Source: Podarcis bocagei (Eukaryota). Taken from it: a DNA stretch of 64,000 bases. Every line of letters starts with the position of its first letter. Within the stretch, counting starts at the first letter, position 1. Below are positions 1-64,000 of the stretch, in pieces. Both the position numbers and the translations under genes were made by a program. The stretch lies in NCBI GenBank assembly GCA_964188305.1, contig OZ076890.1; one strand, written 5' to 3'. The notes below the pieces were generated by a model. That model worked only from the letters and a program-made list of their open reading frames with translations. It was not told where the DNA came from and did no database searches.

Positions 1-1246
1 ATGCTTATATTTCCACATGATTCCCCCCATGAAAACAGCAGGAAAGAACTATATGCTGGTATACTGCCCCAAATTTTGTCTAATAATAATAATAATAATA
101 CCCTGCCCATCTCTGGGCGGCTCCCAACAGAATATTAAAAGCACAATAAAACATCAAACATTAACAACTTCCCTAAGAATGAGCTCTAAACATGACCTAT
201 ATTCCATTAGTTTTCTGGAAGTGGCCTTTACATTGCATGAAAGCTCAGATATAATGTAGAAACTAACAGTTAGGGAAATGAAACTAACAGTTAGGGGAAA
301 AACTCTCCATCAGTATTTGAAAAGGTGGCACTCCATCCTAGGTACATTTAGATTACATGCTCCAGCATTTGTACCTGCAATCATTTAATGTGTATAAGTA
401 CTGATTCATATAGACTCTCCTCAGTGAAAGTACAACTATGTTCAAATACCCACTTCAAATACATGATTGGCACAATAATTTTGAGTGCTCCAACTACTGG
501 TTGAGGAAGGCAGTGTTGAATTTAGTACTCTTCCCCAACAGGTAATTTTCATGGTCAAAGGAGCTATTCACAATCTCTTAGGTGCTGCATGCTTGGATGT
601 AATCTAGCACAAATAACTCCACACAAAGACTGGAGTTGTGGGCACAGTTTGTTTTTTAATCAAACATTTTGCCCATGCAAGATCCCACCCAGCAAGTATT
701 TCCTAGCCCTCAGCAATTTATGAAAAAACTTATCCCATAAATGCATCCGTGCCTAGCCTCCACTAATTTTCTAGCCCTTCTGAAAATTCAGGGATATAGT
801 GGTAAGTTCCACTAGTCAGGTGTGTGGATAAAATATAAATTCACAATAAAGTACTTTAAAAGTGTCTAATCCAGCCACAGTTAAATACTTTAAAGTTCCA
901 TTGACCAGTGGGAGAATGTTATCCCTCTGCTCAACTCTTCTATGGAAATCGGTGAGATGTGAAGCTTGATTCTATTAATGTTTGCTCATAGGTTTCAAAA
1001 TGGCTTACTCACTAGTATGTATGCATATAGCTGCAGTCATGTAGGGTGGCTTTTTGTGCATCACCCCAAAAGAGGGCACAGATTTGGATGAAATTTAAAT
1101 ATGCTTATTTATATGTACAGATGCAAATTTAGACATTATTACTATAATTTAAATAGCAATGTATTTTATCATAGTGTGGCTGTATTCATTGTAGCACTAA
1201 GGTGAACATTCCATCAGTGCAAGGAATTTCCCTTGCATGTCAGAAT

Positions 1247-1248
<2 letters not shown>

Positions 1249-1328
<80 letters not shown>
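1249..1328. repeat. Compound microsatellite (CT)n(CA)n
   Basis: Seen directly. Confidence 0.97.
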
Positions 1329-1329
<1 letters not shown>

Positions 1330-3568
1330 AAATTTCTTTTGGAGACAGCACTGGGCGTGTACTGTGGGGAGGAGGAAACCCCTTGCACTAGCACTAATCC
1401 TTGTGTTAGTGCAAAAGGTTAGTTGAATACCACCCACCGTGATCAGGCAACCTGTTTGCTTGCTCTGTCTGTTGCTCAGGTGCTAATTGTTGAAGTGGAA
1501 CTTCAAAATTCCAGTTCTGCTTTCTTACAGTTCTTTATCTTCAAAGCAGCCTCAGACCAGACAGTCCTTCAACTAGAGGACTACCCTATGTAATGTTGTG
1601 CAGGGATACCCTAATGCCATGTCACCAGGTGCATCTCAACTGATAAAATGAAAGAGTTCTGTATCCCTTTTAATGAAGAGTTATGTGTACCTCAAAAACT
1701 CACAGGCTCCTACACCACCAGTAAAACCTCTTACCAGTAAAAACGACCACCTTATTAATGAACTTTTATGTATCAAGTAGTATTTGTCAAGGACACAGGA
1801 GAGATCACTGGGATGAAGTAAAACAGTTACAGTTAATCAAGGCCAAAGGGCAAATTTACGTTGAGGCGAAGCACAAGCTGGACATGTAGAAAACATGAGC
1901 AACTGGGAGGGATAGCAGAAAGGAAGATAAATGAAAAATGAGGAAGTGCAGAAGCAATATTCACCTAGCGCAATGAAAACTAGTTTTTGAAGTGCCCAAA
2001 CATTATTTCCCCAAAGGACAAAAGATACAAGGCATATTATAGAACCTGTCACTGTAATCAGCCTCAAACTTGTGGGATCTCCGTCTTCAGTCTACTCTTA
2101 ATTTATCACCTCAAAAGCCATTACAACAGATGGCTGTGGAGGGACACTGAAAGTCTGTCCCAAAGGCGGCAATATTACGGGGACTGAAAAGAGAAGGAGA
2201 ATTTCTCCCTAGAAGATTAAATTCATCCTCTCTGGGCCCCCTTCGCTCCCTCCTGTTCTTGGCACTAGTCCATACACAGAAACAAAGCCTGATGTATGAT
2301 AGGGACACACATGTTAGTTACACTCTCGCCTTGAGAAAAAAGCACAATGGGTTGCCGGCACATTTCACACTACGTCACGTGCAAATAGCACTGGCAAATT
2401 GAAATTGCTGCTGTGGGAACATTTCACGCTAAATAATATCTTCCATACCCTTCTCCCTCTCTCCTACAATTTGCCGGCTGTCTCTGCAGCCGGCAGTCCC
2501 AGGCAATTAGTTACCCACCCCTGTCCCCAAAGCGGGGAGAGCAAGGGCCCTTGACCCCCATTGGTGATATATTTATAATCAGCAATAAAAGTCTCTCAGC
2601 TTATCCCTTTTAAAGAAACTTCTGGTATTGAGTGGGGGGAGGTATGGTGGGATTCAGGGTAGTGGTGGTTGGTACTGTTCTAGACTGGTGAAATGGAGTT
2701 AATTAAAAGTGGCCACTCTGCCTTTTCATGCCCTGACATTCCTGTCAGCTCCTTCCCCACCCCCACCAGCAGTTTGGAAATCATGTGACTAGTATATTCC
2801 CCCTCTCCTCGCTCCCTGCAAGCATGCTGTGAGATAAATGTTCCCATCTTCTCATCCCTTCTTCCAGCAAGAAACTCTGCAGTGCAAAAGCCCTGCCATT
2901 TTTCTTTCTTTCTTCCCTCTTCTGCTTGTAGACAAAGTCTATTGCATATTGTTCAGAAATGAGGAAGACAAGATGAACCTCAAAACAGGTCACTTTAGGT
3001 CACTATCTGGATTGATGCCCTTGTGCCTTTAACTGGTGCACGGCGAGGGGAAATTCAGCATGTGAAATCTTCCCCATCATTGCAGTTCCATACTGGGGAA
3101 AGTTTCAGTGGTGCAACTAAATAATTTTAAACCTTGGATGCAATCGAGGCCCCTCCCCTTTGGATGACCTTGTGTATTACATCAGTTGTGTAGCACACAG
3201 ATAATATTACCATTCCTTGCTTTAAAACAGCTTCCACATTCCTACTATGCTGGAGCAAAAAAATGCCAATGCTGATTTTTTTAAAAAAAAATAAATTGCT
3301 GAATATGTGTAATTTTGCATTTTCAACCATCATGACTACAAGCAGGGCTTTTTTCTGCAAAAAACTTGACAGAACTCAGTTATGGCACCTCTCAGGTGGG
3401 CACCATTGCCATTCTAAGAGAACAAGGGAGGTGTTCATGGCGAGTTCCAGCACATCTTTTTCTAGAAAAATAACACGGACTCAAAGTATAAAAAAGTTTG
3501 CTTCATCTGCCCTGCTGCTAAACACGTGGCATTTATGTGGCACCATTTTGTTGTATGTAAGTATAATA

Positions 3569-3790
3569 CAGTGGTACCTCAGGTTACATATGCTTCAGGT
3601 TACAGACTCTGCTAACCCAAAAATAGTACCTCGGGTTAAGAACTTTGCTTCAGGATGAGAACAGAAATCGTGCTCCGGCGGTGCGGCAGCAGCGGGAGGC
3701 CCCATTAGCTAAAGTGGTGCTTCAGGTTAAGAACAGTTTCAAGTTAAGTACGGACCTCCGGAACGAATTAAGTACTTAAATATACCACTG
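3569..3790. mobile_element. Tc1/mariner-pogo (Tigger-like) MITE, family A
   Basis: TA-CAGTGGTA...TACCACTG-TA with internal CTTCAGGTTA repeats. A second copy lies at 43053-43293. Confidence 0.85.
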
Positions 3791-4924
3791 TATATTTTTA
3801 GAGTGAAAATAGGAAAATGAGCACCTGTAACTATGTATATATATATGACCAGCCACCCACCCCGATTGTAAAACATAGGGCGGTAACCATCTGAATAGTT
3901 CTTTTAGTTCAATGTCTTTTAGCTGCACAATGTAACTTACCTGCCCTCTCTTTTCCCTGTGTGGCGTCAGAATCTGTTCTGTGTGTGCCCCCCCCCCAAC
4001 CCTCTGAAGCAGATTTCGTGGGCTTCTGGGGAGGGCACAGGCATATTTAGGGGAGCATGACCAGTTCACCCTCACTGGGCACTGAGACGACGGGGTGCCA
4101 AAGGAGGCACTGCAACAATGATGTGGAATGGAAGGCAAGAGAGGGCGCCAATTTTTGGCCTTGTGCAGCACACTACTGAAATTTGAAAGCCCAAAGTCTG
4201 CCACTGGCACAGGTAGAGGAGAGGGCAGGGAAATTCCATCGTGCAGCTAAAAATCCTTGTACTAGTGGAGCTGTTTAGTTCTTCTCTTAAATTGTACCTA
4301 ACTGACAGTGCATTCCTGTACAGCTCTGCTCAGAAGTAAGCCCCATTGAGGGATTTGGACCCAGCAAAAACATAGCAACTCTAGTCTGGATACAACCCAC
4401 TGACACAATTCCAAGTGATGCTTTAAACATCTTGTCTAGTTTGACCTTTAGATGGCTTTACACAGGGATTAGATAAGCTTGGGGAGCCTAGAACTATCCA
4501 CAGCTATGTTGGCCACAATTAATAAATTAATTTACAAGACTGTTTACTCTGGTGACTGTAGAATCACAGGAACATTGCCATTCCCTCAGTGGAATTTTCA
4601 AATTACATTCTGTTGCAAAAGGCCCCAGTGCTCAAAAGTGTGCAGAGCTGCAGGTGATCTGTTTTGCTGTGGTCTGTGTCCCTCTCTCCTAAAACTTGGC
4701 ACAGATAGTTTTGACTTCCCTTTGCTTTTAGGATTAAAAAAGCTTGGAAACTGAGGGAAAGAAACGTGATATATCTAGGTGGGTCAGGGTGAGGGGTTTG
4801 TGACAAGAGCTCTTTACTAGGTTAGCCACGGTGAAGGAAAATACGAGGTTTTAAAGTACTTTTATTTCAGCAGTAAGTCGGCTTTCTTGGAGGCTCCTGT
4901 ACCAAGAGTTCTCACAATTGAGCA

Positions 4925-5330
4925 CAATATGCGTGCGCGCGCGCACACACATGTGTATGGACGTGTGTAGATGGGGGGCAGGGGCGGCCGTTAAAAAGCC
5001 TTGCTGAGAAAGGTATTTCTTGTGGAAGAAAAAAGGCAGGCCCCTTGCTCCCTACTGAGACCATTTCTCCTGCTTTGCCGGAGCTGTCAGGCATGAATCC
5101 CAGTAGCATTCCGTAACTAATTGACAGTAATGGGGGCCATTGGGAGTCTAAGAATACATGGCATTACCCAGCATGCATTGGAGCAAAGAGGAGGGAGGGA
5201 GGCTCAGAGGGCAGCTGTGGGAGAAATAAAGAATGTCTTTTAAACTCTCTCTCTCCCCCCCCCCAACCCCCAAGTTTTGTTACAGAGACAGGGGGTGAGA
5301 CGACTAAGAGGCAAAATGATTTCTGGGAAA
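4925..5330. promoter_or_regulatory. Candidate promoter or enhancer with ZNF143/Staf and NRF1-like motifs
   Basis: TTACCCAGCATGCATTGG (5165-5182) fits the Staf consensus. TGCGTGCGCGCGCGCA near 4930, GGGGCGG near 4981 and TGACAG (Meis/TGIF) near 5122. Repeat-free. Confidence 0.45.
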
Positions 5331-5848
5331 CGTTATTTCTCTAAAATTATGAAACAATGCATTTCTTGTCTGTCAGCTGCAGTATCTCAGTGTGGGATCC
5401 TGGCACCCTAACGAAGAAGCAGATGGGATTTCCATTTAAAGTTAGTGAAATCTGAAGAAAGCATCTCAAACTCATATTCTTCACTCACCCCCCTCCTGTT
5501 AAGAACAGTCTATAATATGGGAGATTCTGCTGACTCTCCTGTTGAGTCTCTTTTTCTGACAGACCTCACTGGTTGAAAATCCCCCTGCAGGTGAATGCCT
5601 TTTTCTTCAAACATTTAAAAAAAACCCCACTCAGATTTGGGCTGGTGGGAGGTGGGGTAGTGAAGGATGACAGAGGTTGCTGGCAGGTTTCCCATGCTCT
5701 TATGTCAGTGGATTGTTCCAGCACTGCAAATATTTATTTTGTTTTATTTTTTGGCCATTTTATTCCCAGTTAGCATGTTTTGAAGATTCTTCAAACTATG
5801 AATGTAATTTTGAAATGGGTAGCTGAGAAATACTGTTTTACAAAATAC

Positions 5849-6012
5849 AGTTGAACCTCTGTTTGGTTATGTAACTTCGGGATGTGCGTGTGGCAAACCC
5901 GGAAGTATTTCACCGGGTTTCATTGTGCGCAGATGCGCAGAAGCAGTCCTCAGGTTGCGGAAACCTCGTGATCCGAGCAGACCTCCATAACGGATCCATC
6001 CGCAACCCACTG
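5849..6012. mobile_element. Degenerate TA-flanked MITE
   Basis: TA-CAGTTG...CCACTG-TA with a CpG-rich interior. Confidence 0.55.
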
Positions 6013-6210
6013 TACTGCTGCTGTTAAAAATATAAAAATGGCTACCATACAATTCACACATACAGATAATTCCTTAGTGTTATTATTTTTTATCTGTCAG
6101 TGAGCTCCTATTTAAATAGTGTTTGAATAGTACCTGAATGAAGGGCAGATAGTTCACCTGAACTATAAGGGTTATCTTGCAAATGCTAAATCTACACAGA
6201 ATAGCCCAGT

Positions 6211-6351
6211 TCACAGAGTTGTAGAGTTGGAAGGGACTACAAGGGTCATCTAGTCCAACCACCTGCAATGCAGGAATTTTTCAGCCAACGTGGGGCTCAA
6301 ACCTACAACCCTGAGATTAAGAGTCTCATGCTCTACTGACTGAGCTATCCC
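6211..6351 (-). mobile_element. tRNA-Lys(CTT)-derived SINE with CR1 3' tail (POM/P.s.1-type)
   Basis: The minus strand reads GGGATAGCTCAGTCAGTAGAGCATGAGACTCTTAATCTCAGGGTTGTAGGTTTGAGCCCCACGTTGG (tRNA-Lys-like). The tail that follows is nearly identical to the CR1 3' end at 35760-35830. Confidence 0.85.
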
Positions 6352-6452
6352 TCAGTTCTTTCTTCCCTTGATTGTTTATTCAATATCAAAATGTCCCAAG
6401 TTTTCTCAGATATTGCTCAGCTATTGGTCAGTTCTCAAAGACGTAGGTAGTA

Positions 6453-6785
6453 CTGTATATTTCCCTGTATAACACACCCCCGTGTATAAGACGACCCCTA
6501 TTTTTTGGGATCCCAAATTAAGGAAAAGGGGGGAGATTGCCACCAATCGTCTGCCTGCTGGCCACCAGCAGCTGCCAATCACCCGCCCAATTGCCGCCAC
6601 CGCTGCAATCGCCAGCAGGCCTTGCTGCAGCCACCGATCACCCGCCCAATCGCCGCTAACAATCTCCTGCTTGCGGCTGCCACCAATCGCCCGTCCCTCC
6701 TCTGCACTATCGGTGTATAAGATGATCCCCAATTTTTAACATTTTTTTATCATTTAAAAATTGTCTTATACACGGAGAAATACAG
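6453..6785. mobile_element. pogo/Tc2-like MITE
   Basis: TA-CTGTATATTTCCCTGTATAA...TTATACACGGAGAAATACAG-TA with internal CCAATCGCC repeats. Confidence 0.8.
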
Positions 6786-7756
6786 TACTTTTCCAGATAT
6801 TTGCAAACATAATACAGGCAGCTATGAGTAATACTAAAACAATCCCCTCTCTCTTAATCTGATGTTTCATATGTCCTAAAAGCATTGTAATTGGGTCTGT
6901 CTGAAGATTACAACCTGTTATCTCTGTCATAATATCATGAATTTGTTTCCAATGCTTCTTAATTCCATAGCCTTCCCATCATATAATTGTATTTCTGCTT
7001 TTGTTATAATCTACTCTGTCTCATTCCTGTTTATTGTACCATATCCAGTCTGTGGGTGCCATATAATTTCCTAGTTCTTTTTCCAATCACCTGGGAAAGG
7101 GGAGTATGAAACCTGGCATTTCTATTGTTGCAAAATAATAAGTAATTGGCAAACTCCATATATTTCCATTCTACTTTAGCGTGTAACCACAGGATGTAGG
7201 AATAGATGAACAGCAAATTGCATACTTTATTTCACTGGTGGGGAACTTGTGGGCCTTCTGATGTTGCTGGACTCCAACTCCCAGCAGCTCTGGCCAGCAT
7301 GGGCAATAGTCAAGGATGATGGGAGTTGGAGTCCAATGACATCTGGAACACTGCACAGCTGCATATTATTTGCACAGCTGCATATTATTATGTTCAGTTG
7401 CACATCAATTTATATAATTGCAGGACTATATCATCTTCACCTTGCAATATGATGACTGGTAAGGCATTCCATGTCAGGAATAGCTGAGCTAGGCTACTGT
7501 GTGTGCATGTGTGTCATTCAAGGCGCACTCTTTTGGAATGTTTCTATGAAAGTGTGGTAACAGATATATTGAGTTAACCCCCAGCTTGACCATCATGATC
7601 ACTTATATGCTGGTAAAATTTGTGTTCCCTTGTGGCATCCTGCTTCACCAGACCTGTGCTGTCATTATACCTTCCATTCTGGAATAAAAGGTGATTGCAT
7701 ACTATTTTTATTTTGGCTTGCTGGTGTGTATGTGGTGTCCAAACTTTGCATGCCTG

Positions 7757-7931
7757 CAGGGGTTCCAACTTGATTAAAATATGGGGGGCCCTGCCTAATC
7801 GATCACAAGATGCAGAACACACACCCCATTTGAATGGCAATGCCCATTAACTCGGGGGGGGGGGAGTAGCTCTCTTAAATATTTATTGGGGGGGGCAAAG
7901 GGACCTCGACTCCTAGGAGTTGGCTCCTATG
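7757..7931. mobile_element. hAT MITE (third family)
   Basis: 8-bp TSD CATGCCTG at 7749-7756 and 7932-7939. Imperfect TIR CAGGGGTTCCAACT/AGTTGGCTCCTATG. Confidence 0.75.
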
Positions 7932-8429
7932 CATGCCTGCAGATAGACAGCATGAGTTACTGCAATTTACTGCTTCAGTGTGGCAAAAAAGTACAATTCT
8001 GTTGCAGTACAGATAATGAAAGCTTCTCCTAAACAACAACAACAAGAGTGACAGACATGCAGAATAAGTTGCGGCAAGGAAGCCATACCAGTAAAGACAA
8101 TTTCTTGACACGAAGTATCCAACTACTATGTAAATACAGCATCTGCTTCTCTAACTTGGCAGCAATTTAAAAAGTAGTCCTCTGAGCTAGGTCTATGTCA
8201 TATCCCCACAGCCCCTAGCACAATAAACAATAAATGCTGGATCTGTAGGACTTTTTTGTAAAAGGAATAGAGGATATTTCCTGCTACATTCACACACATG
8301 ATGCATTCTAAGCATATAATATTTAGTACTCTTCCTATTCCATGAGCCAGCCAAATTCCACACCTCATGATAGTTCTATTATACCTGCCCTTTAGTTCTT
8401 CTTTCTGTTTTGCACCAAGCAGCACCTTA

Positions 8430-8790
8430 AAGTGGGAAGAACAACTACCAAAAAAGCAAAGGATGGCCTGCAGAGCGGGGGATGGGAAGCAAGTTTTAAA
8501 ATAAAAAATGATAAGTGATGAATGGGAGCAGCTAATCCCGGGAAACCTTGAGAATATAGAGCAGTGCCTGTGGGGCCTCCCTTTTTTCTTTTCATTTAAT
8601 TTCCCCCCCTTTTCTTTAATTTCGCTGCAGCACATATAATCAATTATGGCCTGAATCGAGGATAAGGGGTGGGGAAGCACTTCAATTCATAAATCAATTT
8701 TATACGGTCATCAGTCAGGTTGTGAATGCAAATACCTCTGTCGGTTTAGGTTATTCAGAATTAATTGACTCCCACCGGGCTGGACTGCAG
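8430..8790. promoter_or_regulatory. Candidate developmental enhancer (Pbx-Hox, octamer and homeodomain motifs)
   Basis: TCATAAATCA (= TGATTTATGA) at 8687-8696, ATGCAAAT at 8726-8733 and several TAAT cores in repeat-free DNA. Confidence 0.45.
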
Positions 8791-11413
8791 ATGGAGAGGA
8801 GCTTTCTCACAAAGTCTCCTTGGGCTCAGCATGGGGGCGGGTAGGCAGTCCTCCTTCTCTCTCTCTCTCTCTCTCTCCCCCCCCCCCCGCACTCTCTTGT
8901 ATTATACTATAGTATAGAAGGTGGAGGGAGGTAAGTTAGTTGTGTGTGTGAGTGGGGTGCGGGGAGAGATACTTGAAGAAAGAAAGGGATATGCAAAGAT
9001 TAAAGTGCCTATTGCCTCTTCAGCTCATAGACACTTTTATGTGATTAGAAATGCATTGCTTTCAAGGGTTAGCTTTAAAGCCTTGAGCTTCTCAAGTAAG
9101 AAAACAAATAGAAATGCCGAGACCCAGTGTTCAGAGTTTGAGCTAGTCTCATGTCATTAAAGAGCCACTTTCATTTGGCACTTTCACATCTGCGTTACTG
9201 TTTCAAAGTCAAGCCAAGGTCGGCAGCAGCCATAAGTCATTGACATCTAGCGTTAGTATGGATGCATGATTCAAAAAAGAGAGAAGTGGACAGAAACCCA
9301 TCTTAATAGATACTAGAAAGATACAAGATTTTTTTTAAAAAAACCTCTATCTACTCCTTAGATCTATGAACAGGGAGGCCTCAGGGTAGTTTCATAAGTA
9401 CTTTTACCATACAAAGTTTTCAAGGATTTATGCAAAAAAGAGGTTTTCAAACCATAGTTATGAGACCGCTAGGCATTAAACATGGCGTCACTGCATGTCT
9501 AATTCTAAACCATGGTTAACACTAATCAGAAAAAGAGGGAGTATTCACTCTAGGCAAAAGAAGAAAGGGGTAGAAAAAACATTATTTATTGGTCATATTT
9601 ATATGTTGTGTGTGAATTAGTTTGTATTGATATTTTGTTGACCAGCCTGGAGTTTATTTTATTAATTAATTATATTTACTTTAATATTTACTTCATTATT
9701 TTCCAAGCCAAGTTGAGGCCAACCTAGCTCAGTAAGGGCTTCTGACTGTGTATTAGTATCAAAATATTTAGGCCACCACCACTTAAGGATGGAAATGATT
9801 TTTTTTCATATGCTATTCTCTTTGGTACTCAGTATGCATCATTACATTGACCTTATTTTTGCTCACAAAATTTAATTCCCTGTAGAGCAGGGCAGGGGAA
9901 ACTTTGGCTCACCAGTTGTTACTGGACTACAACTCCCATAATTCCTAACCATAACGTGCTGGCTGGGACTGATGGGAATTGAAGTCCAACAAAACATATG
10001 AAGGACCAAAGATTCCCCAGTCCTGCTGTTTAAAGTTCACTGCCATTGAGAGCTATTATTTGGAATTCTGACGTTAAGGCAGGTGTGTGGAATTGGTAAC
10101 CTTCCAGATGTTGTTGGACCAACCTCTGCACTGCACTTGTTTGCATCCCCCGCTTCCCAATTTCATATGAAAGAGTGGGGGGAGAGAGATCTTCTATTCC
10201 CCTAATGGACATGTGCACGTTGGGAGCAGGGCCTGCTGCCATGATGTACGGCCAGCATCCTGCCATGTGTTCTTTGTGTATGTACAGGCAGAGACCATTT
10301 CACACAGGCATGTTCTTGGCCACTGCGCACATCAGCAGAGAGTGTGCCCCATTCCGCCCCCATTCCGCCGTCTTCTGGGTCTAAAAGGACGTGCACATCG
10401 GCGATCACGCATCAATTGGACCCACCCAAAATGGCAACCGCTTGTATATGCATCACCACACACTGGCTGAAGATGATAGGAGTTGTTGTCATCCAAATAT
10501 CAGGAGGGCACCAGATCGGTAACAGCTAGCGTATAGCTTTAAATAAACCTGCACAAACGTTAGTTCCTCTTCCTTCTTCAAGATCTGGATGGTGTCTCTC
10601 GGTGCAGGCCTTAGAACCAAGGCAGCATGCAATGTACCGTAGTTAGCATTTCCTATGTTTAGAAACTTAAAAAGAAGTCTGTTGTTTAAGTTGCCAACTC
10701 TCTTCTTCGTTTCCCTCGACCGCCTCTCACCTTCCATTCTACATCATAGTTGTGGCACCTCTGCAGTTCTCCCAAGGCTCCGTGCCCAGTGCAACCAAAC
10801 TGGTCATGCTCTGGGTTACTAATTGAGCATACAATCCAAACTTGCTTTGTATTGAGCTGGGGGAGGGGAAGATTGAATTGAATTGAATTGGACTGGACTA
10901 GACTGGGCAGAGAAGGGCTATCTCCAATTTCTCAGTTTCTCATTCTTCCATTCATCACATTTCCACATCAGTGGAATTCACACCAGCATTTTAGTGTGAT
11001 GTCATGTATGTTATTTTGCATATTGTATGCTATTTCTAATAATTATCCATTTTTGTGCACACTTTTCCCCAATATATGCATTTTTAATGCATATTGTTTG
11101 GCTGGAGAACTGCATTGCATATTTGGGTGAAGTGCAAAATTCGAATAATGGCAGTACTGGAAGTTGGTAAAGAGAGCCTGTGCTGGGTCTGGGAGTGAAC
11201 AAGAAGTCAGTGTACTGTAGGCCCCAACAAAAGCCGTGGCAATAACAACACCAGATTCACCACAGAACTTTGGCCATGGTCTACTTCTTCACAGAAATCA
11301 GAAGGATGCAATACAGAAGTCTAGCCTTGAGATTAGGGTAACAAGGAACAACATTATTTGGATTAAATCTGAAACAAGAGGTGCCTTCGCTCTCACAAGA
11401 CAGATACGGTCAT

Positions 11414-11936
11414 GTTGTTTAGTCGTTTAGTCGTGTCCGACTCTTCGTGACCCCATGGACCAGAGCACGCCAGGCACTCCTGTCCTTCCACTGCCTCCCG
11501 CAGTTTGGTCAGACTCATGTTGGTAGTTTCGAGAACACTGTCCAACCATCTTGTCCTCTGTCGTCCCCGTCTCCTTGTGCCATCAACCTTTCCCAACATC
11601 AGGGTCTTTTCCAGGGAGTCTTCTCTTCTCATGAGGTGGCCAAAGTATTGGAGCCTCAGCTTCAGGATCTGTCCTTCCAGTGAGCACTCAGGGCTGATTT
11701 CCTTAAGAATGGATAGGTTTGATCTTCTTGCAGTCCATGGGACTCTCAAGAGTCTCCTCCAGCACCATAATTCAAAAGCATCAATTCTTCGGCGATCAGC
11801 CTTCTTTATGGTCCAGCTCTCACTTCCATACATCACTACTGGGAAAACCATGGCTTTAACTATACGGACCTTTGTTGGTAAGGTGATGTCTCAGTCATAG
11901 GCTCCGTGGTTTAACCCACAGCGTCACCCGCGTCCC
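11414..11936 (-). mobile_element. Chimeric retro-insertion: Sauria-SINE 5' head (about 11896-11936) fused to a Bov-B (RTE) LINE 3' end (about 11414-11893)
   Basis: ORF 11393-11851 (VMYGSESWTIKKADRRRIDAFELWCWRRLLRVPWTARRSN...LQYFGHLMRR) is the RTE/Bov-B C-terminus. The 5' end GGGACGCGGGTGACGCTGTGGGTTAAACCAC matches the heads of the Sauria SINEs in this window. TSD AGATACGGTCAT at 11402-11413 and 11938-11949. Confidence 0.88.
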
Positions 11937-13144
11937 AAGATACGGTCATAGCTACCTCCATAATCTGGTGTATCTAGGCCCAAGTTAATCAAGTTTCTTT
12001 ACCTCCCCACTTTGCTTCCTGGCTCACTGAGGAGCCAGTGTATCATTTCAGAAAATTCAAATTAGGTTGTAACTACAAACTGAATAGAATTTCTTCCTCC
12101 CTACCATCCATTTAGCCCTACTGGCTTCTGCAGGCCTCCACAGAATTTCCCGTACCATTTGTTAAATGTGGCAGCAGGCAGAGGTACTGCTGGTGGGGTT
12201 TCCACTGACAGTAGCCCATAGAAAGTTCCAAAATGGGGAGGAGATTATCTAGCCGGGGATCATATGGATCCCAAGCCATTCCCACTGCCATGAATGGATG
12301 GCAACAATCCTGACCTGGGCCTAAACACTGGCATAGAGATTTAACCCCCACTTTCCACTCAGGCATGAGAGATAGGTCTGCTCCACTGCTCCACCATGTT
12401 ACACTGCTGTCCAGCAAGGGTTTGGCTTGCCCCACCTGGATACATTAACAGAGGTACTGACTTACAGGAACCATTTAGTATTGTTGTTTTGCAGTAGTAG
12501 GGCAAATGCCAGTCTAGATTAGTAGGAAGGCATGTCCCTTTAAGTTCCACTTCTGCCATTTCCCCAGCATGGAGATGAACTGATGAGAAAGGGAGTGCCT
12601 CCATATCTTCTCATAGAGCCAGTAAGCCTCATAGGAGCAAGGCTAACAAGACTTTTGAGAGCCCTTTGGTATATTGCACTGCGTGACTGTCCAAAGCTGT
12701 GACTTTCCAAAGCTGCGTCTTCAACAACAGCTTGCTCTCCAGACATTAGCAGGAGGTGATGTTTATTGCCATGCTGTGAAAAGCTTTACATGCTGACTTC
12801 TGGAGAGCAGCCTGCTAGTAAAGGCACAAGAGTAGGCTGGTTTTGATCTGGTCACTTTTGCAGCGCTGCCTGCACGTTCATTGACGTGAAGTTTTGGCAG
12901 AATTTCTTGTCAAAGACAAAAACACATGCCTACGCAGGCGCGCACAAGTGCTAAAAGAGCAATTATAGGGAGGCAAGTTCATCACAAACACATGCAAATA
13001 CACATTCTCGCACAATAACATCAACGGAAACCCCAATGTGCACTTTCCCATAGTGCAAATTCAAATATTAAATAGCAGCAGCAGCAAACAAGAACAATGA
13101 AATAAAAAGAAGTGCTTGGCTCGAGGGGTGACCAGATATTCCAG

Positions 13145-13400
13145 GAGCCAGTGTGGTGTAGTGGTTAAGAGCGGTAGTCACGTAATCTGGGAAACCGGGT
13201 TCGTGTCTCCGCTCCTCCACATGCAGCTGCTGGGTGACCTTGGGCCAGTCACACTTCTGTGAAGTCTCTCAGCCCCACTCACCTCACAGAGTGTTTGTTG
13301 TGGGGGAGGAAGGGAAAGGAGAATGTTAGCCGCTTTGAGACTCCTTAAAGGGAGTGAAAGGCGGGATATCAAATCCAAACTCTTCTTCTTCTTCTTCTTC
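13145..13400 (+). mobile_element. Squam3-type (MIR/Ther1-derived) SINE
   Basis: tRNA-like A and B boxes (TGGTGTAGTGG...GGTTCGTGTC), GTGACCTTGGGC core and (CTT)n tail. A second copy lies at 38911-39155. Confidence 0.8.
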
Positions 13401-13895
13401 ATAAAAGACCTTCATTTCAGCGCTACACAACAGCTCCGTAAAATAAACTCTACAGTTCTTCAATGGTCTTTTGTTTTGAAACGTTGCTCTGGCAGCCCTC
13501 CTGACATGGCTCCAAAGCTGTGGTAGGTTTATGAGTAGGATGGAAAAGGGTTGAGAGGGACGTGTGTTCCAATATCTGTTTTACGCACACTGAGCCAGGT
13601 TTTCTCCCCCACCCACACTTTCTTTTTAAAAAGTCTACTGGACTCAGGGCTGCTCATTAAGGATGGGCCTAATTAGGCTGCCCTGTGCGCTTCACAGGAC
13701 TCCAGACCACTGCAGTTTGCCAATAACAGAAAACCTGTTATTTTACAACTCTGGAGCGGGGACAGCTTTGTGGTGTGCTTCCCGGAAGGAAGCAAATGAT
13801 AAGAAACCTGGAGAAAATGGGACGGAGAGAACACTTTCCTCTTTAATTTGGCCCTTTCCAAAGTTTCTCTTACCCCCACCCCACCCCTCAGCCTC

Positions 13896-13896
<1 letters not shown>

Positions 13897-13979
<83 letters not shown>
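13897..13979. repeat. Compound microsatellite (CA)n(GA)n
   Basis: Seen directly. Confidence 0.97.
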
Positions 13980-13982
<3 letters not shown>

Positions 13983-15616
13983 AGTACTGATGAAAGGACA
14001 GTGAAGTTGTTTTCTCTGAGATTTTCAAAGGTTTCGTTTCTTTTAAATAAATTAAGAGCAGAAGCTTTCAGCACCAAACATGGATCTTGCAAAGCTCATG
14101 TTGTTCTCCCTCGCAAAAAGGAAAAGCAATGGTTGTTAACAGATTGAGTTATGTTATGCCATTTTGTCATTTACACCACCTGCTCTTGAAGAAATATTCT
14201 GTTGGCAAGAAGGCCCCTTTAACCAGATTGTTAAACAGGCTGTTCGTTGTCTTGTAGGAAGGTGTTCCAAGTTTAATTTGATTAAACCAAAGCAAGACGG
14301 TTTTAAATACCGGGAAGTAAAGCAAACAGAAACAAAAAGCATCTAGTTGTTGGTGGTGAGGAAATTTTTGGCATTGCAAGTTTGTGCTTGGGGGAGGGGA
14401 ATAATTCCATTTGCTGTTACTTTTAAAGAGGTAGAAAGGGGCAAACTGACAGACACTTTGAAGAAGGGGAAAGAAGCTGAAAGCCGCGAAGAAAAGCTTA
14501 TCATATCATATATGCCTGTGTGGAATCTTGCCCACAGCTAGCTAGTTTGCAAGAACAGCACAGTCTAAACATGCACATAATAATAAATTGGTGGTGCCCA
14601 GCCTCTTTTGGCAAGTGTGCTGCAAATCAACTCTAAAATATGACACAGGGCAACTATTGTGCTCCCTGCAGTACATTCGCAGCTCCCTTTCCGTTGGGTG
14701 TGGTTTTGCCTCTAGTCTGCCTTGTCTACACATGCAGTGGGATGAGGTAGTACGCGTGCGGAGGTGATAAATGGACTGTACCCTTTCAGATAGCAGTGTG
14801 GAGGGTCAAATTTTTTTGATGCACTTGTGAATTAAAATCTCCATGCAGTCAGAAAGCTAGCACAACATGTAATATTCTACACTAGAACCACTCTCCCTGA
14901 TGTGTTAGCTCTCCATTTGTAATAAGGTTTGTTCTGTTTTGTTGTTTAACGTGGAGGAAGCACTGCCTGTTCTCTCCCTGTTCTTTTGCCTGAAAAGGCC
15001 TTGGGCCACAGTATGTTTTTACTGTGATTTGCCCAAAACCACCCTGTGAGCTTCGCAGGCAAGATTTTTGAATGCTGATTTTTCACTTCCAAAATCAGCA
15101 TAGTACATTTATTCTGGCCGAATGCTGCATAAAATGAGAAGGGAGCTTAGCTGATTCTCAGGGACAGAATGGTCTCTTTGACATTGCTGGATTAAGCAGC
15201 AGGCTCAAGCCACAATCCTACGCATTTACCTGGCAGTAAGTCATAATGAACTTAAGGGGTCCAGCCTCTGATTAGATATGTATAGGATTGCACTTCCAGT
15301 CTCTGGTCCTGTCCACTGGAAATGACTATGTGCTGGATAGGATAGTCTAAACGACCACTAGGTGCTAACCACTACCTTGTACCAGTGGAAGCAAAGGGTC
15401 TTGTTTCCATAGACTCAGTGGTACCTGAGCATGAGACATGGAAACCCAGGGTGGTATCCAACCAAACAGTTCCAATAGCACAAGGAGATTTAGCTGTGCA
15501 AAATAACTTTCTCAATCTCTCCTCTCTCTATGCACCTGCTGCGCTCCCCATAAATCTGCTCTGAAGGGTTGCAGGGAAATCCGGAACAATTTAGCGGGTG
15601 CTAGATGATGCATGAT

Positions 15617-15971
15617 GGGACGTGGGTGGCGCTGTGGGTTAAACCACAGAGCCTAGGACTTGCTGATCAGAAGGTTGGCGGTTCAAATCCCCGTGACAGG
15701 GTGAGCTCCCGTTGCTCAGTCCCTGCTCCTGCCAACCTAGCAGTTCAAAAGCACGTCAGAGTGCAAGTAGATAAATAGGTATCGCTTTGGCGGAAAGGTA
15801 AATGGCGTTTCCGTGCGCTGCTATGGTTCACCAGAAGCGGCTTAGTCATGCTGGCCACATGACCCGGAATCTGTACGCCGGCTCCCTTGTTCAGTAAAGC
15901 GAGATGAGCGCACAACCCCAGAGTTGGACACGACTGGACCTAATGGTCAGGGGTCCCTTTACCTTTACCTT
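15617..15971 (+). mobile_element. Sauria (Squam1) SINE
   Basis: GGGACGTGGGTGGCGCTGTGGGTTAAACC head, ACCTTT tail repeats, flanking GATGATGCAT duplication. Confidence 0.9.
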
Positions 15972-16603
15972 GGATGATGCATAGGGAGAAGGGAAGTTCC
16001 ATTGTACAGTTAAAACTCTTTGCACTAGTTGGACATCACCAACTGGCACTTTATCTACACCAGAATATCTGGATGATCTTATTTTGAGGGCCACAGATGG
16101 GTAACCTGTGGCCCTCCACATGCTATTAGACTCTATCTTTCATCAGCCATGACCAGCATGGTCAGAGATAATGGGAGTTGTCAGTGGAGGTGGGGCTACT
16201 GGGGCTCTGCTCTCCTGCTGAAAATGCCAAGCAGTTTAAAAAATCTTCCTCCTTCAGATCTCAAAACCACACTCTTTCCCGTCCCCCCTCCCCCCACATT
16301 TTATACTTCCTTGAATTTACAGAGGTATTTCTGTCAATCTACTGTACTCTGGCTAGTCAGATTTCTGCACCGTTCAGCCAATCCTAATCCAAAATGGCAA
16401 AGAAATCCCACCCCTGTGTCTCTTAAACTGAAAAACCATGCAACTGATTGGACTGCCTGAATTTCAGCCCTACAAGGAGGGCTCCCACTCCAGCTGTTGT
16501 CATGAGGGCTATTCAGCACAGCCAGGACAGCAGATATGAAAGGTGTCAGGACCGCTTCAAGAATAACCTCTCATGATAGCCTTGGAGTATATCAGAATCA
16601 TAC

Positions 16604-17126
16604 TGTTACGGCTAAAATCTGGGTGCGGGGTTACTCTGCCACCCAGCTCATCGGACTAAGTCTGTGGGTCCCTGCGGAAGAAAATGAGCTCAGCCGGACA
16701 CAGGAGCAAACTGCAGAAGGTCCAAGTTTATTGCGCAACAGGTTCAAGGCGAGATTGAACCCAGAGAAAGGGGTGACATGAACTTTTGAAATTTCCCTCC
16801 ATATCCCAGAATACAGTGCAAAATACATCCCAGTTACATCATGAATACATTAAGAAGAGGTTGGGTTACACAGATTAACATATGGAGGAGGGAGGGGTGA
16901 ATATGCAGAGAGCTGGAGATATGCGCAGATAAACACATCCTGAGAAGGCAATGGTCCATGTTTGCATAGTCTGTCACCTGGCATCGCCTGGAGGAAGGGT
17001 TTGGCAGAGTGATTTTGACTGGATTACTTGAGAGATTATGGAGGACAGGGGAGGGGTGATGGAGTCCTAGAGAAATTGAGCAAATATATTGTAGTGAAGA
17101 AGACATCCCCCCCCCCTTCCGTAACA
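16604..17126 (-). repeat. 3' LTR (523 bp)
   Basis: Identical to 23122-23644 by eye except T16663 versus C23181. Preceded on the minus strand by GAATGGGGG-AC. AATAAA (minus) at 16727-16732. Confidence 0.95.
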
Positions 17127-17138
17127 GTCCCCCATTCG
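17127..17138 (-). other. Short polypurine tract candidate
   Basis: The minus strand reads GAATGGGGG-AC immediately before the TG of the 3' LTR. Confidence 0.65.
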
Positions 17139-20100
17139 GAGATAGATTTGCATTAAAGTTCTGTAAGAACTTGCAAATCTTTTCTCCGCACCCTAAATCT
17201 CGGTGAATGGGATGTGTGGCTTTATGCAAACCTGAAAGGGACTTGCAAGCCATGCCTCTTACGGTCATTTGCAAGTATAGCAGTGCAGGTAGCTGCATAT
17301 AGGGTATTATATAAAGAACACCTCTTGTATTTTGTTGCTAAATTACTTGTGGCATTCTCAATAGTGTTTTATGCTTTACACCTAGCAGGAAGGTCCACTA
17401 ATGACTGAAAAATGCAGTTGGTGTTTTGTCCTTCGCCATTTTTGTGTATTTCTCAGGTGTCAAGCTAGCTCTTCTGTGGTCTCACACTGACATAGTGCTA
17501 CAGCAACACATCCTGTCTGTTGAATCCTCTCGGGGCTTTCATTTAACCATGTTGCCTGGCATTCACCATAGCTGGCACAGGTTGGACATCTCGTGAGGGA
17601 GAGGTCTTCGCCTTGGCCTTCCTATGGGATTCTATCATAGGCTGTGGTTTTGCACGCATGGGGGTTGCTCACTTGCACTTAAAGGACCAAAAGGCTAATT
17701 GCAGCCTGGATACACTTGCCCAATTCAAACTGAGTCCAATTTGAATTTATCTTGCCCCATGGTTCTCAACTCTTCAAACCAATCTGTTAAAAGAAAACCA
17801 TTCTTAACAAGGGCAGTTGTCCAAATAAGTCAATTTAACTCTATAAGGGATCATTCCTGCTAAACCAAAGCATATGCACCTTCATGTACCTGGTGTTTTA
17901 TGGATCCAGAAGCTTGTCCTTGGCAAAACGAGGTTTAACACATTTTAAAATGGATAGGGAAAGTTGGCGGTGGAACAATTAAATGTGGTTACAAGTTGAT
18001 CTAAACATTGGACTACACAATAGTGTGAGCTACTAGAAAGTATAAAATGCATGAGAATTCTCCATTGGTGAGTAAGCAATAAGACATTAAACATAAAAAC
18101 AATTACACAGAAAAATTGCCCCCCTTTGTGGAAATCACACTGTCAGACACATTTCAACATTCTTACATAATAACACATAATACAAAACAAACTAATTAAA
18201 TATCAGTTACATATCTTGACACAATTGTGATCTTTTATGCATGTATCTTTTGAATCCTGGAGCACAGTCTTAAGGTTCAAAAGTGAGAAAATGTCCTTGC
18301 AATTCAACTCCTCCCCTTAGCCATGAGGGGTTGTTGCTGCTTTTCATCATTGTACATCTGTAGAAGTGATATCCTGTAAGGGGCAGGGTTTTGGGGAGAC
18401 TCAAAAACACAGTTAGACAAGAAAGAGGCAAAAGGCAAAAAGGATGTCCTCCAGTTTCCATGGGAAGCTGCAAATAATAACAAATCTTAGCATATTAAGC
18501 ATTTTATTTATTTCAATATTATTATCACATTTCCACATAATTACTGTTATTATCTGCTAAGTTTGTTTGCTTCCTTCACTTAATTTTTGTTGTTGTTGTT
18601 CTTTTCATATTATCAAATAAAAAATTACTCCACATGTAGAGAAAGAGAACTGTAAAAATACAAGAAAGGTTAAAAAATAAAAGGAAAGCAAAAAATTAGA
18701 TTACCAGTTAGATGAAAACAAACTTGACACAAAAACATCAGATTCAGAAAAGACCTATTATTAAATATATTATCAAAACCACGCAGATTACTACTAGACT
18801 GAAAAAAAATACAAAGGTTAAAAAATACAAAAGAAAGCAAAAAATTAGATTACCAGTTAGATGAAAACAGACTTGACACAAAGACATCAGATTCAGAAAA
18901 TAACTATTATTAAATAGTACAAAGATATTATCAAAACCACACATATTACTACTGGACTGGAAAAAAAATGGGAAAACAATGGGGAAAACTTAAAATTCAC
19001 CATGTGCTATCCAATAAAAGAACTTCATGAGACTGACTTTCAACATGTGATGAACATGTCCCCAAAGTAAAACACAAACACACAAAATGAGCTATGAGGA
19101 ACCAAAAATAAATAAATGCTAAGACACACAATTAATAAGTAACCTGAAGTAATCTGTTTTGGCATTCTAACATCCCAAATGAAAATAAAAGTGTTTCTTG
19201 ATGTGACATCAGCTGTAATGTTAATAGCGGAATACTGGGAAATGAGTTAATACCAATAAAAATGAATGGCAATTTTAAAGTTGTGCAGGTACCTTGCACT
19301 AGCCAAAATGACAGAATTAGTAAGAAATGCTCAGGCCAAAGGTAAACAAGTACCATTCCACAAACAATGTTTGGTTGTGCTTCGATTAACTTCATAGACA
19401 TCATGGAGAAACTGATTAAATAAATGAAAACAGATTATTTGTAACTTTAAAAAAAAAAATGTCAAAGGCACAAAGAGATAGAGGTCACTAATACAGCAGG
19501 GATTCAGACTTGTTTCACAGAACAGAAAGAAAGTTGCTGTTTGGCTTTTAGGGAAGAAAGACAAAAGAGAAACAAATGCAATTACTTTTTATAGAGTATT
19601 TAAATCACTGTTTGCATCCCCTCATTATCATTTGTGCTGTGGGAGAAAAGAAAGGACACTCTGTTAAAAGGGAAAATTATTTCATGTGAGAGGTCTGTCA
19701 GGAAGTGCTGTTCCTAAAATGCATAGGCATATACACACACACACACCAAAAAAAAAACAAAAACAAAAACAAAAACTTATAAAATTTAAATTCCATTGGG
19801 AGGCGAACCTTTTGTTAGCCCCTGGGGCAAGACATTAAGGGTGATTTCCCTCAATGGTTCCAAATTTTACATAAGGAAATTTGTATAGGTTTCAGGCTCT
19901 CCAAACCTTCTCTCTCCCCCCTCCTTTCTCTCTCTCTCTCTTTTGTAAGGTGATCTAGCCTCTGTGCATGTGCAGAGTTCATGCCTCAGCAAACCTTTTA
20001 TACAATTGAAAATGTTGCATCTTTTGGCTCAATTAGAATAAGGAAGGGAAAGGTAAGGAGTAGATTTTAAAATAGGGTTAGATTTTAAAACAAAAAAGAG

Positions 20101-22898
20101 AAACTCAGCAATTCAAGTATTCACCATTCAGCCCAAGCAAACTGAGACTGCTTCCTTTATGTACAGGAAAGGGCTATCATTATTGGTCATTTTATCTGGT
20201 CATTCGCGGAACAATCAACCGCTCTCTTATTTATGAGTAAAATGGCCAGGTAAGGAGTGGTTTTTTAAAATAGGGTTAGACAAAAAAGAGAAACTCAGCA
20301 ATTCAAGTATTCACCATTCAGCCCAAGCTTCCTTTATGTACAGGAAAGGGCTAATATCCCTCTGGCCATTCGCGGAACAATCAACCGCTCTCTTATTTAT
20401 GAGTAAAAATGGCCAGAGCGTTAGAATTCATAGGATTTTTTAACATTCTCAGTCATTTCAGCCTTACCATTTGCAGACAAAAAATTATTATTATTAATAT
20501 TATTATTTTCTGCGCCTTAATTTACAGGAATGGCCAAGGCTAATTGTACTTGATTATTCATTTGTATGTGCTTAAACTTTGAATTGACTTTTAAGTTTGA
20601 TTAAAAAAAAAATAGTAGACAAAATGATAAATACTGTAATCACTCAAATGCTTGATATTACCAGTTGTGCTTCAAAACATCATGGCTTTTACCTCTCACC
20701 TTTTAAAACTAAAAAGCAAAGCTAGGCTGAATTTCAACTCCATTACCACACCAGAATTTAAGAATTACCCTCCAATGCTTGCAGACCCATGTCCTTCCAC
20801 ACAGCCACAAATTGGGAGAGTTGAAAGGGACCCTGGGGTCATCTAGTCCAACCCTCCAAATATAGGGTTCACAGCAAGATTTCGCAGCAAGATTTGTACT
20901 ACCAGAGAGAGACACACATACCCATGCACACAGACACAACTGGGGAAGAGACCACAAGCCATGCGCCTATCATGTACTAAGGAAGAGGAAAATAAAAGTA
21001 CCCAACTAGTTTAAGTGAGAGTTTACTTCCTTAGACTAAAGAGTGAAAGTTCCTAGATAAATTATCTTTAAAGACTGAAGTGAACATTTTTCCTAAGATA
21101 GGGAGAGGATCTCTTATAAAGCATAGTTAAGACAGCCATAGATTTGATTTAAAAGGAATACAAACGTGACAATTTTTCCTGAACTTGCAGAGGAATAGTA
21201 AGCCTAATCTATGCCCTTTGCAGTTTCCTTTAAAGGAAGCTTACTCCGGAGTAAATTTACCTGGCACAGAATAAGGAGAAGGGGGAAAAAAAACCCTGAA
21301 AGAGACAGAGTGAAACAAGGGGGGGCATTTTCTAAGAAAAGAGGCCAGGACGTCTTATAGAGACTGATATCAGGAGCCTTACAATAACTCTTCTGTCCAA
21401 CCAAATCAAAGTTAAAACTGGACTCAAATATTTTCTTAGAATGAACACCATACTTTTATAGGCATACGCTTAATGAAATACATACACTGCATTTTAGCTT
21501 GAGAGAGCAGTTGTGCTCAACTAGGCTTTTGCAGCAGAAACATTAGGTTATCAGCACCTTCCAAAATAAGACTGTAGACTCACAATCTCAAAAGTTGGGG
21601 CAAAGCAAGAGGTGGGGTAAACATTTGCACACTTCATTCTCATCTTCTCTTATTTAGGACTGCTAAGATCCAGCATGGCTTCCTTAGATTTAAATTTTGA
21701 AGCAAGCTTGCAGTTTAAACTATGCACACTTAAGAAAGGCAGTCTGCCAGAGACAGAAGGAACAGACAACACACATAACAGACAACAGGTAAACATACAT
21801 ATTCTCATATATGTATTAACAGACAACACACATAACAGACAACATGTAAACATGTAAACATATATATTCTCATCCTTTAGTTGGTTATTGCAAGGAGTTG
21901 GGCCACTACCTTTGGCTTCATTAAGTGAAATTAGTAGGAAGGTCCCACATGGTTTTATGAGCCTCCTTGCCTCTTCAAACACACCACCAGGTAATCAGAC
22001 TGGTAGGGCTCACAACGCTTGGTTGACTGGGTACCCCTTTATAGATGCATGCGTTGCTGTTGTTGCTCTTTTGCTTTTTCCTTTTTTTGGGGGGGGGGGT
22101 CTGGGATAGAGAAGGGGAAAAAGAGGGGTTGATTAGGATTGGTATGTCTAGGGGTTTGGTATGCTTAGTACAGGGACGTATAGTAAAGAGGAGAAGGGGC
22201 TTCTAGTTGCCTGGCAACTTCCTTAGTGGGTTTTAGAGAGCTCTAGCTATCCGGTTCCTTGCGTTCCCTTTCCTATTTCCTATTTCCTTATTTCCTTATT
22301 TCCTATAACCTGGGGTCTCTTTCCACTCTGCCGGTCCTGCCCAATTCCTCATGGGCTATCCCTCCTGGCAACCTCCTACCTATCGTCACATCTCAGGAAA
22401 AGGGGCCCTACTGGACGCCCGCGCCATGCGGTGCCAGATCGGGTGGTCCCTGGATAGAATTTCGAACTGAAAATCCCCCTTGCTTTTGGAAGCGGGCTCA
22501 CGCACGGTTACGTGGCACCGACCAGTGCGGCTGGGATTGGGATAGAAAGCAAGACCCCTTCCTGCCCCCTCCGTAAGGGCGCTCGGGAAGTTCGGAAAGA
22601 GAGCTCCAACCCCTTGCTTTCAACTGGGATGCCCGTTGCGGAAAGTCGGCTGTCTTTCCAAGCCGGGTCTCACCGTCTTACTTTCGGACTCCCAATTGGT
22701 GCGGCTGGCTGGAGATTTTAAGGAAAAGGGATAGAGCTCAGAACCCCCCTTTCGGGTTGAGCAGCGGTCCACGGTCTCTCTCACTAACCGGACCAAGAGA
22801 AAGGCAAGAAGGAGCGATAGAGAGGAGGGCAGAGAATTCAGTTGCCAGGAGATTCCACCCCCTTCCCACCAGTGCACTGGATTTTCCTTTTTCCTTAT

Positions 22899-22906
22899 AC
22901 TCACGC
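22899..22906 (-). other. Candidate major splice donor in the element leader
   Basis: GC|GTGAGT about 200 nt downstream of the PBS, the usual position of a retroviral major donor. Confidence 0.55.
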
Positions 22907-23101
22907 GTCTTCTATGATGATCCCGGGATCGATGAATAATAAGCCGGCTGGATCCCTCTTTTGCTCCCCGGCTGAACTCCTAGGGCTTTCGATTACCGCC
23001 CGGAAGATGGCTGGGGGTCCAAAAGGATCTTCCCAGGCAAAATGGCCCGGAGCCGGCTGAAGATTTCGGGGCCCCCAGTCAGCAGTTCGGGAGAACCACA
23101 A

Positions 23102-23119
23102 GCCCCACGTTGGGCGCCA
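23102..23119 (-). other. Primer-binding site complementary to the tRNA-Lys(CTT) (Lys1,2) 3' end
   Basis: The minus strand reads TGGCGCCCAACGTGGGGC, the 18-nt Lys1,2 PBS, 2 nt after the LTR's terminal CA. Confidence 0.93.
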
Positions 23120-23121
23120 AC

Positions 23122-23644
23122 TGTTACGGCTAAAATCTGGGTGCGGGGTTACTCTGCCACCCAGCTCATCGGACTAAGTCCGTGGGTCCCTGCGGAAGAA
23201 AATGAGCTCAGCCGGACACAGGAGCAAACTGCAGAAGGTCCAAGTTTATTGCGCAACAGGTTCAAGGCGAGATTGAACCCAGAGAAAGGGGTGACATGAA
23301 CTTTTGAAATTTCCCTCCATATCCCAGAATACAGTGCAAAATACATCCCAGTTACATCATGAATACATTAAGAAGAGGTTGGGTTACACAGATTAACATA
23401 TGGAGGAGGGAGGGGTGAATATGCAGAGAGCTGGAGATATGCGCAGATAAACACATCCTGAGAAGGCAATGGTCCATGTTTGCATAGTCTGTCACCTGGC
23501 ATCGCCTGGAGGAAGGGTTTGGCAGAGTGATTTTGACTGGATTACTTGAGAGATTATGGAGGACAGGGGAGGGGTGATGGAGTCCTAGAGAAATTGAGCA
23601 AATATATTGTAGTGAAGAAGACATCCCCCCCCCCTTCCGTAACA
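23122..23644 (-). repeat. 5' LTR (523 bp)
   Basis: 8-bp terminal inverted repeat TGTTACGG/CCGTAACA. On the minus strand it is followed by GT and then the PBS. AATAAA (minus) at 23245-23250. Confidence 0.95.
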
Positions 23645-24351
23645 ATACATTGGTTGTGAACATGCCCAGAGCTATTTCCCTAAAGGCCAGCTTTTTTCAC
23701 AGGTTTCCTACTTCGAAGAGCTTTTTCTGTTTAGTTTAGTGGTTTTTGTGTGACCTTGAGGGAGAGAGGGAGAGAAGTGTTTTGGATAATGAAACGTTAA
23801 ATTGAGTTTTGGTTGGAGGAAAACTGTCTGCAACGAGAAGCAAGGTTTCCTCACATTTCAAAAGTTTTTGTATGTTTATTTAGGGTTTTTTTTGCAACAG
23901 ATGTGTAAACAATACATGAATTCAAAAGCTTATGTCATGTGGAATGGCTTAATTTCTAAATAAGAGGTATGGAGTCAATCTTGTCTGAGAATTATACTTG
24001 GGCCCTCTTACACAGAAGCTCTTCCACTGTCCATAGATGTGAAGTAAATAATTGGGTTTTTTGTGAGGTGTCAGTGGTACTGACAGTGGTACTCTGCACA
24101 CTTTATGTCCGAGTCCTATTGTGATAAAAGCAGCATGGTTAGATATTGCAGTCCTACTAAGTCAAAATGTTATCACCCCCAACTGGGAGTTGTAGTCCAC
24201 TGTTGTTTGGAGGACCTATCACTGTTTTAATGGCTAAAAACTGGATAATCATATTTGATGTAGTAATGTGGCCTGTGGGCATTAGGAAGTGATTATCCTC
24301 CAGCTCAGAATGGTTTGTGCCTTTTACTTTGTATTGCAGCATGACCTACTT

Positions 24352-24487
24352 CAGCCATAGGCAAACTCGGCCCTCCAGATGTTTTGGGACTACAACTCCC
24401 ATCATCCCTAGCTAACAGGACCAGTGGTCAGGGATGATGGGAGCTGTAGTCCCAAAACATCTGGCGGGCCGAGTTTGCCTATGCCTG
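24352..24487. mobile_element. hAT MITE (palindromic)
   Basis: Long inverted repeats with 8-bp TSD ACCTACTT at 24344-24351 and 24488-24495. Confidence 0.92.
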
Positions 24488-25139
24488 ACCTACTTGCTTG
24501 AGGGCTCTCATCTTGCTTTAGCAGACTACAGTATTTATTTCCCCATCAACACTTGTAATGAACCTTGATTATTACTGTTCTGTATCTGTGTATACCTAGA
24601 TCCTAACTATCATTATCTCCTTTTATATGGCCCAAACTCTCTATAGCACTTAGGTAGTGTAAGGGAAGCTGTTGCAGAGTAGATTCTTCATTTTATTCCA
24701 AGGAAGACAGACATGGCTGTAAGGCTTGCACAGGTTTCTTTTACTTAAAATGATCAGCCATTATAGTAGGATTGCATGATTTCAACTATACATGGCTGGT
24801 TGAAATTGTACAAGTTAAATCCAAGCAAGGTAGAGAGCTTAAAAACTCTTTTTTGCACCAGGTCGACTTGGGGTTACACGGCACATAAAGAGCTTTAAAG
24901 CTCTCTGACTTGCTTGGAGGGAACAGCCTACTCCACATGTCAGTTCTGGGGTGCTTGTATGAGATCTAATGGGGCCATCCAAGCTCCCACGAGATCTCGC
25001 ATGAGCATCCCTAGCCTCCCAGAGCTTGTGCTGAGCAGGTCTTACCCAGCAAGCAAGACAGAGAGCTTTAAAACTCTTTTTGCACCAGGTCTGCTTGGGT
25101 TGCCTGAACAAAAAAGCTTTTAAGCTCTCCGCCTTGCTT

Positions 25140-25801
25140 ACTGAGGACACACACTGGTTCTGGAAGTACAAGGGGTTCTCTCCTACTCCCGTTCACCTGC
25201 TAGCCGCAAGGGCAGCTCCCAAGGTTTTTGTTATTGGTAGGAATGCTGGCAGTAAATCACACAGTGCAAGTTGGTGTTAACTATTAGCAAGAACATGATC
25301 TGCACAGACTTGGAGTGTCAGGTCTAATGAGCACAGTAGCTCATCCCTGGGAGGTGTTGCCTCATGGACCAGTCACTGAGACTGAAAGTCCCCTCACAGC
25401 CGTCAAAGTTCCCTTCTTTCCAAGCAATCGGAAACTCTGTCTGTAAAAAGCCAACCTCTCCTCCTCTCTTTTCATGCCTCTTCTGGTTCTGGGAGACAGG
25501 GGAGGGGAACTTACTGCAGCAGGAGGGGGAGACACCCATGTCTCTTCACCAGCCTGACTCTTCTTTGCCTCTTGGCATCCCTCCTCCCCTGCTTTAGCTT
25601 CAGCCTCTGCCTCTGGACTGCCACAGCCTCTACCTGCTTACTAAACCCTGTTACCTCTTCAGCTTCCAACACCTCCTTCCTCCAATATTCTCCCTCCTCA
25701 TTGTCCTGCCACCACTCCACGGGCTCTGAGCCTGAGCCGCCTTTTCTTGGTGGTTCCCCAGCTGGCTCCTCCCACCATTTCTCTGCAACCAGTCCATGAC
25801 A
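25140..25801 (-). mobile_element. Probable solo LTR (Gypsy-like), left boundary uncertain
   Basis: The minus strand begins TGTCATGGACTGG with a purine-rich body. No TSD could be confirmed. Confidence 0.45.
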
Positions 25802-28489
25802 TCTATATGCAATTTTTGTGTATATGCCGAACCCATGCAACTGAATGTAAGATGTGATCTACTGTACACCTTACAAACAGAAGCAAGCAGGGAAGGTGGA
25901 AACTGAAACTAAACTTGCAACCCGGGAAAGCCTTCCAGATACATACCTCTTAGTGTCCTTTTCGTTTTAATACAGTGAGTATTAATTAAAGGCTGTTGCC
26001 TAGTCCAGCGAAACTAAATGTAGTGTTGGAGACTAAAGCAGATTACTTAAAATCTCTTCAAGCCTATACATATGATTTTGAGTGTGTCTTTAATCATTTG
26101 GGCTTTTTTTTTAAAAAAAAATTGTTATTTCAGCCCCATCTGAGATTGAAGGTCTTGTTACATCTACTGTATTACGTAGATACTAATTGTGATCTGTACT
26201 GTGCAACCACATAATTAGCAGCGCTCAATGCATAGCAGTGTCATTGTGGCTCACACCTGTGCTTGGTGTTGCTGACTAGTTGGCTGCTGCACACTTATAT
26301 GGTGCATGTCTTCAACTGAGCCACCCTCTGACTACAATCCTGCCAAGTGATGGAAGCCAACTTCTTATTCACTCAGCATTGATAGCCAGTTACTTTCTAA
26401 CCCTGATCTCCTTAGTCACCCTTAGTAGACATCAGTGTGGAGACATTTGTTCCAAGACTACAATGTTTTGAATTAGAATGACAAGTGGGAAAATAGGAAA
26501 CGGACATATTCTGATGAGAACAGGTGACTTACGTGAAACAGGCAAGTTATAATGCCAGAGCTAATAATTTAAACTTTATCTTTTGAACCCCGTTTCAGTG
26601 CCTTTGCCACATTTCAGTCACAACCAAACGTTTTGTTATACAAAATGGCTTTCCTATACTCTGACACTATATAGTGAATTATAAGGAACTGAGCAATGGC
26701 TAGTCTCTCCTGCTTCAACTTTTTAGAGGGGAGTTAAAACCAGTCTGGCGGGGATTCGGTTTGTGGGGGCTGATTGGAGAGGGAGAAGCAAGCTCTCCGA
26801 GATTCTTGCGTTGGTTCAGAACTGATGCAGCTTTGGGGAAAGCACTGCCCATGTGTGCTTGCTTGCTTGTTTGCTGGGGCCAATCTATACTACAAAAGAC
26901 ACTGCAATTCTCCAGTCTTCAACCATGCACAAATAAGTTGACCCTGCAAAGTGGTCCTGGACTTCCTTCAGCTTGGGGAGCTTGCAGCAATATCCATGCA
27001 TTGAGGCACACACACATAAGCACAATGTCAGAGGAGACAGACAAGCAGAAACAGGTAGTCTGGAATGTAATCTTCTATTGAGAGAAAAGCAATTTATGCC
27101 GGTTTCCAAATGTACTGGTTGGAACTGGTTAATGAAAATAAGCATAGTGCCAAGGGAAAATTTGCAAGATGGCTAAAAGCAGAGTCTGCTGAGAACATGG
27201 CAGCAGATTGAAAAGAACCCCAAATCACTTCAATTCCCTTGTACTTTGTTTTCCTCACCTTGCCCATTCTGTGTACCATATCTGTGAAAGGACAAAAAAT
27301 GTTATTTTTATATTTGCTTGGCAAAGTATCCATTATAGCGGCAGCTAAAGTTAGTTTGCAAAGCCAGAATTTTCTCTCTCCCAGTGTTTGGAAACACAAT
27401 AACGTCTGCCAACTTACTCTGAAGGAGTCTCTCTCTCTCTCTCTCTCTCTCTGCTTCAGAGAGCCAGTTGGCCCTGGAACATCTGGCAGATTTGACTGAA
27501 TAATTGGACCGAGAAGAAGGCCACGCAGTGCCAACAGCAACAGAATGCCCTGGGGCCAGAAAGAGAGTGAATGTCATTGAATGTGGGGGAGAAAAGAGAG
27601 AGAAGTCTCCTCAGAGAAACTGCTCATTTCTCTCTGCTGATTTTGAGTCACAAGTACAAAACAGAAAATGCATACAGGGTTCTGACAAACTACTTGATGT
27701 GTACTGCTGGATGTGAGACCTTTACCAGGCACAGATATTGTTGTTCTGAAGGCTTACTTAGAAAATAAAATGTAATTTACTGTACTGTAGGCCATGCAAG
27801 TGAAGTGCATGTCCAAATCCCTTTTTCTTTCTTTCTTTTGAGCTCACAGCTAAATACGTGAAAAGGTTAAACACCTAATTAAATGTGGAAAACTAGTTTG
27901 ACCACTGATCTGTAGGAAAAGTGATTTAAGCTGCAATCTTCAAACCACTTTATTTTAAATAGTCCCAAAGAGGTCACTGGAGTTAAGTAGTTTGATGACC
28001 ACAGTCTTAGCAACATAAGTGAAAGTATTAATGGAGCAACTGTCAGAACTACAAAACCACCCACACTCAAATTTGCCATGCTTGTATGATGTGGTTGGTA
28101 GCAGGGTAACCAAATGCCAGAGAGGATGGGGCCCCTTAAACCTTTAGTGGTTGTGTGGTAGGGAGAATTTTGACAAGTGCAGCTTGTCATGCAGGGATGA
28201 GAAAAGCACCACCTCTTGAAATTAAAACTTGAGGGTGGTTAAATGCAAAGCATCTCTATCTGATTAGCAGCAGCACATCTACTGATCACTGGGAGCACTT
28301 CCAGGCAACCTATTTATTGATAATTCATCCCACTTTCTTTCCACAAGTTTGCAGGGAGGTTAGATGATGCCAGCTATTTATTGTGGTGAGGTTATATGGC
28401 ATCACATAAAGCCAGTGTTATTTCACACTTTCCAGTGCATTTCCATCACTTTCCTTATGGCTAAAAGTCCAGGTTTGTTGCTCAAGAGC

Positions 28490-28835
28490 AGAGATGGGCG
28501 AATCCGTCAATTTCAATTTCTCTTAAATTCAGCTCTCCACATTTCCACATCGTTTTGTGACTTTTTCTGACTCCACGTGAAAATACATCAGCATTTGATG
28601 GAAATCTCTCCCAATACATATATTTTTGCAAGCAATTCTCTCTGATATGCTTTGTATGATACATTTTAATGCACATTTTACCTAGTGTATGCATTTTTGT
28701 ACACATTACTTGGTTGGAGAACTGCACTGCAGAATTCAGAGACGTGCAACTTTCAAAGGATTACTGTGCTACAGATTGCATATTGTTTTAGCAAGTGTTA
28801 ATTAGGTAGGCTCACCGTTAAATGTGATCTGAATC
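28490..28835 (+). repeat. Dispersed AT-rich repeat (related copies at about 10915-11190 on + and 45915-46410 on -)
   Basis: Shared TGGAGAACTGCA(C/T)TGCA and ATGCATTTTT motifs across the three loci. Confidence 0.55.
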
Positions 28836-29109
28836 AAATCTCTTCCCCAACCTTACCCAAGAGTTCCAAATCAGTTTGAAATTGTGCAACCTGAATTTGC
28901 TGGTATGTGATTGAATCCTGCCTGAAAATAGAGACAGTCTGGAAGTTCCCTGGGACTCTTGGGTTTGGTTCTGGGTCAGGAATGATAGTCATTTGTAGTC
29001 GAGAATGGTACTGGAGTGGGGATTCCAATGGAATTGTGTAATAAGGCTGAAGGAGATGGGGCACTGGCGACCAGCTAATATTGTAGTGGTATTACCTTTA
29101 TGTGGATAA

Positions 29110-29475
29110 GGGACGCGGGTGGTGCTGTGGGTAAAACCTCAGTGCCTAGGACTTGCCGATTGCATGGTCGGCGGTTCGAATCCCCACGGCGGGGTGAGCT
29201 CCCGTCTTTCGGTCCCAGCTCCTGCCCACCTAGCAGTTCGAAAGCACCCCCAAGTACAAGTAGATAAATAGGTACCACTTTATAGCTGGAAGGTAAACGG
29301 TGTTTCTGTGTACTGTGCTGGTGCTGGCTTGCCAGAGCAGCTTCATCACGCTGGCCACGTGACCCGGAAGTGTCTCCGGACAGCGCTGGCGCCCGGCCTC
29401 TTAAGTGAGATGGGCACACAACCCTAGAGTCGGACACGACTGGCCCGTACGGGCAGGGGTACCTTTACCTTTTTA
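29110..29475 (+). mobile_element. Sauria (Squam1) SINE, variant subfamily
   Basis: Same head and (ACCTTT)n tail. TTTATGTGG occurs on both flanks. Confidence 0.9.
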
Positions 29476-29769
29476 CTTTTATGTGGTGGTGTGGAAGGGA
29501 AGACAGTAGTAGGGTGGGTGGAGCAATAGCTTTGATTTGAACTACACTGGGAACTTTATAAGAAATAAAGTCAACTCTGTAAAATGAAAATGCATTTTCA
29601 GGACTTGGAATCTGGTTGAAGTCTTCCTGAGCTTTGGTTTCTCTTCAGTCCCTTTGCCCATATTATTTAGTGGTGGATTTTGAAAGGACACTCTGAGGTT
29701 TAACTCCCTAGTAGATTTAGTGAAAGTTACAGGAAGATGGTCCATTCGAAGCTTTCACCTGAAATTTAT

Positions 29770-30140
29770 GGGTCACCAACTTGGATGCCTTTAAAGGAGG
29801 ATTAGACAAATTCCTTGAGGGTAATGCCATCAGTGTATACTGGCCATGAAGGGTATCATTGGGAGCTGTTTGCAACCACAATATTAGAAGCTCAGCTTGA
29901 AGGTATACCATGGATGAAGAAAGGTACCACTAGGGCCAAGAGGAACCCTGCATGGTTAAGAAGCAGAGTTAAAGATGCTGTTAAAGGTGAGAAACTGTCC
30001 TGTGCAAACCGAAGTCTTGTCCAAACGTGGAAAACAAACACCACACTGGAAATCATTAGGAAACAGATTGAAAATGAAACTGCCAATATCAGAATGCCAT
30101 TGCACAAGTCTATGGTGCAACCACTCTTAGAAAACTGTGT
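29770..30140 (+). mobile_element. CR1 fragments
   Basis: CACCAACTTGGATGCCTTTAAAGGAGGATTAGACAAATTC and IRKQIENETANIRMPLHKSMVQPLLENCVQ match CR1 ORF2 motifs. Confidence 0.65.
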
Positions 30141-30141
30141 A

Positions 30142-30326
30142 CAGGCAACACACAATTTTCACAGGAGTTGTGTTCTGGATCATCACTTGCGATGGTGGAG
30201 TGCGCACTACACCCCATTATGCCTCCGCTTCAATTTCACCTCTTTTTCTGGCCACTTCCAGGTTACCGCAATATGTGCATGCACGGTCAAGTGTCAATTG
30301 GACATGCTTGAATCAGTTGCTGCCTG
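30142..30326. mobile_element. TA-flanked MITE (related copy at 10285-10444)
   Basis: TA-CAGGCA...TGCCTG-TA. Shares TCAATTGGAC with 10285-10444. Confidence 0.55.
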
Positions 30327-31234
30327 TACAGATCTGGTTACCTCACCATACATAAACCAGAAGGAATGTCCATTCTTTTGTAGCCACTAGTATATAGTCC
30401 ACACTATAAAAAGCCTGGACAAAGACCAGAATAGCCAGATCAAAACTTTTATGTGTACAAATACATGTGTACATAGTATGGTTTGGTAGAAAGAAGTGAG
30501 GAAAGGAGGAAGAGGAAACAAAAAGCATAGGTGCCAGATCTCTAAGTTTTATGGGATGGGAGGTGGGGTTGAACTTTTTTGAATTTAGTAAAAATCCATT
30601 GTAGCCTCTTACAGATATAAATATCATATCAATATTGATCTTCAGTAGCCTTTCATATGCCTTTTTAATGTCTTGACCTGTCTAAATAAATGGTGTTATT
30701 TTAAGCAGGAGCAGTCGAGCATTTGCTGGATATCCTCCTTCCTCTGCTCCCCCCCCCTTCAATTCATGCTGCTTCAGTTTCCCCTCCCATACCACTTTTC
30801 TTTATACAGTGGGATTAATCCATCAAGTCAAATTGGGGGGGGGGGGGTAAAGGAGGGTAATGATAGTGCACTCCAGTGAGCATTGGAGAGGCCCCCATTC
30901 ATGGGTCAACAAAACCAGGGAAGAAGCTTGGACTTAATCAGCTAAGGAGTGCTCTGGCATGGCAGACAATTAACATCAAAGACTCGGGGAAAGGGTGAAA
31001 AGTGAAAGAAAAGCTTGGAAATCCAATTCCTTTTTATTTTTTAAAAATGGGAGGGAGCCTAAGAAAAAAGTAAACAGATGGGTGATTGGTTAGTAGAGAT
31101 TACCTTGTAGGCTTGGAAAGGGCAAAATATAATGATCAAAACTAGGTAAGAAGGTAGGAATTTGGAGTGATCACCTGCCCATTTTGAAGTACATGCACGA
31201 TCAGATTGCTTTCCCCCTATCCAAGCTGCTATGA

Positions 31235-31235
<1 letters not shown>

Positions 31236-31268
<33 letters not shown>

Positions 31269-31283
31269 TTATTTATTATTATT
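31236..31283. repeat. (TTA)n microsatellite
   Basis: Seen directly. Confidence 0.9.
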
Positions 31284-31593
31284 TTAAATGGCTCTGTGCA
31301 ATCTACATATATCTGAATTAATTGCAGTATGTAAATAGCAATCACTCCTTATCCCTCATCAGCAATGGCAACTGTTGAGATATATTTTTTAATAAAATAT
31401 TTCATTTTGTCTGCATTTGACACCTGATATATGTGTTTTTAGGATGCATCCCAGTCTTTGGATTGTAAACTGTTTTAACTGATTTTAAATGGTATTATTC
31501 TATTGCTGTAACCTACCCTAGGACCTTCTAGTGAAGGGTACGTAAGGGTGGGTAAGATATCTAAATAATGATCATAATCATAACAGAGCTATC

Positions 31594-31733
31594 CAGTGCT
31601 ATTTTTGTAGAAAAAGAGGTGCTGGAACTCACCATGAATGCCTCTCATTATTCTCTTATAATGACAATGGCGCCGAAATGAGAGGTGCTGGAACTGAGTT
31701 CCGGCGAGTTCCGGCTGAAAAAAAAAAGCCCTG
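31594..31733. mobile_element. hAT MITE (second family; reverse copy at about 3342-3478)
   Basis: CAGTGCTATTTTT...AAAAAAAGCCCTG with 8-bp TSD GAGCTATC. Confidence 0.85.
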
Positions 31734-32039
31734 GAGCTATCTGTGTTAAAACCACCCTCACTATTAAGATAATCTCTCATTAAGAAAAATAGTCTCTTCT
31801 CCAAGTCCTCCAAATCACAGAAGTTAAGTCAATAGTGACTCAGGATTGGACCTTTTCTACTCGTAACACTCTGCTTATGGAACATTCTCCCCAAGAAGGC
31901 AGAATACTATTTTTTTAAATTATTATTTGTACTGATCTTTTTGATCTTTCTGCCTTTTCTAGGGTGGGTCTTTCCCACAGTTTTCGTAAGACTGATGTTG
32001 TGCTGCCACTCTTTTAATAACTTAAATTTTATTATTTTC

Positions 32040-32560
32040 TGTTTTAAAAAATTTTATTGGAATTTAATTTACAACATAACACAACCCCCCACCCTCAATA
32101 CACATTAAATGTGAGCATAACATACAGTGAACATAACACACAACAATACAAACAACCAAATACAAACAACCTTTATCCTGTATCTGGCCTCCTTATTTAC
32201 TTCTTAGAAACTGTGTCCTTTATGAATAATTATTAAGATTTTTCTAATTATAACTTAAATATTCACAAAGTCTCCTGCAGACATTAATCGAAACAAGTCC
32301 AGGTATGTATTTTAGGACACTGTTTTGTGAAGTATTCTCTGCATTTCCCCCATGCTTTTTGAAATTCTTGTCAAGTGTGATCTCTAACTGCCTCTGTTAA
32401 TCTAGCCAGTTCAATGTACTCTAACAGTTTGTCTTGCCATTCCTTTTTTGTTGGCACAGTTTCTTTTTTCCAGTTTTTAGCAATTGGGATCCTTGCCGCT
32501 CCTGTGGCATAGAGGAATATTTTCTGACCTTCTCTTGCTATGCCTGTGCCTGCATGGCAT
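32040..32560 (-). mobile_element. L1/Tx1-type LINE 3' fragment
   Basis: Minus translation FLYATGAARIPIAKNWKKETVPTKKEWQDKLLEYIELARLT is typical of the L1-clade ORF2 C-terminus, followed by an A-rich tail. Confidence 0.65.
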
Positions 32561-33152
32561 AGGCAAATTTTATTATTTTCAATCATGTCTGATGTTCTGA
32601 ATGTCTTTTTATTTGGACCGGAGAGCTAAGTCGAAAACGTTTTAGGAAAATAAATAAATACAGGGTTGCATTCTAATTTGATTAGGGAAACTGGTATTTG
32701 GATACAGTGTGAGTTTTTGAAGGAACAAGTTATGCAGGAAAGACGTCTTACTGGAAATGATGGAATTTCTATGTACCCCTGCTTTAAGCCTTTTCCTGTA
32801 TGGTTTTTCATTTGCGTTTCTTTAAAACTAGCATAGTACACAGGCAGCACACTGCACGGCCATATGTCTGGGTAGACACTCAGTTACTGCTTAAAAACTA
32901 TCTTAGTCTAAAGGGAGGTGGTTAAATTTTATTACTTAAATTTACAGTGCAACAAAAAGGCTCACATTAATCCTGATATATGTGAACAGATCTCTGTGGA
33001 TTCCAGTAGTTGCCTCCATCTACTGCTGTTGTCCACTGCTGCTGGTTCGAAATGCTTTCTTCTGGAATCTATTTAAACAGCATAGCCTTTTTGGATAGTT
33101 GGGATCGGTGAGGGTTACCTGTTTGTTCCTGCTAAGTATTCATCGCATAGTA

Positions 33153-33449
33153 CAGTGGTGCCCCGCAAGACGAATGCCTCGCAAGACGAAAAACTCGCTA
33201 GACAAAAGAGTTTTCCGTTTTTTGAGTCATTCCGCAAGACGAATTTCCCTATGGGCTTGCTTCGCAAGACGAAACGTCTTGCGAGTTCTTGCGAGTTTGT
33301 TTCCTTTTTCTTAAAGCCGCTAAGCCGTTAATAGCCACTAAGCCGCTAATAGGCGCTAAGCCGCTAATAGCCGTGCTTCGCAAGATGAAAAAACCGCAAG
33401 ACGAAGAGACTCGCGGAACGGATTAATTTCGTCTTGCGAGGCACCACTG
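33153..33449. mobile_element. Tc1/mariner-pogo MITE, family B
   Basis: TA TSD and TIR CAGTGGTGCCYCGCAAGACGAA, with internal CGCAAGACG and GCCGCTAA repeats. Confidence 0.88.
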
Positions 33450-35758
33450 TACAAATTTGCATTGTAGGCAGCAGTCCTGTACATACTTCCCAAATCTGAG
33501 AGTAAGCCCAGTTGAATTCAGTGGGCCTTGCTTATGAGTGGACATGCATTGTAAGTTATCCAAACTTAACATATGCGGATATGCAGGTTTTAGGGAGAGG
33601 GGACTGAACTATTTCCCCTGTTCTTGGTCCATTTAATGTTTTGGGGGGTCCATTTCTAGGAATGAAGTTTTTGTTCCCTAATTTGTTTGGATGGTAGTGA
33701 GAGATACTACCTGCACAGAAAGTGACAAACTGAAAAAGCCAAGTTTTGTTTTATTTGGGTGGGGAGTGCCCAGGGTGGGGGGAGATGCTATGGAGCAGGA
33801 CAGGATTTCACGAATCTTTACAAGGAGTCTTTTATCCCTTAACTGGCCTCACATAATTTCTGGGCTCTTTTATATACCTCTGGAGCACCACTAAGAAACA
33901 TTACACTGCCAGTGTAATTTACAGCCTTCTGAGCTACAAGGGAACTGAACTGAAACATATTTGCAGGGGAGTTTGCAGCTGCCATTTCCCCATTTTTAGC
34001 TTCACACTGTTCTCTCTTCTAGCATAAATTACGTTTTTGTTCTAATTTGAGTGGTTAGGGGTTTGATGGCTCATCAATTCATTCATTTATTCATTTAATA
34101 TATTTATATACTGCTTAATACGTAGGACAGTTTCTAAGTAGTTTACAAATAACTAATACTATATAGTAGCAATTAGACAGAGAAACCGCCAGTGTGTTGA
34201 AAGTTGAACAAAGCTACAACACAATGCAACAAAGCAATAAAATACCCCCGGATGAAAACATAGCAGTGTAGTTTGGATGTGCTGGTTGGAGCTGATGGGA
34301 GTTGTAGTCCAGCGAACATTTGGAGGGTACCAGGTTGTCTACCCTGGATTACAGCATGCAGTCAGAGCCAGTTTAACATTTTACTACGTGAAGTAGGCTA
34401 TTCTGCTGCCAGTCTCCCACCTTCCCTTCTCTTTTGTTCTGTGTAAGCTCACATCAGATCTCCACAATAAACACATGAACCAGTGTAACCTCATAGCTAA
34501 AGGGGTAATTTTATTTTGCAAAAATGGAAGGGAGCAAATTATAAAGCATTCTCTGTTACACAGCACTGTACAGCTAGTAGAATGTGTGTGTGATCCGTTT
34601 TTTGTTTTAAAGAGAGAAACCATTGCCCACAACTTAAGTAGATGACTTTTCCACAAGTCTTTTGTTATTGGAAGTGGGGTACAATAAATCAAGGGGACTT
34701 ACTGTCAAGAAACCTGGAGTAATCTTACGCAAACACCACAGTCAAATCCCCAGGACTCAAAAATGAAGAGGAGGAGGAAGGATATCTCAGAGGTAAAATA
34801 AATTATGTGAAGGAAGCCTTAGTGCAGATGTTCCTCAGTTCAAACCCCGTAAGAACAACATAACTGAGTGATCACGCTGAAAGCAGAAAGGCTGCAGCCT
34901 GCATAGTCCTGTTTGGCTCAGAACATTCCCCGCCCTGTAGTTCCATCCCTCCCCTTAAAACTCAGAAGAATTTAAGCATTGCAAACCTATTTAACTTTTA
35001 TTATGCCAGCAAATTCTAAATTCTTTTTTAAAAATTACCTTCTGAGGCTTTTGGTAGAGCATCAATCTTTACTTCCATTTAAAATGAGGATATTGCTACA
35101 GAGTCAGTACTTGGACATCAGTGCCCCAAACAGATACACAAGCACACATGGCAATAATTAAGTGCTTCCCCATGTTGCAGTTCGACATCTCTGGTGGTAT
35201 GTGTGTGAGAGTATGTGCCAAGCCAAGTGTACAAGGCCATTCCTTGGACTTTTCCCACCTCATTGCCATCTTGAGATCCAAGTATAGCTTCGGACCCTGG
35301 TACCTAAAAGAGCGCCTTCCCCACTATCAAACACCTTGAGCCATATGATAATCAGAAGAGGCCTGGTTGGCAGTGAGCCATGACAGGGCCTTCTTGGTAG
35401 TGGTTTCCCATGTGTAACGCCCTCCCTAGTGAGAGGTGTCAGTCGCCCTCATTAACTTTTAGGAGATTTTAGTAATAATTATAATAGTAATAATAGTCCT
35501 GGCAGGACTATTCTTGCATACCCATTCTTGCATACCCATCGGTAGTATCTGTAGGGCTTCTGTGAAATAAGAAGGAGGTATTGGCATGTTCAGGGGAACC
35601 CCAAAGTTTTCAGAAATAGTTTACACAATCTTTAGGTGGGGAGCCCTAAGTGTGTAAAAAGCCACAAAATAGCTCAATAAAGACTGAGAATATTCAGTGG
35701 CCGCAGATGCTGAATACCTGTTGTGGGAGACAGTTGGAAATACTAGGTGAAATGGAAC

Positions 35759-36185
35759 AGAATCATAGAATTGTAGAGTTGGAAGGGACCCCGAGGGTCA
35801 TCTAGTCCAACCTCTTGCAATGCAGGAATCACAGCTAACGCATCTATGACACATGGCCATCCAACCTCTGCTTTTAAAAAAGGAGAGTCCACAACCTCCT
35901 GAGGGAGACTGTTCCACTCCCAAACAGTGCTTACTGTCAGAAAGTTCTTGACGTTTAGTTGGAATCTCCTTTCTTGAAACTTGAATCTATTGGTACAGGT
36001 CCTAGCCCCCATGTGACAGCCCTTTACATATTTGTAGGTGGCTGTCAAATCTCCTCTCAGTCTTCTCTTTTCCAGGCTAATCATACTCAGCTCCTTCAAC
36101 TGTTCATCACAAGGCTTGGTTTCCAGACCCTTGATCATCTTGGTTGCCCTCCTCTGCACATGTTCCAGCTTCTCAATTTCCTCCT
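35759..36185 (-). mobile_element. CR1 LINE 3' end (5'-truncated)
   Basis: ORF 35743-36201 (EKLEHVQRRATKMIKGLE...SLEKRRLRGDL..YKY) is the CR1 ORF2 C-terminus. ATTCTATGATTCT tail. Confidence 0.9.
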
Positions 36186-36689
36186 CCTTCACAGTACACA
36201 TTTAAAGCACTTCTGCCTATCCTTGGCTGCTGTTTTTCTATTCCTTGGCCCTGCCTGAATCTTAAAGTCTGTGGTGTTTCTGTCTGTCTTTACGTCTCCC
36301 TCTTCTCACTGGCCAGGATCAGATTTCATTCAGTAAATGAATCATAGTCTAGTGGAAACTCCCTATGAGCTCTGCCAACAATTGCAAAGTTGATGAAAGA
36401 ACTATTTTTCAGCCAGAGTTTTGAGGAGTTTCTATTGGCTCAGTCCACTCTAGGCAAAAGCTGAGGCCTATGGCTTCACAGTTTGCAGAGAAGTGTGTTT
36501 AAATTCCCAAAAGCGATCTAGTTGCGGTTTAGGCAGTGCAGGTTGCTAGCATTTACTAAGGAGAATGACACCTGCCAATGTATCTAATATCGTCACCAGG
36601 AGCTTTGTATCTCCTGGTTGTTATTCCAGGTAGTCGCACCTTTGATATTTCTAAAAATGCTGCATTTGTTTCTCTGTTTTGTTCCACAG

Positions 36690-37541
36690 CAACTGGTATA
36701 AAGGTCCATACTGCCTCTGATTCAGGAGATGGTGCATAGCCATCCTGGCTAGTATTTTATTTTGTCAGCCCTTTGTCCTCCAACATACAGTTTCATTCAA
36801 TGACCCTGGCATCTAGTATTGCAAGACAGGGTGAAAAATCTAGTCACTTGGTTCACTTCAGTCATGCCCCTCGTTTTACCGTTTCTTTAAACTAAAAACG
36901 CCCAAATGTAACCTCTTCTCATAGGAAACATCCAAACATTGGATTTGCACAACTTCTAGTGTGACAGAAAAAACTTCCCCCTATCCACTTTCTTCACAGC
37001 ATGCATAATTTTATGCCCCTCATTCATTTACTCACCATTTCTCTGAACTATATTAAAAAACCCAAACGTTGTCACCTTTCCTCATTTGGGAGATGCTCCA
37101 TCCGTCTGCCCATTTCTGAAACTTCCACAGCTTTACCATATCCTTTTTGAGGTGAGATGAGCAGAACTATACAGAGGATTCCAAGTGTGGTTGTACCATA
37201 GATTTGAATAATTGTAATATAATATTGGCAGGTTTATTTTCAGTCCCTTTTGTAATGATCCCTAGTGTGGAATTTGTATTTTTTTAAAAATCTTACTTAA
37301 GGTATCTGCTATGGCCCCAAGGTGTTGCTCCTGGGAAGTCACTGCCAGTTTAGACCCAATGAGGCCTCAAAATGCATTACTTAACACTTGCTTTCATTGA
37401 ACTGCCCTTGCCACTTTACTGCCCATTCACCTAGTTTGGAAAGATCCTTTCATGGCTCTTCACAACCACTTTTTTTATTTAGCTTACTGAACAATTTGGT
37501 TCCATCAGCAACTTGACTACCTCCCTGCTCACCCTTAATTC

Positions 37542-37592
<51 letters not shown>

Positions 37593-37780
37593 AAACCGCT
37601 GTGTGATCTTTAGATGAAGGGCAGTACTGTATATAAATTTAATAAATAACAACTCTAGATAATTTATGATCTAGATAAAAAGCACAGGTCCCAACATCCC
37701 CAGGGAGCTCCACTTTGACATCCCTCCGTTGGGAGACTTGTCTATTTATTCATACTCTCTGCTTCCTATTCCTTACCTAG
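36690..37780 (-). mobile_element. Old fragmented CR1 LINE
   Basis: Reverse-complement similarity to the CR1 at 56405-57235, for example TTCCAAGTGTGGTTGTACCATAGATTTG. Confidence 0.65.
37542..37592. repeat. (GTT)n microsatellite
   Basis: Seen directly. Confidence 0.97.
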
Positions 37781-38910
37781 TTACCTCCATGACTACTAGT
37801 CTGATACTCCAGCCACTATGCCACACTGGCTCTCTGCAGTACGAAGCCTAACGGTTTCTGCAAGTTAAGTAATTGTTGTATGCAAAAAGGAGGGAAAAGT
37901 AGCCCTAAACATTCAGATGTTTTCTGCGGCCGTCTTCTGGAAAGGCAATTGTAGCACTAGAAAACAGAGGAATGGAAGCGGACCTCATTTTTAACAGTGA
38001 GGTTTCTGGGACCCTGCTAGATCTTTTTGGTCATTGTGAGGCCTTGCAGGATTGGGTAGGAATGTATGAAGAAAACAGCACCTCTGGCATGCAACAACAT
38101 TTCCTTCCTCCATTCCACGTAAAATTTTCTTTGCATTGCTGTGCATCCGTAGCACACAAAACCTGCCACAGTCCCACCAACAAGTTTCTAGCATTCTACA
38201 CACAGAGACAGCAAGAGAAAATTAGTTGTCTCCCATAATTCAGGGAACCGTTTGTTTATTATTTGCCCTTGTATTTTTAGCCCGCCCTTCACCAAATGGC
38301 CCTAGGGCAAGTTGCAAAAATGTAACAAGTAAAAACAAATAAATTTTACATTGAAACGATAAAATAAAACCACAAAGCAACTTAATGACAGAATAACAGA
38401 AAAGCAATGCAGTGCTGTGCAGAAGGAAGGAAGGAAGACATCCATTCAACTAAAGATCTGGATAAAGTGCTTAGAAAACCACCTTTATGGAACAAATGGG
38501 CTTACATTATGGGATGGGGGTAGGGAAATGACACAACAAAATATTGGGTCATTTGACCTCAATGGGCAGTTTTACTTGAGTAGGATTTGTTTCCAATTCC
38601 AAGCATAATCATTTAGGAAGGATTAATGTGCTTGATTGGGGATCCTTCCTTCATGTACAGGTGAAAGAACATGCAGTGTTATCATACCGTAGGCCAGGGG
38701 AAAGCTCATGGATCTTGGCCCTTTCCATGAGCTTGAAGGTGGTGTACAATGTGGTACTTTAAAGGTGGAGAACGTGTGGCGACTATATCCATGAACCCTC
38801 AAGCACCTAGACCTTGCCTAGTAGCTACACAAAACACCATTGTATGATCCAGACATCTATCAGGATTAAGAAAGATATTGCCCAGACTCAAGTAAACATT
38901 ATGGTATATT

Positions 38911-39155
38911 AAGAAGAAGAGTTTGGATTTGATATCCCGCTTTATCACTACCCGAAGGAGTCTCAAAGCGGCTAACATTCTCCTTTCCCTTCCTCCCCCA
39001 CAACAAACACTCTGTGAGGTGAGTGGGGCTGAGAGACTTCAGAGAAGTGTGACTGGCCCAAGGTCACCCAGCAGCTGCATGTGGAGGAGCGGAGACGCGA
39101 AACCGGTTCCCCAGATTACGAAACTACCGCTCTTATCCACTACACCACACTGGCT
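38911..39155 (-). mobile_element. Squam3-type SINE
   Basis: Reverse complement of 13145-13400. Confidence 0.8.
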
Positions 39156-41199
39156 TAAATAAGATGTTTGCGGGTTGCCTTATTGGCTTCTGTGTTTGTA
39201 GGAAATATTCTTCTCCAGTGCATATTATATATTATTGTTAGTTTATTAATCACCTTCTAAACTAACGTCTCAAGGTGATGCACTCTGCAGTTAATTAAAA
39301 ACACTTAACAACACCCAACGAGGAATTACATTTAAAACAAAACTAAAACCCCACAAAGGAGACACTTGGGGTGAAGTCCTATTTATCCAGCTGGGGAAAC
39401 CTGTATGTCTTGGTTGAAAAAGTGTATCAGTGTACATTTACAAGTGTATCTGCATCACTTATCACTCTCTTTTCCTGTTTTTGCCCTTCCTAATCTAGCA
39501 CATTTTCCGTCTTTCCCTTGTGCCTGTGTGTCTCCTCTGTTGCTTCTCTGTCTTGTCTGAGTGTATTTCCTGCCTTGCAAGGATTTAGAATTCCATCCAG
39601 CCAACTTGGCTTTCCTTTCTGCTGCCGTGTATGCAAAATGGAACGATGAATGCAAGTGATTGATTAAAGAAAGAAAAAAGAGAAAGAGAAAGAAAATGCT
39701 TTAGGCCCAGGTTTGCTGCTTCCACCCCCACCCCCCTTAAAGGGCCTCTTTTTTTCAGCTTGGCTCCAAGAAAATTATCTCCAGTAGTTCAAGCCAGCAG
39801 AGGCCCTGCATGGGCCCAGTGTTCATCAAGCCCAGGTGTGTTATAGCTCTGCATGGCTGTCAGCCTTAGAACATGAGCCTCCCTTAGAGCAATGTACTCC
39901 CTGCCAAGTGATCGGAAAGAACCGTGGGGGGCCAGCCAGGGCAGGTGTCGGATTTCTGCCTGCAGAAAGGAATGAAGTTGTGCCGTCTGAAATCCCACAA
40001 CTTGGGAGAGCCACAAACCTTATCAGGATTCAGATTCTGGCTGCGATAGTTTTCCTTTATTGAACTTTCTCTCTCCCCCCCCCCTTTCTTCCCCCTCTCA
40101 TCTGTTTTCTTTGACACTGGTCCCAGGACCACTGCCAAATCTCAGATCCATTAGTGAGGTGCCTTGCTGACTGAAGCACAAATCAGGATGGATCCAAACG
40201 CAATTAGCAGCTGCTAGCACCTCATCTGGAAGGCATTAGCTTGGATTAGGGGCGAGGGGAGAGAAAAGAGGGAGCGCCTGGAGATGCCAAACTGAATAAA
40301 TGCTAGCTTATTTCGATCATATTTTGAAACACTCTCCATGCAGCCAGTGACGCACATAGAGGTGGCAGTGTAAGCAGGAAGGGATGGAAACGTGAAGGGT
40401 AGGATAGAACGGTTGTGCCAACTTGCCAGCTCCTTTTAGATGCTTTAGAACCCACACGCTCTTTTGAATGATGATTATGAAGTAAGATGGTGCTGATGAT
40501 GAGGCAATATGAAAGCCACAGTTGTGAAGGGCAATTTTGGAGCAGCAAATTTTAGCCCCATTTTGTCCCAAAATGTCAACCTTGAGCCCTAATGTTGGCA
40601 GCTCCAGCCTCCTGTGGCGAAAGGAACAAGAGAAATATCTCCAAGGCAACATGCAGGTAAACTTGACAAGTCAGGACACATTATTCTCACAGATAAAAGA
40701 GAAGGAATTGGTCCTGGAGCATGTAATCCAAAGCCAATTCACATCATCACCACCACCACCACCACTTACAATTCCTTCAACCAAGGGAGACCCTGTATCC
40801 CTCCAGAAGCTGTTGTACTCCACCTCCCATCAGCCTGACTCAGCATGGCCAATAGGGATGAAGGGAGTTGTAGGCCAACATCAGAAGACCTACAGATTCC
40901 CCAGCCCTGATTTATAGGGGGTTTTTTGGGGGGGTGGTTAAGAATTGGGCTTGGACCTTTTAAGCAGCATGGGACTAGCCTCCCTTGCTGTATAGAGTAT
41001 TCTTAACAGGAAATACAGTGTTATTGGAAGACATTTGTAACTTCTGATTGCTTTGCAATGTATTATATTACCATACCCTCCAACATGGTGAGCCAAAACT
41101 GGGACATGCATCTTCCTTTCTGTGCTCCCATGCAAGTCACATGAACAGCATGAGATGATGGAGCCCCAAAGAGGCACTTTTTAAAAGGTCATGCTCTTA

Positions 41200-41557
41200 A
41201 AGGTACCCCTGTAAAGGGACCCCTGACCATTGGGTCCAGTTGTGACCTACTCTGGGGTTGTGGCACTCATGTCGCTTTATTGGCCGAGAGAGCCAGCGTA
41301 CAGCTTCCGGGTCATGTGGCCAGCATGACTAAGCCGCTTCTGGCGAACCAGAGCAGCGCACGAAAACGCCATTTACCTTCCTGCCACAGCAGTACCTATT
41401 TATCTACTTGCACTTTGAGGTGCTTTCGAACTGCTAGGTTGGCAGGAGCAGGGACGGAGCAACGGGAGCTCACCCCGTCGCAGGGATTTGATCCACCGAC
41501 CTTCTGATTGGCAAGTCCTAGGCTCTGTGATTTAACCCACAACACCACCTGTGTCCC
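41200..41557 (-). mobile_element. Sauria (Squam1) SINE
   Basis: Reverse complement of the family. TSD GTCATGCTCTTA at 41188-41199 and 41559-41570. Confidence 0.9.
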
Positions 41558-42011
41558 TGTCATGCTCTTATGGTGCTCCAAAACATGAGTTTGGGCCACT
41601 GCACAAGATCACAGCCTTGGAAAAAGCCCTGAATGCACAATATCACAACACCCAAAATGGCCACTGTGCTTTTGCGGGGGGGAGGGGGCAGGGGAGATCT
41701 GTTTTTCCGAGACACTTGTGTGGTATGTATTACTTTCTATGATATGAGTTGTTTATTTTAAATGCTAAAAAAGAGAGGAAACACATCACCTCCCTAAAGA
41801 GGACATAAAACTTGCAAATGTAGAATGAGTTACTATTATAGAAATACAGAGCACCTTACTGTAGTGAGGTGATTGTGACCAGGTGAGCTGCGTGCTTGCT
41901 CAGTCCAAGTGCTGTTGATGGGCAGCTTCAAGGCCCCTGATCTCTCTCTTCTTATGCTCCTTTGTCTTTAAACTGGGCTTGGACTGGATATTTCCTTCAA
42001 ATAGTGGATAA

Positions 42012-42362
42012 GTAAAGGTAAAGGGACCCCTGACCATTAGGTCCAGTCGTGACCGACTCTGGGGTTGCGGCGCCCATCTCACTTTATTGGCCGAGGGAGC
42101 CAGCGTACAGCTTCCGGGTCATGTGGCCAGCATGACTAAGCGGCTTCTGGTGAACCAGAGCAGTGCACGGAAACGCCGTTTCCCTTCCCGCCGGAGCGGT
42201 ACCTATTTATATACTTGCACTTTGATGTGCTTTCAAACTGCTAGGTGGGCAGGAGCAGGGACCAACAACGGGAGCTCACCCCGTCGCAGGGATTCGAACC
42301 GCCGACCTTCAGATCGGCAAGCCCTAGGCTCTGTGGTTTAACTCACAGCACCACCCGTGTCC
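42012..42362 (-). mobile_element. Sauria (Squam1) SINE
   Basis: Reverse-complement copy with an AAAGGTAAAGGG tail on the + strand. Confidence 0.9.
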
Positions 42363-43052
42363 TTCAAATATAGTCCTCAATAAATTAGGACCCATGGCCA
42401 CCCTACTGAGGAGAGAGAGGCCACAGCCTGAGAGTTACAAAACCTTTAACAAAACTTAACATTGGTTTAGAGACAGCGGTACTGTGAGTGATCCCAAAAT
42501 TGGGAAGCATGCAGGGGCTGTCTGGAAGCATAAACATGATGACCCTAACTTAATAAAGCGAGGCATCCCTGCCAGGGAAAAATCAGTTTTCCCATTCTGT
42601 TGTGCATATTGATTTTAATGGGCTCACAGCTAACCTAGGTCCAGACATTCCCAGCAGGAGATATTGCAGTTAAAAACATTGGCAGTGGGTGGCACAAAGC
42701 TAATCCAAGCTCATACCAATTTTTGCAGAAGGCAAAGCTGCGTGCCATCCAGAATGGTGAACTTTGCCAAGTCAGTGAGAACTTTGTTGTGAATACTAGT
42801 TTCGGCTCCAAGCAACACAGGAAATGTGTATGTGGACTGTCTGTGTTGGTGGTACAGTAGCAAGTTTCTTAGCTTTTTAAACATATTTTTTTATGAAAAG
42901 ATTTTTTTTCATTGCTCTTGTAGGAATTGAAGCCACTCATACAGGTAATCAGTGTCTGCATTCTCCTACAGAGGAAGATCAGTATCTTTTCTGAGTACTG
43001 CCACATATGATCTACAAATAGGAACACTCCTGGTGGGTCTCAATGATGCTAG

Positions 43053-43293
43053 TAGTGGTACCTCAGGTTACATATGCTTCAGGTTACATACGCTTCAGGT
43101 TACAGACTCTGCTAACCCAAAATAGTGCTTCAGGTTAAGAATTTTGCTTCAGGATGAGAACAGAAATCGTGCTCCGGTGGTGCAGCGGCAGGAGGAGGCC
43201 CCATTAGCTAAAGTGGTGCTTCAGGTTAAGAACAGTTTCAGGTTAAGAACGGACCTCCGGAACGAATTAAGTACTTAACCCGAGGTACCACTG
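43053..43293. mobile_element. Tc1/mariner-pogo MITE, family A
   Basis: Near-identical to 3569-3790. TIR (T)AGTGGTACCTC/GAGGTACCACTG. Confidence 0.85.
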
Positions 43294-43861
43294 TAAATTG
43301 AAGCAGCTGCCATAGATGTTGGGGTTGTGGGAAATGAGAGTTCAGTGGGAAGGTTCAGGGTTTACCATAGGGGTCAAAGACTTGCTTTCGGATATATTCA
43401 GAATTAAGCTTCAAAAAAGCGGTGCATTGAAAGTGCATTTGCTGTTGTGACTTGCTCTTGAGGAGTAATCATGAGGAATAATCACACATGGACACGGCTT
43501 AGGGAAGATCTACAACATCACCAGCATACGTCTCTTCTCCCGGGATTTGTCTAAACGGGGGCATTATCATACGAAGAAGTTCAGATATTTTATGTGTGCA
43601 ATTGGCACATGATATTCCACCCACTACTGTTTTTTTCACTCGCCATATGCATTGCTATTACAGTGCTTGTTGTTGATAACACTGGGTGGAGCCTTGCAGA
43701 AAATATCCTGAATATGCTGTGTATTCATCTCCTGCTTACAGGATTAAACTGTAGTTTGCTTGTTCTTAAAAAAAAAAGATTATTTTTTACACAGTTCTGA
43801 TTTGACAGAACTGTGTGAGATCTATATTAATGAAAACAAATTGGGGCTGCTTAGTGCTCTC

Positions 43862-43863
<2 letters not shown>

Positions 43864-43900
<37 letters not shown>
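43864..43900. repeat. (GT)n microsatellite
   Basis: Seen directly. Confidence 0.97.
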
Positions 43901-43901
<1 letters not shown>

Positions 43902-44418
43902 TGCATGCTCTGAATTTTCTGTAAATTAACATAATTCCATTCTCCCAGACTTCTCCAATTGATGTCCAACTTCAATTAAAGCACTTTAAAGCACCTTGGG
44001 ATCCAGATGTGCTATACCTGCAAAAAGTATTTTAGCACTAAGTAAAAGACTACTTTTTTAAAAAATAAACAGAGTACAGTAATAAAATGGCCCCCACCGC
44101 CAGAGTTAACAGTGAATGTGTGCTGAGGTTCAAACGCGCACACCCACAACAACTGTGCAACACTAATTGGTATGGACAGAACATAGTGGGGTGTTCACAT
44201 AAAGAAAGCCCAATATTCTCAATAGTGTGGAAAGTCGATTGCAATTCTGCTTGCTTCATAAAAAAGGAAGAGCAAATAGGGAGTGGTGCTAGGAGCCACT
44301 TATTTAGAGGCTGTCAGACTTCACGTTGCTGATAAACAAACCCATTGCAACTGCCACCAGAATGCCATGAGAGCTGGTATGGTGTGTGATGGTTAAAGTG
44401 TTGGATAAGGCTTTATAG

Positions 44419-44554
44419 CAGGCATAGGCAAACTCGGCCCTCCAGATGTTCTGGGAGTACAACTCCCACCATCCCTAGCTAACAGGACCAGTGGTCAGGG
44501 ATGATGGGAGTTGTAGTCCCAGAACATCTGGAGGACTGAGTTTGCCTATGCCTG
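44419..44554. mobile_element. hAT MITE (same family as 24352-24487)
   Basis: Near-identical sequence. TSD CTTTATAG/ATTTATAG. Confidence 0.9.
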
Positions 44555-46470
44555 ATTTATAGGACCCATAGGAACATGCCGTTAGCAAAGTCACTTAAAT
44601 TGTTTTGGTGCTGTTTAAGAACGATGTCTAAGACACTGCAGCAGGAGCTAATTTATGGAAGAATGCTAGCAGGAGTCTTGTTCTGTTATTCATTTTAGAA
44701 GATATTCTTGCCAATCCCCGTCTGTACACAGCAGTGGAATTTCTTCAGAATTGTGAAGGAGAATGATGGCCTAAATAAGCATTGGTTGCTGAGCTACTGG
44801 ACTCAACATCAAGAAGGAAGAGCATTTGTTTTGGGTGGTCCAGGTCAGTAAAAAGTTGGAGCAATGAGATGAAATGAAATGAAATGAAATGAAGCAGAGT
44901 AAAATGTAGGCAGAATATCAGAAGTTTCTTAGAATTAGCTCCAGGAAAGAAATGTTTGTTAAAAGTTTTGAAGACTGTCCATTCAATATTGTGACTGATA
45001 TCTCCTTCCTGACTGATGTTAGACTGGCGCCTTTCTTGCTGAACTTCAGGCACATGGCAAAAACTCTTATTCCAGCAGGCATTTTAAGGTACTGTTTGGT
45101 TTGATTATGACTTTTTATTATTTTATTTGCTATAGGGTTTATTTTTATATACATGGCTTAGAAATGTAATTAAGCAATATATAAAGGTCTTAAGCAGGAC
45201 ATTTGATTCTTCTGCTTGCTTTGAGATGGAGGCCCATATAGTGCTTTAGAGATGAACCCAGTGGGTGGTATAGCCAGGAACATATTACTTCATTTCATAC
45301 CCATGTAACAAAACATGTGCCCTTAAAATATAGGTAGACTGTTGAACCAACAACTTTACCTGTTGCTGTCTAAGAGGCAAAAGACATGCAGTTATATCTG
45401 ATGGGCTTGCTCATCCTCTTGTGGTTGTGGTTTTTATATATGGATTTAGAACGAGAGCCCGACTTATCCCAAAAACTCATGAAAGGTTACTGTTAACATG
45501 CCCCTCAAAGCTATGTTTCTGCCTGTCCTAAAGGCTTTATTGTAGCTAACAGCAATGCTGTCTTCTGGGGGTACTCAGGGGTACACAGTACTGGCACTGC
45601 CCCCCCAGGAAGAGCACTGGCTAACAGGATTACTGAAAGGTGCTGTCCATGTCGAGGGGGAATTTTTTTAGCTCTTAATCAAGCAGGCAGGGGCCATGTT
45701 AGATCAACATCTTAGCTAGCCTAGCCATGCAATCCACCTGCTGTCCCTTTTCTTTGGCTATGTCCCACACTGATTTCAAGTTTAACTTCTTCATCCCAGA
45801 AGAGCCAGGACAGTGAGTGTTCCTAATGTAATGGGTGAGAAGGATAATACTACATGGAGGTGCTGGTTGCCACCAGCAATAGTTGACTTAGAGCCCGGTG
45901 CTGTGGGACAAGTAGGGACAAGGAAGAAATTTTATTCAGTTCACATTTAAGGGTGCATCTATAAAATTTACACTTTCCAGAACAATGCACAAACTGAAAA
46001 TTGAAATTCTCACTTCTCAGATTTTTGCAGGGCAGTTTTCTGCTTAAGTAGTTTTACAGAAATGCATATATGAAGGCAAATGCAAAATGCAGAAACTGCT
46101 TTGAGGTGTGCTTTTTCTACAATCAAGACGTATATAAATTTTATGAAACAAATTTTTATGAAACAAATAAACAGATCTGTTAGTGAAAATAACATACCAA
46201 ATGCTTTATATCAGGGAAAACTGCTTTGCAAAAATGTGTTATCTTCGGCAACAGTACATACAAAAATATGTATATCAGGAGAAATTGCTCTAAAACGTTG
46301 GTAAATTTTCACAAGGACTTTTTTAAAAAAAGACTGTAAACTTACATGGGTATGTGGAGAACTTAAAATTGAAAAATGAGAAACCAAGAGAAACCAAAAT
46401 GGACAGATTCAATCAAGAGAGTTGACAGCTAAAAACAGGATGAAGTAAATACTCCCCACATTAAATGTGG

Positions 46471-46660
46471 GGGGGATCATAGCTCAATGGTAGAGCACAT
46501 ACTTTCAGTGCAACAGACTTCAGGTGCAATCCCTGGTATTTCCAGTTAAAAGGATCAATGAAATGCCTCAGCCCGAGGCCCTAGAGAACTAATGCCAATC
46601 AGAAAAAGCATAACTGGGCTAAATAGATAGTCTTGCCTGATATAACGTAAATATTCTGTA
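46471..46660 (+). mobile_element. Degenerate Squam2/AnolisSINE2-type tRNA-derived SINE
   Basis: TAGCTCAATGGTAGAGCA (A box) and CAGGTGCAATCCCTGG (B box) followed by a decayed body. Confidence 0.6.
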
Positions 46661-47985
46661 TTTAAATAGTGACAGATTCTAGGACCACTAAGGCCGAAAT
46701 CCTGAACACACTTTAAGAATATGCAAACTAAAAAAGAGCCTTGTCAGGTCAAATCAAAGGCCCATCTAGCCCAGTGTCCTGTTCATACAATAGCCAGCCA
46801 AATGCCAACTAGATGCCAACGAAAAACCCACAAGCAGGACCCAAGCACAACAAACAGCACTCTCCTGTTTGTGTTCTTCCACCACAACCAATATTCAGAG
46901 CCACACTGCTTAAGGAAGTCCCACTGTGCATAGTGAGCTTACTCCTGAGTAGAGTTGATAAGTTTGCTCTGTAGGGGGTATTTTACAGGGAGATAAAGTG
47001 GTTGTGAAGGATAAAATGTCTTCTATCGGTGAAGTATCTGTAATGCAAAGCAGCCTTCCACGAGTAGGTAAAATCTGGCATGCTTGATGTAATGAAGTGG
47101 GAACATGATCAGCCAGAAAAGACAAAGAAAGGGGGAAGGGAGAGTCAACTTGAAGATGAACTAAGGAAGCTAGCAAGTCTCTTTCATCTCATAGTCCGAG
47201 GGTTTGCTAAACCCATTAACATACTTGCATGAACCCCTCCCTAGCAACTAAGCAGAGAAGAGACAATTTGGTTCACTTCTGCTGAGGCAGTGTGGCGGAC
47301 AGGAGCAATGGGATTTGGTCTGACCTAGCAATTTTGTGGGTCACCATGCAGTCCATGGAATGTTTTGCGTTGCAGAAAAAGAAAGAGGCAGGTGTTTTTT
47401 TGTTTTGTTTTTTTGAAAAAGAAAGATTTCTTTCTTCTTTGAGGTGGGCTGAGGGGACTTAAAACACTGTGGAGATTTCCTGACATGCTCATTGAGGTGC
47501 CTCCCATAGCTCTACATTTGGTAACCAGTGCATAGGTTGGTTGGTGGGAGATTTGTCCCCACCACCACCCCACATGATTTCTGGGGGATTCCTGACAGAA
47601 GTCATCAAGGCTGCCTTTTATCAGAGCTGTACACTTTAGTAAGTCTGTTATTGCTCACACACAATGTGCTTCATGCCGGATTAATCCAACTATGATTCAC
47701 ACTCAGGATGTGAGCAGAAGGAGGGGAAGACAAGTTGAAAAGATTAGGAAAGTTAAACAACCTCACATCTTGAAAATGGAATTTATGTTTTAAAATATAA
47801 ACTTTAGAAGCAAAGAAACATTGAGCCTGCATCATTCAAATTTCAAGTTTATTAAGCTGCCAAAAAAGGGAGGAGCACTGATCATAGCAACAAAGACAAA
47901 CAGAAGCAAATAAATACATTACGAAGTCTTTGAACATGGTAGACAAGGGCCAGTTAAAATGGCCATTCTTAACTGTGGTGGACTG

Positions 47986-48045
<60 letters not shown>

Positions 48046-48047
48046 TC
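47986..48047. repeat. (CTTT)n microsatellite
   Basis: Seen directly. Confidence 0.97.
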
Positions 48048-48449
48048 CATATTGTATTTTACAGAGAGGCCAAGTTATCTGAATAGTTTGCTACAAGCAC
48101 AAATTGTGACTTACCATGCTTGCCACACAACACATTTTTGGAAGCCGCTTTCAGATGTTCTAGTGAATGTATATGGAAGAGAGAGACCCTGACCCTAACT
48201 TACGTTCATGGTTATAATATTTGCAGAGATTCCCCATAGTCACAACTATGCACGCAGAAGATTCTCTCTGCTCATGGTTTTCACTTTTGAGGACAAAGTT
48301 GCTCAACTCTGCAGCACCTTGCAAGCCATGTTGTGAATCTAGTTGAGGTGTTCAATGCAGTGTCTCCCCATACTCTGTGGGACTGATTTCAGTTTATGAG
48401 GCTCGGTGCTGCGGACAAGACTCTTGCAATGATGAATGCCAGTTGGGAA

Positions 48450-48990
48450 GGGTTGATCAGATGGGTCCAGGCTATAGTGAATGTTTCTTTATGTGACAGA
48501 GTGGTGCCTTCTTCCATTAAACACTTGTGAAGAAGCCCGCTCTAGATCCTATGGTTTATAACAACTACCACCTGGTTGCAAATACCAGGTGGTAGAGAAG
48601 GATATATTCCTGGAGGATATATACAGTATTACCTGGGGTCAGGTGTGGTTTGGGGGCTGAATCATGACCCATACCAAGAGTGATATAGAGAGGGTGTGAC
48701 TCTGCTTCTCAGTCTCTTGGCAGCTCTTGATACCATTGACCATGGTATCCTCTTGGATTGGATTTGTGGGATGTGTATTGGTGGTTCTGATCCTACCTAC
48801 AAGGTCATATCCAGAGTGTAGCATTGGGAAACTGTGTTTCAGCTCCATGGTCCTTGCACTGTGGTGTGCCACAGGGTACCATCTTGTCCCCAGTGCTGTT
48901 TAACATTTTCATCAAGCCACTGGGCACAGTTATTCAGAATTTTGAGGCAAAGTGTGATCAATATGCTGATGACACACAACTCTGCTTCCC
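48450..48990 (+). mobile_element. L2-clade LINE reverse-transcriptase fragment
   Basis: Translation GVPQGTILSPVLFNIFIKPLG...QYADDTQL contains the RT YADD motif. Upstream sequence is frameshifted. Confidence 0.85.
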
Positions 48991-49067
48991 ATCAGGCACA
49001 GCCAACATGGCCCAATGGTCAGGTATGATGGAAAATCTGTGGTCTAAAAACACATAATGCAGCCATT

Positions 49068-49128
49068 TTGCTGAAGCTAAACAGTTCTCTATGTGGTCAG
49101 TGCCTGGATGGAAGTCTGCTTGGGAAAG
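49068..49128 (+). mobile_element. 5S rRNA-derived SINE or pseudogene fragment
   Basis: GAAGCTAAACAG...TGGTCAGTGCCTGGATGGAAGTCTGCTTGGGAA resembles the 5S internal control region (GAAGCTAAGCAG...TGGTTAGTACTTGGATGGGAGACCGCCTGGGAA). Confidence 0.55.
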
Positions 49129-49405
49129 CTATATATTAGGGATGCGGAGCCTGTATCCCTTCAGATGGCAGGCTGCTGAGCTCTACATCCAAAAACACAA
49201 TGATCACTTCCTCAACTGAACCAGCAATGTTCCTTGTGGAGAAAGACCCTATGCCACCTACTTTTTCTGCAGCAGGTGGAGTTTTTTTCTGATAGATCTT
49301 CTGTCCAGAAAGAAGATTTCAAACCTGAGATTAGAGAGTGTTCAGGATGGATGAGTTGTTAATGCTTGCAGTTGTGTCAACCTCCCAGCACCTTCGAGCT
49401 GCCTA

Positions 49406-49744
49406 AAGGTAAAGGGACCCCTGACCATTAGGTCCAGTCGTGACCGACTCTGGGGTTGTGGCGCTCATCTCACTTTATTGGCTGAGGGAGTCGGCGTACA
49501 GTTTCCGGATCATGTGGCCAGCAAGACTAAGCCGCTTCTGGCGAACCAGAGCAGTGCACGGAAACGCCGTTTACCTTCCCGCCTATTTATCTACTTGCAC
49601 TTTGATGTGCTTTCAAACTGCTAGGTTGGCAGGAGCAGGGACTGAGCAACGGGAGCTCACCCCGTCACGGGGATTCGAACTGCTGACCTTCTGATCGGCA
49701 AGTCCTAGGCCCTGTGGTTTAACCCACAGCGCCACCCGCGTCCC
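49406..49744 (-). mobile_element. Sauria (Squam1) SINE
   Basis: TSD TTCGAGCTGCCTA at 49393-49405 and 49745-49757. Confidence 0.92.
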
Positions 49745-51734
49745 TTCGAGCTGCCTACAGGCATATTAAAACATTTCCAGTTGGCTGAAAAGGTTTAAAA
49801 ACCATGTGTAAGAAATACCTATCTTTAACTTTTTTTTGTACTGTTTTAAACCCTGTTTTAGTTGTTCCTACGTAAGTCTGTTCTGCTGTCTTCAATAAAA
49901 TACCATGTTGTTTGATTTTTACACCAAGGCAGATCAGTCAGGATCAATCCACCAATGGAGGATTTGAAAACCCAACAAGACACTTTTGCAATGTGTAAGT
50001 AAACTCCCACAGTTTCATTTACACAGCCCTCTCTGTCTTTATCTTCTCTAATTTCTTGTTTAATTTTCTCTTGCTTTTATGTCAAAAGATGTCTAATTCC
50101 TGAATCCCTTCTCTAAAACTCTTTTCTAATCTCTTCACTGACCAAACAAGGTTTTGTTTGTTTGTTTAATTCCGGAGAGAAACTATCCCATTTCCTATGG
50201 ATTATCAAACGAACAAATAGCCTTATAACAAAAGTAAACAAAGTGAAACCGGCTTCTAAAGTCTTTAAGCTAAGGGCTTCTTATTCACTTCATTCTGAAA
50301 GTGATCCTTGCCTCTCTTATAGCAGTGGCAGTGACTTCTGATCACTTCTAATGCAGGCTGTCTCCCTCAGATTAGCTGGTCTTCATAATGAAATAATAAA
50401 AGCTCTCCTTAATCATCTCACCACCAACATGTTCTGGAGACCCCCAACACGCCAACAATACATTTTTTTAAAAAGGCTTAAAAATGTATTCACTGGTAGA
50501 CATTATATTCACTTTACCCTACAGCTGTTATTCTCTGTCCGACTCTCACCCAGATTCTATTTTCATTTGGGTTATTGGTTGCCCAAACTCAGTATTTATT
50601 TTTCAATAGTTTTAAAATCAAACATGAAATTCATGATTTGGGCCTTAAGCAAAGAAACCAACCCACAGTGCTGAGAAAACTGCAGAGGACTTTTTTTTTT
50701 AGTGGTAAATCAATACCATACATTTCCACCTCTGAACTTCTGCTAGCTGGAAGCATGTAATTATTTGAGTTCCATTGTTAGAGATAAAAACAAATCACAA
50801 AATTCAGATCAGAATCTGACTTTGTCATAGTTTATGACTATTTGGATTTGGGGTTCTGATTTGGGGTGGAGTCTTGTTCCCTCCCCACTTCAACTACCCT
50901 GTTTATTTGCTCATTCAGAATTAGATGGCCTGGGAGGGTGAATAAATTCACCATAGCAGGATGTATGAGAAATCTCACTGGCACAACAGCCTGAATGAGC
51001 AAATTTAAAGGAGCCCGTTTCCCACTGAGGATCTTATCGAAACACCACTGTTCAATTTCTTTTCAGCACCATCTTTCATCTGGAGTGCTCCTGTGCCCCC
51101 CACCTTCAGCAGCACAATATCAAACAGCTGGAGTTTCGGCAGCTCTGAGGATGCAGAGTTTTGAAGTAACTGGGGAAGCAGAGAGAAGCCATCCATTTTT
51201 GAGCAGTGAGTTGAAAATCTTAAAACTGTTTTTGTTAATCAGTCACTGATGTTAAATAGATGTTAACACTCTGGAAAAAAAGGAAGCCTTTGTTAAAGAT
51301 TCAATCGACCGACCCTTTTAAAGGTGTACGGACAAAGTATAAATTTAAATCACAGAATATACAAGCCCGGGAAAATAATGATTATAAAATATGGTAATCC
51401 TGCATGCGAATCTAAACAAAATTAAAGGAACACAAAAGAAGAAAACGTTCAGCCCTTCCAACATACCAAAATTCCCCAAGCTCAAAATCTGAGACGATCT
51501 GATTCGTTTTGATGAAAGGTAATTTTGAAATATAACTACTTCATTTCTCATCGGTATAGCAGAAATTATGTTTTATTCCCATTGTTAGACATTATAAGTG
51601 TTAGCAGTGATAGAAACAATAAGCTTTTATCTATATGTCGACAGGATATGAAGATTTCCTGGTCCCACCTTGTTTTACATATGATGTAATATGCTTCAGG
51701 CACACTCTTGCCTTCCAAGGCCGTGTCTGTACTA

Positions 51735-52061
51735 CAGTGGTGCCTCGCAAGACGAAATTAATCCGTTCCTTGAGTCTCTTCGTCTAGCGGTTTTTACGTC
51801 TTGTGAAGCAACCCTAGTAGCGGATTAGCGCTATTAGCGGTTTAGCGGCTATTAAAGGCTTAGCGGATTAGCGGCTAAAAGGCTATTAACGGCTTAGAAA
51901 AAGGGGGGGGCGAAAAAAAATCGGAACACTTGCAAGACGTTTTCGTCTTGCAAAGCAAGCCCATAGGGAAAATTGTCTTGCGAAGCAGCTCAAAAACGGA
52001 AAACCCTTTCGTCTAACGGGTTTTCCGTCTTGCGAGGCATTCGTCTTGCGGGGCACCACTG
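51735..52061. mobile_element. Tc1/mariner-pogo MITE, family B (opposite orientation)
   Basis: Reverse complement of 33153-33449, TA-flanked. Confidence 0.88.
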
Positions 52062-53379
52062 TATTGTAGTTTCAGATGCAAATCACATGCTCAGAAGTCA
52101 GTGTTAAAATGCTTGCATGCAAGTTTAAACCTCCAAATAACAAAGCTTAGATGGTCAGAATGGCATTTAAGAACATAAACTTTTATGAAGAACTCATCCT
52201 GTTTTAACTCATCCTGTTGCTGACATATGGAAGTGTTTACCTCCAAAATACCACAAAGAACATCACAGTATAACACACCTCTCAAGGGTGCTGTAGTAGT
52301 AAATTTCTTGCATCAGCGTGGGGTTGGACTTGAGGACCTTTGAATCTCTTTCCAGCTGTTAGATTCTATGACCCAGTGACTTCTCCTGTGCCTTGAATAG
52401 CTGTATGGTAGAGAGAGGTTTGCCAGGTGTTGCTTTCCCCATCATTTCCAAGTTATGGTGGGTGATGCTTCACCTATTGAATTTATTTCTACCATGCATT
52501 TAGCGAAGGCATGGGAATAGCCTTCCAAGCCAGAAGCTGGAAATTATTGTAGGGATAAGCTCCACCAAGGAGCTTATACAGGGCAAGTGTCAACAATGAA
52601 AACTCCAGTATTCAGAAGTTGCTGATATTGGACATTCTCTGGTATCTTAACAATTTGTTTTGAATGCAGAAAAATCATTGCCCTTCACCCACTTAAAGAA
52701 ACAACACATTACAACAGAAAGGGGGGGGGGACACAATATTGAGCACATTTCCAAGAATCCACCACGAAGATTGTACATACTTGTCAGACACCCTGGCTGA
52801 TTCACTTGTAGTTTACCTCTTTACTTTTGTTGTTAATCCTAGTTAATCCCCACTCCCACAGTAGGATTGAACCCTGGGAAGCTATACTGTACCAGAAAGG
52901 CAAGAAAAATCAGAGACTAGTAGAGACAACATTCTAGGTGTGAATATCTGCCCTGGGCTATTAAACTGATTGGCCTTCTAGAAGGCCATTGGAATGGCTC
53001 TCTAACATGAAATAACTTTGAACGGTGGGCGAGATGGTTACAAATTTTGGCATTACCTAGAACTCATTCCACACTTGGGTGTGTTCATATAGTTATTTAA
53101 TTTTTTTTAAAAAAGCAGATTTTCTGGAATAATCTCAAGGAAGGTGTCTGTGTACAAGAGACTTCACCCACCCCATGCATTTGAAGCTCATTAAGTGCAC
53201 CCTTGAAGCACACAGCTTCCCTCAAAAGAATCCTATGAACTATAGTTTGTTAAGGGTGCTGGGAACTGTAAACTCTGTGAGGGGTAAACTATGACTTCCA
53301 GGATTTGGGGGGGGGAGTCATGTGCTTTAAATGTATGGTGTGGATGTGAACACTGTCCCAATAGATGTTCAGTGTAGAC

Positions 53380-53516
53380 CAGTGTGGGGAACCTGTGGCT
53401 GTCTAGCTGTTGCTGTATTATAACTCACATCACCACTGACCTTTAGCCACACTGGCTGAGGTTGATGAGAGTTATAGTTCAATAACCACTGGAGGGCCAC
53501 TGATTCCCCACCACTG
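53380..53516. mobile_element. hAT MITE, older relative (other decayed copies at about 7236-7345, 9889-10025, 40787-40909, 62828-62960 and 63829-63900)
   Basis: GGGGAACCTGTGG...CCACTGATTCCCC palindrome. TSD GTGTAGAC/ATGTAGAC. Confidence 0.75.
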
Positions 53517-53790
53517 ATGTAGACCAGCCAAGATTTATCGGACTTGATCTTAAAAGCCTGCCAAACTCTTGTGGGCTTGCAATTCTGAACATACGTTGTT
53601 TCACAGAGCAGGGATCCATGTGCTACCTACCGTGAGAGGACTGCAAAAAGCTAGCCAGCAGTGCAAAAGTTTACGTGAATCTACTTTCAAGAATGGCCAC
53701 ATGTGAAACCCCACTAGTTAAATGAGGTTTTTCTATTCTAAGCAAATCACTTAAACACAACAGAAACTCTGAAGAAACCATAGAAATGTA

Positions 53791-54349
53791 CCGTATTTTT
53801 CGCCCTATAGGACGCACTTTTTCCCCTCCAAAAATGAAAGGTGTGTGCGTCCTATGGGGCGAATGCAGGTTTTTGCTGAAGCCTTGAGAGCGGAGGGGTC
53901 GGTGCGCACCAACCCCTCTCGCTCTCCAGGCTTGAGGATAACAGCCTGCATCTCGAAGCCTGGGGCGCGCTGCACAGCGCACCCCGGGCTTTGGTTCCCC
54001 GACCTGTTTTGGAGGCTGGCAGTGGGGAGAAGCGCGCTTCTCCCTGCCTGAAGCCCAAACCAGGTCGGGGAACAGCGGGATGGTGGCGCTCCGCCTCCCC
54101 GCTGTCCCCCGACCTGGTTTGGGCTTCAGGCAGATATCCGCAAGGCATGGGAGCCCGGTGGGAAGTCGCGCCAGTCTCCCAAGGCTTGCGGAGAGCTGCC
54201 TGTTCTGGGGGCTGGGGTCGGGGGAAGCTCGGGCTTCCTCTGCCCCAGCCCTGCGCCTGGGGGGGAAATAATTTTTTTTTCTTTATTTCCCCCCAAAAAA
54301 ACTAGGTGCGTCCTATGGGCCAGTGCGCCCTACGGGGCGAAAAATACGG
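53791..54349. mobile_element. pogo/Tc2-like MITE with GC-rich interior
   Basis: TA-CCGTATTTTTCGCCC...GGGCGAAAAATACGG-TA with subterminal repeats of GTGCGTCCTATGGG. Confidence 0.88.
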
Positions 54350-55299
54350 TACTTTAGGCCAGATTAGATTTTTCATCTGGTGCAGCGTTGTCCCACCTGA
54401 GAAATTCAACACAAATAAGGTGGCAAATTTTGAGTCCATTCACGCAAATAGAAACTAATACCAACATAAAAATAGACTTTCTCTGAATGTGAATACTGTA
54501 CATACATTCTTGTGTTTGTGAACAGTACAGGGAAGGAGGAATCTCTAACATGGTTCATCTTTATTCCCACCAATACAGTCTGGTTTTTTTTGTGCGTACT
54601 GAGGTGTTTCATATTTATATATCTTTAAAAAGTGTTGCCTAAACTACCTTATTTAAAATAATCACAACTGCCATCAAAAAGAGCTTCCACTCCAGTAAGG
54701 GAACAAAAATGTTGTTTTATCACCTTCCATAGAAAACATTAAAGCAGGGGGGGAAATTACTGCTTTAGGTCTTATTATTTGTTTTCCCTGGATCTTTTTC
54801 AAAGTTTTGATTCCTAGGTAATGCAAGTTAATGTGCACACAACTCGTGCCTTTTTTTGCAATGTTCTAGTGGTGTTATGTAGAAAAACATCTCTGTCTCC
54901 CATCCTAGAGAATCAAAGGCATGAAGCAGCTTTGCAAGCTGAATCAGTATCAAAGTCAGCACATGGAACTCACATTAATAAGGGAAGGTAAATAGACTAC
55001 AAGCTTGTTCATTAAAGAAAGTTCAGATTATAATCCCTCACCCTAAACAGTTAGATTAGGAGCGTAGGCTCATCTAAACTTCCACTTGTCCTGTGCCTAA
55101 AAAGTGCAGGTCCAAGTGGTTTCCCCTTTGCCTTGCGCCACTTTTTGCTGGAAAACCCGCTTTTTAGCAATAAATCAGAACAAATGGCAATTCATGGGAA
55201 GCCCTATTGAAGTTTGTTCTGATACAGCGCTAAAGATTGGGTTTCCTGGGTGGGAAGTGCAGGGCAAACAGAGGTGTGGCTAAGTCCTGAGTCATCATC

Positions 55300-55630
55300 A
55301 TCATTATAATTTATTATTTATACCCCTTCCATCTGGCTGGGTTTCCCCAGCCACTCTGGGCATCTCCCAACAGAATATTAAAAATAGAATCAAACATTAA
55401 AAACTTCCCTAAACAGAGCTGCCTTCAAATGTTTTCTAAAAGTCAGGCATTTGTTAATTTTCTTGACATCTGATGGGAGGGCGTTCCACAGGGCGGGTGC
55501 CACTACCGAGAAGGCCCTCTGCCTGGTTCCCTGTAACCTCACTTCTTGCAGTGAGGGAATCGTCAGAAGGCCCCTGGCGCTGGACCTCAGTGTCCAGGCT
55601 GAGCACTTCTTCAGGTATACTGGGCCAAGA
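55300..55630 (-). mobile_element. L2-type LINE 3' end
   Basis: The + strand shows TTATTATTTATACCC...GGGTTTCCCCAGCCACTCTGGGC and GGGAGGGCGTTCCACAGGGCGGGTGCCACTAC. A short related piece lies at about 80-178. Confidence 0.65.
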
Positions 55631-56404
55631 TCTAGCCTGTTTCCCGCTTAATATAAGCTGTGAGCCACATTTATTTGAACATGGATTCCCCAAACCATCT
55701 GATCCAAATTCTGCTTTCAGATAGGAACTCAATGGGGATCATGCGGTCAGGGAGATATTGCAAATACACCATCTCCGCGTTCAAAACCACTCTTATTTAT
55801 ATCAATTATTGGGCAAGTTATTTTGTTCTAAAATGGAGTCAACTTACTCCATGTTTTACTTTAAAATCTGACAACTAGTGGGATAACACAGCTCTTATCC
55901 TTGTTTTGTGACTGACTCTACTCATGGCCAGGTCATGGACTAAGCTATACTTGGAAGTTCTGAGACTACTTAGACTTTGGTTGTAGACCAAGTGAATTAC
56001 ATACTTAACCAGATGTCACCAGTTGAGGTCTGAAACAGTTTCATAAAAGTCTGGTGATTTTATTCTGGGTTTAGAAACCTTTATGTGAGTTGGAATAAAT
56101 TAAGCAGGATAGTGAAATAATGAGTTTTAGTCTTGCGCTTCACTATCAGTATCAGCCTACTAGAATCTCAAAGGAATCCTCCTCCTAAGATTTAGCCATG
56201 TTTTCAACCTCCTGTGAGGCTTCACTAGAAGTGGAGGCATGGGTGGATGGACATACAGCTCAGAGCAGTTTGGTAGGTTGTTCCCCCATCCCGTTTCTAA
56301 TTGCAAGATTTAATTTTTAATTTTTTTGTGGCCAGGTCTCATGATCTGAAGACAAAAGTGTGTAAGAATGCAAGAAGAGTTCTATTGGCTCAGATCAAAG
56401 TGTC

Positions 56405-57235
56405 AAGTGATACAAATTGGGGGGGAAACTTCAAATTTCACACATAGGCGCATGAGTCTGAACTGGCGGTGACAGATGAAACCTTGGAGTCTTAGCTCAA
56501 TGAAGTTGCTGACCCAGTGTGCAGCAGCTATGAAGAAGATAAATGCCATGCTAGGGTACATTAGGAAAGGGATTGAAAGTAAAAGTGGCAATATCATAAT
56601 GCCTTTACACAAATCTATGGTATGACTGCACTTGGAATATTGTATATTCTTCTGGTTGTCCCACCTCAGAAGGGATATTGTAGAGATGGAAAAGTTTCAG
56701 AAAAGAGCAACCAATGATCAAAGGGTTGGAGCAACCTCCCAATGAGGAGAGGTTACAATTTTAGGAGCTTTTTAGTTAAAAGAAAGGTGAGTAAAGGGGG
56801 ACAGGATGGTGGTGTATACAATTATACATTGTGTGCAGAAAGTGGACAAAGAGACGTTCTCTCTCTCTCTCTCATAATTCTAGAACTTGGGGACATCCAA
56901 TGAAGCTGAATGTTGGAAGATTCAGAATAGAAAAAAGGAAATACTTCTTCATACAGCGCGTTGGTAAACAATGGAATTTGCTCCCAAAAGAGATGGTGAT
57001 AGCCACCAACTAGGATGGCTTAAAAAGATAAGAGAAATTCATGAAGCATGCAGCCGGGATGGCTATGTTCAGCTTCCGTTCAGAGCAATATGCCTCTGAA
57101 TACCAGTTGTTGGGAACTGTAAGTGAGGAGAGTGTTGTACACCCAGGTCCTGCTTGTGGGCTTTCTGGTAGGTGACTATGACAACAAGTTGTTGGCCTAG
57201 ATGGGCCTTTGGCCTGATCCAACAGGGTTCTTATG
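56405..57235 (+). mobile_element. Degenerate CR1 LINE 3' portion
   Basis: Decayed ORF2 (AAAMKKINAMLGYIRKGI; RTWGHPMKLNVGRFRIEKRKYFFIQRVGKQWNLLP) plus 3' UTR (GGCCTAGATGGGCCTTTGGCCTGATCCA). Confidence 0.85.
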
Positions 57236-58029
57236 CCTAAGACTAACCTCCATGAATTTGTCCAATATCATTTTAAAGTCATTCTAAACCAATGACCATC
57301 ACCATCATGACCGTGAATTCCATAGGTCCAGGATGAGTTGCCGTATCAGATGGAGAAATCTGATTAATAAATACTTTCTTTTGTCACATCTACCACCAAT
57401 CAGTTTCACTGGGTGACCCTGAGAGTGCTTCTGGACAGTTGCTGTTTTCCAGTGGGATTCAATCACATACCTCCAAGGGCAGCTTGGGCAATTAAAGAGC
57501 ATTTGGTGCTCTTGCATAACAATCATTTCCCCTGCCATTGCATATTTTGTAAGAAGAAAAATTATGGGGAAACACACTGGAAAGTGTGGGATGACAGTTG
57601 CTTGACACAATGCTGTATAACCCTCCCAGAGACACATCAGAATGAATGGAATAGTCAGCGCTGTCTAACCACCCTGTGAACTTTGTGCAAACAAATCAGG
57701 ATGAATGCATAATAAGTGGCTCTTGTGGAAGTGGCCTCTTATGGGAGAAGAATAAATTCTATCAACCCTTTACAACCCAGCTATATGGGTGGGGTATAAA
57801 TAAATTATTATTATTATTATTAATTTCTAACCCTCCATCTTGTTTTCCACCTCAGCTGGCCTCCCCCTTGCATTACGGCCCTGTGAGGAAATCAGTGAAT
57901 GCTAGAAAGTTTGAATATAATCTAACGTTTGCGTAAACTTTGTGCAAGCAAAACTGGTCGACCGCTCACTCAGTGAACAGGTCCTTTGGACCTGCCTACA
58001 CTATCGAATTCCCTGTGCAACCTGCCCCC

Positions 58030-59191
58030 TCTTGTTAGCGTGCTACACCCTCCCTGTTCCTGTCCATAGCTTGTAATATGCCATAACCACGTTGTTTAAA
58101 TTTATAAACAAATAACTTAAAGATGCCCTGGGGAAAGACGCGATGGCCCTCAGTTCTACAATCTCGTATACGCAATGCACACCATTCAACAAACTTTCTT
58201 ATGTGCAATCGAGGGAAGCGATCCAAGGGGGCTTCTGTTAGCGGTGCTAACTTTCCAGGACAAGGGGAGGTAACTTGTTTAGTAGGAGCCGCATCTAGGC
58301 AACCTCGTGGGTCTCTCTCCACCCCCCCCCCCAACAGCGCGGCAGATTGTTCCGAGTGATCTGCCCTCTCTCCACATCCCTGCCTAAACAGCCTGCTGTG
58401 ATCAGTCTAGTGTGCTCTAAAAAATGAGCCTCCGCTATAGTTAAAGACGCTGCTCCTGACTCCCCCACTCGCCTCGTTACACCCCCTCCCAGCCCAGCAC
58501 TGATGAATAGCGATCGGGAGCTTTGACGGAGGACTGCCACATACCAACTGTAGAAAGCAAAGGGGTGGTATGGAGGGAGAGGGAGGGAGGGAGAGACCCT
58601 CCTCCTTTCTTTGCAAAACTTTTCAGCCCAACTTTCCCAGCTTCCGCTTCTCTCGGATTGGCGAGGCCGTGACGGGTGTGTGTGTGTGGGGGGGTCGGTT
58701 TTCCTCTGCGATCCTCTGTAACATCGCCTTCCCTTCTTTAAACCTCAGGTGCAAGAGGGCGATCTGCTCTCATCCCGCTCCGGACTTCTTCTGGGGGGAG
58801 AGAAGGTGATTTTTTTTTGAGTATACTTTCCTTTTTCTTTCCCCCCTGGCAGTTCCATTTCCCCCTTTCCCCTTCTGCGGCTCCTCCCTTTCCCCCTCCT
58901 CCTCCGCCAGGGGAGGCGGGGGCAGGACTGGGAGGCTTCGGAGCCGGGTTAGCAAAAAGAAGGGAATTGTTTGAGAGTTCAGTCATCCAAAAAACCTTCT
59001 TCCATATGGAGGCTCCGGCTGCCTCGATCCCAGTGGCTTTCTCGGCTCTCTGCAGTTTCTTCTTCCTCTTCCGCTCAGCTTTGTAGGGAAGCTGCAGACT
59101 CTTCCTAAAAGCAGCCTGCTCCCAAGTACAACAGCCTCCCTTTCTCCCTTAAACCTCCTCCATCCAGATTCTCAACATCAGCTTTATTTGG
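58030..59191 (+). promoter_or_regulatory. CpG-enriched promoter and probable (mostly non-coding) first exon of an unidentified gene
   Basis: Repeat-free and locally CpG/GC-rich. GC box GGGAGGCGGGG near 58910 and reverse CCAAT near 58657. Strong donor TGG|GTGAGT at 59191/59192, followed by about 3.5 kb of T-rich, repeat-poor intron-like DNA. Confidence 0.65.
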
Positions 59192-62100
59192 GTGAGTGCC
59201 TAGTTGAACTGCCCGGGCTGGGAGCTCCTCATTCTTGGGGTTTGGGGTTCTTTGTTGCTGTTTCTTTCCTTATCTTTAAAAACTCCCTTCTTTTCCTTTT
59301 TTCCTTTTCTTTTTCGGTAACCGCTCTCCCTTCAGCATCATCTTGGGTGAGGGAAGCAGCAGCAGCAGCAGCAGCAACAACAAAACAACCCCAGAGTTTG
59401 ATTTTAAACAAAATCAAACAAAACCGAGGAGCAAAATAAAGTCATAGGCTTCCCCGTGTAACAGTAATTTGTGGTGTTGGGAATTTGGGAGGACAGAACC
59501 GGGATGTTTGGTTGTTTTCCTTTTTTGCGGGGAGATGTAGGATGAGTTTGATAGTTTATAAGAAGTCAAGATTTTCCCATGGTTCTTTTAACTTTCTCTG
59601 GTTTGTGCAGGTTTGTTTTTCACTGGGCAGGTGAGATTTGCAGCCTGGCTGTTTCACTTTTTTGCCATCATTTTGGCAGTAATGGAGGACCTGGCAATTG
59701 CTCTGTACAATTCAGCTCCAGCTCTTGCCAAAAGTCCACCAGAGATTGCAATGTGTTTGGTTTTTTTTTTTAAAAAGGAAAGAAATGGGGAAATAAACTT
59801 TCTTTATCATCTTAGTTCAGGCTTGTAAGGCAATCTAGGAAATGCCTTGTAGCAAGCCTGCATCAGTAGGGTAGATTTATTTAAAAGTTTTTTAGAAACT
59901 TGAAAAGATGGGGGGGGCAGCATGTAAATGCTGCAGCATCTTTTGCTTGTGACAATGCAGGCTGCTGCAACATAGAGAATGCATGAATGAGTTTGCTCAG
60001 AGTAAACAAGTTTGTTGTCTGTATTTGCCTGTTCAACTGCTTATTTTTGTAAACTTTTTGTTTCCATCTTTAAATGAAAAATAAATTGGCGGTAGTAGGT
60101 AGGAAAGTATTTTAGAGGATTTTATATCTTAGATGCCTTGTTTTGGTTGTAAGATTTTGTCAGAGACTTGTGATTGAGAGGTAAAAGTTATTTGCAGAAA
60201 CTTCCCAGTTCAGCTTTTCAAAAGGATATTTAACACTTGCTAATAAAGTGGGGAGAATCCTCAAGTAGCAAAACTTATGTAAACACCTTGGGCATAATCC
60301 AGCTGTCGTTAAGCCCTTTTAAGATTTAGGGATTTCATTGGAAGAGAGTTCTGCACCTGCTTAATTCTCCAGTTGGTTTCAGTAGGTCAAAAAGGTGCTT
60401 ACTGTTGGCTGGGTTGTAACCTTGGTGTTCTTGAGAAATATTTCCAAGAGCCCTCATTTCTGAAATACTTCAGTTAATTAAAAACTCTTACTAACATTTT
60501 AGGTTTTTTTTAAATTGGATGTCCATATATTGTAATTGTATATAGCAAAACTATATTGATATTGTGCTTATGTTAAACTTGTAAAAGTTCTAGGTGAATT
60601 GGGATTTTCCTGTGAATTATGGTATGATACGTCTAATTTTGAAAAACTTCCTTGTGTTTTTTATGATCCCATCTCCATTACTTTTAAGACTACAAACCTG
60701 CAGCTCATCCTATATGTGTGTAAAACTCCCTATGAGTTTTTGGAAATTAAATATATATATTATAGTTTGTTTAAGCAAAGGAAAAATAAGGTAATATTTA
60801 TGTGAAAGATGCATAGCATAGCTGGAAGCCAAGAGCTGTTCACCACTCTCTTGTTTAGCTCTTCAGGCTTCCCAACCACTTTCTTAATGAAACCTGTAGA
60901 AGATGGTTATGTCCAGGCACAATGTCCTTGCTTGTAGCTAAAGAGTAAAGTTTAAATTGCATGTGGCTGTTTCTAACAAGGATTCAGATATTATGACAGC
61001 TATCCAGGAGATTTGTGTCTATTTAGGTATGGATTTACCTCACTGTGCATTGTGTAATGGAACTGAACTGTCCTATATCAATGCACCACATGTTCTGTTG
61101 GGGTTCATTGTGCAAAATTTGGTCATTGTTTTAATAATCAAATGTTTCCCCAGCTATTTCTATTGATGTCTGTGTCTGTGTCTTTGTTGATAACTGATTT
61201 TTAGAACATCACTGGCTTAGTCTGAAAGAATGAGAGTCACAAAATAGAGAGAGTTTTTATTGGTCCTGCATCTGTTGTTGAACTGGTACATACTTGGTGA
61301 ATAAACCTCAGAGGCACAACCCTTTTTACAGTAGAGTTGACCCATAAAGAATACCACCCTAACTACTTTTAACCAATGAAGAATATTATATATATATCGA
61401 TTGTCTTCCTTTTCAACCTAATTCCCTCTCTCACACACATATGTTGCTTCCTGTTAATAATAAACCCTCCCAGACCCTTTCTGTAATGTCTTCTGTAAAG
61501 TTTGCCACTTAGAAATGTAAATTCTGCTCCTATTAATTCTCCACTAGCTGCGGAGTGCAAGTTCCAGCTTTTACTATTGGCATTTAAGTCTTCAGTTTGT
61601 AGTTTGTTTCCAGTCCAGCGGTTCCACTGCAGTGACTAATGAAGGTCCACAATGTGAGAATGTGGCAGTTTCAAACAGACCCTAGGTCTTTCTCCCAGAG
61701 ATTGTATAGGGAAGGCATAGACAGTTGGGAGTTTGAGGTAGGAGTAGTATACATTCCTGCGTACAAAGCACAAGATCTGGAAAGTCTATTCCTTGCTCAA
61801 GCTGACTTCTATGATTCTTTTCTAACCCACAAACCTGTGATAACATATATCTAACTCATGAATGCAAATCGTTATAGCATTCATCACAACTTGCAATAAT
61901 AAATAACTGCAGCCACAATCATGTGAAAGAGAAGTTGTTAAACCAGTCGCTTCTGTTGGTAAAGAAAGGTTAGTAGTATTGAGATGCTGAAAATTTAGCT
62001 ACAGCAAAAGAGTGAGTCAGTTTTCTGATTGATTTACACCCATCTTTAATTCCTAGAAAGGAGGAATAACCAAAACACTTTCTTTATATAGGCTGGCAGA

Positions 62101-64000
62101 GGAAACAAGCACAACCCATATATATATTTAAAACACCCTCTACCTTTATAGCTTAAGGGCTGGTTTGTGGTGAGTAGCTTAAGGCCATGCCTATAACAGC
62201 CATATGGATAGGCAAGACACAAGAACTACTGTTGGTATAGGGGGGTAGACTTGGGGAAGCTCATTATCTTGGCCTGTTTTGGCTCCCAAAGGTGATGAGA
62301 GACTTGTGCCATTGACTTCAGTAGGAGTCATAGCAAGTTGGTATGAATCTGGAAATCTCCCTGTTAGTGATGGTGTTGGTGAGTTCAGCTTGTGAACTTT
62401 TTAATGATTGGTTCTTCATACTGAATAGCCTTCCTTGATACTCATTTTACAAGCTAATCTGATCTTGGAGAATTGCTTTATCAATCTTTTGCATGGCGGT
62501 ACTTAGAACTCTGCAGTGTTGCAGAATGGAACTTTCTAGACAAAAACAATTAAGCACATTAAAAGTTCAATGCATAATAATCCTATCTTAGCAACAGGTG
62601 TTGGCTGTTTCTGATGAAAAGCTCTGAGACTCCTTAACTTATCTACACTTTCAAGGGGTTAGACAAAAATCCAGTATTCAATACATTCATAGTATAAATA
62701 CAAATCCATGTTTGATGTTAGGTCTGAATGAGGTCACTGTGACAGACATTGCTGAATGTGTTCTAGCTGTGATCCTGGTATGCGTGTTGGCTTTGGTCAT
62801 GTTACCTTCTGACGACAATATGGTGTATGGGTGGGGAACCTGTGGCCCTCCAGATGTTGCTGGCCTACAACTCACATAATCTCTGACCATTGGCCATGCT
62901 AACTGAGGCTGATGGGAATTGAAGTCCAGCAACATCTGGAGGGCCACAGGTTCCCCACCATGAACTTATTAGTCGTGGCGCCTGAGTTGGAACTTCCTGC
63001 TTAAGACATTTCATCTTTCAGTTTCCTTGCTGACTTTCAGGAAGACTTTATTTCAAAGAGCTTTAGTCTGAACTTTTCCAGCTGAAAAACTGATGATGAT
63101 GCCTGTGTATATTTTGATAGATTTTACTTATTGTTTGATTTCTTAATGTTGAAAACCAGTTTTGTTGCAGATTGGTGCAGAACTTTAATGATAACTTTTA
63201 ACTCATTGAGCTTCCATTTACAAACACCAACATTCCCAAAGTTGATAGCCTTCATATGACCATATACTGTGATAATGTGTTATTGCAAGTGATGATTCAG
63301 CAAACTGGGGAAATTTCGTGAAGCAAATAAAGCTTCATCTTGCTTAATAATTTTGTATTCTGTGAAAGGAACAGATCTTTGTGTTGCCTTGCATCTTTTT
63401 GCAAAGAGTAGTCTGGCAATAGAGTTTGTTTCTGCAGATTTTACTGAGTCATGTTTTAAGGTGTATAGAGTTAACATCTTAAATACTACAGCTTATAGTA
63501 ATATTAGGAGTTTATTTTCTATCACAGCATCACATTGCAGAGGTCCAGTTCCATCATAACAGTGGAACCATGGTTAAGCATTCAAGAGTAGGCCACAAAA
63601 CCATGCAGACCTTCCTGCTGTAATTCAGTTATTCCTAATCTTGGTTAAAATTAGCATAGTCTGCTTGTAAATTAATGTTGAGAACCCATTTTTAGTCCCC
63701 TTCTGCGATGCCAGTCAGATGGAGAAGACAGATATGGTTAGATTATTTGCAAACATTTCCTAGTGACATTGGAATGTACTATGGTTACTGTGCAGTGAGT
63801 GAGTGTGTGAAGAGAGTTGTTTTTAGTGCAGGGATGAAGAGCCTGTGATTCTGCAGATGATGCTGGACTACAATTCCCATTATCCCTAACCATTGGCCAG
63901 ACCAAAAGCCAATCTAATCCAGCATTTTGTTCTCTCAGTGAGCAACCAGATGTCTATGGCAAGCCAACAAGCAGGGCATGAGTGCAACAGCACGCTACCA

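Follow-up and report, generated by a model that had tools for sequence, protein, structure and literature searches.

Non-autonomous ERVs and the wall-lizard element

Plant LARDs, which derive from Ty3/gypsy, carry a long non-coding interior with a PBS and PPT between long LTRs, and mouse ETn elements, which are mobilised by MusD, are Lys-primed and have an interior that is largely non-retroviral. Within a 64,000-nt stretch of DNA (the window) we describe an element that resembles LARDs in its interior, PBS and PPT but is tied to a retrovirus instead, and that is like ETn in being LTR-bounded, devoid of coding capacity and related to a coding-competent ERV. We judge it to be an ETn/VL30-type non-autonomous ERV, and the type itself is well known. 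Indeed, non-autonomous ERVs with cis signals only form one of four standard ERV categories and are reported from zebrafish too (PMC8672886), and the proteins of ETn are supplied in trans by a coding-competent ERV (PMC1331978, PMC6466679). MusD is a betaretrovirus of class II, however, whereas the relative of our element is class I with an MLV-like Pol, so the element is not ETn/MusD proper; ETn is furthermore present in about 240 copies, has LTRs near-identical to those of its helper and documented trans-mobilisation, whereas the lizard element is known from the sequence of one locus.

Mouse VL30 is a non-autonomous class I ERV that relies on gamma-type proteins and is co-packaged with MLV (PMC6466679), and its LTRs are given as 436-681 bp, its gag- and pol-related regions as bearing many stops and its priming as by Gly, Gln, Pro, Met or Thr tRNA (PMC4859993). 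Our element is of similar size and similar LTR length (523 nt) but has no gag or pol remnant and a Lys1,2 PBS, which sets it apart from VL30 proper. The mouse ERV-beta4_1B-type element of the Ednrb s allele is non-coding and 5 kb long, and retains from a coding ERV the LTRs and both ends of the internal region, its middle being devoid of retroviral homology (PMC6466679). It shares with our element the LTR-bounded form, the non-coding middle and a 5' internal end from a coding ERV, and differs in being class II, in its 15-20 copies and in the 3' internal homology to the helper that has been shown for it. The relative of the element is a Podarcis class I ERV (Gag P0001, P0003 and P0002/P0056; Pol P0004, P0059 and P0009), with which the PBS region and leader are common; its gene models encode Gag, PR, RT, RNase H and IN, and the element encodes none of these.

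We hold it probable that the element is a non-autonomous ERV that arose from a class I (gamma-like) ERV family present in Podarcis-type lizards and that depends on this family. The primer site and leader are shared with that family, and where its genes would be there are 5.3 kb without detectable coding trace.

Provirus anatomy and the leader in common with Podarcis gag-pol ERVs

The element is oriented along the minus strand, which the first-pass annotation does not mention, and contains the full set expected of one integration, namely two LTRs, a PBS, a short PPT and a TSD (Table 1). The earlier description of 523-bp LTRs with one difference, an intact ATAC duplication and a perfect Lys1,2 18-mer holds in all three respects: direct alignment of the LTRs finds a single mismatch (1/523; T/C at LTR position 60 on the plus strand, CG versus TG and thus a CpG transition), the two ATAC copies are identical, and the primer site agrees throughout with the tRNA-Lys1,2 18-mer as printed in PMC8775094. 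An 8-nt inverted repeat is made up by the ends of the LTRs, and 2-nt spacers separate LTR from PBS (GT) and PPT from LTR (AC). The ATAC duplication is 4 nt, with no extension to 5 or 6 nt. MLV likewise makes a 4-nt target duplication, so that of the element agrees with a class I (gamma-like) ERV.

Table 1. Features of the element and its target site (strand "." where none is assigned; z, folding score)
Feature	Position	Strand	Remarks
ATAC target-site duplication, left copy	16600..16603	.	identical to 23645-23648
3' LTR, 523 nt	16604..17126	-	poly(A) signal ~16727-16732; holds the single CpG transition, at 16663
Non-coding core, 5.26 kb	17127..22390	-	AT-rich, sense-strand T-rich; poor in CpG, window repeats and sense-strand poly(A) signals
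Short polypurine-tract-like run	17129..17137	-	8/9 purines, 2 nt before 3' LTR; putative role from position
Structured stretch upstream of purine tract	17140..17285	-	z -3.5 minus (0/200 shuffles), -2.4 plus; window chosen after a scan of 42 windows
Internal tandem duplication, ~150 nt x 2	18654..18953	.	7 mismatches in 139 aligned columns, plus indels
Internal tandem duplication, ~170-200 nt x 2	20051..20414	.	8 mismatches in 165 aligned columns, plus indels; overlaps hairpin module
Hairpin module: multibranch stem and second hairpin	20318..20425	-	z -4.8 minus, -3.9 plus; 0/200 shuffles each
Decayed host interspersed-repeat fragment	20806..20875	-	~82% to 35775-35835 (E 3e-8) and 6212-6260
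Retroviral leader (presumed packaging region), CpG-rich	22391..23121	-	donor-like site 22905; common to Podarcis class I gag-pol ERV
tRNA-Lys1,2 primer-binding site	23102..23119	-	18/18 match
5' LTR, 523 nt	23122..23644	-	
ATAC target-site duplication, right copy	23645..23648	.	identical to 16600-16603

In two Podarcis gene models, residues of leader origin match the 730-nt leader that lies behind the primer site; CpG o/e is 0.68 for 22300-23121. When one minus frame of 19522-23121 was searched against 1.84 billion representatives, the sole match was P0001, a P. lilfordi gene model (E 2.9e-11), and the core part of that frame had none. Compared directly with the leader, P0001 gives 8 collinear exact blocks over three frames (E 2e-18), the best block, in the first stretch, sharing 38/41 residues, and P0003, a P. 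muralis model, gives 4 collinear exact blocks (79%, E 3e-22). P0003 independently joins leader residues to Gag_p30 and overlaps the Pol P0009 (34/35 residues), which has RT, RNase H and integrase domains; P0001 itself has domain matches to Gag_p30, RVP, RVT_1, rve and MLVIN_C, MLVIN_C alone passing its cut-off. Of the LTR ends and PBS by which the first-pass annotation suggested looking for a gag-pol element, the PBS region, together with the leader, is matched at the protein level in P0001 and P0003.

The relative's Gag_p30 capsid, MLV-type integrase C-terminus and RT nearest to MLV place it in class I (gamma-like), an assignment judged through its predicted proteins as the element itself has no RT. 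In PDB the nearest match of P0009 is an MLV-type RT (1e-161), followed by foamy-type Pr125Pol (1e-42) and by HIV-type enzymes at 1e-14 or weaker. The Lys1,2 PBS had raised a foamy-like or class II origin, with an RT closest to spuma-, beta- or lentiviruses, which we reject as the relative's Pol is nearest to MLV-type RT; primer identity is described as an unstable classifier (PMC4724089). The relative has no family name in the sources, and some of its gene models are labelled 'NYNRIN-like'. We name this class I (gamma-like) gag-pol ERV of Podarcis here as the likely helper family; judged by the sequence matches, a wall-lizard ERV matching the front end of the element probably supplied its proteins. 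The active helper that was expected in this genome would be a member of this gag-pol family with common leader and primer site, which is represented by gene models from the assemblies of two Podarcis species.

Composition, coding content and origin of the core

The core is unlike its surroundings. Its GC is 0.375 versus 0.408-0.458 in the flank windows, its repeat cover is 1.1% versus 6-23% in 10/10 flank windows, and CpG o/e falls to 0.17 in its middle. The motif A[AT]TAAA occurs in the interior 2 times on the sense strand versus 8.86 expected, a count as low in 5/1000 shuffles, and 17 times on the antisense strand versus 13.5 expected, and 16/16 flank strand-windows lie above expectation. 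Scarcity of poly(A) signals that is confined to the sense strand is what a full-length RNA would lead one to expect, and the four-fold, strand-specific loss suggests repeated passage as RNA. The view that the element moved as a non-coding RNA with the Gag/Pol of another element fits this RNA phase, its link to a helper being one at the protein level. The T-rich sense strand and poly(A) avoidance together could be inherited from a captured host transcript. The decayed host repeat, presumably a CR1 3' end, has two copies in the window, 35775-35835 and 6212-6260, that are alike at 60/67 positions. The core also contains microsatellite-like runs.

A one-off recombinant, in which one replication event swapped the helper genes for a host transcript or intron to leave a single insertion and no family, would account for the host-repeat relic, the microsatellite-like runs and the intron-like T-richness of the sense strand, and for the failure to find another copy in the window or in thin protein-level searches. 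No second copy of LTR or interior lies within the window, exact look-up of ORFs returned 0/10, and one frame of 16837-18333 gave 0/222 candidates; these copy searches, beyond the window at the protein level and thin, had little power for non-coding copies. We give this alternative a small probability, since repeat cover in the core is a tenth of that in the flanks, its GC is below that of all 10 flank windows, and the poly(A)-signal loss suggests repeated rounds as RNA. Host genes are not apparent in the window, with 0/43 long ORFs matching at E<=0.01 and, for the 27 of 32 candidate host exons covered, one weak match (E 0.058).

The interior had been called protein-free, and for gag, pol and env this stands by Pfam, PDB and 21 lizard retroviral proteins; it is however not wholly unrecognisable, since the 730 nt at its start belong to a retroviral leader for which relatives exist. 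No stop-free frame wholly inside the interior exceeds 120 codons. Profile search, which might have revealed degraded gag/pol, found none in the interior: Pfam gave 0/6 matches at E<=1 for the six whole frames and, for 78 fragments, 5 weak non-retroviral matches (best E 0.007), all under curated cut-offs, and PDB gave 0, 1 and 1 chance matches for the three minus frames (E 0.44-1). Matches of the 21 lizard proteins at E<0.2 are confined to the leader, and in frameshift-aware alignment of 8/21 of them to the core 16/16 tests fell within their nulls, with the leader as positive control scoring 221 versus a null maximum of 45.

Three look-alikes were rejected. An RT-motif look-alike at ~19800-19840 on the minus strand has no RT match and scores at chance (127 and 118/200 shuffles). 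A 6-residue word common to the core and 1/18 proteins sits in a Gag tail context and is judged chance. Finally, an octamer and splice-like sites had suggested to the eye that an immunoglobulin-like gene was captured at 17457-18070 (plus strand), but Pfam gave no V-domain, and in PDB one frame gave 4 matches in other parts (E 0.44-1.5) and no V-domain.

These searches bear on a simple deletion derivative, in which deletion removed gag-pol and left the helper's own long, diverged 3' region (env/accessory) as the core, so that the element would be non-autonomous with a viral and not a foreign interior. In its favour, the proteins recovered for the closest family do not include Env, and a possible gag stub, weakly indicated, would end at 22246 (3/200). 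This stub comes from the first 30 Gag residues, which scored 3 and 5/200 shuffles in 2/8 targeted tests, in a low-complexity stretch and as a single observation because the proteins are near-identical; the remaining 6/8 gave 31-134/200. Nonetheless, Pfam found no TLV_coat or other Env match in the core, Env tails of sister-family models (whose integrase part is 61-65% to P0009) scored at chance (33 and 65/100) and were rejected as remnants, and the integrase end and tail of P0009 have no match there. We consider this derivation less probable again than the recombinant.

Age, mobility and RNA structure

From one mismatch in the 523-nt LTRs the insertion is dated to ~0.5 My (0.01-2.7 My at 95%), so 'very young' in the first-pass annotation has only loose support. 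Divergence is 0.19% between the LTRs, ~5% between the internal duplications and ~16% for the repeat relic, and the interior therefore predates the present insertion, in support of the earlier argument that the genes were not lost by decay at this site.

LTR gene conversion is a known pitfall for LTR dating, and an old provirus decayed in place with LTRs later made alike would suit a core middle that is CpG-poor and carries old duplications. Decay in place would not remove the genes yet spare the leader: the primer site (18/18, with its CpGs kept) and the CpG-rich leader are intact though outside the LTRs, the 38/41 residues shared with the relative contrast with a gag and pol that are traceless, and the TSD is intact, all of which makes this a very improbable history. 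Two independent solo LTRs around ordinary host DNA, or an assembly artefact, are scarcely credible, for although the assembly sequence is the sole basis, the duplication is formed by the outer flanks alone with neither LTR having a TSD of its own, which contradicts the solo-LTR alternative raised earlier, while PBS, leader and purine tract lie in proviral positions and the core is unlike flanking DNA.

In our model of a non-autonomous, helper-dependent ERV, the 5' LTR would drive a full-length RNA ending at the poly(A) signal of the 3' LTR, and the leader would allow packaging of this RNA by the helper's Gag. The helper's RT would then copy the RNA from a tRNA-Lys1,2 primer, and its integrase would insert the product with a 4-nt duplication. 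The core would have aged in earlier copies, and therefore the element would have been gene-free already on reaching the present site, roughly in the last 0.01-2.7 My.

ERV helper-parasite pairs are best studied in mice; a young wall-lizard pair whose helper is class I and whose core is without retroviral trace would extend them to squamates. In mice the non-coding partner causes most new ETn/MusD mutations (PMC6466679). In wall lizards, a frequent subject of population genomics, such a pair might give rise to insertion polymorphism. ERV surveys based on Pol would presumably miss elements of this kind. The family occurs in no title or abstract opening among the literature matches listed, which span few subscription journals, and may already be present in repeat libraries in the supplements of genome papers.

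A bolder version of the model, which we regard as rather doubtful, is that of a still-mobile, multi-copy RNA parasite of a wall-lizard gamma-like retrovirus, whose non-viral 5-kb core has been purged of sense poly(A) signals and carries its own duplicated hairpin for export/packaging. If true, reptiles would have their own counterpart of ETn/MusD, for which wild populations would be polymorphic and which might pass between Podarcis lineages in helper particles. No Rfam family matches the element at E below 0.07, and the leader does not fold more strongly than expected (z averages -0.18 in 7 windows). The hairpin module is a candidate RNA cis element, or a mere inverted-repeat relic, and its partner copy at 20128-20255 folds more weakly (z -1.4 and -2.6).

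Anatomy and age of the insertion

The element is real, and its initial reading as a gene-free RNA parasite of a lizard retrovirus was largely correct. The first-pass annotation had described two 523-bp LTRs with one difference, an intact ATAC duplication and a perfect Lys1,2 primer site; comparison of the minus-strand LTRs gave a single mismatch over 523 nt, CG versus TG, and ATAC is indeed duplicated just outside the pair. Neither LTR carries a duplication of its own, indicating one insertion rather than two independent solo LTRs. LTR divergence K is 0.0019 (1/523; Poisson 95% range 0.00005-0.0107), and the differing site is a CpG, a class of site that mutates fast. At the Podarcis rate of 1.98e-9 per site per year, as outlined in PMC8760935, arithmetic gives an age of ~0.48 My; the insertion is recent, as had been claimed, but the range is wide (0.012-2.7 My), its lower part being likelier because of that CpG. 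The primer site is identical to the tRNA-Lys1,2 site in the part of PMC8775094 dealing with it, and the 3' LTR is preceded by a short purine run, then AC. Self-search of the 64-kb window returned no third LTR and no further copy of the interior. An exact octamer motif near the 3' LTR, clustered with other short palindromes resembling it, could act as an enhancer located beyond the LTR itself; the plus strand of the whole window has only two such octamers.

Positions of the element, its parts and neighbouring features
Feature	Position	Strand	Remark
Element	16604-23644	minus	7 kb
3' LTR	16604-17126	minus	523 nt
5' LTR	23122-23644	minus	523 nt
Primer site	23102-23119	minus	18 nt, separated from 5' LTR by GT
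Leader	22391-23121	minus	non-coding
Core	17127-22390	minus	non-coding
Octamer motif	17146-17153		19 nt from 3' LTR
SINE-like copies	15614-15968, 29108-29472, 41211-41558, 42012-42364, 49404-49747		both orientations
Palindromic repeats	24351-24488, 44419-44555		~135 nt
Open frames	11393-11890, 35743-36201	minus	
GC- and CpG-richer stretches	58000-59400, 53671-54357		

No detectable genes, and an older core

The interior had been described as free of gag, pol and env, and Pfam, PDB, tblastn and frameshift-aware alignment likewise found none. With stop codons read as X in the protein-domain searches, six whole frames gave 0 Pfam matches and five of 78 fragments gave weak, unrelated ones, with no degraded gag/pol through the interior; PDB searches gave nothing meaningful for three minus frames and one plus frame of 17129-18400, and two weak Rfam matches (E 0.074 and 0.92) lay far under gathering scores. 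In tblastn, 21 proteins with lizard names (Gag, Pol or Env-bearing) matched the leader alone, the next best reaching E 0.22. Frameshift-aware alignment of eight of these proteins to both strands of the core fell within shuffled nulls in 16/16 tests (eight shuffles each), the leader control scoring 221 where its null peaked at 45, and targeted RT and Env alignments against the core, the latter with a sister-family protein, were at chance level. The first 30 Gag residues of two near-identical proteins stood at 3/200 and 5/200 shuffles against the core, the remaining six matrix tests at 31-134/200; a gag stub may possibly be present. Because the leader is close to that of a relative while the genes cannot be traced, the genes were far more probably replaced or deleted than decayed, in keeping with the earlier argument that genes were not lost by decay at this site.

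The core predates the insertion, since divergence is far higher than between the LTRs both in its three internal duplications (7/139, 8/165 and 2/48 columns differing) and in a 60-nt host-repeat relic, which we take to be CR1 (83-85% like copies elsewhere in the window). The core is also AT-rich (GC 0.375 versus 0.408-0.458 in 10/10 flank windows) and poor in window repeats (1.1% versus 6-23% of 10 flank windows; 3/187 sliding windows equally low), with CpG o/e 0.17 mid-core versus 0.68 in the leader. Its sense strand (18100-22299, minus) is T-rich (T 0.356, A 0.281), unlike retroviral coding DNA, which is A-rich, and acceptor-like sites over the interior number 10 sense versus 3 antisense.

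Counted together on the core sense strand, the two canonical poly(A) hexamers number 2, both at a single site (18508-18512), compared with an expectation of 8.86; 5/1000 local shuffles reach so low a count. The antisense strand carries 17 against 13.5 expected, and 16/16 flank strand-windows lie above expectation. ATTAAA drives this depletion (3/500), AATAAA alone not being significant (99/500), in a test run after the raw counts had been noticed. The depletion is the strongest positive indication that transcripts running from one LTR to the other have had to pass through the core. A folding scan placed 3/42 windows below z -2.4; refolding gave -3.5 for 17140-17285 and, for 20318-20425, -4.8 on the minus and -3.9 on the plus strand, its duplicate partner being weaker. 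With this excess on both strands, 20318-20425 may be an inverted-repeat relic. The bolder view, of a family that is still mobile and carries an RNA module of its own, seems unlikely. Searches with one of six frames each, against predicted proteins, returned no other copies of the element.

A Podarcis relative as likely helper

One minus frame of 19522-23121, run against 1.84 billion representatives, returned a sole protein, P0001 (CAI5783792.1; E 2.9e-11), a fragmentary Podarcis lilfordi gene model. It matches Gag_p30 together with protease, RT and integrase, and also the MLV-type integrase C-terminus; that C-terminal match alone clears its curated cut-off, the others falling below because the model is fragmentary. 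Against the non-coding leader P0001 shows eight exact blocks, collinear and in three frames, from 23118 to 22427, with 38/41 residues matching in the first stretch; the gene prediction evidently continued across a gag-pol proviral leader. In the P. muralis model P0003 (A0A670J9Q7), residues that align with leader positions 22570-22391 (79%, E 3e-22) are fused to a Gag_p30 domain, and the end of P0003 overlaps the Pol model P0009 over 34/35 residues. The search for a gag-pol relative that the first-pass annotation had suggested led to Podarcis ERV models sharing the leader. P0009, representing a cluster of six, has RT, RNase H and integrase domains and also shows YVDD and integrase-type motifs; in PDB the MLV-type RT is closest (1e-161), then foamy-type Pr125Pol (1e-42) and HIV-type RT (1e-14 or weaker), the virus names of several entries being presumed. 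Capsid and zinc-knuckle matches were found in two further predicted proteins, P0002 and P0056. An RT tree built from 12 named proteins, midpoint rooted with no outgroup, groups P0009 with P0004 and P0059 in a single clade (100/99) inside a lacertid group, apart from the bird sequences. Leader matches, PDB ranking and tree together point to a gamma-like ERV family of class I, present at least in P. lilfordi and P. muralis, as the likely helper, its proteins known here as gene predictions, and on such sequence grounds the element is tied to a specific putative helper lineage. By the same matches, the host would be a lacertid of Podarcis type.

Several lacertid gene models (P0001, P0003, P0006, P0012-P0014) are stitched proviral sequence, all except P0003 labelled 'NYNRIN-like', and non-coding leader is translated within P0001 and P0003. 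An unusual tandem-repeat tail (~12-13 residues) follows the integrase C-terminal domain at the P0009 C-terminus and P0001 residues about 700-760.

Proposed mobilization, parallels and surroundings

We propose a model, drawn from retroviral biology, for an element that has retroviral cis anatomy, a leader in common with its relative, an older core and genes without detectable trace. Transcription would start from the 5' LTR, the leader would allow packaging by the relative's Gag, tRNA-Lys1,2 would prime reverse transcription, and the relative's integrase would insert the product. The element would thereby work like mouse ETn with MusD, as outlined in PMC1331978 and PMC6466679, although ETn is class II and the element, being class I, falls outside it. 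It would likewise resemble VL30 with MLV (sketched in PMC6466679, PMC4859993), but VL30, as portrayed in the relevant part of PMC4859993, has gag and pol relics and other primer types, and the element has neither. The element would also work like the 5-kb ERV-beta4 derivative mentioned in PMC6466679, without being a member. Non-autonomous ERVs are a standard category, with reports from zebrafish too, in the account of PMC8672886, and annotation of squamate repeats was sparse by 2017 according to the pertinent text of PMC5381603. The titles and abstract openings listed yielded no published description of the element's family; Dfam/Repbase may hold the LTR or interior.

Elsewhere, long ORFs and candidate exons gave no recognisable host coding exon anywhere in the 64-kb window. 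Two palindromic repeats, 93% alike, are probably a MITE-like family, the first matching microRNA-precursor models below gathering scores. Two open frames without Pfam match resemble LINE reverse-transcriptase 3' ends, presumably of RTE/BovB type and CR1 type. A SINE-like interspersed repeat of ~350 nt has copies mostly 83-92% alike, and two stretches richer in GC and CpG may indicate a promoter.

What the first reader, a model, noticed from the sequence alone, without database searches (positions are those of the whole stretch)
17131..17820. About 700 nt of back-to-back nested stem-loops just upstream of the PPT
Seen (+ coordinates): CGGAGATAGATTTGCA..AGTTCT-GTA-AGAACT-TGCAAATCTTTTCTCCG (17137-17188) enclosed by CCCATTC/GAATGGG. 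Also TATGCA.ACCTG.ACTTGCAA / TTGCAAGT.CAGGT.TGCATA (17223-17299), GCTTTACACCT.GAAGG / CCTTC.AGGTGTCAAGC (17373-17465), GCAACA/TGTTGC (17503-17555), CCTATG/CATAGG (17621-17641) and AATTCAAA/TTTGAATT (17722-17747). A multibranch TGCCC.TGGTT/AACCA.TGTTAA/TTAACA.GGGCA follows at about 17752-17816. Several + strand mismatches become G-U pairs on the element-sense (minus) strand. Established: simple retroviruses and IAP/MusD elements place RNA-export elements (CTE, RTE, MTE) here, and some retroviruses encode miRNA clusters. Inference: this is a large structured RNA domain used for export or packaging, or a source of small RNAs.
Basis: partly seen in the sequence, partly recalled or inferred. Interest (0 to 1): 0.7.

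Follow-up and report, generated by a model that had tools for sequence, protein, structure and literature searches.

The report
One hairpin beside retroelement priming site
A young, protein-free virus-like jumping element has one strong RNA hairpin right next to the site where its second DNA strand is primed, but the rest of the proposed 700-letter folded domain looks like ordinary sequence.

Summary
The stretch is the 3' end of a young, entirely non-coding LTR retroelement (16604-23644, minus strand; LTRs differ at 1 of 523 nt; tRNA-Lys-type PBS; 4-bp TSD; no Pfam hit in six frames). The quoted inverted repeats exist, and the 690 nt fold better than shuffles (z -3.0 sense, -2.5 antisense). 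But the signal comes from the 3' ~175 nt, mainly one 21-bp hairpin (17137-17188, z about -7 to -8) whose enclosing helix pairs with the PPT. The other 515 nt are not better than shuffles (z -0.8), apart from a weaker unit at 17715-17820, and the 690-nt tile ranks only 8 of 39 local tiles. Runs from 11 organisms hold the family. In four laid runs 17581-17664 is hypervariable, only part of the copies seem to carry the PPT-proximal module, and no compensatory pair was seen among 17 listed differences. The AAGACA motif of one known export element is absent. Best reading: a small, subfamily-specific cis-acting hairpin module, not a 700-nt export domain or miRNA cluster; a neutral origin is nearly as likely.

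The parts
16600..16603 (.). 4-bp target-site duplication, copy at the 3' LTR end (GTAT on the element strand)
   Evidence: the same four letters lie at 23645-23648
16604..17126 (-). 3' LTR, 523 nt, TG...CA with 8-bp terminal inverted repeat; AATAAA near 16730
   Evidence: 1 mismatch to the 5' LTR
17128..17137 (-). short polypurine tract (GAATGGGGGA) ending one base before the LTR; its 5' part is predicted to pair in the enclosing helix
17137..17188 (-). hairpin A: 6+9+6 bp, small internal loop, 4-nt bulge, 3-nt loop; the strongest fold in the element
   Evidence: z -7.4; -8.0, rank 2 of the 25 top hairpins in the window; pair probability 0.96-0.98
17130..17212 (-). three-way junction: hairpin A, a 4-bp side hairpin and a 7-bp helix that pairs with the PPT
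   Evidence: z -6.2, 0 of 200 shuffles; enclosing helix 0.83 in local and 0.15 in global folding
17213..17356 (-). weakly folding module with repeated TTGCAA/octamer-like words; 17211-17355 also occurs in another sequence context in run X11
   Evidence: z -1.6 for 17213-17305; table 8 record 9
17357..17580 (-). middle part, shared by more family copies, no folding excess
   Evidence: 6 of 224 positions paired at p>0.9; z +0.25 for 17317-17483
   Evidence: 10 of 14 substitutions and all 5 gap letters of X11 record 10; zero depth and skipping joints in X13; Fisher p 0.0009
17715..17820 (-). second, weaker structured unit: 11-bp hairpin 17722-17747 and a rod 17759-17801
   Evidence: z -3.1, 1 of 200 shuffles, boundaries chosen after looking; pair probability 0.93-0.98
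17146..17153 (+). exact octamer ATTTGCAT in one arm of hairpin A; three 1-mismatch octamers at 17171, 17224, 17267
   Evidence: 4 sites in 180 nt, the maximum in the window (mean 0.33)
17259..17276 (+). 14/18 match to a recalled U6-type PSE; TATATAAA at 17308-17315 is at the wrong distance
   Evidence: 3 such matches in the window
17127..23121 (-). non-coding interior (about 6.0 kb) with a piece of a host repeat at 20806-20875 and internal duplications
23102..23119 (-). primer binding site, tRNA-Lys(CUU) type (tRNA name recalled); the same 18 letters in 6 of 6 fetched retrovirus records
23122..23644 (-). 5' LTR

Best explanation
The window holds a recently inserted non-autonomous LTR retroelement of retrovirus type that encodes nothing and must be copied by another element's proteins (shown: anatomy and no coding remnant; inferred: helper dependence). 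Its RNA is made from the minus strand (inferred from stranded reads of relatives). The real structure is small: a ~80-nt three-way junction built on a 21-bp hairpin that touches and partly pairs with the PPT, perhaps with a second unit at 17715-17820; the rest is ordinary spacer (shown by computation only). Most likely the junction is a cis-acting signal on the unspliced genomic RNA, bound by a host or helper protein for export, stability or packaging, in the position but not the form of a CTE. It seems to be carried by one subfamily, other subfamilies having a different 3' module (function inferred from position alone).
For: LTRs, TSD, PBS and PPT. No ORF above 120 aa, 0 Pfam hits in 6 of 6 frames, and no tblastn hit better than E 0.019 with ORFs of six retroviruses. 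Hairpin z -7 to -8, second of 25 top hairpins in 64 kb and the strongest signal in the element scan. The tile is the best of 10 tiles over the element. 17150-17490 differs at only 3 and 2 letters (plus 2 gap letters each) in the main contigs of two organisms (records 1, 8). Reads of RNA run X23 over 17357-17764 are one-sided in the same sense as LTR reads. Retroviruses place export elements at this end (passages of PMC12789967, PMC7551171, PMC11379458).
Against: Seven hairpins with z below -6 occur among the 25 top candidates in this 64 kb, so strength alone is not rare. Near-identity of 17150-17490 may only reflect a young subfamily: in X1 a contig of similar depth matches the window even inside the hypervariable segment. 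Depth falls over 17204-17305 (X1 about 580 against 1220 at 17621-17636; X11 about 63 against 200; X23 2-4 against 12-23 reads), so many copies appear to do without this module (depth is not a copy number). No covariation was seen: of 17 listed differences 2 keep a predicted pair, 5 break one, 10 are unpaired or uncertain, and none lies in hairpin A. No Rfam match reached a gathering score. No functional data.
Confidence: 0.4

Rival explanations
1. Neutral: hairpin A arose as a short inverted duplication (a template switch during reverse transcription next to the PPT) and was carried along by a young burst; the other stems are chance.
For: It folds equally well on both strands (z -7.4 and -7.1) with no G-U pairs. 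Comparable hairpins occur several times in the window. The module seems absent from a large share of copies. The 690-nt tile ranks 8 of 39 (sense) and 5 of 39 (antisense).
Against: It lies directly against the PPT; with about 7 such hairpins in 64 kb, landing within 100 nt of that site is roughly a 1% event (rough estimate). The arms are interrupted by a bulge and an internal loop rather than being a perfect copy.
Confidence: 0.3
2. One reading: the whole ~700 nt is one multi-stem export or packaging domain, like the MusD MTE or the MER11 element.
For: The whole stretch has z -3.0. It has structured units at both ends. 17736-17847 differs at only 2 of 112 letters in the main X11 contig. Long multi-stem export elements without CTE motifs exist (PMC11379458 passages).
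Against: 17306-17820 has z -0.8. 1 of 14 windows of 120 nt in 17300-17830 reaches z -2, against 9 of 172 in the rest of the interior. Most named helices have low probability. 17581-17664 is hypervariable or replaced. The lower divergence of 17472-17847 against upstream is not significant once a cluster is counted as one event (p 0.30; 0.02 otherwise).
Confidence: 0.12
3. The hairpin acts on reverse transcription: it is the first structure met after the PPT is copied, and a pause inside its 3' arm, about 18 nt past the PPT/U3 junction, would hold RNase H at that junction and help cut the plus-strand primer from an unusually short PPT.
For: The PPT is only 10 nt with an internal U. The hairpin starts at the PPT's 5' edge and the enclosing helix pairs with it. 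The ~18-nt spacing of the two RT active sites is recalled, not from a call.
Against: No direct evidence. The one literature search on this returned 1 paper, on HIV-1, seen only as a listing. Copies apparently lacking the module exist.
Confidence: 0.08
4. [quoted passage not shown]
For: Same genomic position and a hairpin form (PMC3911700 passages).
Against: 21 bp with a 4-nt bulge and a 3-nt loop, closed by a junction, is much shorter than a Drosha substrate (about 35 bp, recalled). No B-box word on the sense strand of 17128-17860. No Rfam miRNA match in the stretch. Only one strong hairpin, not a cluster.
Confidence: 0.05
5. The inverted repeats are a by-product of DNA motifs: a cluster of octamer (POU) sites, possibly with a PSE, acting as an enhancer for the LTR or as an antisense snRNA-type promoter.
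For: 4 octamer-like sites in 180 nt, the window's maximum. A 14/18 match to the recalled U6-1 PSE. Octamer plus PSE is the snRNA promoter layout (PMC3499247 passages).
Against: The sites are not independent, since hairpin arms mirror each other. Three 14/18 matches occur in the window. Two of the positions named as important in PMC9652321 (-61, -52) are mismatched. The TATA box would sit at about -16 to -9, and a T4 run follows the predicted start. The idea was noticed after the fact.
Confidence: 0.05

Closest known systems
MPMV/SRV constitutive transport element (PMC7551171, PMC12789967; passages)
   Same: Structured non-coding RNA at the 3' end next to the LTR of a retrovirus-type genome without a Rev-like protein
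   Different: The CTE is a 150-175 nt stem-loop with two internal loops; here the strong unit is 52-83 nt with one small internal loop and a bulge; no activity shown
MER11 element of SERV-K/MER11 and MusD MTE (PMC11379458; passages)
   Same: Several hundred non-coding bases ahead of the PPT; signs of module exchange between families
   Different: MER11 is described as strongly folded over its whole length and was shown active; here 515 of 690 nt fold like shuffles and no LTR origin was found
ALV-J E (XSR) element (PMC3911700; passages)
   Same: Hairpin in the 3' noncoding region, present in part of the family
   Different: E (XSR) is 148 nt and yields a Drosha- and Dicer-dependent miRNA; hairpin A is short and no small RNA was examined
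Non-autonomous non-coding LTR elements (plant LARDs, mouse ETn/VL30, koala PhER; recalled) and deleted XtERV-S copies (PMC8278194; passages)
   Same: Intact LTRs, PBS and PPT around an interior that does not encode the replication proteins
   Different: No sequence link shown; the helper family is unknown; XtERV-S copies have a Ser PBS and a 5-bp TSD

Membership tests
Non-autonomous LTR retroelement | Two LTRs with TG...CA ends, TSD, PBS, PPT | tested here: met
Non-autonomous LTR retroelement | No gag/pol/env coding capacity | tested here: met
   longest stop-free frames 119-120 aa; 0 Pfam families in 6 of 6 frames; best tblastn E 0.019 over 24 aa
Non-autonomous LTR retroelement | Multi-copy family mobilised in trans | tested here: inconclusive
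   many contigs and 11 organisms hold it; helper not identified
Class I (gamma/epsilon-like) ERV | Reverse-transcriptase phylogeny | not testable with these tools
   no pol remnant
Class I (gamma/epsilon-like) ERV | PBS type and 4-bp TSD | tested here: inconclusive
   the same PBS stands in a foamy-type record (Spuma protease), a record with RT thumb and IN_DBD_C domains, and one with an MLV-type integrase C-terminus; the fit of a 4-bp TSD to class I or foamy viruses is recalled
MPMV/SRV CTE | 150-175 nt stem-loop with two internal loops | tested here: not met
   definition from PMC7551171
CTE-type NXF1 ligands (MLV gamma-CTE) | AAGACA in the stem-loop | tested here: not met
   0 occurrences on the sense strand of 17128-17860; AGACAGG once at 17518, outside any stable stem
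MPMV/SRV CTE | 3' position next to the LTR | tested here: met
MPMV/SRV CTE | NXF1 binding and export activity | not testable with these tools
   needs a bench assay
Long multi-stem export elements (MTE, MER11) | Strong structure along the whole element | tested here: not met
   z -0.8 for 17306-17820
Long multi-stem export elements (MTE, MER11) | Structure kept among copies (covariation) | tested here: inconclusive
   0 two-sided changes among the 17 listed differences in 17128-17860; only 40 of 165 differences were shown and they are unlinked
Retroviral miRNA (E/XSR, BLV type) | Precursor-sized hairpin or Pol III boxes | tested here: not met
   21-bp stem with 3-nt loop; no B-box word on the sense strand; size rule recalled
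Retroviral miRNA (E/XSR, BLV type) | Stacked small-RNA reads | not testable with these tools
   no small-RNA library was among the 24 runs listed, as far as the library column shows
Type 3 Pol III / snRNA promoter | Octamer upstream of a PSE | tested here: inconclusive
   exact octamer at 17146, 14/18 PSE-like match at 17259, 3 equal matches in the window
Type 3 Pol III / snRNA promoter | TATA box at about -30 and a transcribable body | tested here: not met
   TATATAAA at about -16 to -9; T4 run at about +7; the -30 position is recalled

The most novel reading that the evidence does not exclude
A protein-free retrovirus-like family shared by at least 11 organisms exchanges 3' modules between subfamilies. 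This subfamily's module is a new compact RNA signal without CTE motifs: a three-way junction that base-pairs the PPT itself and so couples RNA export or packaging to plus-strand priming.
Probability: 0.12. Interest if true: 0.6.

Novelty: new member of a known kind. Interest (0 to 1): 0.3.

Why it matters
An element that encodes nothing yet still spreads must keep every cis signal it needs, so its few real structures are good candidates for export, packaging or priming signals in a non-mammalian vertebrate. A hairpin that pairs with the PPT would be a new arrangement if functional. As it stands the finding shrinks from a 700-nt domain to one untested hairpin.

Tried and rejected
Rfam on 16000-24500: no match at gathering score; a NEAT1_2 hit at 17437-17560 (24.9 bits against 60) was treated as chance. 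Exact-pattern scans for relatives found nothing: viral contigs 0, metagenome contigs 0 and 0. No whole genome is held, so no alignment of copies, covariance model or R-scape test was possible. No RNA holder on record was listed; this is not evidence either way. Env-remnant or LTR origin of the stretch: no Pfam, tblastn or self-blast support. Long-range pairing with the rest of the element: one 11-mer only. The 3' end of the class-I-like record L005 could not be fetched for comparison. The GalEa Conserved Hairpin Site lies after the 5' LTR, so it is not an analogue (PMC5445492 passages). Background of 690-nt tiles: only 39 of 91 tiles, those nearest the finding, were run, with 7 shuffles each and a 200-nt span. 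In one search four helix look-ups caught the wrong copy of a word; they were redone by coordinate. Earlier-finding look-ups by place and sequence gave nothing.

Full report
Context. The finding lies in a 7041-nt LTR element on the minus strand: 5' LTR 23644-23122 and 3' LTR 17126-16604, 523 nt each with one mismatch, 8-bp terminal inverted repeats and a 4-bp target-site duplication. An 18-nt PBS follows the 5' LTR after two bases. The same 18 letters stand in all 6 retrovirus records fetched with that pattern; three of these were scanned and are a foamy-type virus, one with RT-thumb and IN_DBD_C domains, and one with an MLV-type integrase end. The PBS therefore does not fix the class. The name tRNA-Lys(CUU) is recalled. 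The PPT is short (17137-17128). The 6-kb interior has no stop-free frame above 120 codons, no Pfam hit in 6 of 6 frames read through stops and no convincing tblastn hit with the six records' ORFs. It holds a piece of a repeat also found at 6212 and 35775, and two internal duplications. LTR divergence is 0.19% (95% range 0.005-1.1%), so the insertion is young. The host looks like a lizard from its SINEs; that is recalled and untested.

Observation. The quoted arms are real complements. The 690 nt fold better than dinucleotide shuffles on both strands: z -3.0 sense and -2.5 antisense with 110 shuffles. The excess is local. In the 120-nt scan of the element (236 windows) the strongest run is at 17070-17250. 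By segment on the sense strand: 17137-17189 z -7.4; 17131-17305 z -5.1; 17213-17305 -1.6; 17317-17483 +0.25; 17500-17712 -0.2; 17718-17820 -2.6; and all of 17306-17820 -0.8. Among 56-nt windows of the whole 64 kb, hairpin A ranks second of the 25 top candidates, with six others below z -6. Among 39 of 91 tiles of 690 nt (those nearest; 200-nt span, 7 shuffles each) the finding ranks 8th on the sense and 5th on the antisense strand, but first of the 10 tiles over the element. Seven of 16 named helices have sense-strand probability of 0.67 or more; the B set, the D stem and the 17752-17816 multibranch do not. G-U counts are 24 against 22 on the two strands. In local folding, hairpin A, a small side hairpin and a 7-bp helix form a three-way junction whose closing helix pairs with the PPT (z -6.2).

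Relatives. Twenty of 24 listed runs, from 11 coded organisms and 11 studies, hold part of 17128-18300. Four runs were laid on 17000-18500; only 40 of 165 letter differences, 12 of 46 indels and 24 of 646 pieces were shown, and contig depth is not a copy number. (a) The main contigs of X1 and X11 over 17150-17490 differ from the window at 3 and 2 letters plus 2 gap letters each. This may be selection or merely a young subfamily, because X1 also has a contig of similar depth that is window-like in the most variable segment. (b) 17581-17664 is hypervariable: 10 of 14 substitutions and all 5 gap letters of one X11 contig fall there (p 0.0009), and X13 has no depth at 17612-17662 and joints that skip it. 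(c) Depth over 17204-17305 is about a half (X1) or a third (X11) of that at 17621-17636, and 2-4 against 12-23 reads in RNA run X23. Many copies therefore seem to carry a different PPT-proximal module. One low-depth X11 contig holds 17211-17355 with unrelated flanks. (d) Of the 17 listed differences in 17128-17860, 2 keep a predicted pair, 5 break one, 10 are unpaired or uncertain, none is two-sided, and none is in hairpin A. Loose ends near 17756 and 17807-17817 hint at changes on both arms of the helix at 17753/17815, but they are unlinked and I do not count them. (e) X23 reads over 17357-17764 have the first mate on the plus strand only, as do reads on the LTR, which fits element-sense transcription in a usual stranded library. 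291 of 424 reads are 90-95% alike, so they come from relatives, not this copy.

Mechanism. Best reading (0.4): a compact, subfamily-specific cis signal on the unspliced RNA, for export, stability or packaging. Shown: anatomy, lack of coding, predicted fold, position. Inferred: any function. Rivals: a neutral inverted duplication (0.3), the full 700-nt domain (0.12), an RT pause that aids primer cutting at a short PPT (0.08), a miRNA precursor (0.05), and an octamer cluster or snRNA-type promoter (0.05). For the last, four octamer-like sites in 180 nt are the window's maximum and a 14/18 PSE-like match exists, but three such matches occur in the window, two contact positions are mismatched and the TATA spacing is wrong.

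Comparison. It works, if at all, like a 3' retroviral cis element, but it is not a CTE by the tested features: no 150-175 nt two-loop rod and no AAGACA. It lacks the whole-length folding described for MER11. It shares only position with ALV-J E (XSR). No Rfam family reached its cut-off.

Literature seen: passages only of PMC11379458, PMC12789967, PMC11905727, PMC3911700, PMC7551171, PMC4338338, PMC8278194, PMC5445492, PMC9652321 and PMC3499247. One supplementary file of PMC9652321 was searched without a hit; the PSE letters are in figures that are not held, so the full motif is recalled. All other papers were seen as search listings only. Searches listed no paper whose title or abstract start describes this family, and search 57 none on such a hairpin. 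The library is open-access only and Dfam/Repbase were not searchable, so the family may well be catalogued.

Verdict. Observation partly confirmed, interpretation partly supported; a new member of a known kind; interest 0.3.

Noticed in passing
window 20345-20430 and 20180-20260 (minus): A duplicated module in the element's interior folds in both copies into the same three-way junction (z -3.5 and -1.8); a second candidate cis signal, reminiscent of retroviral direct repeats.
   Followed up: partly
window 17027-17085: A ~58-nt U3 stretch is shared with other LTR-like sequences that are far more abundant in RNA run X23 (about 200 reads with loose ends on both sides); a lead to related or helper families.
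   Followed up: no
window 20806-20875: A piece of a host repeat (82% to copies at 6212-6260 and 35775-35835) lies inside the element, suggesting captured host sequence in the interior.
   Followed up: partly
window 18654-18967: A ~155-nt internal direct duplication at 87% identity in a very AT-rich part of the interior.
   Followed up: no
window 24351-24488, 44419-44555 and others: A multi-copy hairpin repeat (MITE-like) gives sub-threshold Rfam miRNA matches (mir-5408, mir-584) and very strong folding.
   Followed up: no
window 24721-25410: The most stable 690-nt tile of the 39 tested (72 kcal/mol below shuffles on the minus strand); cause not examined.
   Followed up: no
window 53877-54252: Several very strong GC-rich hairpins (z -8.6, -7.2, -4.5) in a region with overlapping open frames.
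   Followed up: no
window 16061-16116: A 13-bp perfect hairpin (z -6.8) about 500 nt outside the 3' LTR.
   Followed up: no
window 22300-23121: The GC-rich 5' leader, where a packaging signal would be expected, shows no 120-nt window below z -1.6 on the sense strand.
   Followed up: partly
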